This document shows positions 1-64,000 of a stretch of DNA of 64,000 nucleotides, piece by piece. Where the stretch lies: assembly GCA_001687465.1 (NCBI GenBank), contig LVLI01000150.1, forward strand, positions 1 through 64,000, written 5' to 3'. Below the pieces are notes generated by a model, which saw only the letters and a program-made list of their open reading frames with translations, did not search any database and had not been told where the DNA came from. This DNA is from Halocafeteria seosinensis (lineage: Eukaryota). A program made the translations under genes and the position numbers. The stretch's first letter is position 1; the number at the start of each line of letters is the position of its first letter.

Positions 1-126
1 CTGTAATGCATTCAGTAAGCTTGCACCGTTCACCGCAGGTGCTAGCTCTTCCCACACAGTGGACAAATCGGGACCAGGCGTTTCCTCGGTCTCTTCCAGA
101 ACTGTTGGGTTGATTTCTTCACTCAT
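1..126 (-). CDS. Possible 5' end of a hypothetical gene running off the window
   Basis: ATG at 126 opens MSEEINPTVLEETEETPGPDLSTVWEELAPAVNGASLLNALQ with no stop before the edge; no recognisable motif. Confidence 0.3.
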   Translation of the reverse strand, partial: MSEEINPTVLEETEETPGPDLSTVWEELAPAVNGASLLNALQ

Positions 127-1594
127 ATTCAATATCAACCAATGATGCGCAGTGTAGTGCGTATCCTCAAGGACAGATCCAACAAGTGTTACTTCGAAGT
201 GTTTCCTCTATTTCTTGCCTCTTGTACTGTTGGTTTGCTGCAATCGTAACACACTCTAACAATGATGGAGAATTCTTTATAAGCTTCCTTTCTGCTTAGA
301 AAACATGCAACATTGCCGACATCAGGCATACAACACGATAGATCCCATATACTAGTTTGTGAGAGACCGACAAGTGGGTGGTGTGTAGGGGGGCGGCACC
401 AGGGAACGGCAGTTGGTTGGCTGGGCGGATGGCGGAGGGGATAAACTTGGGAGAGCGGAAGCCCGATTTTCCGGCTAGGCTTGGTTTCCCATCCCCCGTA
501 GGTCCCCTTTAAAACCTTTTTTGTTGTTCTTGGGCGACATTCACAAAGCTGCCTCAGAGTCTCTCAGTGCATTATACCTTCGTGATATGATGTTGTTGAG
601 TAGCGCTCCTTTGACTGTATGGTTGTGCAGTGCTCTATGTCGACAAAGATGCCGTATACTCCAATTGGAATTCCAAACGGAACTACTTCAACTTCTACTA
701 CTTTTAGGCCGTGGTAAAATCTGTGCCGTGGGTGGAGCGTTTCGCAAATGTACAGAACGTTCGCCAACTGATTGCAAAAAACCACGCTCGACTTAGGTTC
801 CTCGTCACGCATCTCACATGCCTTTTAGGGGTTGTTGGCGAATCTGACGCACGAACACCAATTACATACATTCTCAGCAACCAGAATTACAACGGATTTT
901 AGATTGCCGTTTCTTATCCCTTTGCACCAGGACGAAAGGAGTTCAAAATTCTCGCAGCAGCATTCCCCCAGCGGTTCACAAGCCCCGGCTCATATGTAAT
1001 AAACGCATGGATAAGGGTAGGGCTACATGGCGCAAGAAGAACGAGGAGATTCATCAAAGGTGCGAACTTACATGGGTTCGTTGTAGTCCTTTCGGCAATG
1101 TTGGCTCAGCACGAACTGCTTCAGCTGCCTCTGGAGCCTCGGGACCTGTGGCGGTCGGATACTCGTACATTTTGAGCAAAGTTTTAGTATTCATGAGACA
1201 ACGTCCTTGGTGTATGCCAGACGGACTCGGTTTGCCTAGACACTTTCACACTTCTTAATTTTACCGTCTACTCGAGTCTGCCGCGATGAGAACTTATTGG
1301 TGGATCCGTCGTTGCTGGTCCCGCTACGGACCAAGACGAGGCGTGACCGGAGGCCGTTGTACGAAGGGGCCAGAATACGGTTGCAGCACACTTCTGGAGG
1401 TATATTGCTCAGGTGTGTAACCCTAAACTCAGATAGGATGCGTGGGGCACCAAGACCGCGACTATGACTGTGGATTTTAGACCAGAAGCTCCGGTTCGAC
1501 GAACCAGATACACGGCAGCTGATGCGTGTGTAAGAGACGGACCTACACCCTTACATCGGGTAAACCGCTGTCTGGCTCTGTAGCAATTAGCCTC

Positions 1595-2670
1595 TTAACA
1601 ACATCCACTGCTTTCTCCTTGCAGTTGCTGTCCTTTACCGACCTTAATGTTATCCTTATCCTTGTCTGGCGCGGGCTGGTGTTGCATTCGGTCCTTAATC
1701 TTTTCTGCCATAGTTACGAAACTCTTCTCTACGTTGGTGGCGTCCTTCGCAGAGGTCTCCAAAAACGGAATCCCATGTTCGTCGGCGAAGGCTTGGGCCT
1801 CCTCGAAATCTACCTGCCGTTTCGATTCTAAGTCACACTTGTTGCCAACAAGAAGTTTATTTACATTTGCGCAGGCATATCTTTCGATTTCGTTGAACCA
1901 CTGTTTCACATTATCGAAGCTTTCCCGGTCAGTGATGTCGTACACAATTATGATACCATGAGCCCCTCTGTAGTAGCTGCTTGTGATGGTCCGGAATCGT
2001 TCTTGTCCAGCAGTATCCCATATTTGAAGTTTAACAACCTTTTCAGCAACTTCGATGGTTTTAATTTTGAAGTCCACCCCAATGGTGGAAATGTAGCTCT
2101 CTGTATAGGTATCGTCGGCAAACCGCAACAGCAAACAACTCTTCCCTACGCCACTATCGCCTATGATAAGTAGCTTAAACAAAGCATCACTGCGGACGCG
2201 CACGTATCAACAAGAATATCAACGGTGCAAACCAGCCAATGAAGCACGACGATAGTGCATAGAATACTATATTTGCTATGAGCTATACACGACGGGACTA
2301 GCACCCGTCCCTTTTTTGCAGTTATTGTCTCCCCTTGAACTCCCTTGGGGGCGATCCCTCGGCCTTTTTGGCGCCGCCGGATTCTGAGGGCTTCCCTCCC
2401 ATTCGACAACATGCGCATTAGAAGAGCGCTGAGTTCTGAACTCATCGATCCAATACCTCTCATCAGAAGGAAGTGAACCCATTTCATTTACTACGTGGGA
2501 AATAGTAGGGAACTCTCGGGTGCAACAAAACTACCTCCACTTCCTTCGTTGCTCTGGCTATCCACGCTTTATAGACCTCCTCTACATCAAAGCTATCGTA
2601 TTTTGGACCCAGGAAGTAAAACAAGATTGAGAAAGAAGAAGGTCTTGGCCACTTACTAATCGGTGTTCAT
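1595..2670 (-). CDS. RAB1: Rab1/Ypt1 small GTPase (2 exons: 2670-2657, 2189-1595)
   Basis: Spliced [63 protein letters not shown] and C-terminal GCC prenylation motif; GTAAGT...CAG intron 2656-2190. Confidence 0.96.
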
Positions 2671-3456
2671 CTTGTTTCCTCCACTTTCTAGGGCTGGGGA
2701 CTCTCAATATGTGTATGTGTGTGCGTGTTGGGACTAATGTCTGAGAATGGGGTAAAAAAAATTACTGCATCGAATCAACCAATGTCGACTAACAAAGCGA
2801 ATAGTCCTATGTCACTATTCTATATCTGCAAGCATAAATGGTTGAAGAGCACAGGCTGCGCTTGAAGCCAAGAGTCCAGACAACCACAAAAACAGTTTCC
2901 GGGCGAAGCACGGAGGGAGGCCAAGCGGCCGCACAGCCTGGGGTATGCACTCTCCACAGTTCAACCACCGCAGGACGTCCAGCGACAACACGTGTTCATG
3001 CATACGCAGAAGAATTACATTTGTATGGACAGAAGGTATCTGCTTCCGTTGAGTAAGTGAGGCACTGCCAAGCACCTCCGCATCCTGTCCATGCCGCAAG
3101 TAGCTCGATCGGGCGAGCTATCGGCTATGTTGTGACTTGCACGACTGTACATTCATTACGGAAGTGCTATCGACGCAAAACGATACAGCGGTGGTGGTGT
3201 AGTTTGTTCTAATTGACCTGCCCTTCCACAATTTTCTGGTACCCCAACGAATCACGTATCCGTCTTTTTCGAGAGGACATTCGAGACTCTGCCGCTCGCG
3301 GCAAGTCTACTGGGCAGTGCGCTGCTGCAACCGGTCCTGGCGTCGCCGTGGCAGGCTCAGGGCCTTCTCCTCCCAGACTAAGCCTTGAAGGTAACTCTGA
3401 TATCGTTGGCGCAGGCATGGCACCTCCCCCGAGGCCTCCTGAGCAAAGCCAGTGTT

Positions 3457-3584
3457 GTGTTCCCTCACGGCGCATGTTTGCAGCCTTGCCCGTCGCTGCT
3501 TAACACCGGCGCATACCGTTCCTCGATAAGAGGATGCGGTCAACTCCCCGGCCGGTGGGCTATCTGTCACATATGCGTGTGTGC
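3457..3584 (+). repeat. Dispersed SINE/LINE-like 3' end, copy 1
   Basis: Near-identical to 62352-62492 and to the reverse complement of 18586-18648; stem-loop ACCG(T/C)TCCTC...GAGGATGCGGT followed by a (TG)n-like tail. Confidence 0.75.
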
Positions 3585-4291
3585 GGGGAAGTAGGTGCTG
3601 TTTGTCGGCCACTTCTCCTCCGTTGAGCTGCTGCAGCGTGGGGCTCCATGCTATGCATCCCGTGGCATCTGGCGTGACATCCCTAATGTTGCCCTTAGTT
3701 GAGCGCCTTTCGATTAAAGTACCATTTTTTCTGTATAAACTTGCAGGTACGGTAAGCTAGCCGTGTTGTTGTCTCGGCGCTAGCATAATTGATTACAGAC
3801 TTACTAGAGTTATAGCGAACGTAAGTAGCAAGCGTCTTACATTTAGTGCGCTGGGATTCCTTGACAAATCCCTGTTGTCGTCACCTCTCGTCAAGGAGCA
3901 TCACTACAGTACTACATACATTGTACCGGTAGTAACTACAATTTTTGCTAGTGGGGTTTGAAACCGGACCGGATCCGTTACCCTTAGATTGGACGGCCTA
4001 TCATACAGCTCCTTCAAAAAGGTGAGCGCTTTTGAGCCCATCCCTCGGTACACGAATGGAGAAAAGCTACTCCGCCTCCCTTCTCTCTCTTGTCAGTCAC
4101 GCCGTATCGGGCACTACTAAATCAACCACTTGCACAGCATTCTACAGTTGCTCCGTTGCACCGAACAGCTTAGGCGCAGTCGAAGGTCCATGACAAACAG
4201 CACCGGGTCCGTTACCCTGAGATCGCATATCATAGGGAACTGCTGTGTGCAACCCATTAGGTCTATCTCTCCAATGTCTCTTTTTTCTTAG

Positions 4292-5346
4292 AGGCGGCAG
4301 TACCCGCAGGTCAACAAGCATTACTCGAATGGTTGGACAAAGCGAGGGAGGAGTTGGGAGAGAAGCACGAGCTGTGCGTCAGGATGGTCCAGAAGTATGG
4401 TAGAGCATTTGGAAAAGCTCCGTTCGACACGAAAACGGATGCTATAGCCTTCTTCCGGGAGAAAAACGTTGCAGAGGCCACCACTTTAGGTACCGCTGCT
4501 TTCGAAGAGAGCCAGAAATATATCGGTATGTAGGGCATTCATGTTTGTGTCTATCCTAATCTAGATCATTCTTCTTCGTGGTTGGTGGAAACGGCAGATG
4601 CTGCCATAAGAAACATACCTCGTTGTAAGTGAACTCTGTCTGCCGGTTGCCTTTGGTGCCTTCATTCACTCAGAGTATCCCAAACTGATTCATGCAGTGG
4701 ACGAGATCCCTTCCCAGGAACTGTTTGTTAAGCAGCCATTTTACATCGATAGACTGGTCGACTTGGGTACCATGGTGGAGTCAATTGCAAAGCATTCGCA
4801 GGCGAGGGGTATTGAGTATGCTGCGCTGCGGACGCTGTTTACTGCCTTGGCATGGGGCTCAGGTAAAACACAACTCGGCGTACAGTCCCTGCAACAATTT
4901 CACGCTAGCAGTGACATGTACAGCGGAGAAACTGAGTACGTGTATTTCAATGGGCGACTTCACCATACACAGGGCAAGAGTGAAAAACAGGATTTCCCTA
5001 GTAGCTCTGATGAAAACGAAGGAGACGATGAGGAATTTTATTCTCCTTTATCTTCCTCTGGCAGGACCTCTGCAGATCAAGACGACGTTCGTCAAGACTC
5101 ACAAAATATAAGTATGCGGATATCACGAATGGCGTATGAAACAGCTATGAAATGGGGTCAAGCGCTTGGGCTATAAGATTGTTAAGGTGGCGTGGTATTC
5201 CTTATGACTTAAAGAATCCTACGATGGCGCCAACAAATAATCGGATAATAAAGTTTACAAACCCGTCTGCTCCAATCGAATTTGCTATGGCCACGGGTAA
5301 AGCATTGTGCACTGCCTGGTATGAGGGGCGCCAGGCTATTCCTTGA
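4292..5346 (+). pseudogene. Decayed P-loop NTPase-like gene fragment
   Basis: Spliceable ORF pieces 4333-4533 and 4697-5176; Walker-A-like LAWGSGKT (first position non-canonical), then stops and frame changes before the NTPase domain is complete. Confidence 0.45.
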
Positions 5347-5946
5347 TGTAGGATCCACAATAACGTGCGTTAATGAAAAGAATAGTATCCCGAATGACAA
5401 TGAACAGGCAAGTATTAATCCCTACGAATTTACATTACCTTCCATTATCCTCTATTCCTCTTGTTGCTGTATCTTGTTTCCTCTTTTGTTGTCCGCGCGC
5501 AGTTGTCTGACCATGGCAAGGAGAAAACGTTCCTGAGTATGGTCTTTGATTAACAGGTACACACGCGCGCAGTGCCGCGCACTCCTTAGTAAGTCCTTAC
5601 CCTTGGTGGGAACCAGACAAGCAACTACTTCACAACTCTACTTGTGACTCAAGTTGTGAGAGACTGCGTTGTTCGTATTGATCTTGGATTGGAGTATTAC
5701 AAAAGACTTGTATTAGTAGGCAATGATGCTACAGACGGCACTGTGATTTTGGTGCTCCGCATGGTACCCATACAAAGACTCTGTGGTCAACAACGTTCGC
5801 ACCCCTGCGGCAGGCTGCGGGTAACAACATACATATACACTGCTGCCCTGGCCAGCTATCGATCGCCAACAGGCCGTTGCAGCTATAGTGTATTATGTAC
5901 ATACACATCTCATAAGAAGAGAGTATAGACTGAGTCTGTGCAGACC

Positions 5947-8900
5947 ATGGAGGGTCGAAACAATCGATCGGCGCAGCATCCGCCTAACGGCAAGTCTTCA
6001 CACGGTACAACGATGCAGCACGACACAATAACAAAGCCTACAAAGCAGGTCGATTCCATGTCATCCAGTGGTAGTGAATGCAACAGACGCTCAACAGACC
6101 GTTCACAAATTTCTGCATCACGAGTTACCATGAACCTCTCCAAAGAGGAACGAGATGCAATCCGACCATACGTAAGACAGAAGCTAAGGAAAGTTGCATT
6201 TCATTCATGGGGCAACCAGAAGGATGTGTTCGCTGCTGCTACGGCAAGTTGGAGCTCTGATGCGGCTAGTGAGGGAAGTGCCACTCCGCGAGGGACCCAA
6301 CCTCCAGTCTCAAGAGCAGCAACAAAGATATTTGGGCTCAAAGAGCTCTGGAAGAACATGGATGGTGCATCCCAGGGACATATCGAAATAGCGGACCTTC
6401 TGGCTGCTGTAGAGTATTTTGGTGTACGTTGTTGTTGGTTTTTGTTACGACGAGCGCCACGGATACTATGAGCCGCTCCCTTTTTTGCGCCGCAGGACAC
6501 GTTGGAGGACACTGAAATATTATTCTTGCTAAATGAGTACCGCCATTCCTTACATAAAACTCGCATCAATTATATGACACTTTGGAAGCACTTAGAAGTT
6601 GATGTTCCCAACGACTATGTCGATCCGGATGAAGTATTCGATAGTCTACCAGAGCCCTTTCGCAGTGTCCGCGAAGAAATCCGGGGGATTATCAATAACG
6701 CATCAGAGGAGGGTATTCAAAAGGAGGTCAAACCGAGCCTTATCAGCTTTAGGAAGCACCATCGGAAGAAGCTGGATGCCTTGTCCAGCGTTACAGTTGG
6801 AGAAACAATTGAAGTACCCAGTGGCATAACGGTATTTCCGCAAGCGGAGACTTTGCATGACACCGCAGACGGTGCCGATGAAGGCAATGTTTCCCCGCAA
6901 AGTGATGAAACACCTCTCTACGAAGGACCAAATGCTACTTCAACGGATGCTGCTGCAGGCACGAGCAAGAGCGAAAAATTACTGCAAACCCTCCGCCCTC
7001 TGTCACACTACATGCGTCGCTTTTTCAAACATCAGGCTGAAACGTCGTCGCAGACAATTAACCGACTTACGGCATCCTCTTCATCTCACCAGGGGCAGTT
7101 CTATATTACGGGATGCAGCGATGGCTTGATCCACATTATGGATCCTCACAGCAGTGACCGGGGCAGCTCGTTGCTCTCATTCCGCGCGTTCACCCCTGGT
7201 GCACCAGTAGTGGATCCTTCTCAATGGTCCGCACTTCATGGAGCGTTATGCTGGTGTGAAAATCCGGAAACTGAGGAAGTTGGTAATACTGAGAGCCCCT
7301 CCGAGGACGACGAGGACGCTCAAACGGTTAATTGGGTTTTCTCGGGGCACGGTGGATTACTCGAAAACTTGGCACGACAAGAGCAGGTATTCCACAATGC
7401 CTACGCCGATATTGATTCGCTGGCGAGATCCTCAAAAGAACGACTGGCAGCATACTTATCCGGTGACCAAGTAGAGACCCACGGCCAGTCGAAAAAGGCA
7501 GAACGCCCGAGGAGTGGGAAGAGTGCGCGGTCTACCACCTCATCTGCTGACAATATCGGAGAGTCCAATGTCCGCTGGAAATCTCATTGGCAAGAAATGG
7601 CTGAAATACTCAGAAGCCGCTGCCCGTCGTTCGTTTTTCCACCGGCTTCTGCTTCATCGTTCGGACAGAGCGCATTATCAGTAGACGAAAAGTCGTTGGA
7701 GGAAAACCGTTGGCAGGTGCTCAAGAGCACTATCGAAGAGTGCTTTGAGGAGCCTTTGAAGAGCAGGATCAACTCGGTCATAGGAGTTGGTCTAGGGTCT
7801 TCAGACAAACGAAGTCAAAGTCCAGGTAGAAAGAAAGCGAATCCGTCGGAAGATAAGTCATCGATCGATGATGGCACTGCTTCCGCAAAGAATTCCACGA
7901 AGGACCTCTTAACACGCGCCCTGCAGAACGAAAACATAAGTCGCGAGAACAGTGATATCAGCCTTCTGCAATCCCTCAACTTCGTCGTCTCTTCAGCTTT
8001 GCCACTACCTTTAATTGGAGGTGGGGTGAGTGTTCTTCCGCCGGAATGCCCTCACCCTGCAGAAGATCATTACACTGATACGTCGCTTCTACAAGAAGCT
8101 GCTCGGATAGATTCGAAATCGTCTAACTACGCTACTGCCATTAAGGAACAGGCCGCACGCTCTCAAATTACCTGGGCACAGATTCCCAGTGAGAGGGGGA
8201 TCATAATTGCTACTGTCACCCATTTGCATGCATTTGTACCGGTAGAGGATAGTACCGCGGAGGAGAGAAAGTTTCAGGCTACTCCTTCTGCATCGGAGAT
8301 ACGCTGGTTTCATGTCGACGAGAAGGCACTGCAAAGTAGGTCTGCCTTACTACGTGGTTACGAAGAGTGGGGGTCGTCGCACTCTTCTGTGGACGGTACC
8401 ACGAAAATGGGCTGTAATAGTGCTTTTGGTGAAGGTGCGAGCACCATTTCTCGGCTGAGAGCGTTAATTGAAGTGGGAGCCGGTGTTGATGGGGCATCCG
8501 ACGATTTTCCAAAAACTACCAAAGATATACTTGAAGACGGAGAAAGTTCCGTCCGTGCTATTGACCCATCCAAAGATGATCCAGACATATTAGCGCGGCT
8601 AGCTGCTATCCCGGCACCAGGTATGCCTCCGAACACGATTCTTAGTCCCGTCCGCTGGCTAGCTTTCGCTCGGATTCCGGCTGTTGTTGATCGTGTTGAA
8701 ATGTCGAGTGACGGACGGTTCACTTCTGTGTCGACTCATCCCGCTGATTCCAGGTCACGGTCATCTGTTCAGCACTGCTCTGCTGCATACATCTTCCATC
8801 ATCATCCGTCGATTTTTGCTCCACGTCCAAACGATCCGTCCTCAACTGCAGACCACCAGCCTAGGTATTCCAAGGTTACAGGAGAGCAAGCTGACGATGA

Positions 8901-11781
8901 CACCTCGGATGAAGACGAAGACTCTGATGAGGAGAAAGAAACACTTGACGAATCTCTAACCCAGGAAGAAAAGGCTGATCACTCTGTAGGTGGGTCTCGC
9001 GGCAAGAAGAAGAAGCGTAACGTTGTGGCAATTCCATCTCCATTAAGACCTGTTGCTTTGCCACCGCTACTGGTAGTCCCATCTCCTCCTGTACGGGAAC
9101 TGTTAGATAGGAAAGCCCCATCAGTAAGCTTCGATTTGTCCAAAAGCCCAGCCATCGAATTTTTGAGGGAATGGGCGATCATGCTGAGCTCCGAATCAGA
9201 AGAAGACTTTCCAAGTATGAAGGCTTGTGTTGATGCGTTGATGTGCTCCAGTACTCCAGTCATACCAATTGAATACCTTAGCGGTACTATCCCGCAAATT
9301 GAGTTCCACGTCCATCCTATAGTGGAGAAGAATTTCCGGGGAACGAAAAACCATGGTCATACGCCTATGACAACAGAGAAACGTCACCGGAAAATGAGTA
9401 TGAGCTCGTTTGGGGGTGGAGGTAACCAGTCGTACCGAGCCCCTTCAGTGGGGGAATCACCAAGTGTAGCCGATGGTCGCTCTTCTACCAATAAGCTTGC
9501 TAACTTAGACTTCGACTTACTGAAGTCGCGGTCGCCAGTGCTGGATGGAGACCCGGCAGCGTTTAGTTTCTTCTACTTTTGGCCACACTCTGAGGATATC
9601 CCGGTGCTGAACTCCTACGGCAAATTTAGGCAGGTCATGGGGAAATGTTTTCGCGTTTCGATCCCGCAAAACGTCTACCTAGCAAGCCAAGATCAGTTCA
9701 TTCCGGATAGCACATCGCCCACTCTATCCAACATCGCAGCACGGGATTGGGGCTTCCTGCGTTTGGGACGTGTGGATGGTATGAGGAGCACGGGAGAAAT
9801 TGATCATTGGTCGTTCTATTGTCCGCCCAGTACTTCTGGCTCTGCACACAGAACGACATTAGCGCCTCCAAGTTTGGGCGAAAGTATTCCTTTCTCCCTT
9901 AAGTACTTCAAACTGGCCGTCCCGAATGGGGCAATCTCGCTCCGGTCCCCTGTTACGAGTTTTACCGCACAATCGGGGGCACTTAGGCATGAACGTGCCG
10001 AGGGGGCCCGCTACCAGGTGGACAACAACTGGCCTTTGGCTGATTCTTCATTGGAACACGACAAGGGAGTCTCTCTGCAACTTGCAGTTACCAGCTCTAG
10101 CACGGTATCTGAAGGATTAGGCGCAGAGCATTGCTTTCCAAAAACATCCACATCTGCAATGTTTCACAGACTCAAGCGACCGAATGTTGGAACATTGTTT
10201 TGCTTTGGCTGTAGAGATGGGTCAATTACAATTGCTGAAATAGAAGAACAATGTTCGGTGGAATTTCAATGGAAGAGCGTTGCTTCTTCAAATCTTCCCC
10301 ATGCGGGAAGTGTGCTAGAAGTACTGTTTACCAGCGCCGGGTTCCCCACCACTTCCGGACTTAGCAAGACGTCACGGGTGGAACATCTCGCATTGTCCAA
10401 TGGCCGTTGGCTATCAGCCGCAACCGATACCCACTTAATATTGTTGTTCGATCTCCTTGGACACCACTATCCAGCGTATCACTACCATCACGAGAAGTTA
10501 ACTTCCTTTGAATCATCGTTTCCTCTTCCCGGAAGAGCCATCAACCAACCGTCTACATTCTCGGATGCGAAGGAGGCTCTTCATCGGGCCGCCAAAAACG
10601 ATCAGAAATGGGGCTGCTTAGAGGGTTCTTGCTCAGAAAAGTGCTTGCTCGACACTAACATCGACACAGGGTATTTAATCGCGGCCAGGAGGGACGGAAT
10701 TGCCACAGTAAAGCGGATGTACATGATGGATACCCCTCCCCCTGGAAACCCTTCACTATTATCTCCGCTTCAGGTTCCCCTGCTTATTGTCGATGTGGTG
10801 GAGACAATTTCCAGCGAGACCACCGGCGAGCGAGAGGAACGATCGCTCTATATCTACGATGTCCCTGCGGGTCAGTGGCTAGGAACAATAGATTCTGCAT
10901 TGTTACGGACGTCAACGTTTTGCTCGGATAGCCATGTGGACGAATTCTTCAACATAGCCAGCTTAGTGGCCGATACCTTGATGATTCCTGTCCCCTTCAC
11001 TAGGAAAGTGGAGTCGTCTGAATTTGTTGGCGCTGGTGGAAGTCCCGTGTCTCTCCTAGAAACAGTTGTGCGACGTCATGAGAGTGATTTCCCGGTTGGA
11101 CTGGCCACCGTCTCGTTTGCAGATTTGCTAATCAACCGGTTTCCCAGTATTCAGCATGCCATAGCTGAAATCGATAATCCTCTTATTGATGCTAGAGCCG
11201 CAGCTATACAACTGTTTCACCTGTCGACTCCTTTTCAACGTTTCTATGATCCAGAAATGCTGCAACGCAGCTCTGAAGAGCACCGACAGCTCCTCTCTAT
11301 GTCTGTCAACTACGTAGAGAAACGCGTAGGTGCGGGACTACTTCGAAGAGTGGGACTGCTGCCTTCGTCCCAATTAGCAAGAACGAAAACGGGACAAAGC
11401 ATCAGCCAGACTTTGGTTTCCCAATCTGGTAGCTCACATAAGTCCCGCACGTCCCGTCGGTCGGGACGTCAGTCTTCGGAAGAACGAAAACATGCATCTC
11501 CGACAGATGAACGGTGTCTCCGTCATACATTGGAGAGTGAATTGGCTAACTCTTTTGATGAACCAATTGCAAAGCACAAACAGGGCACCACTGCTGCCGC
11601 GAAACCAACTGATACTCCTGCCAAGGTTGTGTTATCCTCGCCCCAATACATTTCACACGCGTACAATAATGCCCGCCAAGGTAGCCGCTCGCATCGTGCC
11701 GAATGGTTTAGTTCCCGTCGGACTGCCATGAAAAATACGTTAGGAAGTCTTAAGCTCGGTTCGGGACGTCCTGCCAGGTAA
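5947..11781 (+). CDS. WDR93: WDR93-like WD40 protein with N-terminal degenerate EF-hand pair (exons 5947-6423, 6496-11781)
   Basis: Phase-0 GTACGT...CAG intron joins the two ORFs. VDPDEVFDSLPEPFRSV resembles the WDR93 N-terminal DPDEELDSLPQPYRMI motif (recalled). WD-like FYITGCSDGLIHIMD and FCFGCRDGSITIAE; EF-like MDGASQGHIEIADL. Confidence 0.6.
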
Positions 11782-12257
11782 TCTTTTTCCAATTCACGTG
11801 TGCCACTTAATTCCTCCCTTGGGAATGTCCGACCATAGTGAACGAAGGGAGAATCATATTGACGATGTCTTCTTCTAGAGGAAACGTCCATTGTTTCCTC
11901 ACACACATAGGCACACCCAAAAAATAAATAAACGTAAAAGTATCAGTCTCCTTCTTTCCTCCCAGCAACCAAACACCCCCAACACCGCGTCAGCCAGCAG
12001 CAGCTTCACAACATGAATAATGGGTTACATTGCCATAACGAGCTGTTGTACAGTATTTACACAGATCCTGTGTTTTGTACGTTGCTTTCGACGTTCCTTC
12101 CTGGAACTACTGTATGTCTGTGACAGTGGTAGCGTGTGCAGTCCTTTGTGTCGTTGAAGGAATTGCGATTGCAACAGTATCCAACCCAAAGGATCCCGCG
12201 TAGCCCGCTGCTAGCGAAAAACACAGTCTCTTGTTGTGTTGTCACGAGCAGAGAACG

Positions 12258-13118
12258 ATGTCTGCTATGGATGAAGACCCCATGGCAATGCTGCGCAAGC
12301 TGTTCGATCGTAGTCCGGAGGAAGATATCGACGAAGTGAGTCTATCCTCGGACGATGAAAAAGACCCGAGCACCATGTGTCCGTTCAGCCGAGCGGTGCG
12401 GGAATTCATCCGAGAATGCAGGACCAAACTCGCCACTCGAGACGCCAAAATCTACAAACTAAATATCAAACAGCTGGAAAATGCTCTGAGGGACCAGGGA
12501 ATTCTGGAGAGCGAAACTGTTTTTGACCACTTGAGCGACACAATCGTTGACTTTCTGAACTTCCGTCTGGTGGTCAAGTTTTGTAAGATCACCAAAAAGC
12601 AACTCAAACAAGCGGCAACTGTTTTGAAGAACTTTGGAAACTTTCTACTCAGAAGGAATTATGTCAGCCAAGTTGAGGGACTTACTATCGTCGAAATGGC
12701 TCAACGAGCACACCACGATCTACCTGGATGCGAAGAGCTGTACAACGCTATCGCGGAATTCGCTCCGAACGAGAACGGAGTCCATGCCAGGGATACGACC
12801 ACAGCAAATATGTTTTCGGGGAAATCGTTTAAATTTCCTCCTTCCAAGCGAATCAACATGTGGGGGCAAAAGCCCAAGAAGGGAGAAAAGATGGGTCTCT
12901 ACTACATTCGGAAAATTGGCGAAGGAATACTGCATTTGCGTAACACTCAAGATGAACGAGACAACATCAAAGTCAACGTGCCGGCGCATATTGCTCAGAA
13001 GGCTGCATATGACTGGACTCTAGATGCAGAATTCGTAAAAGATGGAGCAAACTGGAAAATATCAGAAATCTATTGTGTGTATCCAGCTCCCTTGACATGC
13101 ACAGTGTACTCAATGTAG
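12258..13118 (+). CDS. Intronless hypothetical protein, prokaryote-like (helical N-domain plus beta-rich C-domain ending ISEIYCVYP)
   Basis: Clean ~286-codon ORF from ATG 12258 with globular composition; resemblance to an uncharacterised bacterial family is from memory only. Confidence 0.75.
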   Translation: MSAMDEDPMAMLRKLFDRSPEEDIDEVSLSSDDEKDPSTMCPFSRAVREFIRECRTKLATRDAKIYKLNIKQLENALRDQGILESETVFDHLSDTIVDFLNFRLVVKFCKITKKQLKQAATVLKNFGNFLLRRNYVSQVEGLTIVEMAQRAHHDLPGCEELYNAIAEFAPNENGVHARDTTTANMFSGKSFKFPPSKRINMWGQKPKKGEKMGLYYIRKIGEGILHLRNTQDERDNIKVNVPAHIAQKAAYDWTLDAEFVKDGANWKISEIYCVYPAPLTCTVYSM

Positions 13119-13233
13119 TATGAGGAATCAAAACATCTAAAGACGTGCGAAACGCATAGTACGCCGTGCACTTATTCTTAACTAAATGGGGTAATAAGTG
13201 ACCAACGCTGTTGGTTCGTCCCGCGTCCTTACT

Positions 13234-16200
13234 TCATTCCTCAAGTGGCTGGTAACTGGGGCTATGTACCAATTCAATGGATACGCCTTCCTCATACGTA
13301 TACCAATCTGTGTTACTCAATTCATTCGGTGTCTCCTCAATGGGCGGCCTTGGAGAAGACGTTCCCTCTTTGTGCCTCACCCGACGCGCACACTTAAGTA
13401 CCTGTCCGACGGTTCTCGTCGTAATCGTTGTGTTGCCATAGTTGGTCGTCGATGCGTCCGGTATCTTGATGTCTTGTCTTGTTCCAAATTCAATTCTGTC
13501 TAATACTTTGCGGAAATCTTCAAGCTTTTCTTCGCTGGACAACACACGTATCTCTTGCAACACGTGGGTAAGAGTTCGAAAGTGATAACGGGAAATCGAC
13601 TTGGATAGGAACGCCCGTAAAGAGCATATCCCAGAGACAAGAATGATACTAAAATAGAAAGCTGGTGAACCAAAAAGACGATTGTATCCCTCGACCGGTA
13701 AGTCGTTTTGCCACCATAGACCAAATATGTAGCACATGGGTATCCAAACAAGCACACCTGCAGCAAACGCTAGCTGGGTAAACCATGCATGCAACTGGAA
13801 CTCAAACGCGAGTCGAATATTCACAACGACGACGACATTGGTAAAGACAACTGTCCCTAAACTGAAGATGAACAAGGACTCGCCATTGTCACCGTAATGA
13901 ACTCCGTACGTGCAACCATAAAATATCACCAACGCTTCAAATAGCCCACCTCCAAACCAAAGTGCGAACCTTCTTGAATTGAGCAGAGACCCACCGGTGC
14001 TAGATCGGTAGACTTCTGGAAACTTGAGCAACGTTTCTGAGTCTAACTGCTGATCCAAAATAGCAAATATCAAAATCGGCAATCCTGTATATATCAAGTT
14101 GTAAGTCTGTGTACCGTATTCGACGTAAAATTTCTGTCCACTCCAGCCGTTATAGAGGCTATACCAAAATTGAGCAATGACGAAGACAAGGTTCTTATAG
14201 AACATGTAGAGAACCAGCATTGACATACGTCTGTAGTTCCATTGCCCATGCACCAAGAGTAGTCTTTGCAGGAACCTAAACTGCCCAAAGCTGAAGTCGG
14301 ATGCGTTTGAAGCTTGTACGCCCTCTTTTCCGCTTATTCCCACGCCGACATGGGCAGCGCGTATCATGTTTACGTCGTTTGCACCGTCACCAATAGCGAG
14401 GGTACGGAAATTACAAAACCCATTTCGCACTAGTTGAACGATAGCAGCCTTTTGATCCGGCCTGGTGCGGCAGCAAATTACAGCTTTTGCCGATGCACCA
14501 ACAAGCAGTAGATCTTGAGCGCGTTTCCGTCCTATATCGAAGTCAGAGGTGGGATCTCGGTGGACGTTATCCTCGTCCACATGCATCCCCAATAGAGAAT
14601 CAATGGCCTTATCATCAAGAATGAGAGCAAAATTGCCCGATATCAGTCCTTGATCACGCTGATGCTCTAAACAGTTAGACTCTAAACCCATATCTTGTTG
14701 GTATCCTGGGACAAACCGTCCTCCTAATAGCTGCTCTTTTAGATTCGCGATGTTGAGAGCCTTATCGCTACAGAGAGCATTCGACTGCTTTGGATGTTCC
14801 TCTAAACATCGCCTCAATATATCCGCAGTTTCACTGACGGTACGAGCTGACTCTTCACCCTGTTTGCCTGCAGCAACAACTTGGTACATGGTTTCATCAA
14901 GCAGATATGTGGCGTATCCAATGTTACTAGCCGTCTCTTGCTTGTCACCTGTAAGCATCCATATCCTAATGCCCCCTTGCGAAAGCAACGACATAGTCTC
15001 CGGTACACCCTCTTGTAATTTATCTTCGTTAGCAGTCGCGCCCTGCAAAATCAAGTCCTGCTCCATGATCTCCATCAATTTCTCAATGTCATTGGGTTGC
15101 TTTTCACTCATTAGAGCTCTTTGCTGGATGCTTTCACATGCAGCCGCATATCTTTGACTCCAGACATTGTATTCATCTGGCGTAATATCTTTGAAAGCGA
15201 AGCAAAGGGTCCTGAGACCGTCATTACCCCATTCAGCTATCATCTGGCTCGTCTTTTCCCTAGATCGTCGTTCTGCGGGATCAGTTGTGGGGCGTAAGCG
15301 CTCAAATATTACACTATCGGCTCCTTTGCAATACAAGGTTATCCTCCCATTGGGATGCTGTACAAGAACGCTCATACGTTTGCGTTCCTGGGTATAGTCC
15401 AAAACGTGCAAAACTTCGTACGCACTCTCAGACGTGCACAAATCATTCTCTTTCTGTGGAGGTTTCGTAGCGCCCGACAAACAAGATAAACGCGAAATGG
15501 AAGGAACGCGGAGTAACCCATTACTGGTTTGCCTTAGAGTAAGAACGCCGTTGACGCGACTGGTGAGACAATAACCAAAGTGCGTACATGCGTAAACAAA
15601 CGCCTGTTCATCCGGACTGGACCCTGAAAATCGTTTCCCAAGTTCCCGCCCCCCCTCGTCTCTGATTGTCTCCACGATGACAGTATGATTAACGGAAAGG
15701 TGAAGCAACATCTCTCGTATATGCTCTCCCTGGTGCCAGAGGGTGCTACCATCAGAAGCATAAGCATACGGATCCCTCGGCTTCTCAGGTGATGTGTCGT
15801 CGCAACTCAGATCTTGAGAGTCGAGGGCCAACGAATTTGTAGAATCTGTGTCGGTATCACAAAAGTTGACATGAGGAGTCCCTGACAAACCGCACGAGCG
15901 CTGCAACTCGAAAATTCTCTGTGCAGAGTCCGCTTCCTCTTCGCGACCCTCTCGTCTCCGGCGGTGGATACCTATTGACGTTGTTCCATTCCCATAAGCT
16001 ATGCCGTTCGCCATAAATTTACGGAATTCCATATGATTTGAGGTCATAGTCCCTGTTTTGTCACTAAAAATATGCGTTATTTGCCCAATATCATCATTGA
16101 GCTCCATCGAGCGGACTTTGAACGGTATTTCGCGCGAGGCCATCTCTCCAGGATGCCGCGAGGGCGCGGAGTGTAAATCGGTCGAAAGCAAGTCATTATC

Positions 16201-17865
16201 TTCTAATACCCTGTATTGCATTTCTTTATCAAGTTCCATAAGTGTCATTTGAAATGTCCTTGCAAGCCGCATGGTCACATAAAGCGATATTGGGATAAAC
16301 TGAGAGTTAAGAAGGAAGAACGTCAACGTCGTTAGTACCCATTTCCCGAAAGATATATGCGGAAGCTCCAAAAAGATACGAAGTCCCCGCTCGCCTTTTT
16401 CATCAAGTGTCCACAGAGCATTACCCGCCGAGCCAAAACCACAGAGAAAGAGCAAAAACATCGCTGCGAAAACGACTATACGATTCGTCGCTTCTTCAGT
16501 TTGGGCTTTCTTTCGGTTTACAGACGTCTGCTTCACTCTCGACTTCGTTTCGTCTCCCGTGTATACAGCCATAGCGTACACGTAGTCAACACTGCGGACA
16601 ATACAACCTCGAAGAATGGTTTGATCTGCCGTTAAGGGAATAGAATTCTCGACACTCTCTCCGAACTCTACATGGTTCCCAGTCCTTGCTTTAGAATATA
16701 GCGTCATCGAGCCAACGAACTTTTCAAATACCGCTGTTGGTTGTTCGCATTCAATGCTCCCCCGATATCCCCCACAAGCCCTGTCGTCCTGAAAGATCTC
16801 CATCGTACGATACGAGGCTTGGCGAAGCTTTAGATTTGTCTCTCCGTCCAACTGGGCCGTCTCAACGTAGCAGATGTCACGTTCCTCAAAGTCATGAGAG
16901 TATGCAGATAGCAGAACACAGTCGGCCGGGATCGTTTCATCTCTTCGTATCTTCAGAATATCTCCCACAATAACATCCTCCCAGCAAGTTGACACAAAGC
17001 GTCCTTTTCTGTTAACCAAACCTGATGAATCAAGAATGTGGCAATGTCGGCGAAAGGTTTAAGCAATATGTATATTCGATTGACCTTACATTCGCAGCTG
17101 TTGTTTAATTTATCGTCCCTGTGCCGCTTGTAGTCCTCCCGTACTGTCACAATTCCGTCAAACAACAAGACAAACGAAAGAGCCTGCAAAAGAAGACTTG
17201 TACTTTCCGATAAAGCACGGAAACGGATCAAACAATTCTCCGATAAATAGCTGAGCACATACCAGAGACTGCGTAGGAATGCCTCCTGTAATTGAAATCG
17301 CCGGTATAGTCTGAAGCACGCAAATAGCCAGGAAAAATGCATTCGCAAAGCGCGAAAATTGCTCAAACAGATAGATCTGCAACACATTTAGACCACAATC
17401 AGAGTGTACAAATGTATTCAGCAGACTACTCCACCTACTGGAAGAAACGTCAAGGGCGTATACTTTGCGCTGCGCTCTCAAAATCAAACGTCGATGAACC
17501 CCTGGGGGCGAGGGGGATACGCAATGCTTGGCTAGTGAAGCCTACACGTACGTGACCACTTTATTCGAGCAGAATAGTTCCTGGTTTTCTTCCCTCTGTT
17601 CGTCCGACCAACTGGTGGACTGAATAATACGGAACCCTTCCTTATTGTTGCTGCTGCTCCGATGACCTCCACGATTGTGACTTTCCGAGCGGTCTTCCGT
17701 CTCTGCACGGGACATGCGCGTAAGGGCCTCGTTATACTGCCAAAGACAAGGTCAAACTGCAACGCCGGCTGCATTGCTCGTACCGCTTGGTTCCCGTCGT
17801 TCTTGGTCCGAGAGAAGAGTATGCCGCAGGGCAGCTTCCTCGTCCCTTCCTGTCTGGCCGCTCAT
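13234..17865 (-). CDS. P4-type ATPase (phospholipid flippase); several short 5' exons, long last exon ~17021-13234
   Basis: LFEQFSRFANAFFL, LDGETNLK, IPISLYV (P4 PISL), FSDKTGT phosphorylation site, TGDKQETA, IGDGANDV and C-terminal TM helices. 5' exon boundaries approximate. Confidence 0.95.
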
Positions 17866-18585
17866 CCTTCTGGTTGGTATTAATTATCGTTGGATCACCG
17901 CCGTACCGTACATACAGACAGAAACAAGCCCCCGTTCTCTAGTGAGTCCACTACTATGGTATAACCAGTGCTATTATAATCAACTGGTAGCAGCAATGGC
18001 GCCGGCTGAAATTACGAACACGGCACTATGAAGATGCATTGCCCTCTTCCAACAAACAGACGCCGCTACACACATACTGGATGGACGAAGCAAAAGCTGA
18101 TATTTTTCCCCAACTTCCTTTCCGATACATGTCACATCGACTCAAATACGAAATATGTGTAATGGATTCCGCCGGACTCACGGCCATTCACATCGGTATC
18201 AACCAGTCCAGGATCACAATGCGGGACCCTTCCCAGTTCGGCACATACAGACAAAGCAGCGAAACACCGAACATAACAGTCGACGCATATTACATGGCGA
18301 CCTTGATGGTATGATTGGAATCTCATGAAGTAGTATATTGATGTCCATATAGACAATTGTTGAAGTTGGGAAATCAGGCTTTGAAAGCCCCATTTCCCAT
18401 AAGTTGAACCTAGCTTTATCCCCTTCCCTGGACTTCCATACTGTGCTAGCAGCTCAAAAGGAAGAGGATCTAGCCTACCCTGCAATGGGAGTCCCGGGTA
18501 GAATTGGAAACATGTTTTTACTTCTGTTCCTCGAAAGTACTTCTAGGGGCCTTGATTCTATCTTCATTGCCGTCCGACGGACGCG

Positions 18586-18648
18586 ACACACACACACAAA
18601 TGTGACAGATAGCCCACCGGCCGGGAAGTTGACCACATCCTCTTAACG
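18586..18648 (-). repeat. 5'-truncated SINE/LINE-like 3' end, copy 3, with 7-bp target-site duplication
   Basis: Reverse complement matches the last ~60 nt of the 3457 and 62352 copies with a (TG)n tail; ACGCGAC on both sides (18581-18587 and 18646-18652). Confidence 0.75.
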
Positions 18649-18668
18649 CGACGGGACTGGACCATCGC

Positions 18669-20136
18669 TTACAGTACTCTTCCGATATTCATCTTGGTGT
18701 CGATGTCACGATATCTCTTCGACCTCCTCAGCACCGGGACCTCTAAAACCTTCATATTCTCGGAAGGAGACGCTGCGACGCCCGGTCTGGATATGAGAAA
18801 ATGCTCGTATCGATCCTCAGCTGTACCCCTCCGAAGAAATATTTCTGTGTTTCCTTCTTCGTCGATACAGTATACGACTGCATAGAAAACTTGTACTGGA
18901 GCCGCCATCTTTGGGCTGCTCTTGTGCCCAAGCACCTGTTCCCCAAGCGGTGTTTACAAGAGTTTTCACACGCGTTGTGTTCTTACGATAAGAGCCATGC
19001 AGGATTTTGAGCTCCATCCCAGCTGCCAGAGTGGCGTTAATTCGTATCAGCATGTCTAAACGCAAGTCTGTCCTATCTCCATCAACCAGAACGTACGTTT
19101 CTTCAGCTGTAATGCGGACGTCATCGTGAAACCAGTGAGTCCTCAACTGAACAAGTGTAATGAATTGTGTTTCATATTCGCGAAATGCATCTTTGCAGCC
19201 TTTCCTGGTAAAGTTGTAGATATTCTCACGAGCAAAATACAATTGCCATAGCAGGTGATAGTCGAATGTATTCTCAGAAATCGGTGCACCATGCTCGTTA
19301 GGAATTTGTAATGCGTCGAAAGTGCTGCTATCCAACACCATAGAAAGACGAGCTTTTTTCTTCAGATTCTCTCGTATATCCCCCTCAGCTTGGATAATTT
19401 CAATGGAGGAAGAGGGTACCAAGAGAAATTGCTGTTTCTCTCCCTCGAAGAATTCTAGGTCAATCCTCAGATAGCCAAACTCAAGAAAGAGACGCACAAG
19501 ACTTTCAAACCCAAGTTCTCTGTTATAACATTTTTGAAATGAAACATTCCCAGTAAAAACAACTTCACCTTTTTCGGCCATTTCAAACAGAAGATTCCGA
19601 TGTTCATCCCCCCGGGAGCGAGCCCAATCGGTTTGGGACGTCGGTGCAAGGCCAATGGCATGCAAGAAGTGGTATATATCGCACGGAGCGGCCAATGGTT
19701 CAAGATCCTTGATTTGCTTGTTGGTCTGGCATACGCAAAACTGATGCCCATTGTGCCGAGCTACGAAATACCCCATTACATCATCTTTGCAGTGGGCAAC
19801 ATAGGTATGCAATTGACCGTGGTTCCTTTTTCTTCTTTCAGCCAGGTACGCATCCTCGACTTTCGATTTTCCCAGTGCATCGAGCGCCTTCTTTATTTGG
19901 GAGCTGGTGGTTCCAGCAATTCCATGAAATCGCGGATCACGAACGACGTGGAGCGAATCAAGATATGTCAGCCCAATATCTGCCAGGGACAGCAGGGTGA
20001 CAAGAAACGATGCTCGGATTCTACCGGCGCTGTGCTGAGCTTTTATCGTTTGAGTGAACTTCATAATTTCTCTAAGTTCGTTAGGGCATTTTCCAACGTT
20101 GTGAACACAAATGGGTACTGTACTACTGTAGCTCAA
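18669..20136 (-). pseudogene. Truncated, frameshifted AAA-ATPase-like/PD-(D/E)xK nuclease gene
   Basis: HNGHQF, LFLEFGYL..L.VP, REYETQ and E...DLRLDMLIRINATLAAGMELK follow the layout of the AAA-like + PDDEXK_9 family. No Walker A or ATG start; C-terminus appears to continue in a second frame (18935-18669). Confidence 0.55.
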
Positions 20137-20604
20137 CTCGGAGCATTCTACATGTATGAATGGTGAACTGCAAATGCTACGAAAATGTTGCTCTAACGCT
20201 CAGCTATAACTGATTGACATGCTTGGAAGCGTTTCGACTGAAAAACTGACTCCAAGCAGTTACTGTAGGAACTGAAGGCTTGCCCTCAAAACGGTGCGGC
20301 TGGAGGAGACAAGCCCACATAAAACCACTGAATTATGCCCTCTATTTAAGTGGACGATGATGATGAATTAATCTGAGCTCTTTCCTTCAGGTGATGCAGA
20401 AACTACGGAACAGCTAATTTGCTTGTCTCTACAAACGGAACAGTGGGTCTCTTGAAGAAGATGATTTAAGGAAAACACAAGAGAATACGTGAAAAACTAT
20501 AGGCGAACGATGCTATCGGCCTGGTACAAGTTGGTCTCAGACACGGCGTACAGCTGGAACCAATTGCTACGACACAGCCCCAGGGTGGCAACTGGTAATC
20601 CAAA

Positions 20605-23600
20605 TTACTTATTGTCGTTGACGCCTGCTTGCTTAAAGGATGACCCGATGCGGTTGCTAAACTTCAAACCTTTCTTGCCAGTCTTTTGCTGCTTGGTCGA
20701 TGATTGTGATGTGGGCTTAGTCGATTTGCGCTTTCGTCTGCTGGAGCCAAATGTAGCCAACACATCGTGAATGCCATCATCGTTGGAGTCATCGTCGTCG
20801 TCACTGTCACTACCGTTCTCAGACAAAGCCACACGAGGAATGAACTCGGCGTTATCTGCAGACTCTGTCCTCTCAACAGTTCTATCTCGGGGATCGCCAT
20901 CTTCATTGCCATCGTCATCAAAGTCGAAGATATCCGTGGTATCCTCCTCGATTTCCGTTGAGGTACCGCTCTTCTTGTTGGAGGCGGCGTTTAACTTGGA
21001 ATGCGCACTAAAGCGTAAACGGGCATTCTCTCGCGTGTCAAAATCCTCCGAGGTTTCTTTGGAGGGCCTTTCTGGAGTTCCAAACGTCTTCTGTTTCGCG
21101 CTTGCTTCGGACTGATTCGCTTTGCGGAGCTCTTTCCGAATATCAGCGTATTCAACTAAAGCAAATAATTTACCAAAATGGTCAAGCAAATAGTTACACA
21201 GCTCTTTGATGCGTCGCTGCAGCCTCAATTAGTTAACCCATATTCACTAATTTACGACTTTAGGACCCCAAGCTGAAACATACCGAGGCCATATAATACA
21301 GTAGCTCTACTATAGCAGAGTTAACGAGATTATACCGCGTTATCCCATTTTCAACAAATGTGAACATTAAGTTGTTGATTACCTTGCTTTGAATTACGTG
21401 CCTGCGGAAACCAGGGATGAAACCACTACCCTGCAACATGAAACTGGGACCTTACTAAGCCAGACTCCAACTTACTTGTCATAAAATTCATCTCCTTGAA
21501 GCAAACACGTCCTTACGAACTTCACTCCTACAACTTTAATATACTTCTCGGGATAGTGAAGCAGACGACTAAGCTTCCTCATTAGTTTGTGCCTGGAAGC
21601 CATGCATTTCACTTTGAAGAGTCACAACCCTGTGTGCAATTTAGGCGCATTTAACTTACTTCATGGCAATGTATTTCGCATTCATGGTACTCGTTTTGAC
21701 GAACAATGACAGGATATTAACGATAGATTGCTTACTAGCTTTCGATGCTTGACTCTCGCTACCCAAAAAACTTAGTTGTTGGAGTAACGTGTGCACCTCC
21801 GGAGTAGAAGTTTCTTGGCACTTCACGGTAGATTCACTGGCACCACTCGTCGCTGTTTCTTCGGGAGTTAAATTGGCGTACTCCAAAACGTGATTTGGGT
21901 GTAGCTCCACGGGAGGATGTACATCCGAATGAGTAAATGGCAATAGTATCCATTCGATGTAGCGCTCATAAAACATGACAAAAAACCTCTCACGTAAGGA
22001 GCTGGACTTTGAGTCCAAGACGTTATTCACAGATGGTAAAGGAACCTCCAAAAGATATGTTAATAACTCTTCCGCTTGACGCTGGATTCCAGCGTCGCTG
22101 TCGTCGACGAGCCGCCAAATTACCTTCTGTAGAAGGGTCGACCCAGCAGTCTGCCGAGAGGCTTCACCGTCCACCTGACTCTCCTCATCCTCGAGGGTGC
22201 TCCCAATCAACGAAACTTGGCTTTCATGCCACGGAGCAAACCATTGTCTACCAGGATACATTTCTATGAGACAGCCGTGTTCACCGCCTGCTATCCCTAC
22301 TTCGCCCATAGCTTCCGGGTCGGCAATAGACCGCACATCCTCCCCAGGATCAAAGGTTCGCAAATTTGCCCTAAATATAGAAGAACTGGCTTCGCTCTTA
22401 CCACAGCTAGCTGAAGTCTGGTTCCCGCCAGCGTTTGTATCTATTGCTTTTTCTTCCTTACGCTGTGACTCGCTACCTGGGGTAGTCGCTGTGCGTCTCC
22501 CGAGTTGAGCATCTTCTTTGAGCATGAACTCGCGTATTATATCCGGATGCGTATCGGCAACTAACTGCAGCACCTCTAGCGCCGCCACAATCTCTTCTGT
22601 TGACGCCGATGGATCTCCCAACGGTCCCTCAAAAATATCAAAAAACGGGTCACCTTGGTCTATGATCATCCTGTCATGAAAATTTCACAAATACATTGGA
22701 CACAAGTTGCACTCAATACAGATTCAGATAGATATCTCTTACTGTGTAGTGTCATCTTTAGGAAAAGTGCGACGGGCGGTATTCATAAATTCCCGCAAAA
22801 ACAGCATCCCGTCCTTCGGGGATCGTGAAGGAGGTGGAGATGACGAGGTACGCGTTCCATCGCCTGATCCACCCTCTTCGTGTTCATCAAATGAGCAATG
22901 GTTAGCTTGCTTACTGTCCTTCGAACCTGCACTACGGCTCATCGGTAACTCCTCCATTGTCTCCGACTTCCCGGACCATGCGGCAGAAGTTACAGGGTAA
23001 ATGGGAGAAGGGGGGCTAAGCGGGCGAGCGTGTCGACTCCAAATCCGGTTGGCACCAGACATGTGCGAACACGGAGACTGTGGAAGGTCGGTTTCGGTGT
23101 CAGAGTCTTCGGGCCTGGGAGTACCCGACCAGCTGCGATGACGGCTCCTGCTTAAATCTACGCTTTTGTTCTGCGTGAGACATTAGAACAAATAATTATA
23201 TTAGACTCACGTACCAACAACAAAAAACACGTACCAAGGAGTTACTTTGAGAGGCATATTTTTTCATTGAATTGCGCGGTTTTCGCATAACGCTAAAGTA
23301 ATCCGTCCAGAATTCATCGCTATTCACGAGATAGCGAACAACTTCAGATTGGTTCATAGTAATTGAGTTTGTAAGAGTCGCATGCAGTGGGTCATCAATT
23401 GGCCTTGGAACAAGTACATCTGGATGGACAAGAACGAGGTATAGTGGCGAACACGGATGGAAACAAATGAAGAGCTCACCTACCTCTTAGAAACTGCAAT
23501 CGAAATGAACGATGGATAAGCTCCACTATTTTTTCATCTTCAATAGGCACAACCTGACGAAAAGCAACCTGCTGCCGAATAAAATGGCGATGGCGTGGCC

Positions 23601-25482
23601 GCAGCTGACCTGCTCGCCCTCCAGCAAGTCCAGGGCTTCGTGTGTGAGAGAATGAATCACTCCTATGCCTTAGACGTCGAGGTGAAACATTATTGCTCGC
23701 GTGTGGCGACCGGATAGATGACGGACTACACTCTCCACTTTGGTGAGGGGTGATGCCTTCAGGATAATGGACCTCCATTTCTTTCGCGGAAGGTTGCCGA
23801 CCGATATCCGTGGTATCCAGAGCCGATGGGTATGTATTCAAGATATCCGACGGACGAGATTTGTCTCTAGTTTGTTGTTGATGCACTTGCGCAGCAACTG
23901 ACGAGTTAGGATCATACTCAAAGGAAGCTAGAACTGTGTCAAAGAAATCGTCTGACACGAGAGCGTCGTGAAGCTTTTCATCATTCAAAAGGACTGCGGT
24001 CCACAACATGCCACAACAGAGCCATTCTTAGTGTAGGTCTCAAAATGTTGCTTACCTAGACCCTTTACTATGCGATGCATAGCAAGTAAACCATCGCTAT
24101 CCCCTTTCTCCTCTATTTCGTTCATGGTGCGCGAAAGGTGATCTAAATACTGGTACTCTTCACGGCAAATAGTTTCCAGCGCCTTTTCTCGCAGATGTAC
24201 AAATTGGTCCGCCTCACCAAGTGTGTCAGCTATTTGATTGAGAATCTTCGGGTCTGCAGCTGGATCTGACAAAGTGCTAGATGCTGCACCGAGACAGTAA
24301 CAATGGTTGAGGCAACACAGTAAACAGCTGGACATTGACAAGAATGTAGAACTTACCGTTGGTTTCGTACGTGGCGCTAGCGGTGTCGGTATTCGTTGAC
24401 CCTCGACTAGGAGATCGATCATCATCTTCATCATTCCCAGCACCTAGCGGTTTTCGAAGTTCCTCGGCCGCACTCGGATGCTCTACAGCAAACGATGTCC
24501 CTGACAAGGACGCCTTCCCGCTCGTGGCGCTGCCCTTGTTTTGAACAGCCTCCTCCAACCCTTGGGCCAAGGAATCGCTAAGCGAGTGAGCTGGCTCTTG
24601 ACTATAGTCTCGATCGGTGTTCTTATTTTGAGAATTCACAGCGCTCCAAATTGCAGTGCACCCTTTCTCGTATTGGAAGCACAGTGCATACTCTGCTTTC
24701 GTCCGAGGGTCCTCAACTGTGAGTACTGTAGAGTCTTGGCGATGATATAATTCCTCATGCTCCGCCGATATTTTGAAAAAGACTTGCCCATCTTCCACAT
24801 CCCTAGCGACTAGCTTTTGAACGAGCCGCGTCTTTGACCGAGCATCGGCGTTGGGTTTATTGCCACTGGACTGTTTCTTCTTCGTTCTTTTGTATTTGGA
24901 TTCAAGTAGCACGTATCCTTCAGACATTCGATCCCACTGTCCATCGTCCTTCAGCTTGTATATAACTGCTCGATATCCATTCTCTGTAAAATCTTCCTTG
25001 GGAGTTGGTACGGTAGCCGACGTTGAAGAGCATGCCTCGAGATCCTCGTCGTCTTCCACCTGGACATCCTCCTGCTCCATTCCCCTGCTATTATCCTGTG
25101 TATTGGAAACTTGTGGTCCTTCCCATACACGCTGCGGTGGCGTTTTGACGTTGTCCCTATCCTCTTCCTCCTCCAGAACACCCGAGTAGTGTTGGGGATT
25201 GCGTATCGAGACCAAGAGGGCTGCCTCTTCGGGTGCCGCTCTGGATATATGCTGGTCCTCTTCCGACGAGGAACTCATCGTATTCGATGCATATTGAGTG
25301 GATGCAAACGTGGCGGCACTTGGGACAGGAATAGGAGCGCCTATGTCATCATGCCAAGTTGAATTCCTCGTTTCTCCTGCGCTCGATCCATTAGATGCCA
25401 CTGCAGCAGTGCTATGCAGGGTCTCCACAGGCTGAGCTTGAGTAGTACTACTCGTGGATGACGTAATAGACCCACCAGACAT
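20605..25482 (-). CDS. PPP4R3: Protein phosphatase 4 regulatory subunit 3 (SMEK/Psy2), multi-exon
   Basis: EVH1-like YRAVIYKLKDDGQWD...YHRQDSTVL...YALCFQYEKGCTAIW; SMK-1 region FEYDP...HRHFIRQQVAFRQVVPIED..IHRSFRLQFLR; acidic C-terminal tail. Confidence 0.9.
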
Positions 25483-26435
25483 TATATACAGGCAATGAGA
25501 GCCCACAAGGACTTGCTTGATGGACGCTGAATTCCCGTGCTGTTTCAACTCCAACTTCAAAATTCTCGAGTTCCTGGGCGGACTCTCCACCAAACTCCTC
25601 TTTCTTTTCAGCTAATAAACTGCATGCTGAAAAGTTCCCTCATGTACATACAAAACGTACGCTCGGCGTGCTGACAGCAATGGCGAGACTAGGTGGTGGA
25701 GCGAGCAATCTTTTCTGATAGTTACGGGAGAGGAATCAAGGTGGCCACTGGTCACGCATATCAGTGTTGTGACATCACATTGTTGTGCAACGAAGTATGA
25801 TATGCATGCACGTAGATCTGTCGTGTTAATTTTCCTACATTATGGCGTTGAAGTGGGTAAGTGTGTGTGTGGGTGGGTCAACACTCCCCACCTGTTAACC
25901 ATTTGGAACAGTGCTACAGGGTCTACTTCCCAGAGTTCCAATAAAGTGAAAGTTCCAACCAACCCTCATTCTCTTTAAGTTTGTTATCGGAAATACTGCA
26001 GCACCCCTATACATAGAATGAGAGGTATAGGTCACTCATTTGCCATGCTGAGTTTGACTTTCCCCGTGTGTAGTAGTGTTCAAATGAATTTTCAATGAAT
26101 TTTGTACCTCACCTGCTAAGTCGTAGAGCGAGCATTCACGCTCGGAAAACTACTATTGCTTGTATGAGATATCACGTAGGCACCTCCGCGAAGTGAGGCC
26201 AATACATGTAATTGTGGCCTCGTTGTAGTTGAAGTGACACGCATCACTCCTGCCACGTCTAAATCGATTCAGCACGCTGTACAATGTGTCATTGTTATTC
26301 ATGTTTGCCCGTAGCGTAGCAGAGAGTAAATATTCGTGCTCTTTTCCATTCATGAGACAAAGCTTCCCTCCGTTGCTGTTGTCACGCACAGACACCGTCT
26401 CTGCACGTTGAAGTTGGGATCACGGGGATATAGCC

Positions 26436-28658
26436 ATGGCTCCCAAGAAAGGCTCCAACAAGGCCAATGGAGAGGTAAATAAGAAGCATGCGCACTCTAC
26501 AAAGAAGAAAACAGCTCAGGGTGCTGGCAAGGGAGTGCAATCTAGCACGGGGGAGAAACAGAAGCCAGCAGGTAAACGAGCTCGGGAGGAGGAGACCCAG
26601 AAATCGACGGCCATAAACAGCCATAAAGTGCGTATTCATTGCAATGTTGATTCTCGAAGTGGTAGAAACAAACTGAAAACTAGCTTATGGATGGACGAAT
26701 TGTACCTCTATCCTTTGATGTGCAGAAGGCCAAGAAGGAGGGAGAGAAGACCACACCCAAGCCCAAGAAGGAAGAGGACCCTGCACTCTACGAAGCCAAA
26801 GTAAGGCTACCAACGAGCTGATGCCCTTATACGGTGCAAAGTTTTTACGCGAATGTACCTTGCAGCTCCATTGGAACAAATTGAGAATGAAAAACACTGC
26901 CAAAGAGGAGCGACATCGCCTTATTTCCAAGATTTTCGAAGTACTCGGCGATAAGGTAAGCCTGTGTCACTGCTTGGACGTGCAACCTTGCACGAAGATC
27001 ACAACTAGGCATTTTTTTTTATTTTATTTTATTTTTTATTTTTTTTCGTTACAACCCTACAGCTTGGAAGTGTGGCCATGAAACATGACGCTTCGCGGGT
27101 TATGCAGTCAGTCATGCAACACGGAACGGATGAACAGAGACATACATTGCTCAAGGCGATCGGCTCAAAATTTGTACCTTTGGCAAAGTCGAAGTACGGA
27201 CATCAACTAGTACAAAAATGTCTGCGGTATGGATCAAAGGAGCTAAAAGAAAAAATCCTCCGAGAATTTCGAGGGAACGTCGTAAGGCTAGCGACACACC
27301 ATCTGGGCGCCCTAACTCTTGAAGAGGGATATGTCCACGGTTGGACCTCGAGTCAAGCATGGAGCTTTTATCGGGAATTATACGGCCCAGATATTAATCT
27401 TCTACCGGAAACTTCCGGGGCGGATTCGGGTCGGGAGGAAGTGAGATCTCTGGGGAAAATATTCGAAAAACACCCCGAAGTAAAGAAGGTTACTCTAGAT
27501 CATATGTCACATGTGATACAAAAAGCTGCCAATAAAGCTCTGCTTAGTCTAACATTCCTTCACCGACTGTTACAGGACTACATGGAACATGCTAGTACCA
27601 GCGATAAACGAAAATTTGTTACAAACATCACGGACGCCTCCGTTGCGCTAGTGTCCTCGAAAGCGGGTGCTCGTGCTGTAATATTAGCGTTGGGATACGG
27701 GACCACTAAAGATCGAAAAGCAATTTTACAAACCATTAAACCTCATGCCTTGGAGATGGCTACCCACGATCAGGGACATCTTGTTTTGTTGAAGGCGTTA
27801 GCCTGCGTTGATGATACTGTTTTACTACGAAAATCCGTACTCAAAGGATTTAATCCGGACAAGAAAAACGCAACGGATGAAACTAATCCTCTCCGAAAAT
27901 TATGCATGGATCAGTATGGAAAGAAAGTTCTTCTGTTTCCCTTGGCACCAAACTGTCGCACATATTTTACGCAGTTTGATCTAGAAATGACCAAACATAA
28001 CAGGATAGCAAAGGATGAAGAAAATGGGGATGTGGAGGAGAATCTCGAGTGTACAAGTAAAAAGGATGATCAACTACGGCGGAAAGAATTGCTTGATATA
28101 TTACAACCAATGCTACAGCCTATATGTTTGGCCAACTCCCGATTCCTGATAATGAATCAAAACGGTGGGGACGTGCTCTTGGAAGCTACATGGCAGTGGG
28201 GATTACAAGATGTTGTGGGAGATCTGTGTGAAGCTCTGGGAGAGCAGTTGGCCAACGTGAAGGACAGCAGCGATGCGACTGAAGTCGAAAACTCAACCCC
28301 TCTTTTGCACCATCCCTCTGCACATTTGTTTTTTAAGAGGTTGATTCTGAGAGAAGCCCGAACGGAAGATGAGGAACTACAGCTACCACGGGTAGGAGGC
28401 AAAGAGATGTATCTCGGTGGACAGTATGCAGAAAGGGTGTCTGTTTGTGAGCCGCTGTTTGAACAGATTAAGAAGCATGTTCGCTCCCTACTAAAATCCA
28501 ACAGGGGAGCGTTCCTAATCACTGCTCTGTTAGAGTCTCCACGCATAAGCAAGAAACTTATCAAAATGGTCCCACGGCAGCTCACCCTGGGTGAAAATAC
28601 CCTTGCAGGACAGAAAGTGCTATCCGAAGCTATCACAAAACTACACGGAGGTGCTTGA
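26436..28658 (+). CDS. PUM3: Pumilio homolog 3 / Puf6 nucleolar RNA-binding protein (3 exons)
   Basis: Basic N-terminus; KHDASRVMQ, SKYGHQLVQKCLRYG, CVDDTVLL, YGKKVLLF, SKKD..LRRKELL (CPL region). Confidence 0.92.
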
Positions 28659-29789
28659 AAGGTCGCGAGGTGGATGCATAACACCATATCGCTCACTTTA
28701 CACTCGTAGTAGTTAATCGGAGAGATGAACTCGGTAACCACAAGGAGTCTTCCCATGCTCCGGTAGAAATCCCCTCTGTGTGTGTACTGTATTTGGGGTG
28801 TATTGGTGTGTGTGTGTGTGTATGCATTGATTGTGCGCAGTCCATTTACCTTTGCTCTGACTGGAACAATATTGTAACACAACCGACAACAACTTACCTA
28901 CGATAAGCAAACAATGGCGTTCAAGCCATAGCTACATTTACCATGGAGACTGACTATGTGTGCGGGGCAGCACCACGGTGTTCAGACACCTATCATCTGC
29001 GGAATTGTATCAGATCAAAGCAAGAGATAATTCAACGAATTACAAAAATAAGCATCAAAAGGTTGTATGACGGGGGAGTGACGAATTTCTCCAATGGGAA
29101 TGGGGGGAAACTCGCTAATAACCCTTCATCCCCCACGAAGGAGGGTCTCTATGCGCATTGCTGTTGAACCAAGAAGACACACAGCAAGTCCTCTTCTGGC
29201 TTGGATGGCGTAATTAGAAGCAATGCGGTATGAAAGTCACATTATACACGGACACTTACCCCAATTACAGGAAGAGCTAGCTGGGTGGTGTCAGTGGAGT
29301 CACGTCACATCCGCTCCCATCCATTCAAGGGAGGGAACACATGCGAATGTGCGAATGGCTTTCCAGCCATCCTCCTTTCTTTGTTCGACTCAAAATATTG
29401 TTGAGTGTCAAACCACCTTCATGTGATAAACTACGGCCCGTCTACGGGTCGACGTTCGGACAAGCCCGGCTTGTCAAGCCGTCGCAACGCCGGTCGCAGT
29501 CGCAGACCCGTCGGACGATGTCCCCTAGCATTGTATAACGGGGTAGAAATTGGACAGTGAACAAGATGAAGGATAGTACCAAAACGACGTGTGTACGGAA
29601 AATCAAAAGATATGCGGCAGGCTTATGTCTTTTAACGAGCAAGAGACTACATGATAGTCTGAGTCTGGTCCGCATCATTTGGTCGACAAGGCGGACTCAT
29701 CGACAACGCCGACCAATCGCTTCGTTAGTTTGTATCTTGTGCGTCGCGTGCGTGGAATGTGTTGTCCTCGAAGGCTTCCCCGGACGACA

Positions 29790-30110
29790 GCTATACAGTG
29801 TAGAGGTTCCACGACCAAGCCACATGTACCAGTATGTACAAAAAGTCTGGGAAGAACTCTACATATATTTTTACTCCCACTCTGTCCACCCCGAGGACGT
29901 TCTTCGCTCCGCTCCACCGCGAATTCTCCGCGATGTGCTATCTATGGAGGGATATAGCGAAAGATATGATGGTACTTTGCGCGGTAGGATCCCTTGCTGC
30001 TTTTGATGTAATGTTGATCCGTTCGGAGAGAATGAAGCCGATATAGGATGGACAAAGAGTTCTCATCGAGTTGTAGTTGTCATTAAAGCAAAGTTGCTAG
30101 TAACGAAATA
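29790..30110 (+). pseudogene. Possible decayed restriction-endonuclease-fold gene fragment
   Basis: Reading through the TGA at 30004 gives FGENEADIGWTKSSHRVVVVIKAK, a PD-(D/E)xK-like layout with the ExK glutamate replaced by K; further stops follow. Confidence 0.3.
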
Positions 30111-31410
30111 GAGGACGAACGAACTTCACGACATCGTCGACGACCATATCCATGGGGACCGTGAATTGCCACTTTGATATCCCATACAGCAGACATACGT
30201 ACTCGAAGGCGTTGGCGAACTCGCGCCCCAGAGTTTAAACAACGCATCTTTCTGCTCCTTTGTCCAGTATACAATTCGCTTCTCGGTAACCGAATTCGGT
30301 GTAGGGGCATTCCCAACTGTAATCGAAACAAAGCGGGGAACTCTAGCAGCGTATTAGCAAATACGTTGCGCAGCCAACCGTACATCGGCTTCTTCGAACG
30401 TCCGTGCTCCGAACCGTCTCTGCAGAAGCACACGTACATCATCTTCACCAAAAGTCCCGATCCGTGAAGGTTGTGCTATGGTCGGAAATTGGAACTTTCT
30501 TCCCGAAGTCATGAATTCGGCTTAAATCTTCCGACTTACTGCTCATACAGTAATGGGAGCCGCGGGAACCCAACAACGCAAACGCCATCGCTGGGAAGAG
30601 TGAATTTTAAGAACTCCACGAAGCCTTCAAGCGGCCTCAAAGGATAATGCTGAGGCATAACATCGTGGGATCAGCAAAGCTGCGTCTCTTTTAACCAGTA
30701 TACCGGAGTTAACCGGCTTCTGAAAATGTTGTGAAGGCTTAGCTACGTCTGTGTACAATTCTCACACTAATTGCCGGAGTAGTATACGTACTGAACATGT
30801 GACTTGACTATTTCCTCGCTACAGCTTTCTTTACCCAGCAGAACATCATACAACCTATGCATAATTCTTAAAATTTCAGTCTAAAACAAAACATTAAAAG
30901 TTAAAGAATGACAACAGTAATATCTCCATAACCTCGAAGAGTTCGTACGAAGCTACATTCATATACGTATGTGGATTTAGCTCTGTGGGCATTAACTAAA
31001 CAAAAGAGTATACGCCTTTGCAGACTACCACTCGAGGATACTCATCTAGATTCGATCAATTACGTACCCCGGACTTGTTAATGGTATGAGAAAAGTAGCT
31101 GCTGATATTCTTGAATGCTAAAGAGCGTACGATAGTTTTTCGACCACCAACTTGTGGAATCTTCGTGGAACTGGGGTGGATTGGTATACACCCAAGCCCG
31201 TCATGTAATATAAGAAAGGTGTTTGTCCATTGATATTCTGGAATGCTGAAGTATGTAGAATGGTTAATCAACCAGATGCTTTTGGAATCATTGCAGTGTC
31301 CATGGCGTGAGTACAATAGGTGTCCTGTTCGAAATCCCTACCAATGGACTGTGAACCCATTAGCAAGGAGCACGCAGATGAGGATGGCAACATGCAACTT
31401 CGAACTTAAC

Positions 31411-34400
31411 TCATGCATGCTCAACAGTTACTTCATCAACTGCGCCATCGGGTGTAACCGAAGCTTTACTCCTCATGGGCCCGGTGGCACCATTATCAAC
31501 TTTCTGCTGACGGTTTCGGAGTAAGAAAAAGACTAATGCCGCACCAACTAAAGCTACAATAGCAACCGACATTCCGATCATGGTGTAGGCCAGGTCACTC
31601 ATAGAGCTTTGTGAGCTACCCGAAGACGTGCTTTGATCCTTCGACTGAACAATTGCGAAAAGAGTAAAATGGCATTGCTTCCATTGCAAAACACTAGACG
31701 TGGGGCGGTACATTGCTTGGGGCTCACTAGATGGACACCAACTTTCTGCGCTTCTCCATGTCCTGCTTGCCTGGTCATAGTTTAATACCATTACACTGGA
31801 CCCAGGGATATTCATCTTCTCGTTCCATTCGATAGACATTTCAATCGGGCTCTGTGGTTGCATAGTGACATTTCCAATCACATCATTCTCCGCCGCGAGC
31901 AATTGCACCGCAAACTGATAACCAAGTGCTTCATATTGCTGTGGTAACTTGTTCTGAGAAGCCACTGAACCAGCTTCTTCTATTTGCAGGGCACCCGGAG
32001 CTGGTAAAGCGTCGGTAGAGAACGAAATAGCAAGTTCCAAAGGAGCACGGTCTCCTTGGTCGCTAAACACTAACGCTCCTCCAAGGTTAATCTCACGTCG
32101 AGTGCTGCTATCCAGAATCCCTGTCGAAGTGCTACCCAACCTGTAAGAGTATGTCGTGTTAGAGAAGAGACCAAAGGTATTCCGTGCTTGCAAAGTCACA
32201 AACAGGTGGCCACCCAAACCTATGGGAGCACCTGGCATCTCTACGTGGACCGGATCAGTTGTGTGGAATTCTACTGGTATCCAACCGGTAAGGTTGGCGG
32301 AACCAGGATGCAAGCCAATTCCTACTTCCTGTGCCATGAAAGGTGACATATCGCGTGAAGAATAACCATCGATATCTTCCTTGTAAGGTAGTAATACCAC
32401 TGAAACATTCGGTTCGGAAGATGACCATGACGTGGACACAGTCATGATTCTTCCGTCACTCGGAGGGGTAGTGTCTACGAAGAGCACTTCCACTTCTTTA
32501 GTTTCTGCCGTAGAGTATGCGATCCGCCGTTCCGAAACGCTACTAGACTCCACTGCGTATGAATACGAAGCTATTTGTATCTTACCGTAGAAGCTCTCTG
32601 GGAAATACAATTGAAGTGTGAGCTCGCCCTTAGTTTTTCCAACGACCAGATGCAATTCTTCTTCTTCTGCTATGAAAACACTGCTTTGCTTAGCATGTTC
32701 TAAAACGGACGAAGGCGAACTTCCTTTCTTGGAGGGAATTAAAGTAGAAGAGTTCAGCTCGAGGATACTACACTCTGTTCCTGCGGGAAGCTCGGAAAAG
32801 ACCACTCCTAAAGTTTCACTACCATCTGTGTCTTGCAGTTCTGCAGAAAAATCAAGAGACACCACTTGGAACTGTTCTGTAGTTAAAACACTTCCTGGTC
32901 TTGCGAACGAGAAGGAAGGTCTATTGGCCACAGGGAACACAAATGCGCTAATTGCTTCCGAATTTATTATGTCACTCCGCTTCAAGTTGATTGATTCTTC
33001 TGTGTACCCAGTTACAAAGACACTAAACGTTCCGCTCACGTAGTCCGGAGGTCGAATCTCTAGTGTCACATTTCTAGATTTCCCAATAGACGATGTACTG
33101 GCGACCAGACTGCTACCGTCCTCACTAATTACGGATCCTGGTATGGAGCTTTGGGAGAGCTTAAATGACATATCTTCTGAAACAACACTGAGATGCAAAC
33201 TCTCCGAACCGTCATAGTCCGTCAGTTGAATGTCCAGTGGGATAGTTAACGCACTGCTCTCGTTAGTCTCCGCACGATTACCAAGTATTGACAGTCTCGG
33301 AGCATCTGGAAGTGCAGACACTTTCGCTTCCAATCTCAACGTCGTTGAAGCTGTATCGACTGTTTCTTTCTCCATGGACGATAAAACAAACTCAAGTGTC
33401 GCAACTCCATGCCAATTATCTTTTGGCATTAACTTTACGACACCAGCACTCTGATTAAGTTGCTGCAAATTGATTGCAGCGTCATAGTCCGCACACGATG
33501 GGACGGGGGTTAGCAAGGCGAGATCAAGTGTCGCTCTCGAATTTTGGAGCCCACCTACACAGAGGTACGGTAATAGTTTTTCCGATCCACTTATATCCGT
33601 TAAACTATATTCCAGTCCTAGTTGTATTACTTCATCTTCTCGCGCATGTACAACCGCAGGGTCGTCGGCGTGTGTCAGGTTGTGTGTAGCAGACGTAAAT
33701 GAGAGCTGAGGCTTGTCGGGAACGGGGATAACATCGTTACACTCTCGTGACGATGATTCATGGGTAAACTGGTCTATGGCAAACTTTACGTTTACAGACA
33801 TACATAGGGGAGAAGAACTGTCTACCGGTAGCCGTACAGAGACTTCTCCATTAATACTTCTGACAAAATCGCGGAAAGGAACCATCATACAACCTTCGAT
33901 ATTTGTTTCCCCCGAGCACTTCGTCGCATGGGGTAAGTTTGTAATTGTGAGATTGTCAAATGAATATTGTCCCGTCGGCAGACTGAGAATAAGCAATACT
34001 TGAACAAACTCGCTCGGCACTTCTGGCAGTGTGACTCGAATCGGAGCAGGTAGATCCTCTTTCAACTTGTCTAGTGCTGTTATTGTAGGAACAATTGTTC
34101 GAATGTTGATCGGAATCGAGACCGATACGAGGTTCAAATCGCCGTTTTCCTTTTCGTAAGAGAAAGCCGATAAATTAAGCGTAAAGTTGCGATCGAGCCC
34201 ACCGGTATCAACTAAAGCGAAACGATCCAGGGACATCATAGCAACGTCTTCAGTGGAGTCCGTAGAATCCAATCGATGAGTATACACTCGAACATTCTCC
34301 TCGCTTACACGTTGCAAGAAGCTCGAGCACGGGTGGACATTTGAATTCAAGGGTACGTTAAGAATGGAACCGCGGGAAGTTTCGTTGTCATCCTCATTGC

Positions 34401-37400
34401 CTAGAATGAGAGAATGTCCACCGTGCCGGTCGATAATATCCACACTTGGGGGCAGTTCTTGAAACAACAAGCAATGTGTCTCAGAGCCATCTTGGTCTGG
34501 GAATTGAACTTCTCCTGCCAGCTCATGCGGTAAATTAGGCAGACCTTCGAGAACAGAATCCGACATGCTGGAGCTTATCCGGGCGGCCGTCGCTGTAGGC
34601 TCAATGTGGAGGATTAGCGTACGAAGCCAGTGGTTTTCGGCAACCTCTCCAGTGTCCAACTCCATTGCCTGGGCTTTAAACCGAGCTTGAATGCGCCCCG
34701 AGACGTACGGTTTCGGCGCGAGCCATACTCCAAGCATACTCGTTTCTGAGTAGAAAGACTTCCAAGCCAACGTAGTGTTGCCCGAAGAGGAGTTAGTCTC
34801 GATAATGAAGTTCTCTGCAGTCATCCATTCCTCCATTCCAGAATATTCCATTTCAACATACACAAAAAGAGCTTCGCTGCCATCTTTATCTCGGAGGGAA
34901 GCGTTTAGAGGTACATACAGTTTTTGGCCTTCAGCGGCGGCTACATGCAACTCTTCGGGTGCGTAGGTCACAATGGGAGGTTTCATTATCGATTGTGCCG
35001 GTAAAGCCTGTGTATCAAAATCCGTCGATGGACCAATATTCAGCCACGGCTCATCGGGGACACTTTCAACCTCCACAACAAGCTCCTCCATCGAGGTTGC
35101 AAATATTGTGGTGTTTTCACGTCTGCTATGCCCTTCCAGAATCAAACTGAAGTTTCCAGCCCAATGTGAAGGTGGAGTGAACGACATTTCGGAAATTACG
35201 CTGTCTGTTCTCCGGCGATCCTCTGCAGCCAATATCTTCGCCGAATTTTGAGATATCTGTTCAATTCCCATAAAATGACTCACAGCCGCTTCGGGCGTAA
35301 ATCCTTCGGGTAATCCTCGGTAGCCGACTATCAAACTTGTCTGTTCGCGATCGGGCCACCGACTGGCAAGCAGCACGTCGAGCCTCAGTACGGAGCTTTC
35401 TCTAATGGTGACCGTATTGCTACTCTTAGATTCTGAAAAAGAACGTAAGCGCGGCTTCTTTGCTGCAGGGGTAAACTTGCTGCAACTCGTTCCAAAAAAT
35501 TCGTGGAAACAGGAACAAACACCTGCAACACATTTTCCGCCAATGTCGTCTTCCTCCATTTGTTCGAGCAAGAAACCTTCATCGAAGTCTAGAGCAGTAA
35601 TGCCGCCTCTATTTCTCAACGAACAGTCGCACGGACATGAGGATGCTTCCTCCAGTACCAGGCGAACAAACTTTGCTCCTGGAAGCCTCTCCGTGTGACC
35701 CACTCGATCCCTTGCTATGGAGAAAAGTTGCCAGCTGCAGCCTTCTCCTACCTCCAAGCGCTTCATGTCGAAAATAGCCAAACCTTCTTCTTCAACCTTG
35801 ATAATATGATGGGGCTCATCAGAGACTCTATCTAGTGTTTGCTCATTTTCGCACACAGGAACCCCCATGATATCTACCCATGATAAGCCTGAACCGCGAT
35901 CCGAGGTCCTAATGTAAAGCACAACTTGCTGAGTATCTGATGGTAGTCTTGTTTCGCCGGAAGTCCAAGATGACAACGTTCTGCTACTGTTCAGCGTTGA
36001 TGCGTTTAGTCCAGTTTGAGGAGCCTCCGGACCTCTGACCAGTAGAGACGAAACAGGCGATGAAGCGTCAACAAGGTTGGTCCAAGGAGCCGTAGCGATA
36101 GGTTCTTCTTCGTCAAAAACAATTGCTGCGGAAACTGATATCTCAAACTCCGTTTCTAGAGGCGGTATTTCCCGGGTTTGGATAGAAAATTCCACGAATC
36201 CTTCGCCTACGCCTGTATCATTGTAGTTTGGAGGCAAGAAACCATTCATTGGTCCCAACGGAGAAGCACCTGTTTGCTTGTCAATAGAGCGGAAAGTAAA
36301 GAAGAACTCTTCTTTGCTTATATCTGCCCCTCCTGATACATCTACATGAAGACCGTTGACGAAAGATGGATCCAATGGCCAGTCGTCTTCGTAAGTCAGT
36401 CGCCGGTGCACCGTACTGCTGGGATATTGCTCATCAAATTGTTTATTTCCGAAGCCGTATTTTCGTATTCTCAAGGAGGGTAAGAAGAGACCAGTACCGT
36501 TCATGTGCACCCGAACGTTCACGTTTTTCGCTGGCGCAGATGCTTTTTCTTCCGAGTTTTCAAAACGGATCCTATAGGTTGGAGCGTGCTCATGAGATAC
36601 CCAACGAAGAGATCCTATTCCCTGAGGACCCACAATGTCGTTCGGATCAAAAGGGGCGACGCCTTCAGTTCTTTTGGTTGCTGGCACGAACTCTCCCTCT
36701 TCATTCTTTAACCTCTCTTCTTTCTCCCTCTCTAATTCCACTTTACTCGACTCCCCCTTTTCTTCGTCCAGTGACTCCTCTATCGCCTTCAGCCCCTGCT
36801 CCACCTCGTCGTGGTATTCAACAAGTTTATCGATTAACTGAACAGCCCCATAACAAAATGGTTTATAATAAAGGGGACATAATGCTGTAACCGTTCTGGA
36901 TATCATTTTCATACCCATCTTCTTCAAGGCCGACTGAGCGATGCAACCTGCGGAATTCTCAAGATAGTTGTTGAATTTGTCGCAGCCTCCAGTCACGAGG
37001 TCTCCAAGCGCACTGAAGGTGGACCACCAACCGTCATCCGTAATGCCACAATTGGAAAGCAGGTTTTTAAAGAAACACGGGTCTCTACTCAAACAATCGA
37101 ATGCGATTGCCTTTAGGTTAGTCTTTCCTCCGCTACTCCGTCGACTACGTCTCCGCCTGGATTTCCTGTCTTCTTGACGCCGGGATTCCCTGTCTTTTCG
37201 AATTTCATTAGCTTCGGAACCTATTTCCTTTTCAAGTTCAGTTTTTGTACTAAAGAATGATAGCATTGAGTCGCAAACGGCCTCACCACCGGTGTCAGTA
37301 GCGGTCTTCTTCTGTGTACCACTAGCGTCTTCCATGTGTCGAGTCGAAGAAAGCATCCGTCTGCCACCGTCTACAGGCGCTGAGTCTTCATATATAATGT

Positions 37401-40400
37401 CCAGTATACGACTTGCCCACTTAGGTGTTTCATGGTCCACACAATCCACAACGGAGGACGTCGGGATTCCACATGTTGCATTTTTCAGTCTAGTGATTCC
37501 GTTTTTAAGATTGCATATATCGGTTCTGCACCCCGGTTGCAACGGAAGTCGTGGGTTAAACACAATGGAGTGGCGAGGTAATGAAGAAAACGCAATATCG
37601 TCATCCTCTTCATACGTAAATACATCAGCAAATGTTTTGAGGTAAACGACTTCTCCAATACACTGTTGGAATCTGGATAAACTTGATGAGGGCTCACTAA
37701 AGCCTGTTGTAAGAGGGTTAATCGCCACGACCTGTGCAGCACCTTCAGATCCCATTCCACAGGCTGCCTTCAACGCCACCCGCGCACCCAGATTATCTCC
37801 GATAAAGTGAGTTTGTTCAGGGCTAACGCCCATCTGGTGAAGCTTTTGGACCACAATCTTAGCAACTTCACCCGTCAAAGCAGCAGCGTCATAGTATAAT
37901 GGGTCCCTCGTTATTTCTCTCCAGTCTACGCTGATAAGATTTACTTTGTATCCGGACAAAAGATGATAGGGCTCAACGTAATGTTCCAGCAACTCCAACA
38001 TTTCGTCTTCAGTATCCCACAGTCCATGGATTCCCACATAGGTAGGAATGGTTGGATCTAGGATACCTTTAGATACGAGATTCAAGCGCGTATTCTGCTC
38101 GGCAAACTGCGTAGTACGTGGTATACGACGGAGACAAGATGCAACAGACTCCAAGGAGCTTCCTCCGGAATAGTCCAAACAACCACTAAAATTTCCGATA
38201 TGAGGGAGCTCCGCTTCTTCCATGTACCTCGATTCAGTGGCCATCAAACTTAGGTACGGAAGGAACATTAAGTCGGTCATAATCGAAGAGTGTGTTTCAG
38301 GTGCCCGCAGCTCGGGGTACACAAAAGTAAAAGCTCTAAGGCTATCGTGCAAGCTTTTCATGTGAGTTCCAAACCAAGCAAGGCTCTCATTTCCCAGGAA
38401 ATCCTCGCGATAACTGGGAAACACACTGGCAATCTCATTCCATTCGATAGGTGGTCCAGGAATCATTGTATCCAGCCGAATGGCAGACAAGGGTAGTTGG
38501 TTGCGGTTTGCACCATCTCTCCATGGTGATGCAACATAAAATCGTCGTCTCGCAACTCCACCTGGACGAAGGATTCCTGGGGGACCGAACGCTTCGTGCA
38601 TCAGTAAGACGAGCGAAATCTGCTCACCACTGTCCATGTCCTCCACACTTTCACCCAAATTGTTTCCATTGCTGTCCAACTGCAGCATGGGCAAAGGCTC
38701 GTCTTGAAGACCACGGTTCTCACAAACCAAAGAGCCTTTCACGTAGTCATTGCGCCGGTCTACTTGACTTGGTGCTTCGATGGAGCAATTCAGTTTCGCT
38801 CCACTCTTTATCGTCTCATTTTTGACCACTTGCAAGCCGTTTCTAAATAGGGCATCCTCGATAATATTTTCCTCTTTAAAGACATAAGAACCATCAGTAG
38901 TGTTGGCACTCGTGGCCCACACTTGTATGTCATATGTTCCTGGGGTTAGGCCGTTTAAGTCAAACCTGGCATAGAGTACAGTTTCAGACCCAATGTACAT
39001 TTTGTCAGCTGGAAGTTGGAAACTCCTTTCTCCGACACTGCTGCGGATGCACGTTCTAATCCGTTTAGCTGAGTAGAGGTTAAACCCTTCTCCGAACAGT
39101 TTTACTGTAAAGTCGCCCCCATTACCAGCTCTTGAATTCCCAATTGCTTTAATGCGAAGCTTAGATTCGCGAGCGAGAATACTGACTGGTCCGGAGTCCT
39201 TTGAAGATGCAATTTGAACCGGGGAAACACGAGCAAAATGACCAAAGAGACCCTTGTGATGCAACTGTCTTTCAACAGTCTCTGGAAAAGGCGTAAGCGG
39301 TATGACCTGGTCTGATGTATCTCCTCCTATCGTTGGAATTTCCCCTTCTGCAACGTTAGCCTGAGAAATTCCAAATTTTGAATAAGCGGCGGATGTGTGG
39401 TTGGTTTCCTGTACTTCTACAATTACTGGCCCTTTAGCAACAGACGAGTTCGCGGACACAACTTCGAACACAAGGTCTTGCGATGACGAGATACTCCCGA
39501 CCCAAGGTACACTGTTGAACGGTAACTCTCTGTGGCGAATTTCCACAAGATCGGAGGACTGTACCACGGTATTCTGTTCAGAGGCGAGCTTCAGAGCGCC
39601 AACCTCCTGTGCACGAACCTCTACACGATATGCTCCGGATTCAGCCTCCAAAGGCACAGAGGCTACGGTGGAAAGCCAACCTGCTCCCGAAGACACTCTC
39701 GTACATTCCCTTGATAGTGTTAAGTCTCTTGGTACGGGAAAACCCATCCTTGCCGCTGTACCAACGAGAGAAAACTCGTAACATAGTATCAGTGACTCCT
39801 GGGATTCCTCGGCATGAGTAATATTAAATTCCCATGAGACTTGTATCCTTCGCGTGCCAGAGTCCTCGCCCATGTCGATTTTGAAATGGGAAAGCACCTT
39901 TAAGTCGAATAGAGAGACATGGACTAAGGGAGGCTTCGTCAGTCGTACGGCATAAGGCGCAGAGTCTGCGCTCGGGACTGGTACAGACCGCGTAGACTTG
40001 CCCAAAGATGCTCGCGCAACTATGTTCCGTAGCCCCACAAGGAGCCGAGGTGCTGCAAGAGGATTTGTGAACACACGACGGGTAGTGTTTGAGCATCCGG
40101 CTGTACCTGCTTCCAAGCTGACCGTGAATGATCCCAAGAATAAGTCATCAACGGAGTAACTTTCATCCTCCGAGAGACGAGTCCTTATTTGAAAGCTCAG
40201 ACGTCCCGGTTGTAGAATACCACGACGATTAGTACCTAAAACAAATGCACTTTCGGGATTGCATAAATCGAAAGGGACTTGGGCGCCTACCGAAAGTGCC
40301 AGAACAAGCGACTGTGCTCGATTCCACTTCCGATTTTCATTGGGAGTTAAGCTCCAGGTGTTGACAACATTTGAACCTTCTTTAACCGCTGCTTCTTCCA

Positions 40401-43400
40401 AACTAACAGTTATACCCGGTGTTTCTTTTCCCAAAAAACTGAAGAACCCTTCAGAAAGTGGTATCCCAACCGAATATCCCTCTTTGCGTTCCGCACCTTG
40501 ATAAGTGACAGGTAGCTGGGACGGTTGAGACTTTATGGCAATGAAACCATCTCTTGACGCATCATTCACAAGCAGAATCATTTTGTAGATGCCGGTGTCC
40601 AAATCGAATGGAATAACGCCCCGTAGCTTAGCCGTATATCCGCTGCTTGCTGTGGCTGAACTTCCATCGTCGCCTACATCACTGGACAAAACATGAACAG
40701 CACTGCGCAGTCGAACAGCTCTGGCCTCGTGAATGCAATCTATTAGTACACCATTGCTCTCGTTTCGTTTAGACACTGGACACGCATAAAGAGCGTCTCG
40801 ATGCGCCAAGGGTTTTTCGGTCAGATCTTTGCCCGTTATCTGCCTGAAGACTTCATACTCTACCTCCAAGACATCACCAGCCTTCACAGAATTATCACTG
40901 TCGAAATTTGAAGAAGCATTAAACAGGAGTGTCGACCACTTAGAAGCATTGACTGATACTTGGAGTGACGTTGACGGACCGGTAGACTTTGTCGGCGCTT
41001 TATTTTCTAGCGGCAAGCGTGCAGGACTTGGATTGTCACCGTCTATGTCATCAGTACCTTCGTTCTCGGTTGCTCTCTCGTTCGTGGTCTGCAAGCGGGT
41101 TGGTAGCAGGAAGGGAGTGCTGCTGACACCACAGTCCGAGGTCAACGCTGTGTTACTCGACGTCCTGGCAGCAACCAGGTAGTACTTGTCACCGAGTTTT
41201 ACCGATTCCGGAACTCTAGCCAACATCGGAACCGTTACGTTGGAAGAGGCGCCTACATGAGGGACTTCAACTCGGGAAGTCTGCAATTCGGATGCCTTCG
41301 CTTTCCAACCGGTGGAACCAATAACATCATTACAACGACGTTTCGGAATCGCTTCTTTGTTGTATACCAAAAACAGATCAATTTCTATATTCTTCTGATC
41401 GAAGGGGTCAGTATTAAAATTAGCTAAGATCACCGCTATTTCAAGCATGCGGGAACCTGTCCATCCTCGTACAATTTCAGGAGGCAGCATCGTTACTGAT
41501 ATTTCCGAGGAAGAACGCATCGTTCCACTTGCTTTGTTTTCCAAATTGTTAGAGTATGTAGTCTCAAGGAAGTCCTGGTCACAATTTGTTTCCACTTCTA
41601 CCTCCACTACCCCTAGTTGGTTTTGCTTCTCTTCAGGAGGTAAAGAAACGTCTTTAACTATCTCGTAACTTTCCCCAGGCGCCAACCTATTCGGAGCTGC
41701 ACCTTGCACCAGACGCTGAGAGCTTTTCTCTGCCTTCCACCAAACAAAGACACAGTCTTTCCACGCAGACAGTCCTTTCATGGTGTCCATCAATTCGTCA
41801 CCTTCATTCTTCACTTTCCATTTCACCCGGAACGTCGTACCTCCAAGAGGAACCGTAACGACATTATGAACCGACAAGTCGAGGTTGCGGTACAGCAGAG
41901 GAAATGACTTGACTTGAACATTGTTTTCAGTATTCTCCTCCATCTCACTTAGAGGAACAGTCGGCTCGGCGTGGACTTCCACATGTAAACTGCTGGTTTC
42001 CCCATCGCCTATGAGTTCATCTGAGGATTTCACACTCAGGGAACATTGAGCGGTTACCTTTTCTTCGGGAGCGAGTTCGGGGGCTTCTTCGAAAAAGGAA
42101 CATGAAGGCGTCTGATAGTATGGAAGATACCTACCACGATTCGACACCTCGGCTATAGCAGTATATTGGTCAACACTGAAGGTCTTGTCACCCACATTTT
42201 GCAGAGTACAGTTGATTTCTGTGTAACGATCGATGAGGATGGTAGAGCCTGTAATCTCGAAATCAAGTACCTTGAGGTCCACCAATGTCTTCTGAACATC
42301 GAACGTCGTTGACAGTTGATTGTTAATGTTCCTTTCATCTTCAAACAAACGATGCTCGGGATCAACCTTTATAAACGCTTCTCCAGTACCTGTAGTACTA
42401 CCCACGGGAACACGTTTACTAACGCTCAAACGGGTAGACTCTTGCGATTCCAATGGTTGGGTGATTGCAGTATACGATGATCCCCGTCGGGCAACACCTG
42501 GAAACGACCATTCAATTTGAACATTCACATCCATACCTTCCTTTGCAGCGGCGCCATCATTTCTAACGGAAAAAGACAGGGTGACATCGTTTCCGTTTTC
42601 AACGGGTGTTTCCGAAATGATTGAAGGAGAAGCCGCTACGTAGTCTGGAGCGGGTGTCATAATGACCTCTATTTCTTCCCCGCGCATAAAATTATTGTCA
42701 GGGTTTTGGTCCAAAAGAGACCCAAATTCGTCCACGACTATTCCAATATGGTACACTCCTGAGGCCTCTCGAGGAATGACGACAGAGATACTTCCTGTGT
42801 ATTCTTCTTGTGGATTCAAGTGCTGCACAGGGATTTTAGTATCCACTAGTGTTGTTTCGCCGAGCCAGTCTGTGGTGCCAGAAGCAAAGAGATGCACACC
42901 ATCTATCCAGCGCTCCCGGACTACTTGGGTAGTGCTTGCAGCTCCCTTGTTTGCAACGGTATATGCCATCTGCAGGGTCTCTCCGGAAAAGATGGTCGAT
43001 GCGTGGGAAATGGAAGACACTCGGAGATCTGGTTTGGGTGGCTCGCTCAAAAAGAAGCTTGTATGCTCCTCATTGTTGTTTTCGTTTAATTCCGTAATAT
43101 GGTTTAACCTATCTGTTTTCACGTGGATATAAAATGACCCGGCCATATCTAAATCTGTTTGTACGCGGACTGTTCGTCGATATTCTCCTCCAGATTGCAG
43201 AAACGAAGGGGCAATAGGAGTGTCAACGACTTCTACATTACCGTCCGTAAGACTTTCGCTATTCGCGAGTAGTACTCTGTCTTTCCATCCTCTACTTCGA
43301 ACAACGTGCCCCGAGCCGCTATTGTACACTGCATAGCTCACATCGAAGCTCTGGCCAGCAGTAAGCTTCGACTTGAACGGAATGTTTATAGAGCTAACCT

Positions 43401-46400
43401 GAAGGTCCGGTATTTCCTTTGTTGAGAATCTCCACTTTTCAGACCAAACAACCCTATCATTATCAAACTCAAACTTCAGCTGCCAAACCATATCTGTGCC
43501 TGCTGGGAGAGTTTCTCGAAGATGCATACTCTCTGGAGTATATGAGTTGAAGAGGCCATCGGCGCGGGAAACACTTCCAACCGGCAAAGAGGGGCGGCTG
43601 CTCCCGGACCTCCATGCATACACTTTCACTTGAAGTGCGTCCGAAGCAGTTTCCCAGCGAAATGTAAGGTCTTTTGGAGAAATATTAATGCCATTGCGGG
43701 CCGGATGTACTGGTTCGACGTTTAAAACAACATGTATGCGTTGTTCTTTCGATTTGGTTGACCCGCAAACATTGGTTACAGTCCATGTCCTTACAATTGT
43801 GTCCCCGCACTTGGGATCTGCTATGCTGTCGAAGAACTCCATTGAAATCCCAGAGTTCTCAATCTGGGATAAACCTCTACACGGAGTAGTAACCGCTGTC
43901 GGCTTTCCCGTAATGCCCGGATCCACTTGTATGGGCATTGAACAAGGAACTTCCTCGCTGGAGGGTACTTGAAACTTAGGAGATTGAGTCTACAGTCACT
44001 TTTGAAACGGATTGACTTATGAATTGTGACGGAAGAACAAGGGTCGTCGGATCTCACTTGCTCACTCAACTGGTCCAACTCGTTGCATTGTGCTGATTCC
44101 CTGCTCCAAGTGGTAGATAGAGTTGGCGGTTTAGCATCTAGTTCGTTTATCTGCTGCATCGCTGTCTTTATATTTCCACATTCGTCTTCAACTTTCCATT
44201 CACGAGTAACAGTTGCATAAACTGTGGACTGCTCATTACTACATTCTGTCACTGTTCTTGAATCGGTGTACGTGACGGAACGAATTCCCTCGGGGCACGC
44301 GTTTGCGAATCCTGATGTGTCCGCTTCCGCGCTGCCGGTCTTCTCCGGAGAGATGTCACCACCACACTCGGCGTTAGCATCTTCGGGAAGTGTTATTTCA
44401 ATTGGAGAAGCAGTGACGTCTTCGTCCGTTAATCCATCAAAGTCATCGTCAATACCGTTTCGGTATTCTTCGTCAATATAACCATCACAGTCGTTGTCTA
44501 TTCCATCAGCAGGCTCCATTTCAGAAAATTTGCAATTTTCTCCCGGGTCCAGTATTGCAATGTATTCGATTTCCCACCCAGTATCGTCATAACTTCTCCA
44601 GCGGGTCGTGTCTTCAAAATAGATTTCTGCCTGTGTAGTTGATACCTCAGCTACAGCTCCTTCAGTTTGAAGTGCCTCTGAATCCCCATTTACAGCGATA
44701 ATAGCGCTAAAACCGTCCAGTCTCCTCCTATGTAACTTAAACCGAATTCCCGTTGCATAAGTAACGTTACTCACATCAATACGCCATGAGCATTTTATGT
44801 CGTTTTCATATGTTTCATCTTCTCTGGAACCATCAGTAAACACTCCCCTTGCTTTAGTGAGAACGGTAGGCATACGTGAACACTGACTGTGCTCGTTCAC
44901 TTCAAAGCACGAATGGCCAAGCTCCCATCCCGTCGCAACCCTGTTGCTTACACCAAAACTCTGGAAGTCAATATCTATGTAAGATCCCTGAACGTAGAGT
45001 GGATGCGATTCCTTGTTGGGGAAATGAATTTTGTTCTGATCCTTAGCCGTAAACGTCTTAGAGTAAGTTGCCGTAGAGACGTTCACGAAGTCCCCGTCGT
45101 TCAAGTCAAACGAATCAAACCAAATAGCACAGGCATCCAGAGACGTAGACGTTAATTCAATTTCCCAGTGACATGTCCTCGATGGCAAATACGCAGCACT
45201 TCCACTTCCATCACTAAAGCTACCAGAGGGGCTGTACGACGAAGGCGATAACGACATCGTTCCAGACCTGCAAGTAGGACGATGCTCTAAGGTCCAACCG
45301 GTATAGGGTTTGTTGGAGCGATGAAAATGAGACAGAGATACGTGAAAAGTCAGAATGATTCCTTTGATAGACGGAGATACCTCGTAGACTTGCTGCAAAG
45401 CAGTTTCCGTCCCTCCATATATTCGACCGAGGACGCTGCCATCAATAATACTAAGCTGAACATAGTCATCGGGAGCCACGTCAAAATGGCTGAACATAAT
45501 GCCAATGACGCTGTCCTCCGGTAAATCAACGTTATCGTTGAATATTAACGCCCGAGAGCAGTTCTGAGCGGAAGAATACGGCGCACTATGACCTGAGCCA
45601 TCGGAGATCGTCCCAGTGTGAGATGTCGTTTCCACCACCGACGTTGTGTTGGTCTCACACAGCCCCGGCAGCTGACGGTACTGCAGTGTGAAGCCTTCAT
45701 TAAAATAACCTTCTTCGTTTTCATTAACGGCGAATTTAATCCGACGAACATTTGCAATGATGCTATGGTCTTCGTCAGAGTTTTGGGCGCGAGTGAGGGT
45801 GAAAGTGTCGCTGAATATCTGTAGTTGTGCTCCAAACCCTAGTTCTAATGATTCAAGCCATACAATATAGCTGAAGGACTCGTCGAAAATCCACTCGCAG
45901 CTAATACCACCTTCGTAGTCTCTTATTCGAACCTCTCCACCCTTCTCCGCTATTGTCGTTTGGGGAGCACACTGAAGCCATTTGGATCGAAGCTTCCAAC
46001 CATCTCCAGCAACGGAAGAAGTAGCGTTGAAGTCGATATTCAGAGTTGAGCCTTGTAAAACGAACGACGACGCTGCGCTACCAGAAAGTCCAACCGAGCT
46101 CGAATCCGAATTATCAGTCCTCAGAAGAATAGTATCTTGATTTGCAACAGTGTCTATGTGCTCTACTGTAATCATGAATGCCTTTGCGTCGTGCGGAGCA
46201 GATACCTCCCAAGAGCAAGTCGTTCCAGGTAAATACTTATCGAGTGAGCCACTCCCGTCAGAAATAGTCACGGTTCGTGAGGAGGCAAAGAAGACTTCTT
46301 GGTAACGAGGGCAAGTAGTTTGAAATGAAAATTCCCATCCTATCCCTTCAGGAGAGAAATTGGAATACAACAATAACGCTGCTGGAGGTCTTGATACCGT

Positions 46401-48413
46401 CCATGGGTACCGCCGCGAAGGAAAGTGGCTATGATTGAAGACATGCCTTTCATGTTTAATCGGGTCGTAGACCTCAACTGTGCGCTTTGTCCATGCGAAT
46501 GACTCACTGAACCAGAATGCTAGATCACGATCATTTGCCAACGAGCCACCCAACTCTATAAGCAATGCACAATAGACATTAGACTCAAGGGAGGGTGAAT
46601 TAAGTGTTCCCCGCATATGCGTGCCGTCCATAATGGATGTGTTTTTACAAACATCTGGTAGCCGCAGGAAACTCAATCCAAACCCGTGGAACGATCCATG
46701 GTAGCCAGGATCCCAGAAGAACGCTTCTACTTTAATTATGCCATCCCGTAAAACCAGAGGGTTGTCGTCAGTAGGGGCATCAGCGTACTGGTAGTTAGTG
46801 TTGGATGGAACATGAGATATTGTCACATCCCCACTTGACCGAAGAAACCACAGCAGTATAGGCGCATGAGTAGTATTCGTTAGTGTCCAGCTGCAGCTGA
46901 AGTCTGTGGGAGCGTCTAAATCATTGATAACCCCCGGACCAATAGATCCTTCAAGCGTGTTAACTTGCGTATTTCCCAAACATGGAAGTGAGTGAACTCC
47001 TAGCTCCCAACCACTGTCTTGAAGACCGGAGGAGGCATTGAAAGTTACAAATAGCGTTGTTCCGAGTAAGTTCCACGCCTCGGAAGTATCCACAGTCTCT
47101 GAAAACCGATACGATTGTTGAGTAGAGTCATCTGTCCATATTTGGACGACGTCTTGTGGGGAGGCTGTTTTAAACTTGTTAAACGACACCGAAAAAGCTT
47201 TACCTCTAGAAGAAAGTCGGATTTCCCATGTGCAATGGCTTCTTGGAATGTAGTTGAGCTTTTCACTTCCATCACTGATAGTGAGGGTTCTATCCAGGTT
47301 CAGAACTTGCCTGGGCAAACAGAAAGAGGATAGAGCTGAGGAAGGCCTGTACGTTAACCGAAAGCCTATAGAAGTGGTCGTATGATCAAAGTCACTGGAA
47401 AATTGGAATTCAGCAGGAGTCGGTAATGTCCAGGGAGACTCTACGGGGAATGGATTGACGTTTCCAGTAAGGGCATGACTTTGTTGAGGAGTTGATACCT
47501 CTAGGTAGTCGCCATCTCCCAAAGAAAAGTATTCAAACCATAAGGTTATGTTTGGATGTCCAGGATAATCTACTTCCCAAGTCTTGAATTCTCCCCGATC
47601 ATAATGATGGTCCCTCTCACTTCCATCTGTAACACTAATTCCTGAAACTGATTCGATTTCCCAAAGAACAGCGTAGTTCAGCCAAAACCCGTCCTTCGTC
47701 CCTTCAACAGTAAAGCGCAAGTTAACCGGGGATTCTACCAAAAGTGGTGCCTCAGGAGGAATAGGATTAGTCGAGTCTGTTAGGTCAATGGAGGAAGATG
47801 GAGTTGATATTTGAATATCACTGCCGAAGTGTCCGAAATAGAAGAAGGAGAAAAACAACTTGATCGGTGGGTTACCTTGAAAGCTTAGTTCTCTTGTTTG
47901 TTCGACCCCTTGCTGGAAATTATCGAAAGCTCGACCCTGATACACTGAACCAATGTCCATGTTGCCCATAACGACACTGTTCAATGCTGTATAACTTAAT
48001 TTGAACCCCCCTTTGGTTACCGAGAAATCAGTTGTGAAACGGATCAGAAGGGGTGATTTCATAATCAGGGAAGCATTTTTAGGATGGGGATTCACTTCTC
48101 CAGAAAGCTGCTTTCGGTCATCCCAGCCGGTTATCTCCAAGAAATCGTACCCTTCCTCGACCTCAAAGTAGTTGAACCACAGCTCGACTCGCATAGTGGT
48201 GTTAAAGTTGAGAGCTCAAATCTCGTCAATCTCGTTAGAGTACGATTCTTCTTCTCCGCTTCCATCCGTAATTGATCCTTCGAGCGGTGAAGTCGTGGCA
48301 AGCTCCCCCACACCGGTGGAAGCAGCGGCGGTGGAAAGAACAGCCAATGAGATCATCGTCGCAACAGCAATGAAGGATGCATGCCGCCACAGATTGACCC
48401 TCTTTCCCTCCAT
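31411..48413 (-). pseudogene. Giant (~5,660-codon) type-I membrane protein gene with two reading-frame lesions
   Basis: Signal-like hydrophobic N-terminus; ~8-9 CUB domains; DGIDNDCDGYIDE motifs; HYR-like RTW...CG repeats; CARDB repeats (PDL.V...E..E.NN); lipase-like domain; PFDPND/YRIRFEN/GFLPPN domain; EGF-like; DGSE repeats; GPS-like CHFTLFA; TM helix. In-frame TGA at 48218-48216 and frameshift near 43990. Confidence 0.8.
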
Positions 48414-49869
48414 TTTCAATCGTGGATGATGCGCTGTTGATACCATGACCTGTACGGCTTTCTTTGTCTTTTTCTATAAAAAGCACGCGCACAATGTCTG
48501 CTGGTGTTCTTGTCGTTGGGTCTTCCGGACAAGATCCGCTTGCCTGTATTCAAAGCTTGTTTTACGTCGTTCAACGAACGATAAACGTTGCCGAGAAAAA
48601 GAAGAGAACAAAAAAGAACTTCTTCCAGTTTAGGCCTTGCCAAGCCACTGAACTTGGTAGCTACTATGAAGATCGAAGTTGGTTGTGATTAACGGCTAGA
48701 TAGTACCAAGTGGGTGACACGCCTGCCAGCCTGTCGCTAAGTCCAATTGCCCCCGCACACTTCAAGAAAACGACAAAATCGCAGATCAATAAAAGGAGAC
48801 ACGTGAATATTGCAGTAGTTGTTTTGAAGGGTATTCTGTGAGTGCCAATGCTAATTATTCATGAGATACTTGAAAAAACCCTCTCTGTGGATCTTTGTGC
48901 CAGTGTCCATCGCCGCGTACCGAGAACAGCTGCTCATAGGTAGAGGAGTCAGCTCATTTACAGTACCGGTAGGACGAGCTCATTTGATCACACATATAAA
49001 AAGTGCAAGAAGAATGTGTATCCTAAAGGCAAACGAATGAAACTATTCGTTTTGGTGGTACCCAAGCACGGATGAGGTCTCGATGCCGTACCCATACTCC
49101 AAGATGTAGGACTCCTCGCAGAAGTTCTCGCCCTGCTGTATGGGCACACACCCTACGCACAAAGGGCTTCGCTTTCGTTTTTACCCGAAAAGCCCTCTTG
49201 ATGTTGTGTAGACCATCTTCCGAAATTAGTGAGCGTCTTCATCAAGCACTTTGCCGACGTCCCCACAAGTGCATATGCAATGCGTAGCGGGGCTATGGGA
49301 ATAAGAACCATACAATTTGATGGCGTCGGAGTAGTGCAAAGTAATTAGAAGCTATGTACAATGGTTCTTACCTTTCGAAGAAAAGGACGTGTTCCGAGAC
49401 ATGTAAAGCGACTTTTTTTTTAGCAACTCAAGAGTTCTCTCGTGTTCCAAGTGTGCCCGAAACTTCTCACTCGCGTTGCCCTACTTCTGGTACGTGTATG
49501 CCGCTACTTGCTCCTATGCTGCTGGATGCAGTAATGTTGCTGAACCTGTTGCCCCGGTCAAGAGCTCCCGCTTATTGGAACACCAACGTTGCTACGCAAG
49601 TACCGCGGTCCCGCAGTGGGATGCGACCGAAGATACAACCACACAAACCCGAAAACTAGGAAGCAACCTATTTCGATATTCAGACACTGTACTTCCCGAA
49701 AAGTCTGTCAGAGAACACTCTCTTCCTTCATGTTATGTTTTCATTGCTCCCCCATTACAGTGCTTGAGTAGTACTGTACTTGTACTGTACTTCGTTCTTG
49801 GCACTGAACAATTGGCACTATTGCATATGACGGCATACACCGTCATTTTTTTATTTCGTTGGACCGAGT

Positions 49870-50693
49870 AAAATAAACTCGGACCCATGTCAAACGAAGG
49901 CAGGAGAAGAAAAGGGTATTCCCAAGGAGTACGGATAAATTGCTCTTCGTCGATATTCATTCCGCTACCACTGCAAGCATGGTGCAAATGCGTCGCAGAA
50001 AAATTGAATTCCTTAGTCATCAATAATATCCACGCTAAGATGCGCTCGTAATTCTTGCCGTTTCCATCGGTGTTAAAGTTAGAAACGGAATTTTGTTGGC
50101 TCCATTGACTGACCAATAGTTTTATGCCATCTTCAATTGAGACGCTGCGGTTTCCTTTGGCGACTGCATTGGCGCAAACACTATCCCATCTTCTCTTGGT
50201 TCCATCTTGACGAGACCTTTCTGAACTAATTGGACTAAGCTATTATCTGGAGGAAGACAGAAGATACATTCACCTACCTTGTAGGCAATGTATAAGATTT
50301 TTGCCATGCCAAGGGAGAGGTATCATTGCTTAATGGGTAACTCCATCCTTTAAGTTGCACGAACCGGTCTCGCATATCCCCATATGCTCTTCTATACTGT
50401 TGACGCATGATTGCCTTGGACCACACAACAAAATCCTTACTACCCTCCTGCAGTATCAGGCCCGAAAGCATATTATGGATCAAGTATTCCAAAACTAGCG
50501 GACGACGAAGCATTGGTAAGTACCATTGAACTTCTTCATCCGCAAAAAATGTGTCACCGAGAAGTAAATACTTCCGCAATATGGATATTAAATGATCGAT
50601 CTCGAAGGAATGCAGAGAGACGAACTTGGTAAGTTCGCTATGATCCACATGAGATGTGCCCGACAGTAGCCATGGAAAGTGTTTATGCGTCAA
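49870..50693 (-). pseudogene. Decayed host gene (possibly Crinkler-type NTPase/REase-like) cut by the mobile element
   Basis: Three consecutive ORF pieces in shifting frames (50711-50274, 50307-50122, 50116-) with WLLSGTS, RRPLVLE and GKNYERILAW; the 5' end abuts the left TIR. Confidence 0.45.
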
Positions 50694-51134
50694 ACCAGAG
50701 TGAAACCTCACCCTGCCTCATCCGACCGCATAACCCGACGATATACCCCCTACAACGTCACCTATCTGTTTCACCAAAATACCGCTATACGACCGCATAT
50801 TCCGACGGATGAATCACGCAAAATACGCAAAGGGATTCCTCACCCCACCGAACCCGACCGCATAACCCGACGATATACCCCCTACAACGTCACCTATCTG
50901 TTTCACCAAAATACCGCTATACGACCGCAAAATCCGACGGATGAATCACTCAAAATACGCAAAGGGATTCCTCACCCCACCGAACCCGACCGCATAACCC
51001 GACGATGTACCAACTATACAGCACCTAAGCCAAACCACAAGTTGACCCCTACACGACCGTGTCTCACGGGGGTTCGACAAACGAAATAGCCATGCCTACG
51101 TTTCAAGCGACGGCGTCAAGTTGACTTGTGAAGT
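50694..51134 (+). repeat. Left terminal inverted repeat (441 bp, includes a 132-bp tandem duplication)
   Basis: CCGACCGCATAACCCGACGAT recurs at 50722, 50854 and 50986 (period 132); aligns without gaps to the reverse complement of 61811-62119 once one unit is removed (441-132=309). Confidence 0.93.
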
Positions 51135-51178
51135 GGTGTGTCAAGTTGACTTGGGCGAGTTCAAATTGCCCAGTCCAG

Positions 51179-51186
51179 AAAAATGA
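51179..51186 (+). promoter_or_regulatory. AAAAATGA motif, candidate giant-virus-type early promoter (representative of 7 gene-proximal copies)
   Basis: 28 nt before ATG 51215; context CCAGTCCARAAAAATGATTRAACC..TTAAA is repeated before ATG 51815. Confidence 0.65.
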
Positions 51187-51214
51187 TTGAACCGGTTAAA
51201 GTATAACCATAACG

Positions 51215-51706
51215 ATGCCGTTTAAAAACGAGGATGTCACTCAATTGGCAAAGCAACAACGTGAAATTATTCTGTTCAAGAATCTAGAATATGCGTTGAA
51301 CGAACGGTTAAAAGATGAATGCCGTGAAATGGTTCGCAATACAATGGATTCAGATAATGAAGAAGAGGATGTTGATGTAAAAATACCAACACCAAAACAG
51401 TCTTGGCTATATCGCAAACGGTTCAAAATAAAATCAATCAAGATTTACAAAGGATCTGATCCTCCATTCATAAGTGATATTCAATTGGGCAAAGAGAGCA
51501 AAAAAGGATTGGTTGATATAAAATTAACGGATGATGATTGGGCACTGTATTATGAGCATTACGAAGACGAGACAATGACAGAAAATAAATTAGAAGACTT
51601 TTGTCAGTCAAGAATAGATTTATGTGATATTCATGATCAATACAGGAAAAAGACAATTGTTTGGAAGATATCATATCTTATGAAGCAAATATTCATGAAA
51701 GGGTGA
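51215..51706 (+). CDS. Element hypothetical protein (163 aa)
   Basis: Clean ORF preceded by the AAAAATGA motif; no recognised domain. Confidence 0.75.
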   Translation: MPFKNEDVTQLAKQQREIILFKNLEYALNERLKDECREMVRNTMDSDNEEEDVDVKIPTPKQSWLYRKRFKIKSIKIYKGSDPPFISDIQLGKESKKGLVDIKLTDDDWALYYEHYEDETMTENKLEDFCQSRIDLCDIHDQYRKKTIVWKISYLMKQIFMKG

Positions 51707-51814
51707 CAGTTTGTTGGATTGTTAATCATTTTCATTTTTTGACTTTGTGCAATACCCAAAGCGAACCAGTCCAAAAAAATGATTAAACCACTTAAATAAT
51801 AAACCAAAAGCAAA

Positions 51815-52510
51815 ATGGATACCAAATATTTAAGTCTAAACACGGAATATTGGGTTCGCTGCCCATATATTGAGACACCCATCATGGTGTCCAATTTTGG
51901 CCGATGTTGGAGCATTTGTAACCAAAAATACATGAAAATTAAGTCACAATCCACCCAAACAAATTTTTATGGGTTTCAAGTGAGAGCACCGACCGATAGA
52001 AATCTTGGCATACCAAACGCCAGAAAAACTACACGCTTTTTATCCCCTGAGAAATTAATGGCAATTGCGTTTTACAATACCAATTTGCCAACAATGTTTC
52101 GACCCAAGAAAATGGATCAAACAAAAATAACACATTTATGTAACATTCGTTTTACTAAATCGTCGCTTGAACCGGAGGGATTTGATGTGGAACGAAACGT
52201 ACGCCTGACTGCTTTGTTACCCCATATTGACGAGGCAAATACCCCCGAACAACAACAATTGCATCATTTGAATGCAACTAGACCACAACCGGAAACAGAG
52301 TCCGACACCAAGACGGACGATGCCCAATCAGTGGCTTCCACTGTTCCGCAACAAATGGAAACAAGCGAGAAAGAGAGTGTGGCAAGTCAAGCCAATGATA
52401 GTTCCAAACAATTAAATGTCAAATTCGGATCAGTGGAAATAAGTAAAACGATGAAGTCGCAAGAGGAGTACGATAAAATAAAAAACGAATTGCTCAAGTT
52501 TCTTGTGTAA
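51815..52510 (+). CDS. NUMOD4-like protein with degenerate HNH region
   Basis: EYWVRCPYIETPIMVSNFGRCWS fits NUMOD4; EKLMAIAF...HLCNIR fits a decayed HNH_3 lacking the catalytic DH. Confidence 0.6.
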   Translation: MDTKYLSLNTEYWVRCPYIETPIMVSNFGRCWSICNQKYMKIKSQSTQTNFYGFQVRAPTDRNLGIPNARKTTRFLSPEKLMAIAFYNTNLPTMFRPKKMDQTKITHLCNIRFTKSSLEPEGFDVERNVRLTALLPHIDEANTPEQQQLHHLNATRPQPETESDTKTDDAQSVASTVPQQMETSEKESVASQANDSSKQLNVKFGSVEISKTMKSQEEYDKIKNELLKFLV

Positions 52511-52562
52511 AACAATACATTGACTTTGAATCCGCTTAGAGCCAACTCTTTTGTTATGGTAT

Positions 52563-52958
52563 ATGCCGAAAAAGAAGGGAGAGCAAGTTTCCGAGTACCT
52601 TAAAGTGTCACACAAAGATTTCTGTGATATCGCCAAACATAGCAACGCCGAACAGTTAGTGGATATTATTAACGACCATTATACAAACGAAAACCACAAC
52701 GACTTTGCGGAAGAGTGTATTCAACGCCTTGATGTAGCCATTGTCGAGGTGGAAAAACGCTGTATTGGCGAATATCTATCGGATACAGGACATACCATAG
52801 CGTCCAAAGCAGAGGAACTTGCTAACAGCCTATCCTTTGACTTGGACGTTAATGATCGTGCCCAGAAGCGGTTTGAAAAACTCATTAAATCTATGACCGC
52901 AAAAGAAGGCTCTAAAGGGGGTGGTTCTAGTAAAAAGAAAAATGAACAGACGCAATAA
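52563..52958 (+). CDS. Element hypothetical protein (helical, basic C-terminal tail)
   Basis: Clean ORF from GGTATATG. Confidence 0.7.
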   Translation: MPKKKGEQVSEYLKVSHKDFCDIAKHSNAEQLVDIINDHYTNENHNDFAEECIQRLDVAIVEVEKRCIGEYLSDTGHTIASKAEELANSLSFDLDVNDRAQKRFEKLIKSMTAKEGSKGGGSSKKKNEQTQ

Positions 52959-53016
52959 GAGCCAATCATGTCAGAAATAAAATTGACCTAGAATCAATTT
53001 TAAAGACTTTGTTATA

Positions 53017-53268
53017 ATGGATAAGTCAGGAGTTGAATTTTTCAGACAAGCAAAGGCTCTATGCTGTTCCTGCCGTCAGGCGAAACCACTGAGCGATGTC
53101 ATTGAATCCATCGTTCGAGCAAGTCATTTAAAAGAGGACTGGTATGTTTTTGTTTGCCGAGCCTGTTACACCCATGCGACAACAATAAACCCTTTTGTTC
53201 ATGTCAGTAAATCCGCTGACGGCAGACCAATTTTTAGACTCATGAAAGAGGTTGAACAAAGCAAATAG
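53017..53268 (+). CDS. Small Zn-ribbon protein
   Basis: CCSC...CRAC pairs; exact AAAATTGA at 52979-52986 upstream. Confidence 0.7.
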   Translation: MDKSGVEFFRQAKALCCSCRQAKPLSDVIESIVRASHLKEDWYVFVCRACYTHATTINPFVHVSKSADGRPIFRLMKEVEQSK

Positions 53269-53293
53269 AGACAATTTATAGACATATGGTATA

Positions 53294-53665
53294 ATGGCAT
53301 CTGAACGACAAGAGATGAGGGAATGGGATACTCAAAGTCCTTTGGCAGGGAATATTATTTATCTAAACGATGATTTACGTGAAAAGGTTAGAAACTATCA
53401 AGCATCAGCACATTACCAAGTTAGGGAACTTCAACAACAGCGTGTTCCAAACCACTGCAAAATCCTTACTTTCATTGTCAATGATGACAACAATATTCAT
53501 ATGGATTCATTCGCTTTACTGGCGTGTGATTCCTATGAAGAACTTGCTGACAATACTTTGTGCGAAACGGTGGATGGTCAGTACGTTCGACCCGTTCAAT
53601 TTAATTTTGATCCAAATTCCCGAACCCCTTGGTTCGATCTCATTAACTACCTAGGTATTGAATAG
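53294..53665 (+). CDS. Element hypothetical protein (123 aa)
   Basis: Clean ORF from GGTATAATG, followed directly by a hairpin. Confidence 0.7.
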   Translation: MASERQEMREWDTQSPLAGNIIYLNDDLREKVRNYQASAHYQVRELQQQRVPNHCKILTFIVNDDNNIHMDSFALLACDSYEELADNTLCETVDGQYVRPVQFNFDPNSRTPWFDLINYLGIE

Positions 53666-53667
53666 GA

Positions 53668-53692
53668 ATAAAGTCACAACATGTGACTTTAT
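53668..53692. terminator. Perfect 11-bp hairpin between convergent genes
   Basis: ATAAAGTCACA-ACA-TGTGACTTTAT, 2 nt after stop 53665 and 5 nt from the opposite-strand stop at 53698. Confidence 0.6.
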
Positions 53693-53697
53693 CATCA

Positions 53698-53787
53698 CTA
53701 CTTTGGTTGAAGGATTTTTCCAACCATCTGACCTGCGTCTATTAACTTCCCAACAGTTTTGGCTTGACGTTCTCGTTTGCCCAACAT
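53698..53787 (-). CDS. Possible 29-aa basic/amphipathic peptide
   Basis: MLGKRERQAKTVGKLIDAGQMVGKILQPK fills the gap between the penton stop and the hairpin. Confidence 0.4.
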   Translation of the reverse strand: MLGKRERQAKTVGKLIDAGQMVGKILQPK

Positions 53788-53812
53788 ATCTGTATATTAT
53801 ACCGTTGAATTC

Positions 53813-54547
53813 TTACAGGATTTCCATCAACAACTCTAAATAGATATTTGACCCGTTCAGATTCATGTCTCTGTAATTGTCGTCCAATAATTCAATGTCA
53901 AACTCACTCAGACTAGCATCCACGGGGTGAAAGACGATAGAATTCCTTTCAGGACTGTAAATCAAAAAATCGCCAAATGAAACCGAATTGGGGATACTAA
54001 CCAAGGCCGATGGGGTTATCTCTTCATTCGGACTAATGACTTTGCGGGAATCCACAATGCTTTTGCTAGAAATATTATAGACCAGCGTTGAAGCAATCCG
54101 TGGCAATCCAGTAAGCGTCTTAGTGGTAGCGTCGGCAATCGGATCAAAATCAGCAGAAGCAATCAACCCCACCCGTTCGTTTGCTTTGTCCGGTAGATCA
54201 TTGCCATCAATATCGGTGTCTGTCTTTAAAAACCTAATTTGACTGCCTGTGGCGTTATCCACAATGATCCGTTGGCTATCGCTATCCACATCAAATGTCA
54301 AACCACTAAACCCAGCATTGTCCGCCAGATCCGTTAGATGATCCGCAAATCCCTGTAGATCCTGAAACAATGTCTTAGTGGAAATGGACAAACTAGTCGC
54401 CGTCGTAGCGGAAGCCGAATCATAGAAATACAGTTTGTTGTTTTTATCATTGAACGGATAAGCAGTATTTGGAATAATCGCTTTGGCCACACCAATTTGA
54501 GCTTTTTGCCGATGACCACCGACAGCATCATCCAATTTGAATATCAT
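53813..54547 (-). CDS. Minor capsid (penton)-like single jelly-roll protein, probably 5'-truncated
   Basis: IGVAKAIIPNTAYPFNDKNNKLYF and LVSIPNSVSFGDFLIYSP...SLSEFDIELLDDNYRDMNLNGSNIYLELLMEIL match the recalled PLV/virophage penton pattern (IP...G..I.Y.P...I.I.L.D......LNG). Confidence 0.75.
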   Translation of the reverse strand: MIFKLDDAVGGHRQKAQIGVAKAIIPNTAYPFNDKNNKLYFYDSASATTATSLSISTKTLFQDLQGFADHLTDLADNAGFSGLTFDVDSDSQRIIVDNATGSQIRFLKTDTDIDGNDLPDKANERVGLIASADFDPIADATTKTLTGLPRIASTLVYNISSKSIVDSRKVISPNEEITPSALVSIPNSVSFGDFLIYSPERNSIVFHPVDASLSEFDIELLDDNYRDMNLNGSNIYLELLMEIL

Positions 54548-54839
54548 CCCCCAATATATTTGCTCCATCGCTAAATACAAATTGGGCACTGTCATGATTG
54601 ACAATTTGCGTCTCTACATAGGTGGCTGGCGGGTCTAACAAGGCCGAATGGTTCTGCAATTTGACCGATATTTCGTTATCACCTGACGGTGTATATCCGC
54701 TGATTCCACCTGTTGGTTTGAGTGTAATCTGTTCACGACTTTGGAGATTGTCAAGCAACTTAAAATTGGATGGGTTGAGCCTCGAATCTAAGTGAAGCAC
54801 GTCATTCTGCTCAGCAATAGGACGTTGTTCTTGTGACAT
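54528..54839 (-). pseudogene. 5' stub (103 aa) of a PLV-type double jelly-roll major capsid protein
   Basis: SREQITLKPTGGISGYTPSGDNEISVKLQNHSALLDPPATYVETQIVN...GANILGDDIQI fits the recalled N-terminal strands of PLV MCPs; it stops where it runs into penton sequence. Confidence 0.62.
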
Positions 54840-55470
54840 ATAATCTGTTGTTTAAAGTTGTTGTTAGTTCCTGAATGACGGCATCATAATCAAGTTTTTC
54901 TTTGGTGATACCACGTTCAGTTTCTATTTCATGATGGTCATACAGACGATCTCTTTTACAAACGGCGTCATAGAAATGGGTGAAATAGCCGAAATGTTTA
55001 TTTTTGTTATTGAACATTATATCTACCCTCCATTTTCTAGATTTTCTTTCCCAATTAACACCAGTCGCACCGGACGTATTGTCAGTTCGTTTGTTTCTAT
55101 TTTTCTCCTGTTCGTATCGTGTTAAAACCCTAAGATTGGTCAATTGGTTGTTATCATAATTACGATCGTCATGGTCAGCAGTCCAGTCATAAAGATAACT
55201 ATCTCGGTAGTTATAGTCATAAAAGGAAGATATCATAAGCCGTGAAAGCATATAACGATTGTCTTTTCCGTTTGTGCACAAACTAACCCTGTGGTATCCT
55301 TGTTTGTTAAAGTTGTGTTTCAAAAATGTCGGCTTATTACCAAATTTCGGTTTCTTCTTTTTCTGACTCAGCACCCGCCCTTGATCCGAAATCCAATATC
55401 CATCAATATACTCCTCAGAATTCATTCGTACCGGCGTCCAGTTTTCCACGTTTTCATGGTTTTCCAACAT
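54811..55470 (-). CDS. NUMOD4-HNH-AP2 homing-type endonuclease
   Basis: ENW...GYWISDQGRVLS; GYHRVSL...SRLM; ADHDDRNYDNNQLTNLR; NTSGATGVNW...KWRVDI...HFGYF. AAAAATGA 24 nt before ATG 55470; 3' end overlaps the MCP start by 29 nt. Confidence 0.88.
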   Translation of the reverse strand: MLENHENVENWTPVRMNSEEYIDGYWISDQGRVLSQKKKKPKFGNKPTFLKHNFNKQGYHRVSLCTNGKDNRYMLSRLMISSFYDYNYRDSYLYDWTADHDDRNYDNNQLTNLRVLTRYEQEKNRNKRTDNTSGATGVNWERKSRKWRVDIMFNNKNKHFGYFTHFYDAVCKRDRLYDHHEIETERGITKEKLDYDAVIQELTTTLNNRLYVTRTTSYC

Positions 55471-55515
55471 GTGATTACGACCCCACATGTTCAATCATTT
55501 TTGTGCTTTAGCCAA

Positions 55516-56343
55516 TCATCCCAACTTAAAGAATTGACGTGGATTCGCACCTTTAGGTTTTTCGGGAACGGTTTGCTTTGCCTCTTTGGCTCGTTGTTTC
55601 ATGGATTCCTTTGGTTTTGCCTTCGTATTCGTTTTTACTTTAAATCCCAACCGCTCTATTTGGTTGCTTCCTCGTCTGTTGATAATCGGTTGTTGCGACT
55701 TTGGTTGTTCCGGCTGTGGCTGCAACATTTCCGGTGGAAGCATATCAGCGTATGGAATGGGATATTCCGGTTCATAATAAGAAGGCTGTGCATCGGGTTT
55801 TAGTTTTGGCTCTTGAACTTGTTGAACCGGTTGTTGCTGTTCTCCTGAATCATCAAATTGAACTTGTTTGCGGGGTTTTTGTTCGGGTTCTGGCTGTGGT
55901 TGTGGTTGTGATTGCTCTGCCTGACTTTTTCCCTTTTTCTGTTCCTCTGCCTTTTTTCGCTTCGCTTCAATCATTCTTGCCACAGCCTTCTTTTTCTTTT
56001 CCGACATTGGCTTCTTTTGCTTAAACAATCCATTATCAATCGGTTTGTCAAATTGTTTGGGTTCGGTTGGTTCAGCAGTTGGCTGTGTTGGTGGCTGTTG
56101 TACCGGTTGGCTTTGTACCGACTGTGTTGGCTGACTTTCTATCTGACTGTCTTTGCTTTGACTTTTAGATTGCCGAATCAGACTGTTCAATTCTTTTAGC
56201 GACATGACCACCGATTTATCGTTAGATGGTTTGGATTGGGGTGGATTTTTGACTTGTTGGGCTTCCGGTTCTTCGTTGTTCGTTTCGACCTCTTGGTATT
56301 GTTCTAAATATTTACTTAACTCGTCCAAATCTATTTCACTCAT
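55516..56343 (-). CDS. Low-complexity Q/P/K/E-rich protein with a basic helix
   Basis: 275-aa ORF containing KKPMSEKKKKAVARMIEAKRKKAEE. Confidence 0.75.
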   Translation of the reverse strand: MSEIDLDELSKYLEQYQEVETNNEEPEAQQVKNPPQSKPSNDKSVVMSLKELNSLIRQSKSQSKDSQIESQPTQSVQSQPVQQPPTQPTAEPTEPKQFDKPIDNGLFKQKKPMSEKKKKAVARMIEAKRKKAEEQKKGKSQAEQSQPQPQPEPEQKPRKQVQFDDSGEQQQPVQQVQEPKLKPDAQPSYYEPEYPIPYADMLPPEMLQPQPEQPKSQQPIINRRGSNQIERLGFKVKTNTKAKPKESMKQRAKEAKQTVPEKPKGANPRQFFKLG

Positions 56344-56368
56344 CGTATATGTTGTCGTAAAATGTTGA

Positions 56369-56393
56369 TACGTCTATCGTATCCATAGACGTA
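56369..56393 (-). terminator. 9-bp hairpin 3' of the lipase gene
   Basis: TACGTCTAT-7 nt-ATAGACGTA, 9 nt beyond the stop at 56403. Confidence 0.55.
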
Positions 56394-56402
56394 ACGTTTC
56401 CA

Positions 56403-57140
56403 TTACTGTTCCAAGATGTCTAAGAAGGTACCCATAGTATGATTTGCCACCAAATTGTCACTGTTCAATGGCAATGTTTTTGTTTTGAAACGGGAGAAAG
56501 CGTTGCCAAGTGATACCGGATCCAATCGCCGACGCCATATGACTGTTTTGTTTCGCAATTCTGAATCGGTGAAAGACTGTCCAATGTTGGCAAGATTGAT
56601 AGCGGGATTGATGAGATGGAGTCGGTCAATCTGGCGAATCTCTTTACCGGCCATTAATGCACTGAAACCTCCAAGGCTATGCCCTATGACATTAATCCGA
56701 TTTGGGTTGGTTTCCCGAATTGCACGTTTCAAAACAGGCATGTCTTTTTTAACCCTGCTGTTTTGATTGGTATGGCTAATCAACTCTAAATCCGATCCGA
56801 CATCTTGAACATTGCTTGTGCCACGGATGGCCAACCACAACACACCATCTTGAAGGTACGTAGCCACATTGTCACTTGATAAATTTTGAAGATATTGATA
56901 CCCGAAGACTGTGGCTCGGCGTTCTGATTTGGGTCGGTACGATTGGTTCTGCATAACAAATCCAACTTTCTCCGATTGCGTTAGTTCGGGGACTTCATCT
57001 TGTCCTGTGGCTCGTTCAAACGTTTGAATGGATTTCTTACCGATTGCTCCAAGCGTTTGCATTTCATTTGTGTTTTTGATCCCGTTCAACAAAGTCTTGC
57101 CGGTTTCTTTTACCAATTTGCCCAGAAATTTCTTACTCAT
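56403..57140 (-). CDS. Class-3 lipase / alpha-beta hydrolase with amphipathic N-terminus
   Basis: LAIRGT...DVGSDL, GHSLGG nucleophile elbow, DPVS and C-terminal H complete the triad. Confidence 0.9.
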   Translation of the reverse strand: MSKKFLGKLVKETGKTLLNGIKNTNEMQTLGAIGKKSIQTFERATGQDEVPELTQSEKVGFVMQNQSYRPKSERRATVFGYQYLQNLSSDNVATYLQDGVLWLAIRGTSNVQDVGSDLELISHTNQNSRVKKDMPVLKRAIRETNPNRINVIGHSLGGFSALMAGKEIRQIDRLHLINPAINLANIGQSFTDSELRNKTVIWRRRLDPVSLGNAFSRFKTKTLPLNSDNLVANHTMGTFLDILEQ

Positions 57141-57152
57141 ATAGTTTATGGG

Positions 57153-57398
57153 TTATTCCTCGGATACTTCCGCCTTCTCTTCGTCGGCATCCTCGGTTTG
57201 CGATCCCTGATCCTTTTTTTCTTCGGGAGCAACCGGTTGGCTATTCCGGTGGGTTTTAATATTCATTGTTCCTTCCTTGCAGTTACAGTTAGACGCCATG
57301 TCATCGGTGCGACTAAACAACTTGTAGAGAGCGGGTGCGATAGAAATAGATCCGACACTTCCAACTATAATCACAGCAATTGTCCAAGGTTCGAGCAT
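57153..57398 (-). CDS. Small membrane protein
   Basis: GGTATATG start; MLEPWTIAVIIVGSVGSISIAPALYKLF hydrophobic segment, CNC motif, acidic tail. Confidence 0.65.
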   Translation of the reverse strand: MLEPWTIAVIIVGSVGSISIAPALYKLFSRTDDMASNCNCKEGTMNIKTHRNSQPVAPEEKKDQGSQTEDADEEKAEVSEE

Positions 57399-57421
57399 AT
57401 ACCAAAGTGAAAGAATTTTCT

Positions 57422-57811
57422 TCAGAGTTGATCGGCCATCCATCTGGCTTGACTGTCATAATGTTTCATGGCAATTATTTGTTTGTCCGGATAGCGAACA
57501 TACGCAATTTTTATCATATTATCTGGAATACAAGCCCAAATGGTTTGTAACGAGTCTAATCCATATTCCCGAACCGCCCACTTGATATCTGCATCCGTTT
57601 TCAACATGTCCATACTCATATCACCATTTTCAGATTCATGTAACAGGAAATGGCGGTAATGATCAAATAATTCACTCTTTTTGTCCGCATCAGCAATAAA
57701 AACATGTTTAAGTGCTCTATAGAGGTGAATGAGTATGTATTTTGTTTTTCCGTCTTTATCCAAATGGAAAAAATGGGACGATTCTATTTTATCACAGGGA
57801 ATGGATGTCAT
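57422..57811 (-). CDS. Element hypothetical protein (129 aa)
   Basis: Clean ORF; AAAAATGA at 57841-57834 upstream. Confidence 0.7.
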   Translation of the reverse strand: MTSIPCDKIESSHFFHLDKDGKTKYILIHLYRALKHVFIADADKKSELFDHYRHFLLHESENGDMSMDMLKTDADIKWAVREYGLDSLQTIWACIPDNMIKIAYVRYPDKQIIAMKHYDSQARWMADQL

Positions 57812-58000
57812 GGTGGTTATGTCAAAGTGTTCATCATTTTTGTGGGATGGGTCAAATGATTAGCATGTGCAACAATTGATTGACAATAAGAGAGAGAAAT
57901 AATAGAACTTGAATCCGTTCATTTACCTCTTTGGGTAATTGTACTATCACGCCAAACAGTACAAAAAGACCAAACATGTTACACGTTGAACATAAATCAA

Positions 58001-58405
58001 TCATTTTTTGTGGGGTGGATGATTCCAATCATAAAGAAAATCATATTGATTCACGTCTCCCAAGACATGAGAATGTGTCTCGTCAATGTCAAATTGTGTC
58101 GTTCGTATTCCGGCTCTATTTCGTGTAATGAACAATGGCAATCTTGGACTTAATAACTTAATCCGAGCACCATTTCCGTCCAAGGTTGTTTCAAAGGCAT
58201 TGCCATCTAAACGAATTGGATTATCCACAATATATTGCCTTTGGTCAAACCGAAGTGTCATGCCCATATTGGGAATTAAATGATTGACTGCGCCTTGTAT
58301 TTGTGTTGTATCGTCTGTTCCATTAAAGTCTCTGACATATAAAACACTGCGTGGCTCACTCTGTGCTCTGGATCGTCCAAACAGTTGGCCGATAAATGAC
58401 AACAT
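58001..58405 (-). CDS. Pectate-lyase-3-like beta-helix N-terminal fragment (fibre/spike-like), likely truncated
   Basis: LYVRDFNGTDDTTQIQGAVN...TLRF...Y.V..PI.L...LDGNGARIK is the usual beta-helix cap; 134 aa is too short for a full domain. Confidence 0.6.
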   Translation of the reverse strand: MLSFIGQLFGRSRAQSEPRSVLYVRDFNGTDDTTQIQGAVNHLIPNMGMTLRFDQRQYIVDNPIRLDGNAFETTLDGNGARIKLLSPRLPLFITRNRAGIRTTQFDIDETHSHVLGDVNQYDFLYDWNHPPHKK

Positions 58406-58445
58406 CTCTATACTCCAATAATAGAGAATCTGTTTTAACCGGTTT

Positions 58446-58709
58446 TTATCGTCGGTTATTTTTACATTTCTTGGACAAACGGTGAGTGTAAATACTGGAT
58501 TTGCTCACCAGTGTGCCACACAACTTACAAGGGACTTGGTTCTTTTGGATTTCTTCGGCATATCGGCATTTGAACGTTTTGATGTGGTCATGCATACTTT
58601 TACGTTTGAGTGTTGCTCCACAACGGTCACAATTGACTATTTCTTCGCCCGACTCGCCTGAAGTGATAATACTGTTCTTGTAAAAAATGTTCCCACTTTG
58701 ATCGGACAT
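58446..58709 (-). CDS. Double C2HC/C2H2-type zinc-finger protein
   Basis: CDRCG...HIKTFKC and CKLCG...HRLSKKC; AAAAATGA at 58737-58730. Confidence 0.8.
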   Translation of the reverse strand: MSDQSGNIFYKNSIITSGESGEEIVNCDRCGATLKRKSMHDHIKTFKCRYAEEIQKNQVPCKLCGTLVSKSSIYTHRLSKKCKNNRR

Positions 58710-58747
58710 AGCGGTTTGTCAAAGTCCATTCATTTTTTGTGGCTCAG

Positions 58748-59158
58748 TTAAAATTTGGGTTTAATGAATTTGTTGCGTTTGATCCGAAACGTCTTTAATT
58801 TCCGTGCGTTGTGGATTTCCGAACAACCCAATACCATTCCAGTCCGAATGTACGGAAGTTCATTGCGTTCCAATTTTATGATTTGGGCATGAATTTTTCC
58901 AAGGACAATAGTGACAAGACATACATAAATGGGATCATCTATTGCTTTTTCAGCCAATCTATCTAGCGATGGATGATTTATGGTATAGGTGCTCTCGTCC
59001 AATGATTTGTACATAAAGACATCCGTCTCGCAGGGGGGAAAATACAGTACTTCAAAACAGGTATGGCTGTCCAGTAGTTTTTGTTCGGTGTTCGCCACCA
59101 GCCAATGCACGGCATCATATAATACTTGATCTTGTTGATAACTGTTTAAAAAATCCAT
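58748..59158 (-). CDS. Element hypothetical protein (136 aa)
   Basis: Start taken at MDFLNSY because the longer ORF call overlaps the tRNA. Confidence 0.65.
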   Translation of the reverse strand: MDFLNSYQQDQVLYDAVHWLVANTEQKLLDSHTCFEVLYFPPCETDVFMYKSLDESTYTINHPSLDRLAEKAIDDPIYVCLVTIVLGKIHAQIIKLERNELPYIRTGMVLGCSEIHNARKLKTFRIKRNKFIKPKF

Positions 59159-59208
59159 CCTTTCTCTATACCAATGATATAAAGAAATGGTTCTAAGTAA
59201 CAAAGTCA

Positions 59209-59281
59209 CGATTCCACAGAGATTCGAACTCTGATCCTTCAGATTAACAGTCTGACGCTCTACCAATTGAGCCATGGAATC
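59209..59281 (-). tRNA. tRNA-Asn(GTT), intronless, no encoded CCA
   Basis: GATTCCA-TG-GCTC AATTGGTA GAGC-G-TCAGA CTGTTAA TCTGA-AGGAT-CAGAG TTCGAAT CTCTG-TGGAATC-G; all four stems pair perfectly; 73 nt. Confidence 0.96.
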
Positions 59282-59301
59282 AGTGGGAATAGATCGTTTG
59301 C

Positions 59302-59769
59302 CTATTCATCGTCATCCACAAGATATATACTATCCTCATCGGAATCGCTAATTTCATCTGGACTGGGGTAAGAAGATAGTTCATTGAAGGATAACTCATT
59401 AAAGAGATACTGTAGTTTCTTACACAACCAGCCATTCTTCTCCACTTCACTCTCTTCAAGTTTTTGTTTTAGCCATTTCAGATAGTCGGGGGCTTTCTGC
59501 ATGACCTTCCGCATAGACTTGCCCTCGTACAACCCGAAAGGCAACCTTTGATCGGCCTTGCCAAAAATCATTTGCAGTTCTTTCATAAAGAGGGTTGAAC
59601 CAAACTCTTCTTCTTTATTTTCCGTCAGTAATTTCCACACATAAGCGGGTTTGGTCTTACAGATGTGGCCAATCGTTTCGCCCTTGTACTGGCCGAAGTT
59701 GAATGTATGGTTGAAGATATCCTGATCCGTGGTTTTGCTTTGACTCTTTTGTTGTGGCTGGTTGGACAT
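59302..59769 (-). CDS. Protein with two ExoX-C-terminal/DUF3820-like motifs and an acidic tail
   Basis: FNFGQYKGETI...PAYVWKL and LPFGLYEGKSM...PDYLKWL; AAAAATGA at 59799-59792. Confidence 0.75.
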   Translation of the reverse strand: MSNQPQQKSQSKTTDQDIFNHTFNFGQYKGETIGHICKTKPAYVWKLLTENKEEEFGSTLFMKELQMIFGKADQRLPFGLYEGKSMRKVMQKAPDYLKWLKQKLEESEVEKNGWLCKKLQYLFNELSFNELSSYPSPDEISDSDEDSIYLVDDDE

Positions 59770-59857
59770 GATTACCTATAACCACCTCCATTCATTTTTT
59801 TCTATTCGGTTTTTTGCGAAAACATTGTCTTAAAATAATTCGTTCTAGATAGTCATA

Positions 59858-60679
59858 ATGACCACCACCGTACCAACCGTACCCGATTGTCGTCAATTGA
59901 AACGGTATAGTGACATTCAATTGCTGTATCTAAGTCAAATTTATATACACGAACGTTTCCTAAACAGAAAGAAACTCATCCGATGGTTAAAAATGACCTA
60001 TTATATCTACAAACACCGTAGCCATTTGTTCTATTTGTCTTATGGTATTTATGAACTCGCTCTGATCACCGGATTTTACTATGGATCAACTGAGATCATG
60101 CAATATGCGTATAACGTATGTCCTCCAAGATGTTCCCCGCTCGATTGTTTTGATTGTCGGGAAAATTGCACACATTTCTTATCCAAATGTATTAGCGACC
60201 TGCCGACCATTCAACTCAGTTCAGACCAATTTCTACATGCTCTACATTTTTTAGAGGATTATTCTCCTTTTTCCCTTGATTTCTATATCACAATATTCAG
60301 TCGAACCGGCTCATCCCCTGATGTCATTCCATCCAATCTAACCTTTTACTACATGATCTTTTTGGCTCATTTAAAGTACTATGATCTGGCTGTTGTTGTC
60401 CGATTTTATGAACTGTATCCTGACATCCGGAACATGTTGCGGAAACAACCGATGTGGCAGGGGGCACAGTCCCATCAAATACCTAGAGGATGTATAATCA
60501 ATGACAAATATTTAAAAATTGACTATACACAATTGAAACAGGGACAATTTGATTGTGTGGTTTGCTGGGAATCAGAGTATCCTCGGCGAGAGGTATGTTC
60601 CAACAATGAGGAACATTGTGTCTGTGATCAGTGTTTGGATCAAATAGTACAATTGTATTGTCCTCTCTGTAATCAATAG
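59858..60679 (+). CDS. RING-finger (C3HC4) protein with a hydrophobic segment, putative E3 ligase
   Basis: C-terminal CVVC...C...HCVCDQC...CPLC; hydrophobic LFYLSYGIYELALITGFYY. Confidence 0.8.
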   Translation: MTTTVPTVPDCRQLKRYSDIQLLYLSQIYIHERFLNRKKLIRWLKMTYYIYKHRSHLFYLSYGIYELALITGFYYGSTEIMQYAYNVCPPRCSPLDCFDCRENCTHFLSKCISDLPTIQLSSDQFLHALHFLEDYSPFSLDFYITIFSRTGSSPDVIPSNLTFYYMIFLAHLKYYDLAVVVRFYELYPDIRNMLRKQPMWQGAQSHQIPRGCIINDKYLKIDYTQLKQGQFDCVVCWESEYPRREVCSNNEEHCVCDQCLDQIVQLYCPLCNQ

Positions 60680-60681
60680 AG

Positions 60682-60993
60682 TTAAGTCGTGGCGGGAATC
60701 AAAAATGCTTCTATTTTACTATGCACCGTTTTACTTGAGCCGAGATTACCGTTGTCATTTATTTCAGTGATAAAGTCAATATTTTGTGTGGTGTTGGTTA
60801 AAATGGTAAAAGAATAATACATAGTCAAATCATTCTCTGATCCAATAATATGGGTGGTCGGGTTTATTCTTGAGGCATCGCTGTTGTTGTTAAATGATTC
60901 CGCTACAGGGGCAAAAACATCTCCAACATCATCTGTTGCTTTATGAATGACAAATATATTACCGCCGGTATTCACATAATCCGACCAAACCAA
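60682..60993 (-). pseudogene. 5'-truncated beta-rich ORF fragment
   Basis: 103 open codons with no ATG start, abutting the 174-bp repeats; composition compatible with a fibre-head domain (inference). Confidence 0.45.
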
Positions 60994-61029
60994 TAGAATT
61001 CAATTCCCTGTTCTCTGTGCAAACCATCT

Positions 61030-61463
61030 TCAACCACCTGTATCCACTCAAATGAATCACTTCCCCTTATCTTGTGCGTTCACGTATTCACTTTGCTTCA
61101 GTGATTTATATGATGATTCGACATATAACCAACCCTGTTTATAAGTAAACCAAACTTGGGGCAAGGTTCACTTCGGGCTCAGGAAGATCCTTCAGTTCAC
61201 ACGACCACCCTCTATAAACACTCAAATAATTCACTTCCCCTTATCTCACCCATTTACGCATTACCTTCGCTTCAGTGATTTATATGATGATTCAATACAT
61301 AACCAGCCCTGTTCATGGATAGAGGAAACTTGGGGCAAGGTTCACGACGGTATCAGAAAGATCCTCCAGTTCAAACGACTACCCCTATGCACCCAAATAA
61401 ATCAATCTTTTCCGTTATGCTAAGCCAAAATATAATCACTGTGCTTCAGTGATTATCATGATT
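61030..61463. repeat. 174-bp degenerate tandem repeat (~2.5 units), non-coding
   Basis: GCTTCAGTGAT at 61095, 61269 and 61443; CACTTCCCCTTATCT at 61058 and 61232; AAACTTGGGGCAAGGTTCAC twice. Confidence 0.88.
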
Positions 61464-61810
61464 CCTTGGGATCTTATCATAGACTTCGCAAATAGGACGG
61501 GGACGACTGCCAAAGAAAAGAACTTAGCCGGACAACAGGTTGGCATTCAGGGGACTGTGAAGGGAAACAAAAACACCTCCATCAGGACATGTTCTCCGGT
61601 CTATACACACCTTTTTCAATCCAAACAAAAATAGAAAACCACAACATCTGAATCAGAAACATTCACTTATAAACTCTGTTGTCTTTCTTTCAGTACAATC
61701 GCTGAATGAAATCAGTAGAACGTAGCCAAGCAAATACGTAGTGACTCGTACTTTTCAAATCAGACGAACTCAACTAATCTAGCCAGTACGATTGAAGTTA
61801 TACCGTCGGA

Positions 61811-62119
61811 ACTTCACAAGTCAACTTGACACCGTCGCTAGGCACGTAGGCATGGCTATTTCGTTTGTCGAACCCCCGTGAGACACGGTCGTGTAGGGGT
61901 CAATTTGTGGAATTCGGGTGAGGTTCTCTAGTGGGTATATCGTCGGGTTTGGCGGTCGGGTTCGGTTGAGTGAGGAATCACTTTGCGTATTTCGTCTGAC
62001 TATTTCGTCGGATTTTGCGGTCGTATAGCGGTATTTTGGTGAAACAGATAGGTGACGTTGTAGGGGGTATATCGTCGGGTTTTGCGGTCGGGTGAATCCG
62101 ATTGGTTCTTCCATCTGGT
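61811..62119 (-). repeat. Right terminal inverted repeat (309 bp)
   Basis: Reverse complement aligns gap-free to the left TIR from ACCAGA to GTCAAGTTGACTTGTGAAGT. Confidence 0.93.
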
Positions 62120-62152
62120 GTTATATAGGAATCTACTCTATTGACTACTCTC

Positions 62153-62278
62153 CTTGAGCCTGTTTGTAGAGAATCCTTCAACTTTCAATTCGAAGAAAAA
62201 TTATCCCGTGACGTGCCTCAACTGCGTGGCAGGGAGCTCATATTCGAGGAAATGCAGAGTATGGCAAATGCTAGTTGA
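62153..62278 (+). pseudogene. Orphan MAP-kinase C-terminal fragment
   Basis: LEPVCRESFNFQFEEKLSRDVPQLRGRELIFEEMQSMANAS-stop resembles the MAPK tail (DEPVC..PF.F.FE...L.ELI..E); no kinase domain upstream. Confidence 0.5.
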
Positions 62279-62351
62279 TAGAGCTAAGACCTGGTGTCGT
62301 AGGCGAATGGCTAAGTTACCCAGAGCAATATACGCAATGCCACAGCTGCAA

Positions 62352-62492
62352 GTGTTCCCTCACGGCGCATGTCAGCAAGGCTGCAGGAACAGCGGACCCG
62401 TCGCTGCTTAACACGGGCGCATACCGCTCCTCGTTAAGAGGATGCGGTCAACTTCCCGGCCGGTGGGCTATCTGTCACATTTGTGTGTGTGC
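62352..62492 (+). repeat. Dispersed SINE/LINE-like 3' end, copy 2
   Basis: Matches 3457-3584 apart from a short indel; ends in (TG)n. Confidence 0.75.
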
Positions 62493-63335
62493 TACAAATT
62501 GTAGCAACTTTAGCACTCACCTGCAACGAGAAGTATGCCTCTTAGGCACTCGTACTTCCGCAAGAGTCTATTTACAATGTAGCACAGGGTCTGAGGTTGC
62601 GTATCCAATGATAACTCTCAAGGTAGTCAAATTGTGATGCTGGAATACCTCCGCATCCCGTGCAGCCAGATCGTCGAGTCATCGACTGTACATGTACGAG
62701 AGGTAACTCCGACCAACCACTTACAGTAGTACAAAGTATAGCCGAGTACACACATTAACGGTATCCCTTCTTGATAGCTATGCTCCCACAGTACACTACC
62801 GTCGTATGAAACACGAAGATATCTATCAACACACATGTACAAGATGTAGGGAGCAACGACATCGAAGCACCGTGTCAGTTGGACGAGGTGTGAAGCCAGG
62901 GGTAGAACGGGGCTTCATATGACACGTGAGGTACCAATCGTACCAATCCTGCCTACACAGTGAGGAAAGTTAAGAAGCAGATTACCGAAGCGACCTGAAT
63001 CTCCAAAAAGAGTTATATTCACATATTGCGCGCCTTGGGGGAGGAGTATCCTCGGCGATAGAGGCGTCCCTGGAGCTCTTAGTTGTGGATGCGATTTGGA
63101 TCCACAGTGCCCACCCTATTTACGCAGCTAATTTACTTTTCCATAAGAGCAACAGCGCTATTATTATCATAGGGGTGCTTTGAAGGATTTCTTGACGCCA
63201 TTGAGTCCCGTACTACTGCTCTGTGCGGGCTCATATAGCGTTGAACAGAGGTAGAGCGTCTGGCGCCTTGGTCTTGTCCCGCCGGTGAACCCGCTGTTCG
63301 TGCGAAAAAGTGGTCAACGAATCGTTTGAGAAACA

Positions 63336-64000
63336 ATGACAACCCAAAACCGCGGAGGAGGAGAACGAGAAGGGCACCGAGGATACCGTCAGCATACACT
63401 TGTAGGACATGTATTTGAGGTTCGGAATAGGTATACGGACCTTGAACCGTTTGGCCGGGGAGCATATGGGCTGGTGGCCAAAGCTCAAGATCTCGTGAGT
63501 AATTGCTCGAGCTAATTGACGCACCCAATGGTGCACACGGAACACTCTTTTCATGGATTGCAGATTACCGGGAGAAACGTTGCCATCAAGAAGATCGAAA
63601 ATATATTTCGGGACAATATCGACGGTAAGGGTTTCGCATGCAGGATACCGTAAGGCTTTGAATGAATTGCTGCTCTGTGTCCGCAGCTAAACGAACTCTA
63701 CGAGAGGTGAAGCTACTACGACATTTGGGGGCACATGGAAATGTAACTGAACTCATCGACATTATGACAGAGCCTCCGGAGTCGCAGAACTTCCGGACGT
63801 TGTATATTGTTACTCAGTGCTACGAGACTGACCTAGAACGGATCATCAATTCGGGGCAGCGACTTTCGGAGCGACATTTCTCATATTTCGTGTATCAGTT
63901 GCTCAGGGCACTGAAGTATATCCATTCGGCTAACGTGCTTCATAGGGACTTGAAGCCGTCGAACTTACTTGTCAACTCTAACTGTGACTTGGCCATTTGC
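63336..64000 (+). CDS. MAP kinase (ERK-like), 5' part (exons 63336-63494, 63564-63624, 63687-end)
   Basis: [81 protein letters not shown]; canonical GT-AG introns keep frame. Confidence 0.95.

Follow-up and report, generated by a model that had tools for sequence, protein, structure and literature searches.

The question raised by this locus is whether a repeat-bounded segment of the window (the whole analysed stretch of 64,000 nucleotides, from contig LVLI01000150.1 of Halocafeteria seosinensis) is a virus, whether it could still move, and what is expressed from it. The first-pass annotation had described an AT-rich segment bounded by terminal inverted repeats (TIRs) at 50694 and 62119, with about 20 packed intronless ORFs and a tRNA. 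The composition was borne out, as GC content is 40.6% (0.406) in the element and 47.5% (0.475) in the host, in agreement with the 1-kb GC profile; tetranucleotide usage is mildly shifted (r 0.41-0.58 for the element vs 0.46-0.81 for the host). Matches to Rab1 mark the host as a eukaryote. The tRNA is present, and 19 small, closely packed ORFs (the longest of 275 aa) cover 89% of 51154-61000; the description as intronless fails for the segment beside the right TIR. Inverted repeats were found at both ends:

50665 to 51134, plus strand: left TIR, with an AGTAG end, a 57-nt outer segment, 2.3 copies of a 132-bp unit and a 100-bp inner segment.
61811 to 62149, minus strand: right TIR, with a 100-bp inner segment, 1.3 copies of the 132-bp unit, a 58-nt outer segment and an AGTAG end.

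The element ends are probably 50665 and 62149 (about 11.5 kb) rather than the positions first proposed, because AGTAG is read inward from each of them, at 57 and 58 nt beyond the first 132-bp unit, and because the match of one DNA contig to the window stops at 50664, with 164 further letters beyond. Maverick/Polinton transposons have 5'-AG termini, a feature shared by both ends of the element. The TIRs reach the hundreds of bp expected of Polinton-like viruses (PLVs) and their arms are 85-95% complementary, though the pair is unmatched and has diverged. The 132-bp units, which in the left TIR consist of two 65-67-bp halves, are identical between the two ends at 119-121 of 132 positions and the inner segments at 95 of 100, whereas the outer 57 nt agree at 21 positions (ungapped). 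Recent mobilisation, or mobilisation in trans, which had been suggested earlier, is doubtful because the TIRs differ in unit number and their outer ends are unlike. A TIR motif search gave two loci without protein match, which were taken as chance. No target-site duplication of 5-6 bp was found at 50665/62149, and a scan of about 1,900 offset pairs gave one 5-mer, at unpaired ends, as expected by chance. Tyrosine-recombinase PLVs normally lack such duplications according to the accessible part of PMC12220804, and the absence is therefore no proof of recombination.

Four sequencing runs were compared with the window: X1 is a DNA run, and X2-X4 are RNA-like runs of one sample of one study; none of the runs is recorded as RNA, and X2-X4 are taken as such solely because host GT-AG introns are skipped in them. 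The RNA runs have a gap in their contigs over 55476-59747, which is not read as a sign of silence. As to the junction check proposed in the first-pass annotation, element and flanks are present together in X1; none of the listed contigs bridges either host junction. At some positions (e.g. 61263, 57653) all X1 contigs disagree with the window, and the window may therefore contain consensus errors.

The viral character of the element can be followed at the capsid locus, which comprises two overlapping frames:

53813 to 54595, minus strand: penton (minor capsid protein, single jelly-roll), supported by a profile, a structure model and RNA contigs identical to this copy.
54528 to 54839, minus strand: 103-aa ORF overlapping the penton start, a candidate N-terminal stub of a major capsid gene.

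The penton gene was confirmed. The model of its 260-aa product (ORF 54595-53813), which has a pLDDT of 89.8, matched the pentons of mavirus (E 8.9e-9, TM 0.50) and Sputnik (E 4.7e-5) and the PBCV-1 capsid chain 8h2i_bG (P1v1; Z 16.5, rmsd 3.1 over 238). Identity to the mavirus and Sputnik pentons is 8-12%, and closer shapes were found outside virophages; the match to a Tetraselmis viridis virus S1 protein reached E 7e-12 and TM 0.76. Altogether 42 relatives were found, the best full-length one being 41% identical, and all 20 clusters looked up were named no further than 'hypothetical protein'. The exact 260-aa sequence is present in the protein collection, where a word-based search with the penton returned only itself. 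The gene is transcribed from the window copy, as the RNA contigs are identical to it, and one of them spans 54170-54610, across the capsid-locus junction. Residues 1-19 of the penton lack homology to the family: in leave-one-out profiles the alignment starts at position 10 or earlier for 32 of 33 relatives and at 11 for the last, and for the window penton only at position 27, its residue 20. The foreign start therefore points to a deletion junction, at which a capsid-like gene, after its first ~100 codons, would have been joined out of frame to penton codon ~20; in the model, residues 5-9 are still placed in a strand.

The double jelly-roll major capsid protein (MCP) that had been read into the 103-aa ORF is not supported. 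No intact gene of this kind is present among ORFs of up to 275 aa, the presumed MCPs of related PLV loci having 422-493 aa, and the 103-aa frame, far too short, may at best be an MCP N-terminal stub cut by a deletion near 54540. Its best two matches among 321 PLV-locus ORFs are N-termini of presumed MCPs, but at E 0.13 and 0.39, which is not significant; the hhalign probability is 0.4%, its score was reached by 15-17 of 100 shuffles, and with the full profile it ranked 25 of 1001. Neither the Atlas nor the PDB gave a match, nor did a word-based search against longer proteins. The comparison MCPs were labelled by size and position only, and have no Pfam or PDB match. In 13 of the 15 PLV loci reached via a penton relative, a gene of 422-493 aa and an ATPase-cluster gene lie near the penton; there the large gene follows the penton, and here the order is reversed.

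The remaining genes are mostly small:

51215 to 51706, plus strand: 163-aa ORF of no family, with a AAAAATGA[AT] motif about 35 nt upstream.
51815 to 52510, plus strand: 231-aa ORF of no family, with the motif AAAAATGA[AT] upstream; sister copies of diverged sequence occur among both the DNA and the RNA contigs.
52563 to 53665, plus strand: three short ORFs (131, 83, 123 aa) of no family, with a hairpin 3' of the last.
54811 to 55488, minus strand: NUMOD4-HNH homing-type endonuclease (domain match), missing from a sister copy.
55516 to 56343, minus strand: 275-aa Q/K/P-rich protein, weakly like K/E-rich small proteins of PLV loci, a likeness that appears only with bias correction off.
56403 to 57140, minus strand: alpha/beta-hydrolase (lipase; Pfam, and an HMM from 5 PLV loci at E 1.8e-7).
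57153 to 59158, minus strand: six short ORFs (96, 129, 50, 134, 87-aa zinc finger, 136 aa), from ORF calls.
59208 to 59282, minus strand: tRNA-Asn(GTT), Rfam 75.8 bits.
59302 to 59769, minus strand: 155-aa protein with two ExoX-like_C domains (Pfam E 6e-12).
59858 to 60679, plus strand: 273-aa ORF with a C-terminal RING-like Cys/His pattern (pattern only, no Pfam match).
60682 to 60999, minus strand: 105-codon frame lacking an ATG, probably a 3' remnant at a second deletion junction near 60993-61000.

The lipase, HNH and zinc-finger assignments made earlier agree with Pfam and domain matches; a word-based protein search with the lipase gave no match. PDB sequence searches with the 103-, 105- and 134-aa ORFs returned nothing credible, and a UL31 match at E 0.03 among them was not trusted. 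The statement that most ORFs are intact holds, with the exception of the replaced penton start and the headless frame at 60682-60999. X4 contig 27 departs from the window sequence at 60993, and the second deletion, near 61000, would have removed genes behind the right-hand module. The AAAAATGA[AT] motif occurs 9 times in the element and 0 times in 52.5 kb of host DNA (shuffles: mean 1.5, max 7, n=200) and precedes 6-7 genes. Since it resembles the Mimiviridae early promoter, the parent virus would likely have depended on a giant helper virus. The tRNA, earlier regarded as unusual cargo, is not unusual for PLVs, where tRNAs are already known according to the accessible part of PMC12220804; in that part, Rfam-based survey matches comprise tRNA, rRNA, miRNA, group I introns, histone stem-loops, snRNA and snoRNA. 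None of the 15 comparison loci carries a tRNA. A codon-bias match is a weak explanation of its presence (Asn 5.9% vs 4.0%, AAC not favoured).

The absence of pPolB or primase-helicase, A32 ATPase, protease and integrase, stated in the first-pass annotation, was upheld. Families of A32, protease, PolB, helicase and integrase matched 0 of 126 six-frame fragments (at least 42 aa), and the ATPase of a PLV locus, used as a positive control, matched Pox_A32 at E 2e-12. Profiles derived from PLV loci found only the lipase in the element, the ATPase HMM giving no match. A replicase, whether pPolB or primase-helicase, was not found, all ORFs being too short to encode one, and neither was an integrase (rve or tyrosine recombinase). 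The pPolB and rve integrase that define Mavericks/Polintons were not found, nor were the maturation (cysteine) protease, MCP and ATPase of virophages (Maveriviricetes); of the PLV core (MCP, minor capsid, packaging ATPase) only the minor capsid protein, the penton with its replaced start, was found. Lacking an intact MCP, ATPase, replicase and integrase, the element would form no particles and not move by itself. No locus was confirmed in IMG/VR by scans with the penton, the lipase, the 103-aa ORF, the ExoX protein or a pair of small penton alignments; an alignment of four distant pentons alone gave loci (15 of 94 stretches). The phage collection gave no match, and the metagenome collection none to the 174-nt repeat core described below or to the penton relative P0045. 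The earlier view of an internally deleted derivative of a larger, probably uncharacterised viral family fits the capsid-locus deletion and the 41% identity of the best penton relative, and a PLV-type origin from a divergent lineage is supported by these sequence comparisons. We consider it quite probable that the element is a defective member of a PLV family, likely in an integrated state, in which penton-fold and accessory genes have been kept and no intact MCP, packaging ATPase, replicase or integrase is seen.

The DNA sample that yielded the element contains several related copies of this family. An X1 joint 54842->55513 belongs to a sister copy without the NUMOD4-HNH gene, and a joint 58008->59305 to one without the block 58009-59304, which includes the tRNA; diverged contigs add to the evidence of sister copies, whose gene sets differ. 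Window-identical DNA contigs have depths of 62.9 (53299-54092), 87.9 (54948-55507) and 41.1 (56550-57162), and the window letters at 61317, 61352 and 61374 a depth of ~62. The window-identical contigs have roughly half the depth of the flanks, the level of a single copy, which is a hint only.

The most likely route by which a defective copy arose is recombination between two sister elements, to which we give about an even chance within this reading, since it accounts at once for intact ORFs and for TIR ends that are unlike; alternatively, a single copy may have decayed. The multi-copy family, the unlike TIR ends, the want of a bridging contig and the places where all X1 contigs differ would also be expected of an assembly chimera, in which left and right halves come from different family copies and the exact 11.5-kb element is absent from the cell; such artefacts are reported for protist EVEs (PMC10120064; PMC8547959). 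We hold this improbable, as an identical RNA contig (54170-54610) bridges the capsid-locus junction and window-identical DNA contigs lie along the element at similar depth. Slightly less probable still is a naturally reduced, mobile satellite lineage, copied and packaged in trans by full-length relatives. It has precedents in transpovirons and in EMALE type 8, which lacks morphogenesis genes, as well as in TIR-flanked truncated EMALEs (PMC8547959), and would suit the mostly intact ORFs, promoter motifs and tRNA, the transcription of the penton from the window copy and the modelled strand at residues 5-9, but it sits poorly with outer TIR ends identical at 21 of 57 positions, unequal unit numbers, the foreign penton start, the headless frame at 60682-60999 and, as a hint, the single-copy depth.

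A spliced RNA beside the right TIR had escaped the first-pass annotation:

61006 to 61810, minus strand: transcribed module, with an exon ~61779-61611, an intron and a short exon from 61037.
61038 to 61610, minus strand: 573-nt GT-AG intron with canonical splice sites, its joint (61610/61038) present in all three RNA-like runs, X2, X3 and X4, and absent from the DNA run X1.

The intron holds ~2.4 copies of a 174-nt repeat. Deep RNA contigs contain the intron sequence itself (at 61263 the summed depth is 1964-6585), and X4 has a back-joint 61779->61006, of depth 2296, that lands on an acceptor-like TAG. Spliced RNA contigs are 23-42 times as deep as those of a host kinase, although contig depth is a poor measure of expression and the RNA runs represent one sample of one study. 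Judging by letter variants, the RNA appears to come from a sister copy, not from the window copy; this copy would transcribe the segment inside its right TIR, and host-type splicing would remove the repeat-filled intron. RNA contigs run into TIR sequence, as seen from variants at 51096-51102 and, in X2-X4, from the depth over 61910-61980. The DNA depth of the unique part of the module (~270-370) can be set beside 230-380 for other element genes, again as a hint only. No Rfam family matched the module to E 5, and the intron has no unusual fold (z 0.29). A protein-coding role of the 174-nt repeats was rejected (every frame contains stops, and the 36 differences are distributed 13/13/10 among the codon positions), hairpin precursors and snoRNAs were rejected from Rfam and fold scans, and as guides against the window the repeats have no match longer than 14 nt outside the TIR palindrome.

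The spliced RNA is likely a host-driven, latency-phase transcript with host-type splicing. That it is a latency-associated non-coding RNA encoded by the PLV family, with a TIR promoter, a stable 174-nt-repeat intron and a back-spliced circle, is a tentative and rather unlikely proposal. A 5'UTR of a protein gene strongly expressed in a sister copy, its coding part deleted here, is a real possibility that falls short of an even chance: 10 nt inside the second exon an ATG stands at 61027, beyond 60993 X4 contig 27 runs on for 114 letters that are unlike the window, and parallels are reported in the single PLV gene expressed in culture, in TsV-N1 (accessible part of PMC12220804), and in intron-bearing latency genes of punuivirus (accessible part of bioRxiv 10.64898/2026.10.09.758095). 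A plain UTR intron, however, predicts neither the deep intron RNA nor the back-joint. It is unlikely that the virus captured the module from the host, as a non-coding locus or a tandem array, with the RNA arising from host copies that lie outside any element. Such a locus would account for letters of another copy and host-type splicing, and the back-joint could reflect a 774-bp tandem unit, but the RNA contigs extend into TIR sequence and the module has the DNA depth of other element genes, not that of a large array (a hint). In a search of main texts, largely of open-access papers, no PLV or virophage was seen to be described with a spliced or circular non-coding RNA; the ncRNA tables of PMC12220804 may bear on this.

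Thousands of PLVs reside in protist genomes. Taken by itself, a deleted provirus is nothing unusual, and both truncated elements with flanking TIRs and tRNAs in PLVs are already known. Endogenous protist PLVs (Bellas et al. 2023, PMC10120064; accessible part of PMC12220804) are likewise TIR-bounded, lower-GC insertions in eukaryotes, with penton, lipase, HNH and zinc-finger genes, several copies per genome and an occasional tRNA. They measure 14-40 kb, whereas the element described here has 11.5 kb, is without MCP, A32 ATPase, replicase and integrase, and differs in its mismatched TIRs, built of 132-bp tandem units, and in the spliceosomal intron of its TIR-proximal transcript. Truncated EMALEs of Cafeteria burkhardae (3 of 33, 5.5-21.5 kb, beside full-length relatives; PMC8547959) are similarly shortened, TIR-flanked endogenous copies, and EMALE promoter motifs are taken there as a link to helper giant viruses. 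Unlike EMALEs, the element has no protease, mavirus-type MCP or target-site duplication, and its penton shape is nearer to Tetraselmis viridis virus S1 than to mavirus. The PLV PgVV-14T/Gezel-14T (bioRxiv 10.1101/2022.07.28.501842, accessible part) shares penton, lipase and homing endonucleases, and carries a AAAATTGA-like early motif upstream of a gene subset, from which AAAAATGA[AT] is one letter off; in contrast, the core module is incomplete here and a helper virus for the element is not known. The punuivirus latency genes resemble the module in host-type GT-AG splicing from a resident viral genome.

Summarizing, the penton subfamily of 42 relatives marks a PLV lineage that was not found in IMG/VR with the window proteins, and the value of the locus lies in the spliced transcript, whose mapped splice sites and identifiable copy open to experiment the question of what role integrated PLVs play in the absence of a giant virus. 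The herpesvirus LAT is a latency transcript with a stable intron. If the non-coding reading were true, the RNA would be a small-virus counterpart of LAT among the abundant transcripts of the cell, a likeness that concerns the splicing of a candidate latency RNA; the element is a small PLV, and no sequence relationship to herpesviruses or punuiviruses is claimed. Such an RNA would act in latency, superinfection exclusion or defence against a helper giant virus, and the protein genes would meanwhile await the early promoter machinery of the helper.

Four sequencing runs of one study contain the stretch: X1, taken as DNA because it reads through host introns, and X2, X3 and X4, which come from one sample and are taken as RNA because both host introns are skipped. 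The terminal inverted repeats (TIRs) of the element are made of a 132-bp unit, present in about 2.3 copies on the left and 1.3 on the right, with a 100-bp inner segment added. Identity of the unit reaches 129/132 within the left end and 119-121/132 between left and right, and the inner segments of the two sides are identical at 95 of 100 positions. The motif AGTAG, whose frequency in the host is 0.87 per kb of strand, reads inward from both ends: on the left from 50665, 57 nt outside the first 132-bp unit, and on the right from 62149, 58 nt outside it. Moreover, an X1 contig matches the left flank exactly and stops at 50664. The AGTAG at both ends and this stop suggest that the element probably measures 11,485 bp (50665-62149). 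The interval 50694..62119 of the first-pass annotation was thus right in describing a TIR-bounded element, and slightly too short in its exact ends. The outer 57 nt of the TIRs share 21 identical positions in an ungapped comparison, and no target-site duplication was found at the element ends. In the literature, identity of the TIRs is treated as an indicator that an element moved recently, and recombinase-type Polinton-like viruses (PLVs) are described as leaving no such duplication (PMC12220804). The inner end of the left TIR (51116-51153) has two copies of an 11-bp near-palindrome, and that of the right TIR (61817-61832) has one; this sequence may be a binding site or an origin.

The element has a GC content of 40.6%, against 47.5% in the remainder of the window, and carries 19 ORFs or ORF remnants, the longest of 275 aa, and a tRNA, much as the first-pass annotation had described it (AT-richer than the host, with about 20 small ORFs and a tRNA). 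The features discussed below are:
54595-53813, minus strand, penton ORF
54839-54528, minus strand, 103-aa ORF
55488-54811, minus strand, HNH ORF
57140-56403, minus strand, lipase ORF
inside the element, tRNA-Asn(GTT)
61006-61810, minus strand, intron-containing module beside the right TIR
63336-64000, plus strand, MAPK-like host gene with introns 63495-63563 and 63625-63686, both skipped in X2-X4

The lipase, HNH and zinc finger named earlier were recovered: Pfam and PHROGs identified a NUMOD4-HNH protein, an alpha/beta-hydrolase, a zinc finger and a double ExoX-like_C protein, and the hydrolase was matched by a lipase profile built on five PLV loci (E 1.8e-7). None of the 126 six-frame element fragments of at least 42 aa matched ATPase, protease, polymerase, helicase or integrase families, in agreement with the absences proposed from the sequence. 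Hairpins lie shortly 3' of several stop codons (53666-53700, 56370-56395 and 51704-51735; counted without a control), and resemble the hairpin termination rule of mimiviruses.

The flanking genes are eukaryotic and include Rab1 and the MAPK-like gene, whose GT-AG introns measure 69 and 62 nt; their compact arrangement suggests that the host is a microbial eukaryote. In the left flank, two minus-strand frames (49733-50239 and 50274-50717) have no family match; the second extends into the left TIR and may thus be interrupted by the insertion, and low-depth RNA contigs are present at 48693-50649. A short, very high-copy host repeat lies 200 bp to the right of the element (62352-62492; X1 bin depth about 80,000), with further copies at 3457-3584 and 18589-18648, and is deep in the RNA runs too. 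A 460-aa open frame adjoining one copy (18817-20199, minus strand) is possibly another mobile element. Two host open frames of 4192 and 1464 aa (31411-43989 and 43821-48215, minus strand) resemble, judged by appearance, repeat-domain proteins of the secreted or surface type.

The X1 run shows related copies of the element (sister copies): one is without the HNH gene (joint 54842->55513), one is without 58009-59304, tRNA included, and many contigs are 85-95% alike. Window-identical X1 contigs in the element have depths of 62.9, 87.9 and 41.1, while flank contigs are at 113-134, which hints at one hemizygous copy, contig depth being no copy number. Integration at exactly this site is likely; it stops short of proof because none of the listed contigs bridges a host junction at either end and because the DNA contig whose match ends at 50664 has 164 further letters outside the displayed match.

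For the penton, a HMMER search of 1.84 billion proteins gave 43 matches, namely the ORF itself and 42 relatives, the closest full-length one at 41% identity. The alignment included 33 relatives; the nine left out were fragments, partial matches and longer two-stretch proteins. The structure model predicted from it (pLDDT 89.8) bears out the jelly-roll expected of this capsid-like ORF: the best PDB matches in Foldseek were the mavirus penton (E 8.9e-9) and the Sputnik and adenovirus pentons. In a viral structure library the best match was a protein of Tetraselmis viridis virus S1, which we take to be a PLV (E 7e-12, TM 0.76), and minor capsid proteins ranked below it. VIA-align superposed the model on PBCV-1 chain 8h2i_bG with Z 16.5 and rmsd 3.1 over 238 residues, and the alignment profile also matched this chain, there named P1v1 (E 0.017). 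In leave-one-out profiles, alignment begins no later than position 10 for 32/33 relatives and at 11 for the remaining one, whereas the window penton aligns only from position 27, its own residue 20, and lacks an N-terminal motif found in 28/33 relatives. Its first residues are the end of the upstream 103-aa ORF read in another frame, and this foreign start points to a deletion junction near 54540. This junction is covered by a window-identical RNA contig (54170-54610, depth 5.5), and the exact window penton sequence is present in the protein collection.

The double jelly-roll major capsid protein (MCP) claimed earlier was not recovered, as no ORF of the element is long enough. Distant penton relatives led to fifteen IMG/VR loci on contigs of 7.5-19 kb, which mostly carry a presumed MCP, of two types, an A32-type ATPase and helicase-like genes, and none of which has a tRNA. 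A gene of 422-493 aa, called MCP from size and position only, occurs in 13/15, as does an ATPase-cluster gene (Pox_A32 E 2e-12 in the one examined). Among 321 locus ORFs, the best two matches of the 103-aa ORF were presumed-MCP N-termini, with E values of only 0.13 and 0.39 and in the expected register. With a profile of four N-termini, picked post hoc, this ORF ranked second when placed with 1,000 shuffles, and fifth of 1,289 window frames; with the full presumed-MCP profile its rank was 25, and hhalign gave 0.4%, a score equalled in 15-17 of 100 shuffles. Position and register make the ORF a likely candidate for a stub of the major capsid gene.

The motif AAAAATGA[AT] occurs nine times in the element, mostly 14-37 nt upstream of a start codon, and not at all in 52.5 kb of host sequence (shuffle mean 1.5, maximum 7 of 200 shuffles). 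It differs by one letter from AAAATTGA, described in a preprint as the Mimiviridae early promoter common to the PLV PgVV-14T and its helper (bioRxiv 10.1101/2022.07.28.501842). This near-identity suggests that the element family may depend on a helper virus.

Beside the right TIR, a joint removing 573 nt was found in X2, X3 and X4 and not in X1. The removed stretch (61610-61038) has CT..AC ends and so corresponds to a GT..AG intron on the minus strand. A 174-nt repeat, present in it about 2.4 times, matched no Rfam family and folds no better than shuffles. Depths of the intron-joint contigs (2316, 1640 and 4954) are 23-42 times those of the MAPK intron joints (100.5, 66.3 and 118.2), a hint of abundance only, as contig depth cannot rank genes. 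The window's letter at 61317, 61352 and 61374 is present in a DNA contig (depth about 62) and the RNA has only the other, while at 61423 the RNA's letter is found in one DNA contig (depth 55). By these letters, the RNA is assigned to a sister copy. In X2 and X4, RNA contigs of depth about 300 join 28 nt like part of ORF 52563-52958 (52730-52757) to the repeat at 61193, by chance or as a variable insert in the sister copy's repeat; no such match exists in the window copy's module.

The module transcript could be read as a TIR-driven, latency-associated non-coding RNA of the family, with a stable intron and a circle, like the herpesvirus LAT. The RNA contigs continue into TIR sequence, the intron itself is at high depth in the RNA runs, and in X4 a back-joint 61779->61006 (depth 2296) lands on an acceptor-like TAG. 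The longest ATG frame of the window copy between 61900 and 60994 has 19 codons spliced and 36 unspliced. The back-joint could reflect back-splicing or a tandem unit. An ATG at 61027 and the departure of an RNA contig from the window sequence at 60993 suggest that the expressed sister copy may continue into a gene deleted here. We regard the reading as a latency-associated non-coding RNA as rather unlikely.

A PLV-type parent with AG-ended TIRs would have entered the host and then spread to several sites. The window copy would have lost most of the capsid-like gene together with the penton start, a loss that is shown on the penton side, and near 61000 another block has probably gone too. It would thus be unable to provide a capsid or to carry out packaging, replication or integration. 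The combination of intact small genes and unlike TIR ends seems better explained by two young sister copies recombining than by long decay.

Endogenous PLVs are widespread (PMC10120064), truncated TIR-flanked EMALEs are already known (PMC8547959), tRNAs occur in PLVs (PMC12220804), and latency genes with introns are reported for a giant endogenous virus (bioRxiv 10.64898/2026.10.09.758095). Searches of an incomplete literature, in main texts, turned up no PLV or virophage for which a spliced or circular non-coding RNA is described. Having neither MCP nor ATPase, the element falls short of full PLV membership and is a defective PLV derivative. The spliced RNA is one unexplained feature that deserves tests, and regulation in the family apparently has two layers: many protein genes have giant-virus-like motifs, and a transcript from the inner side of the right TIR is spliced by the host.
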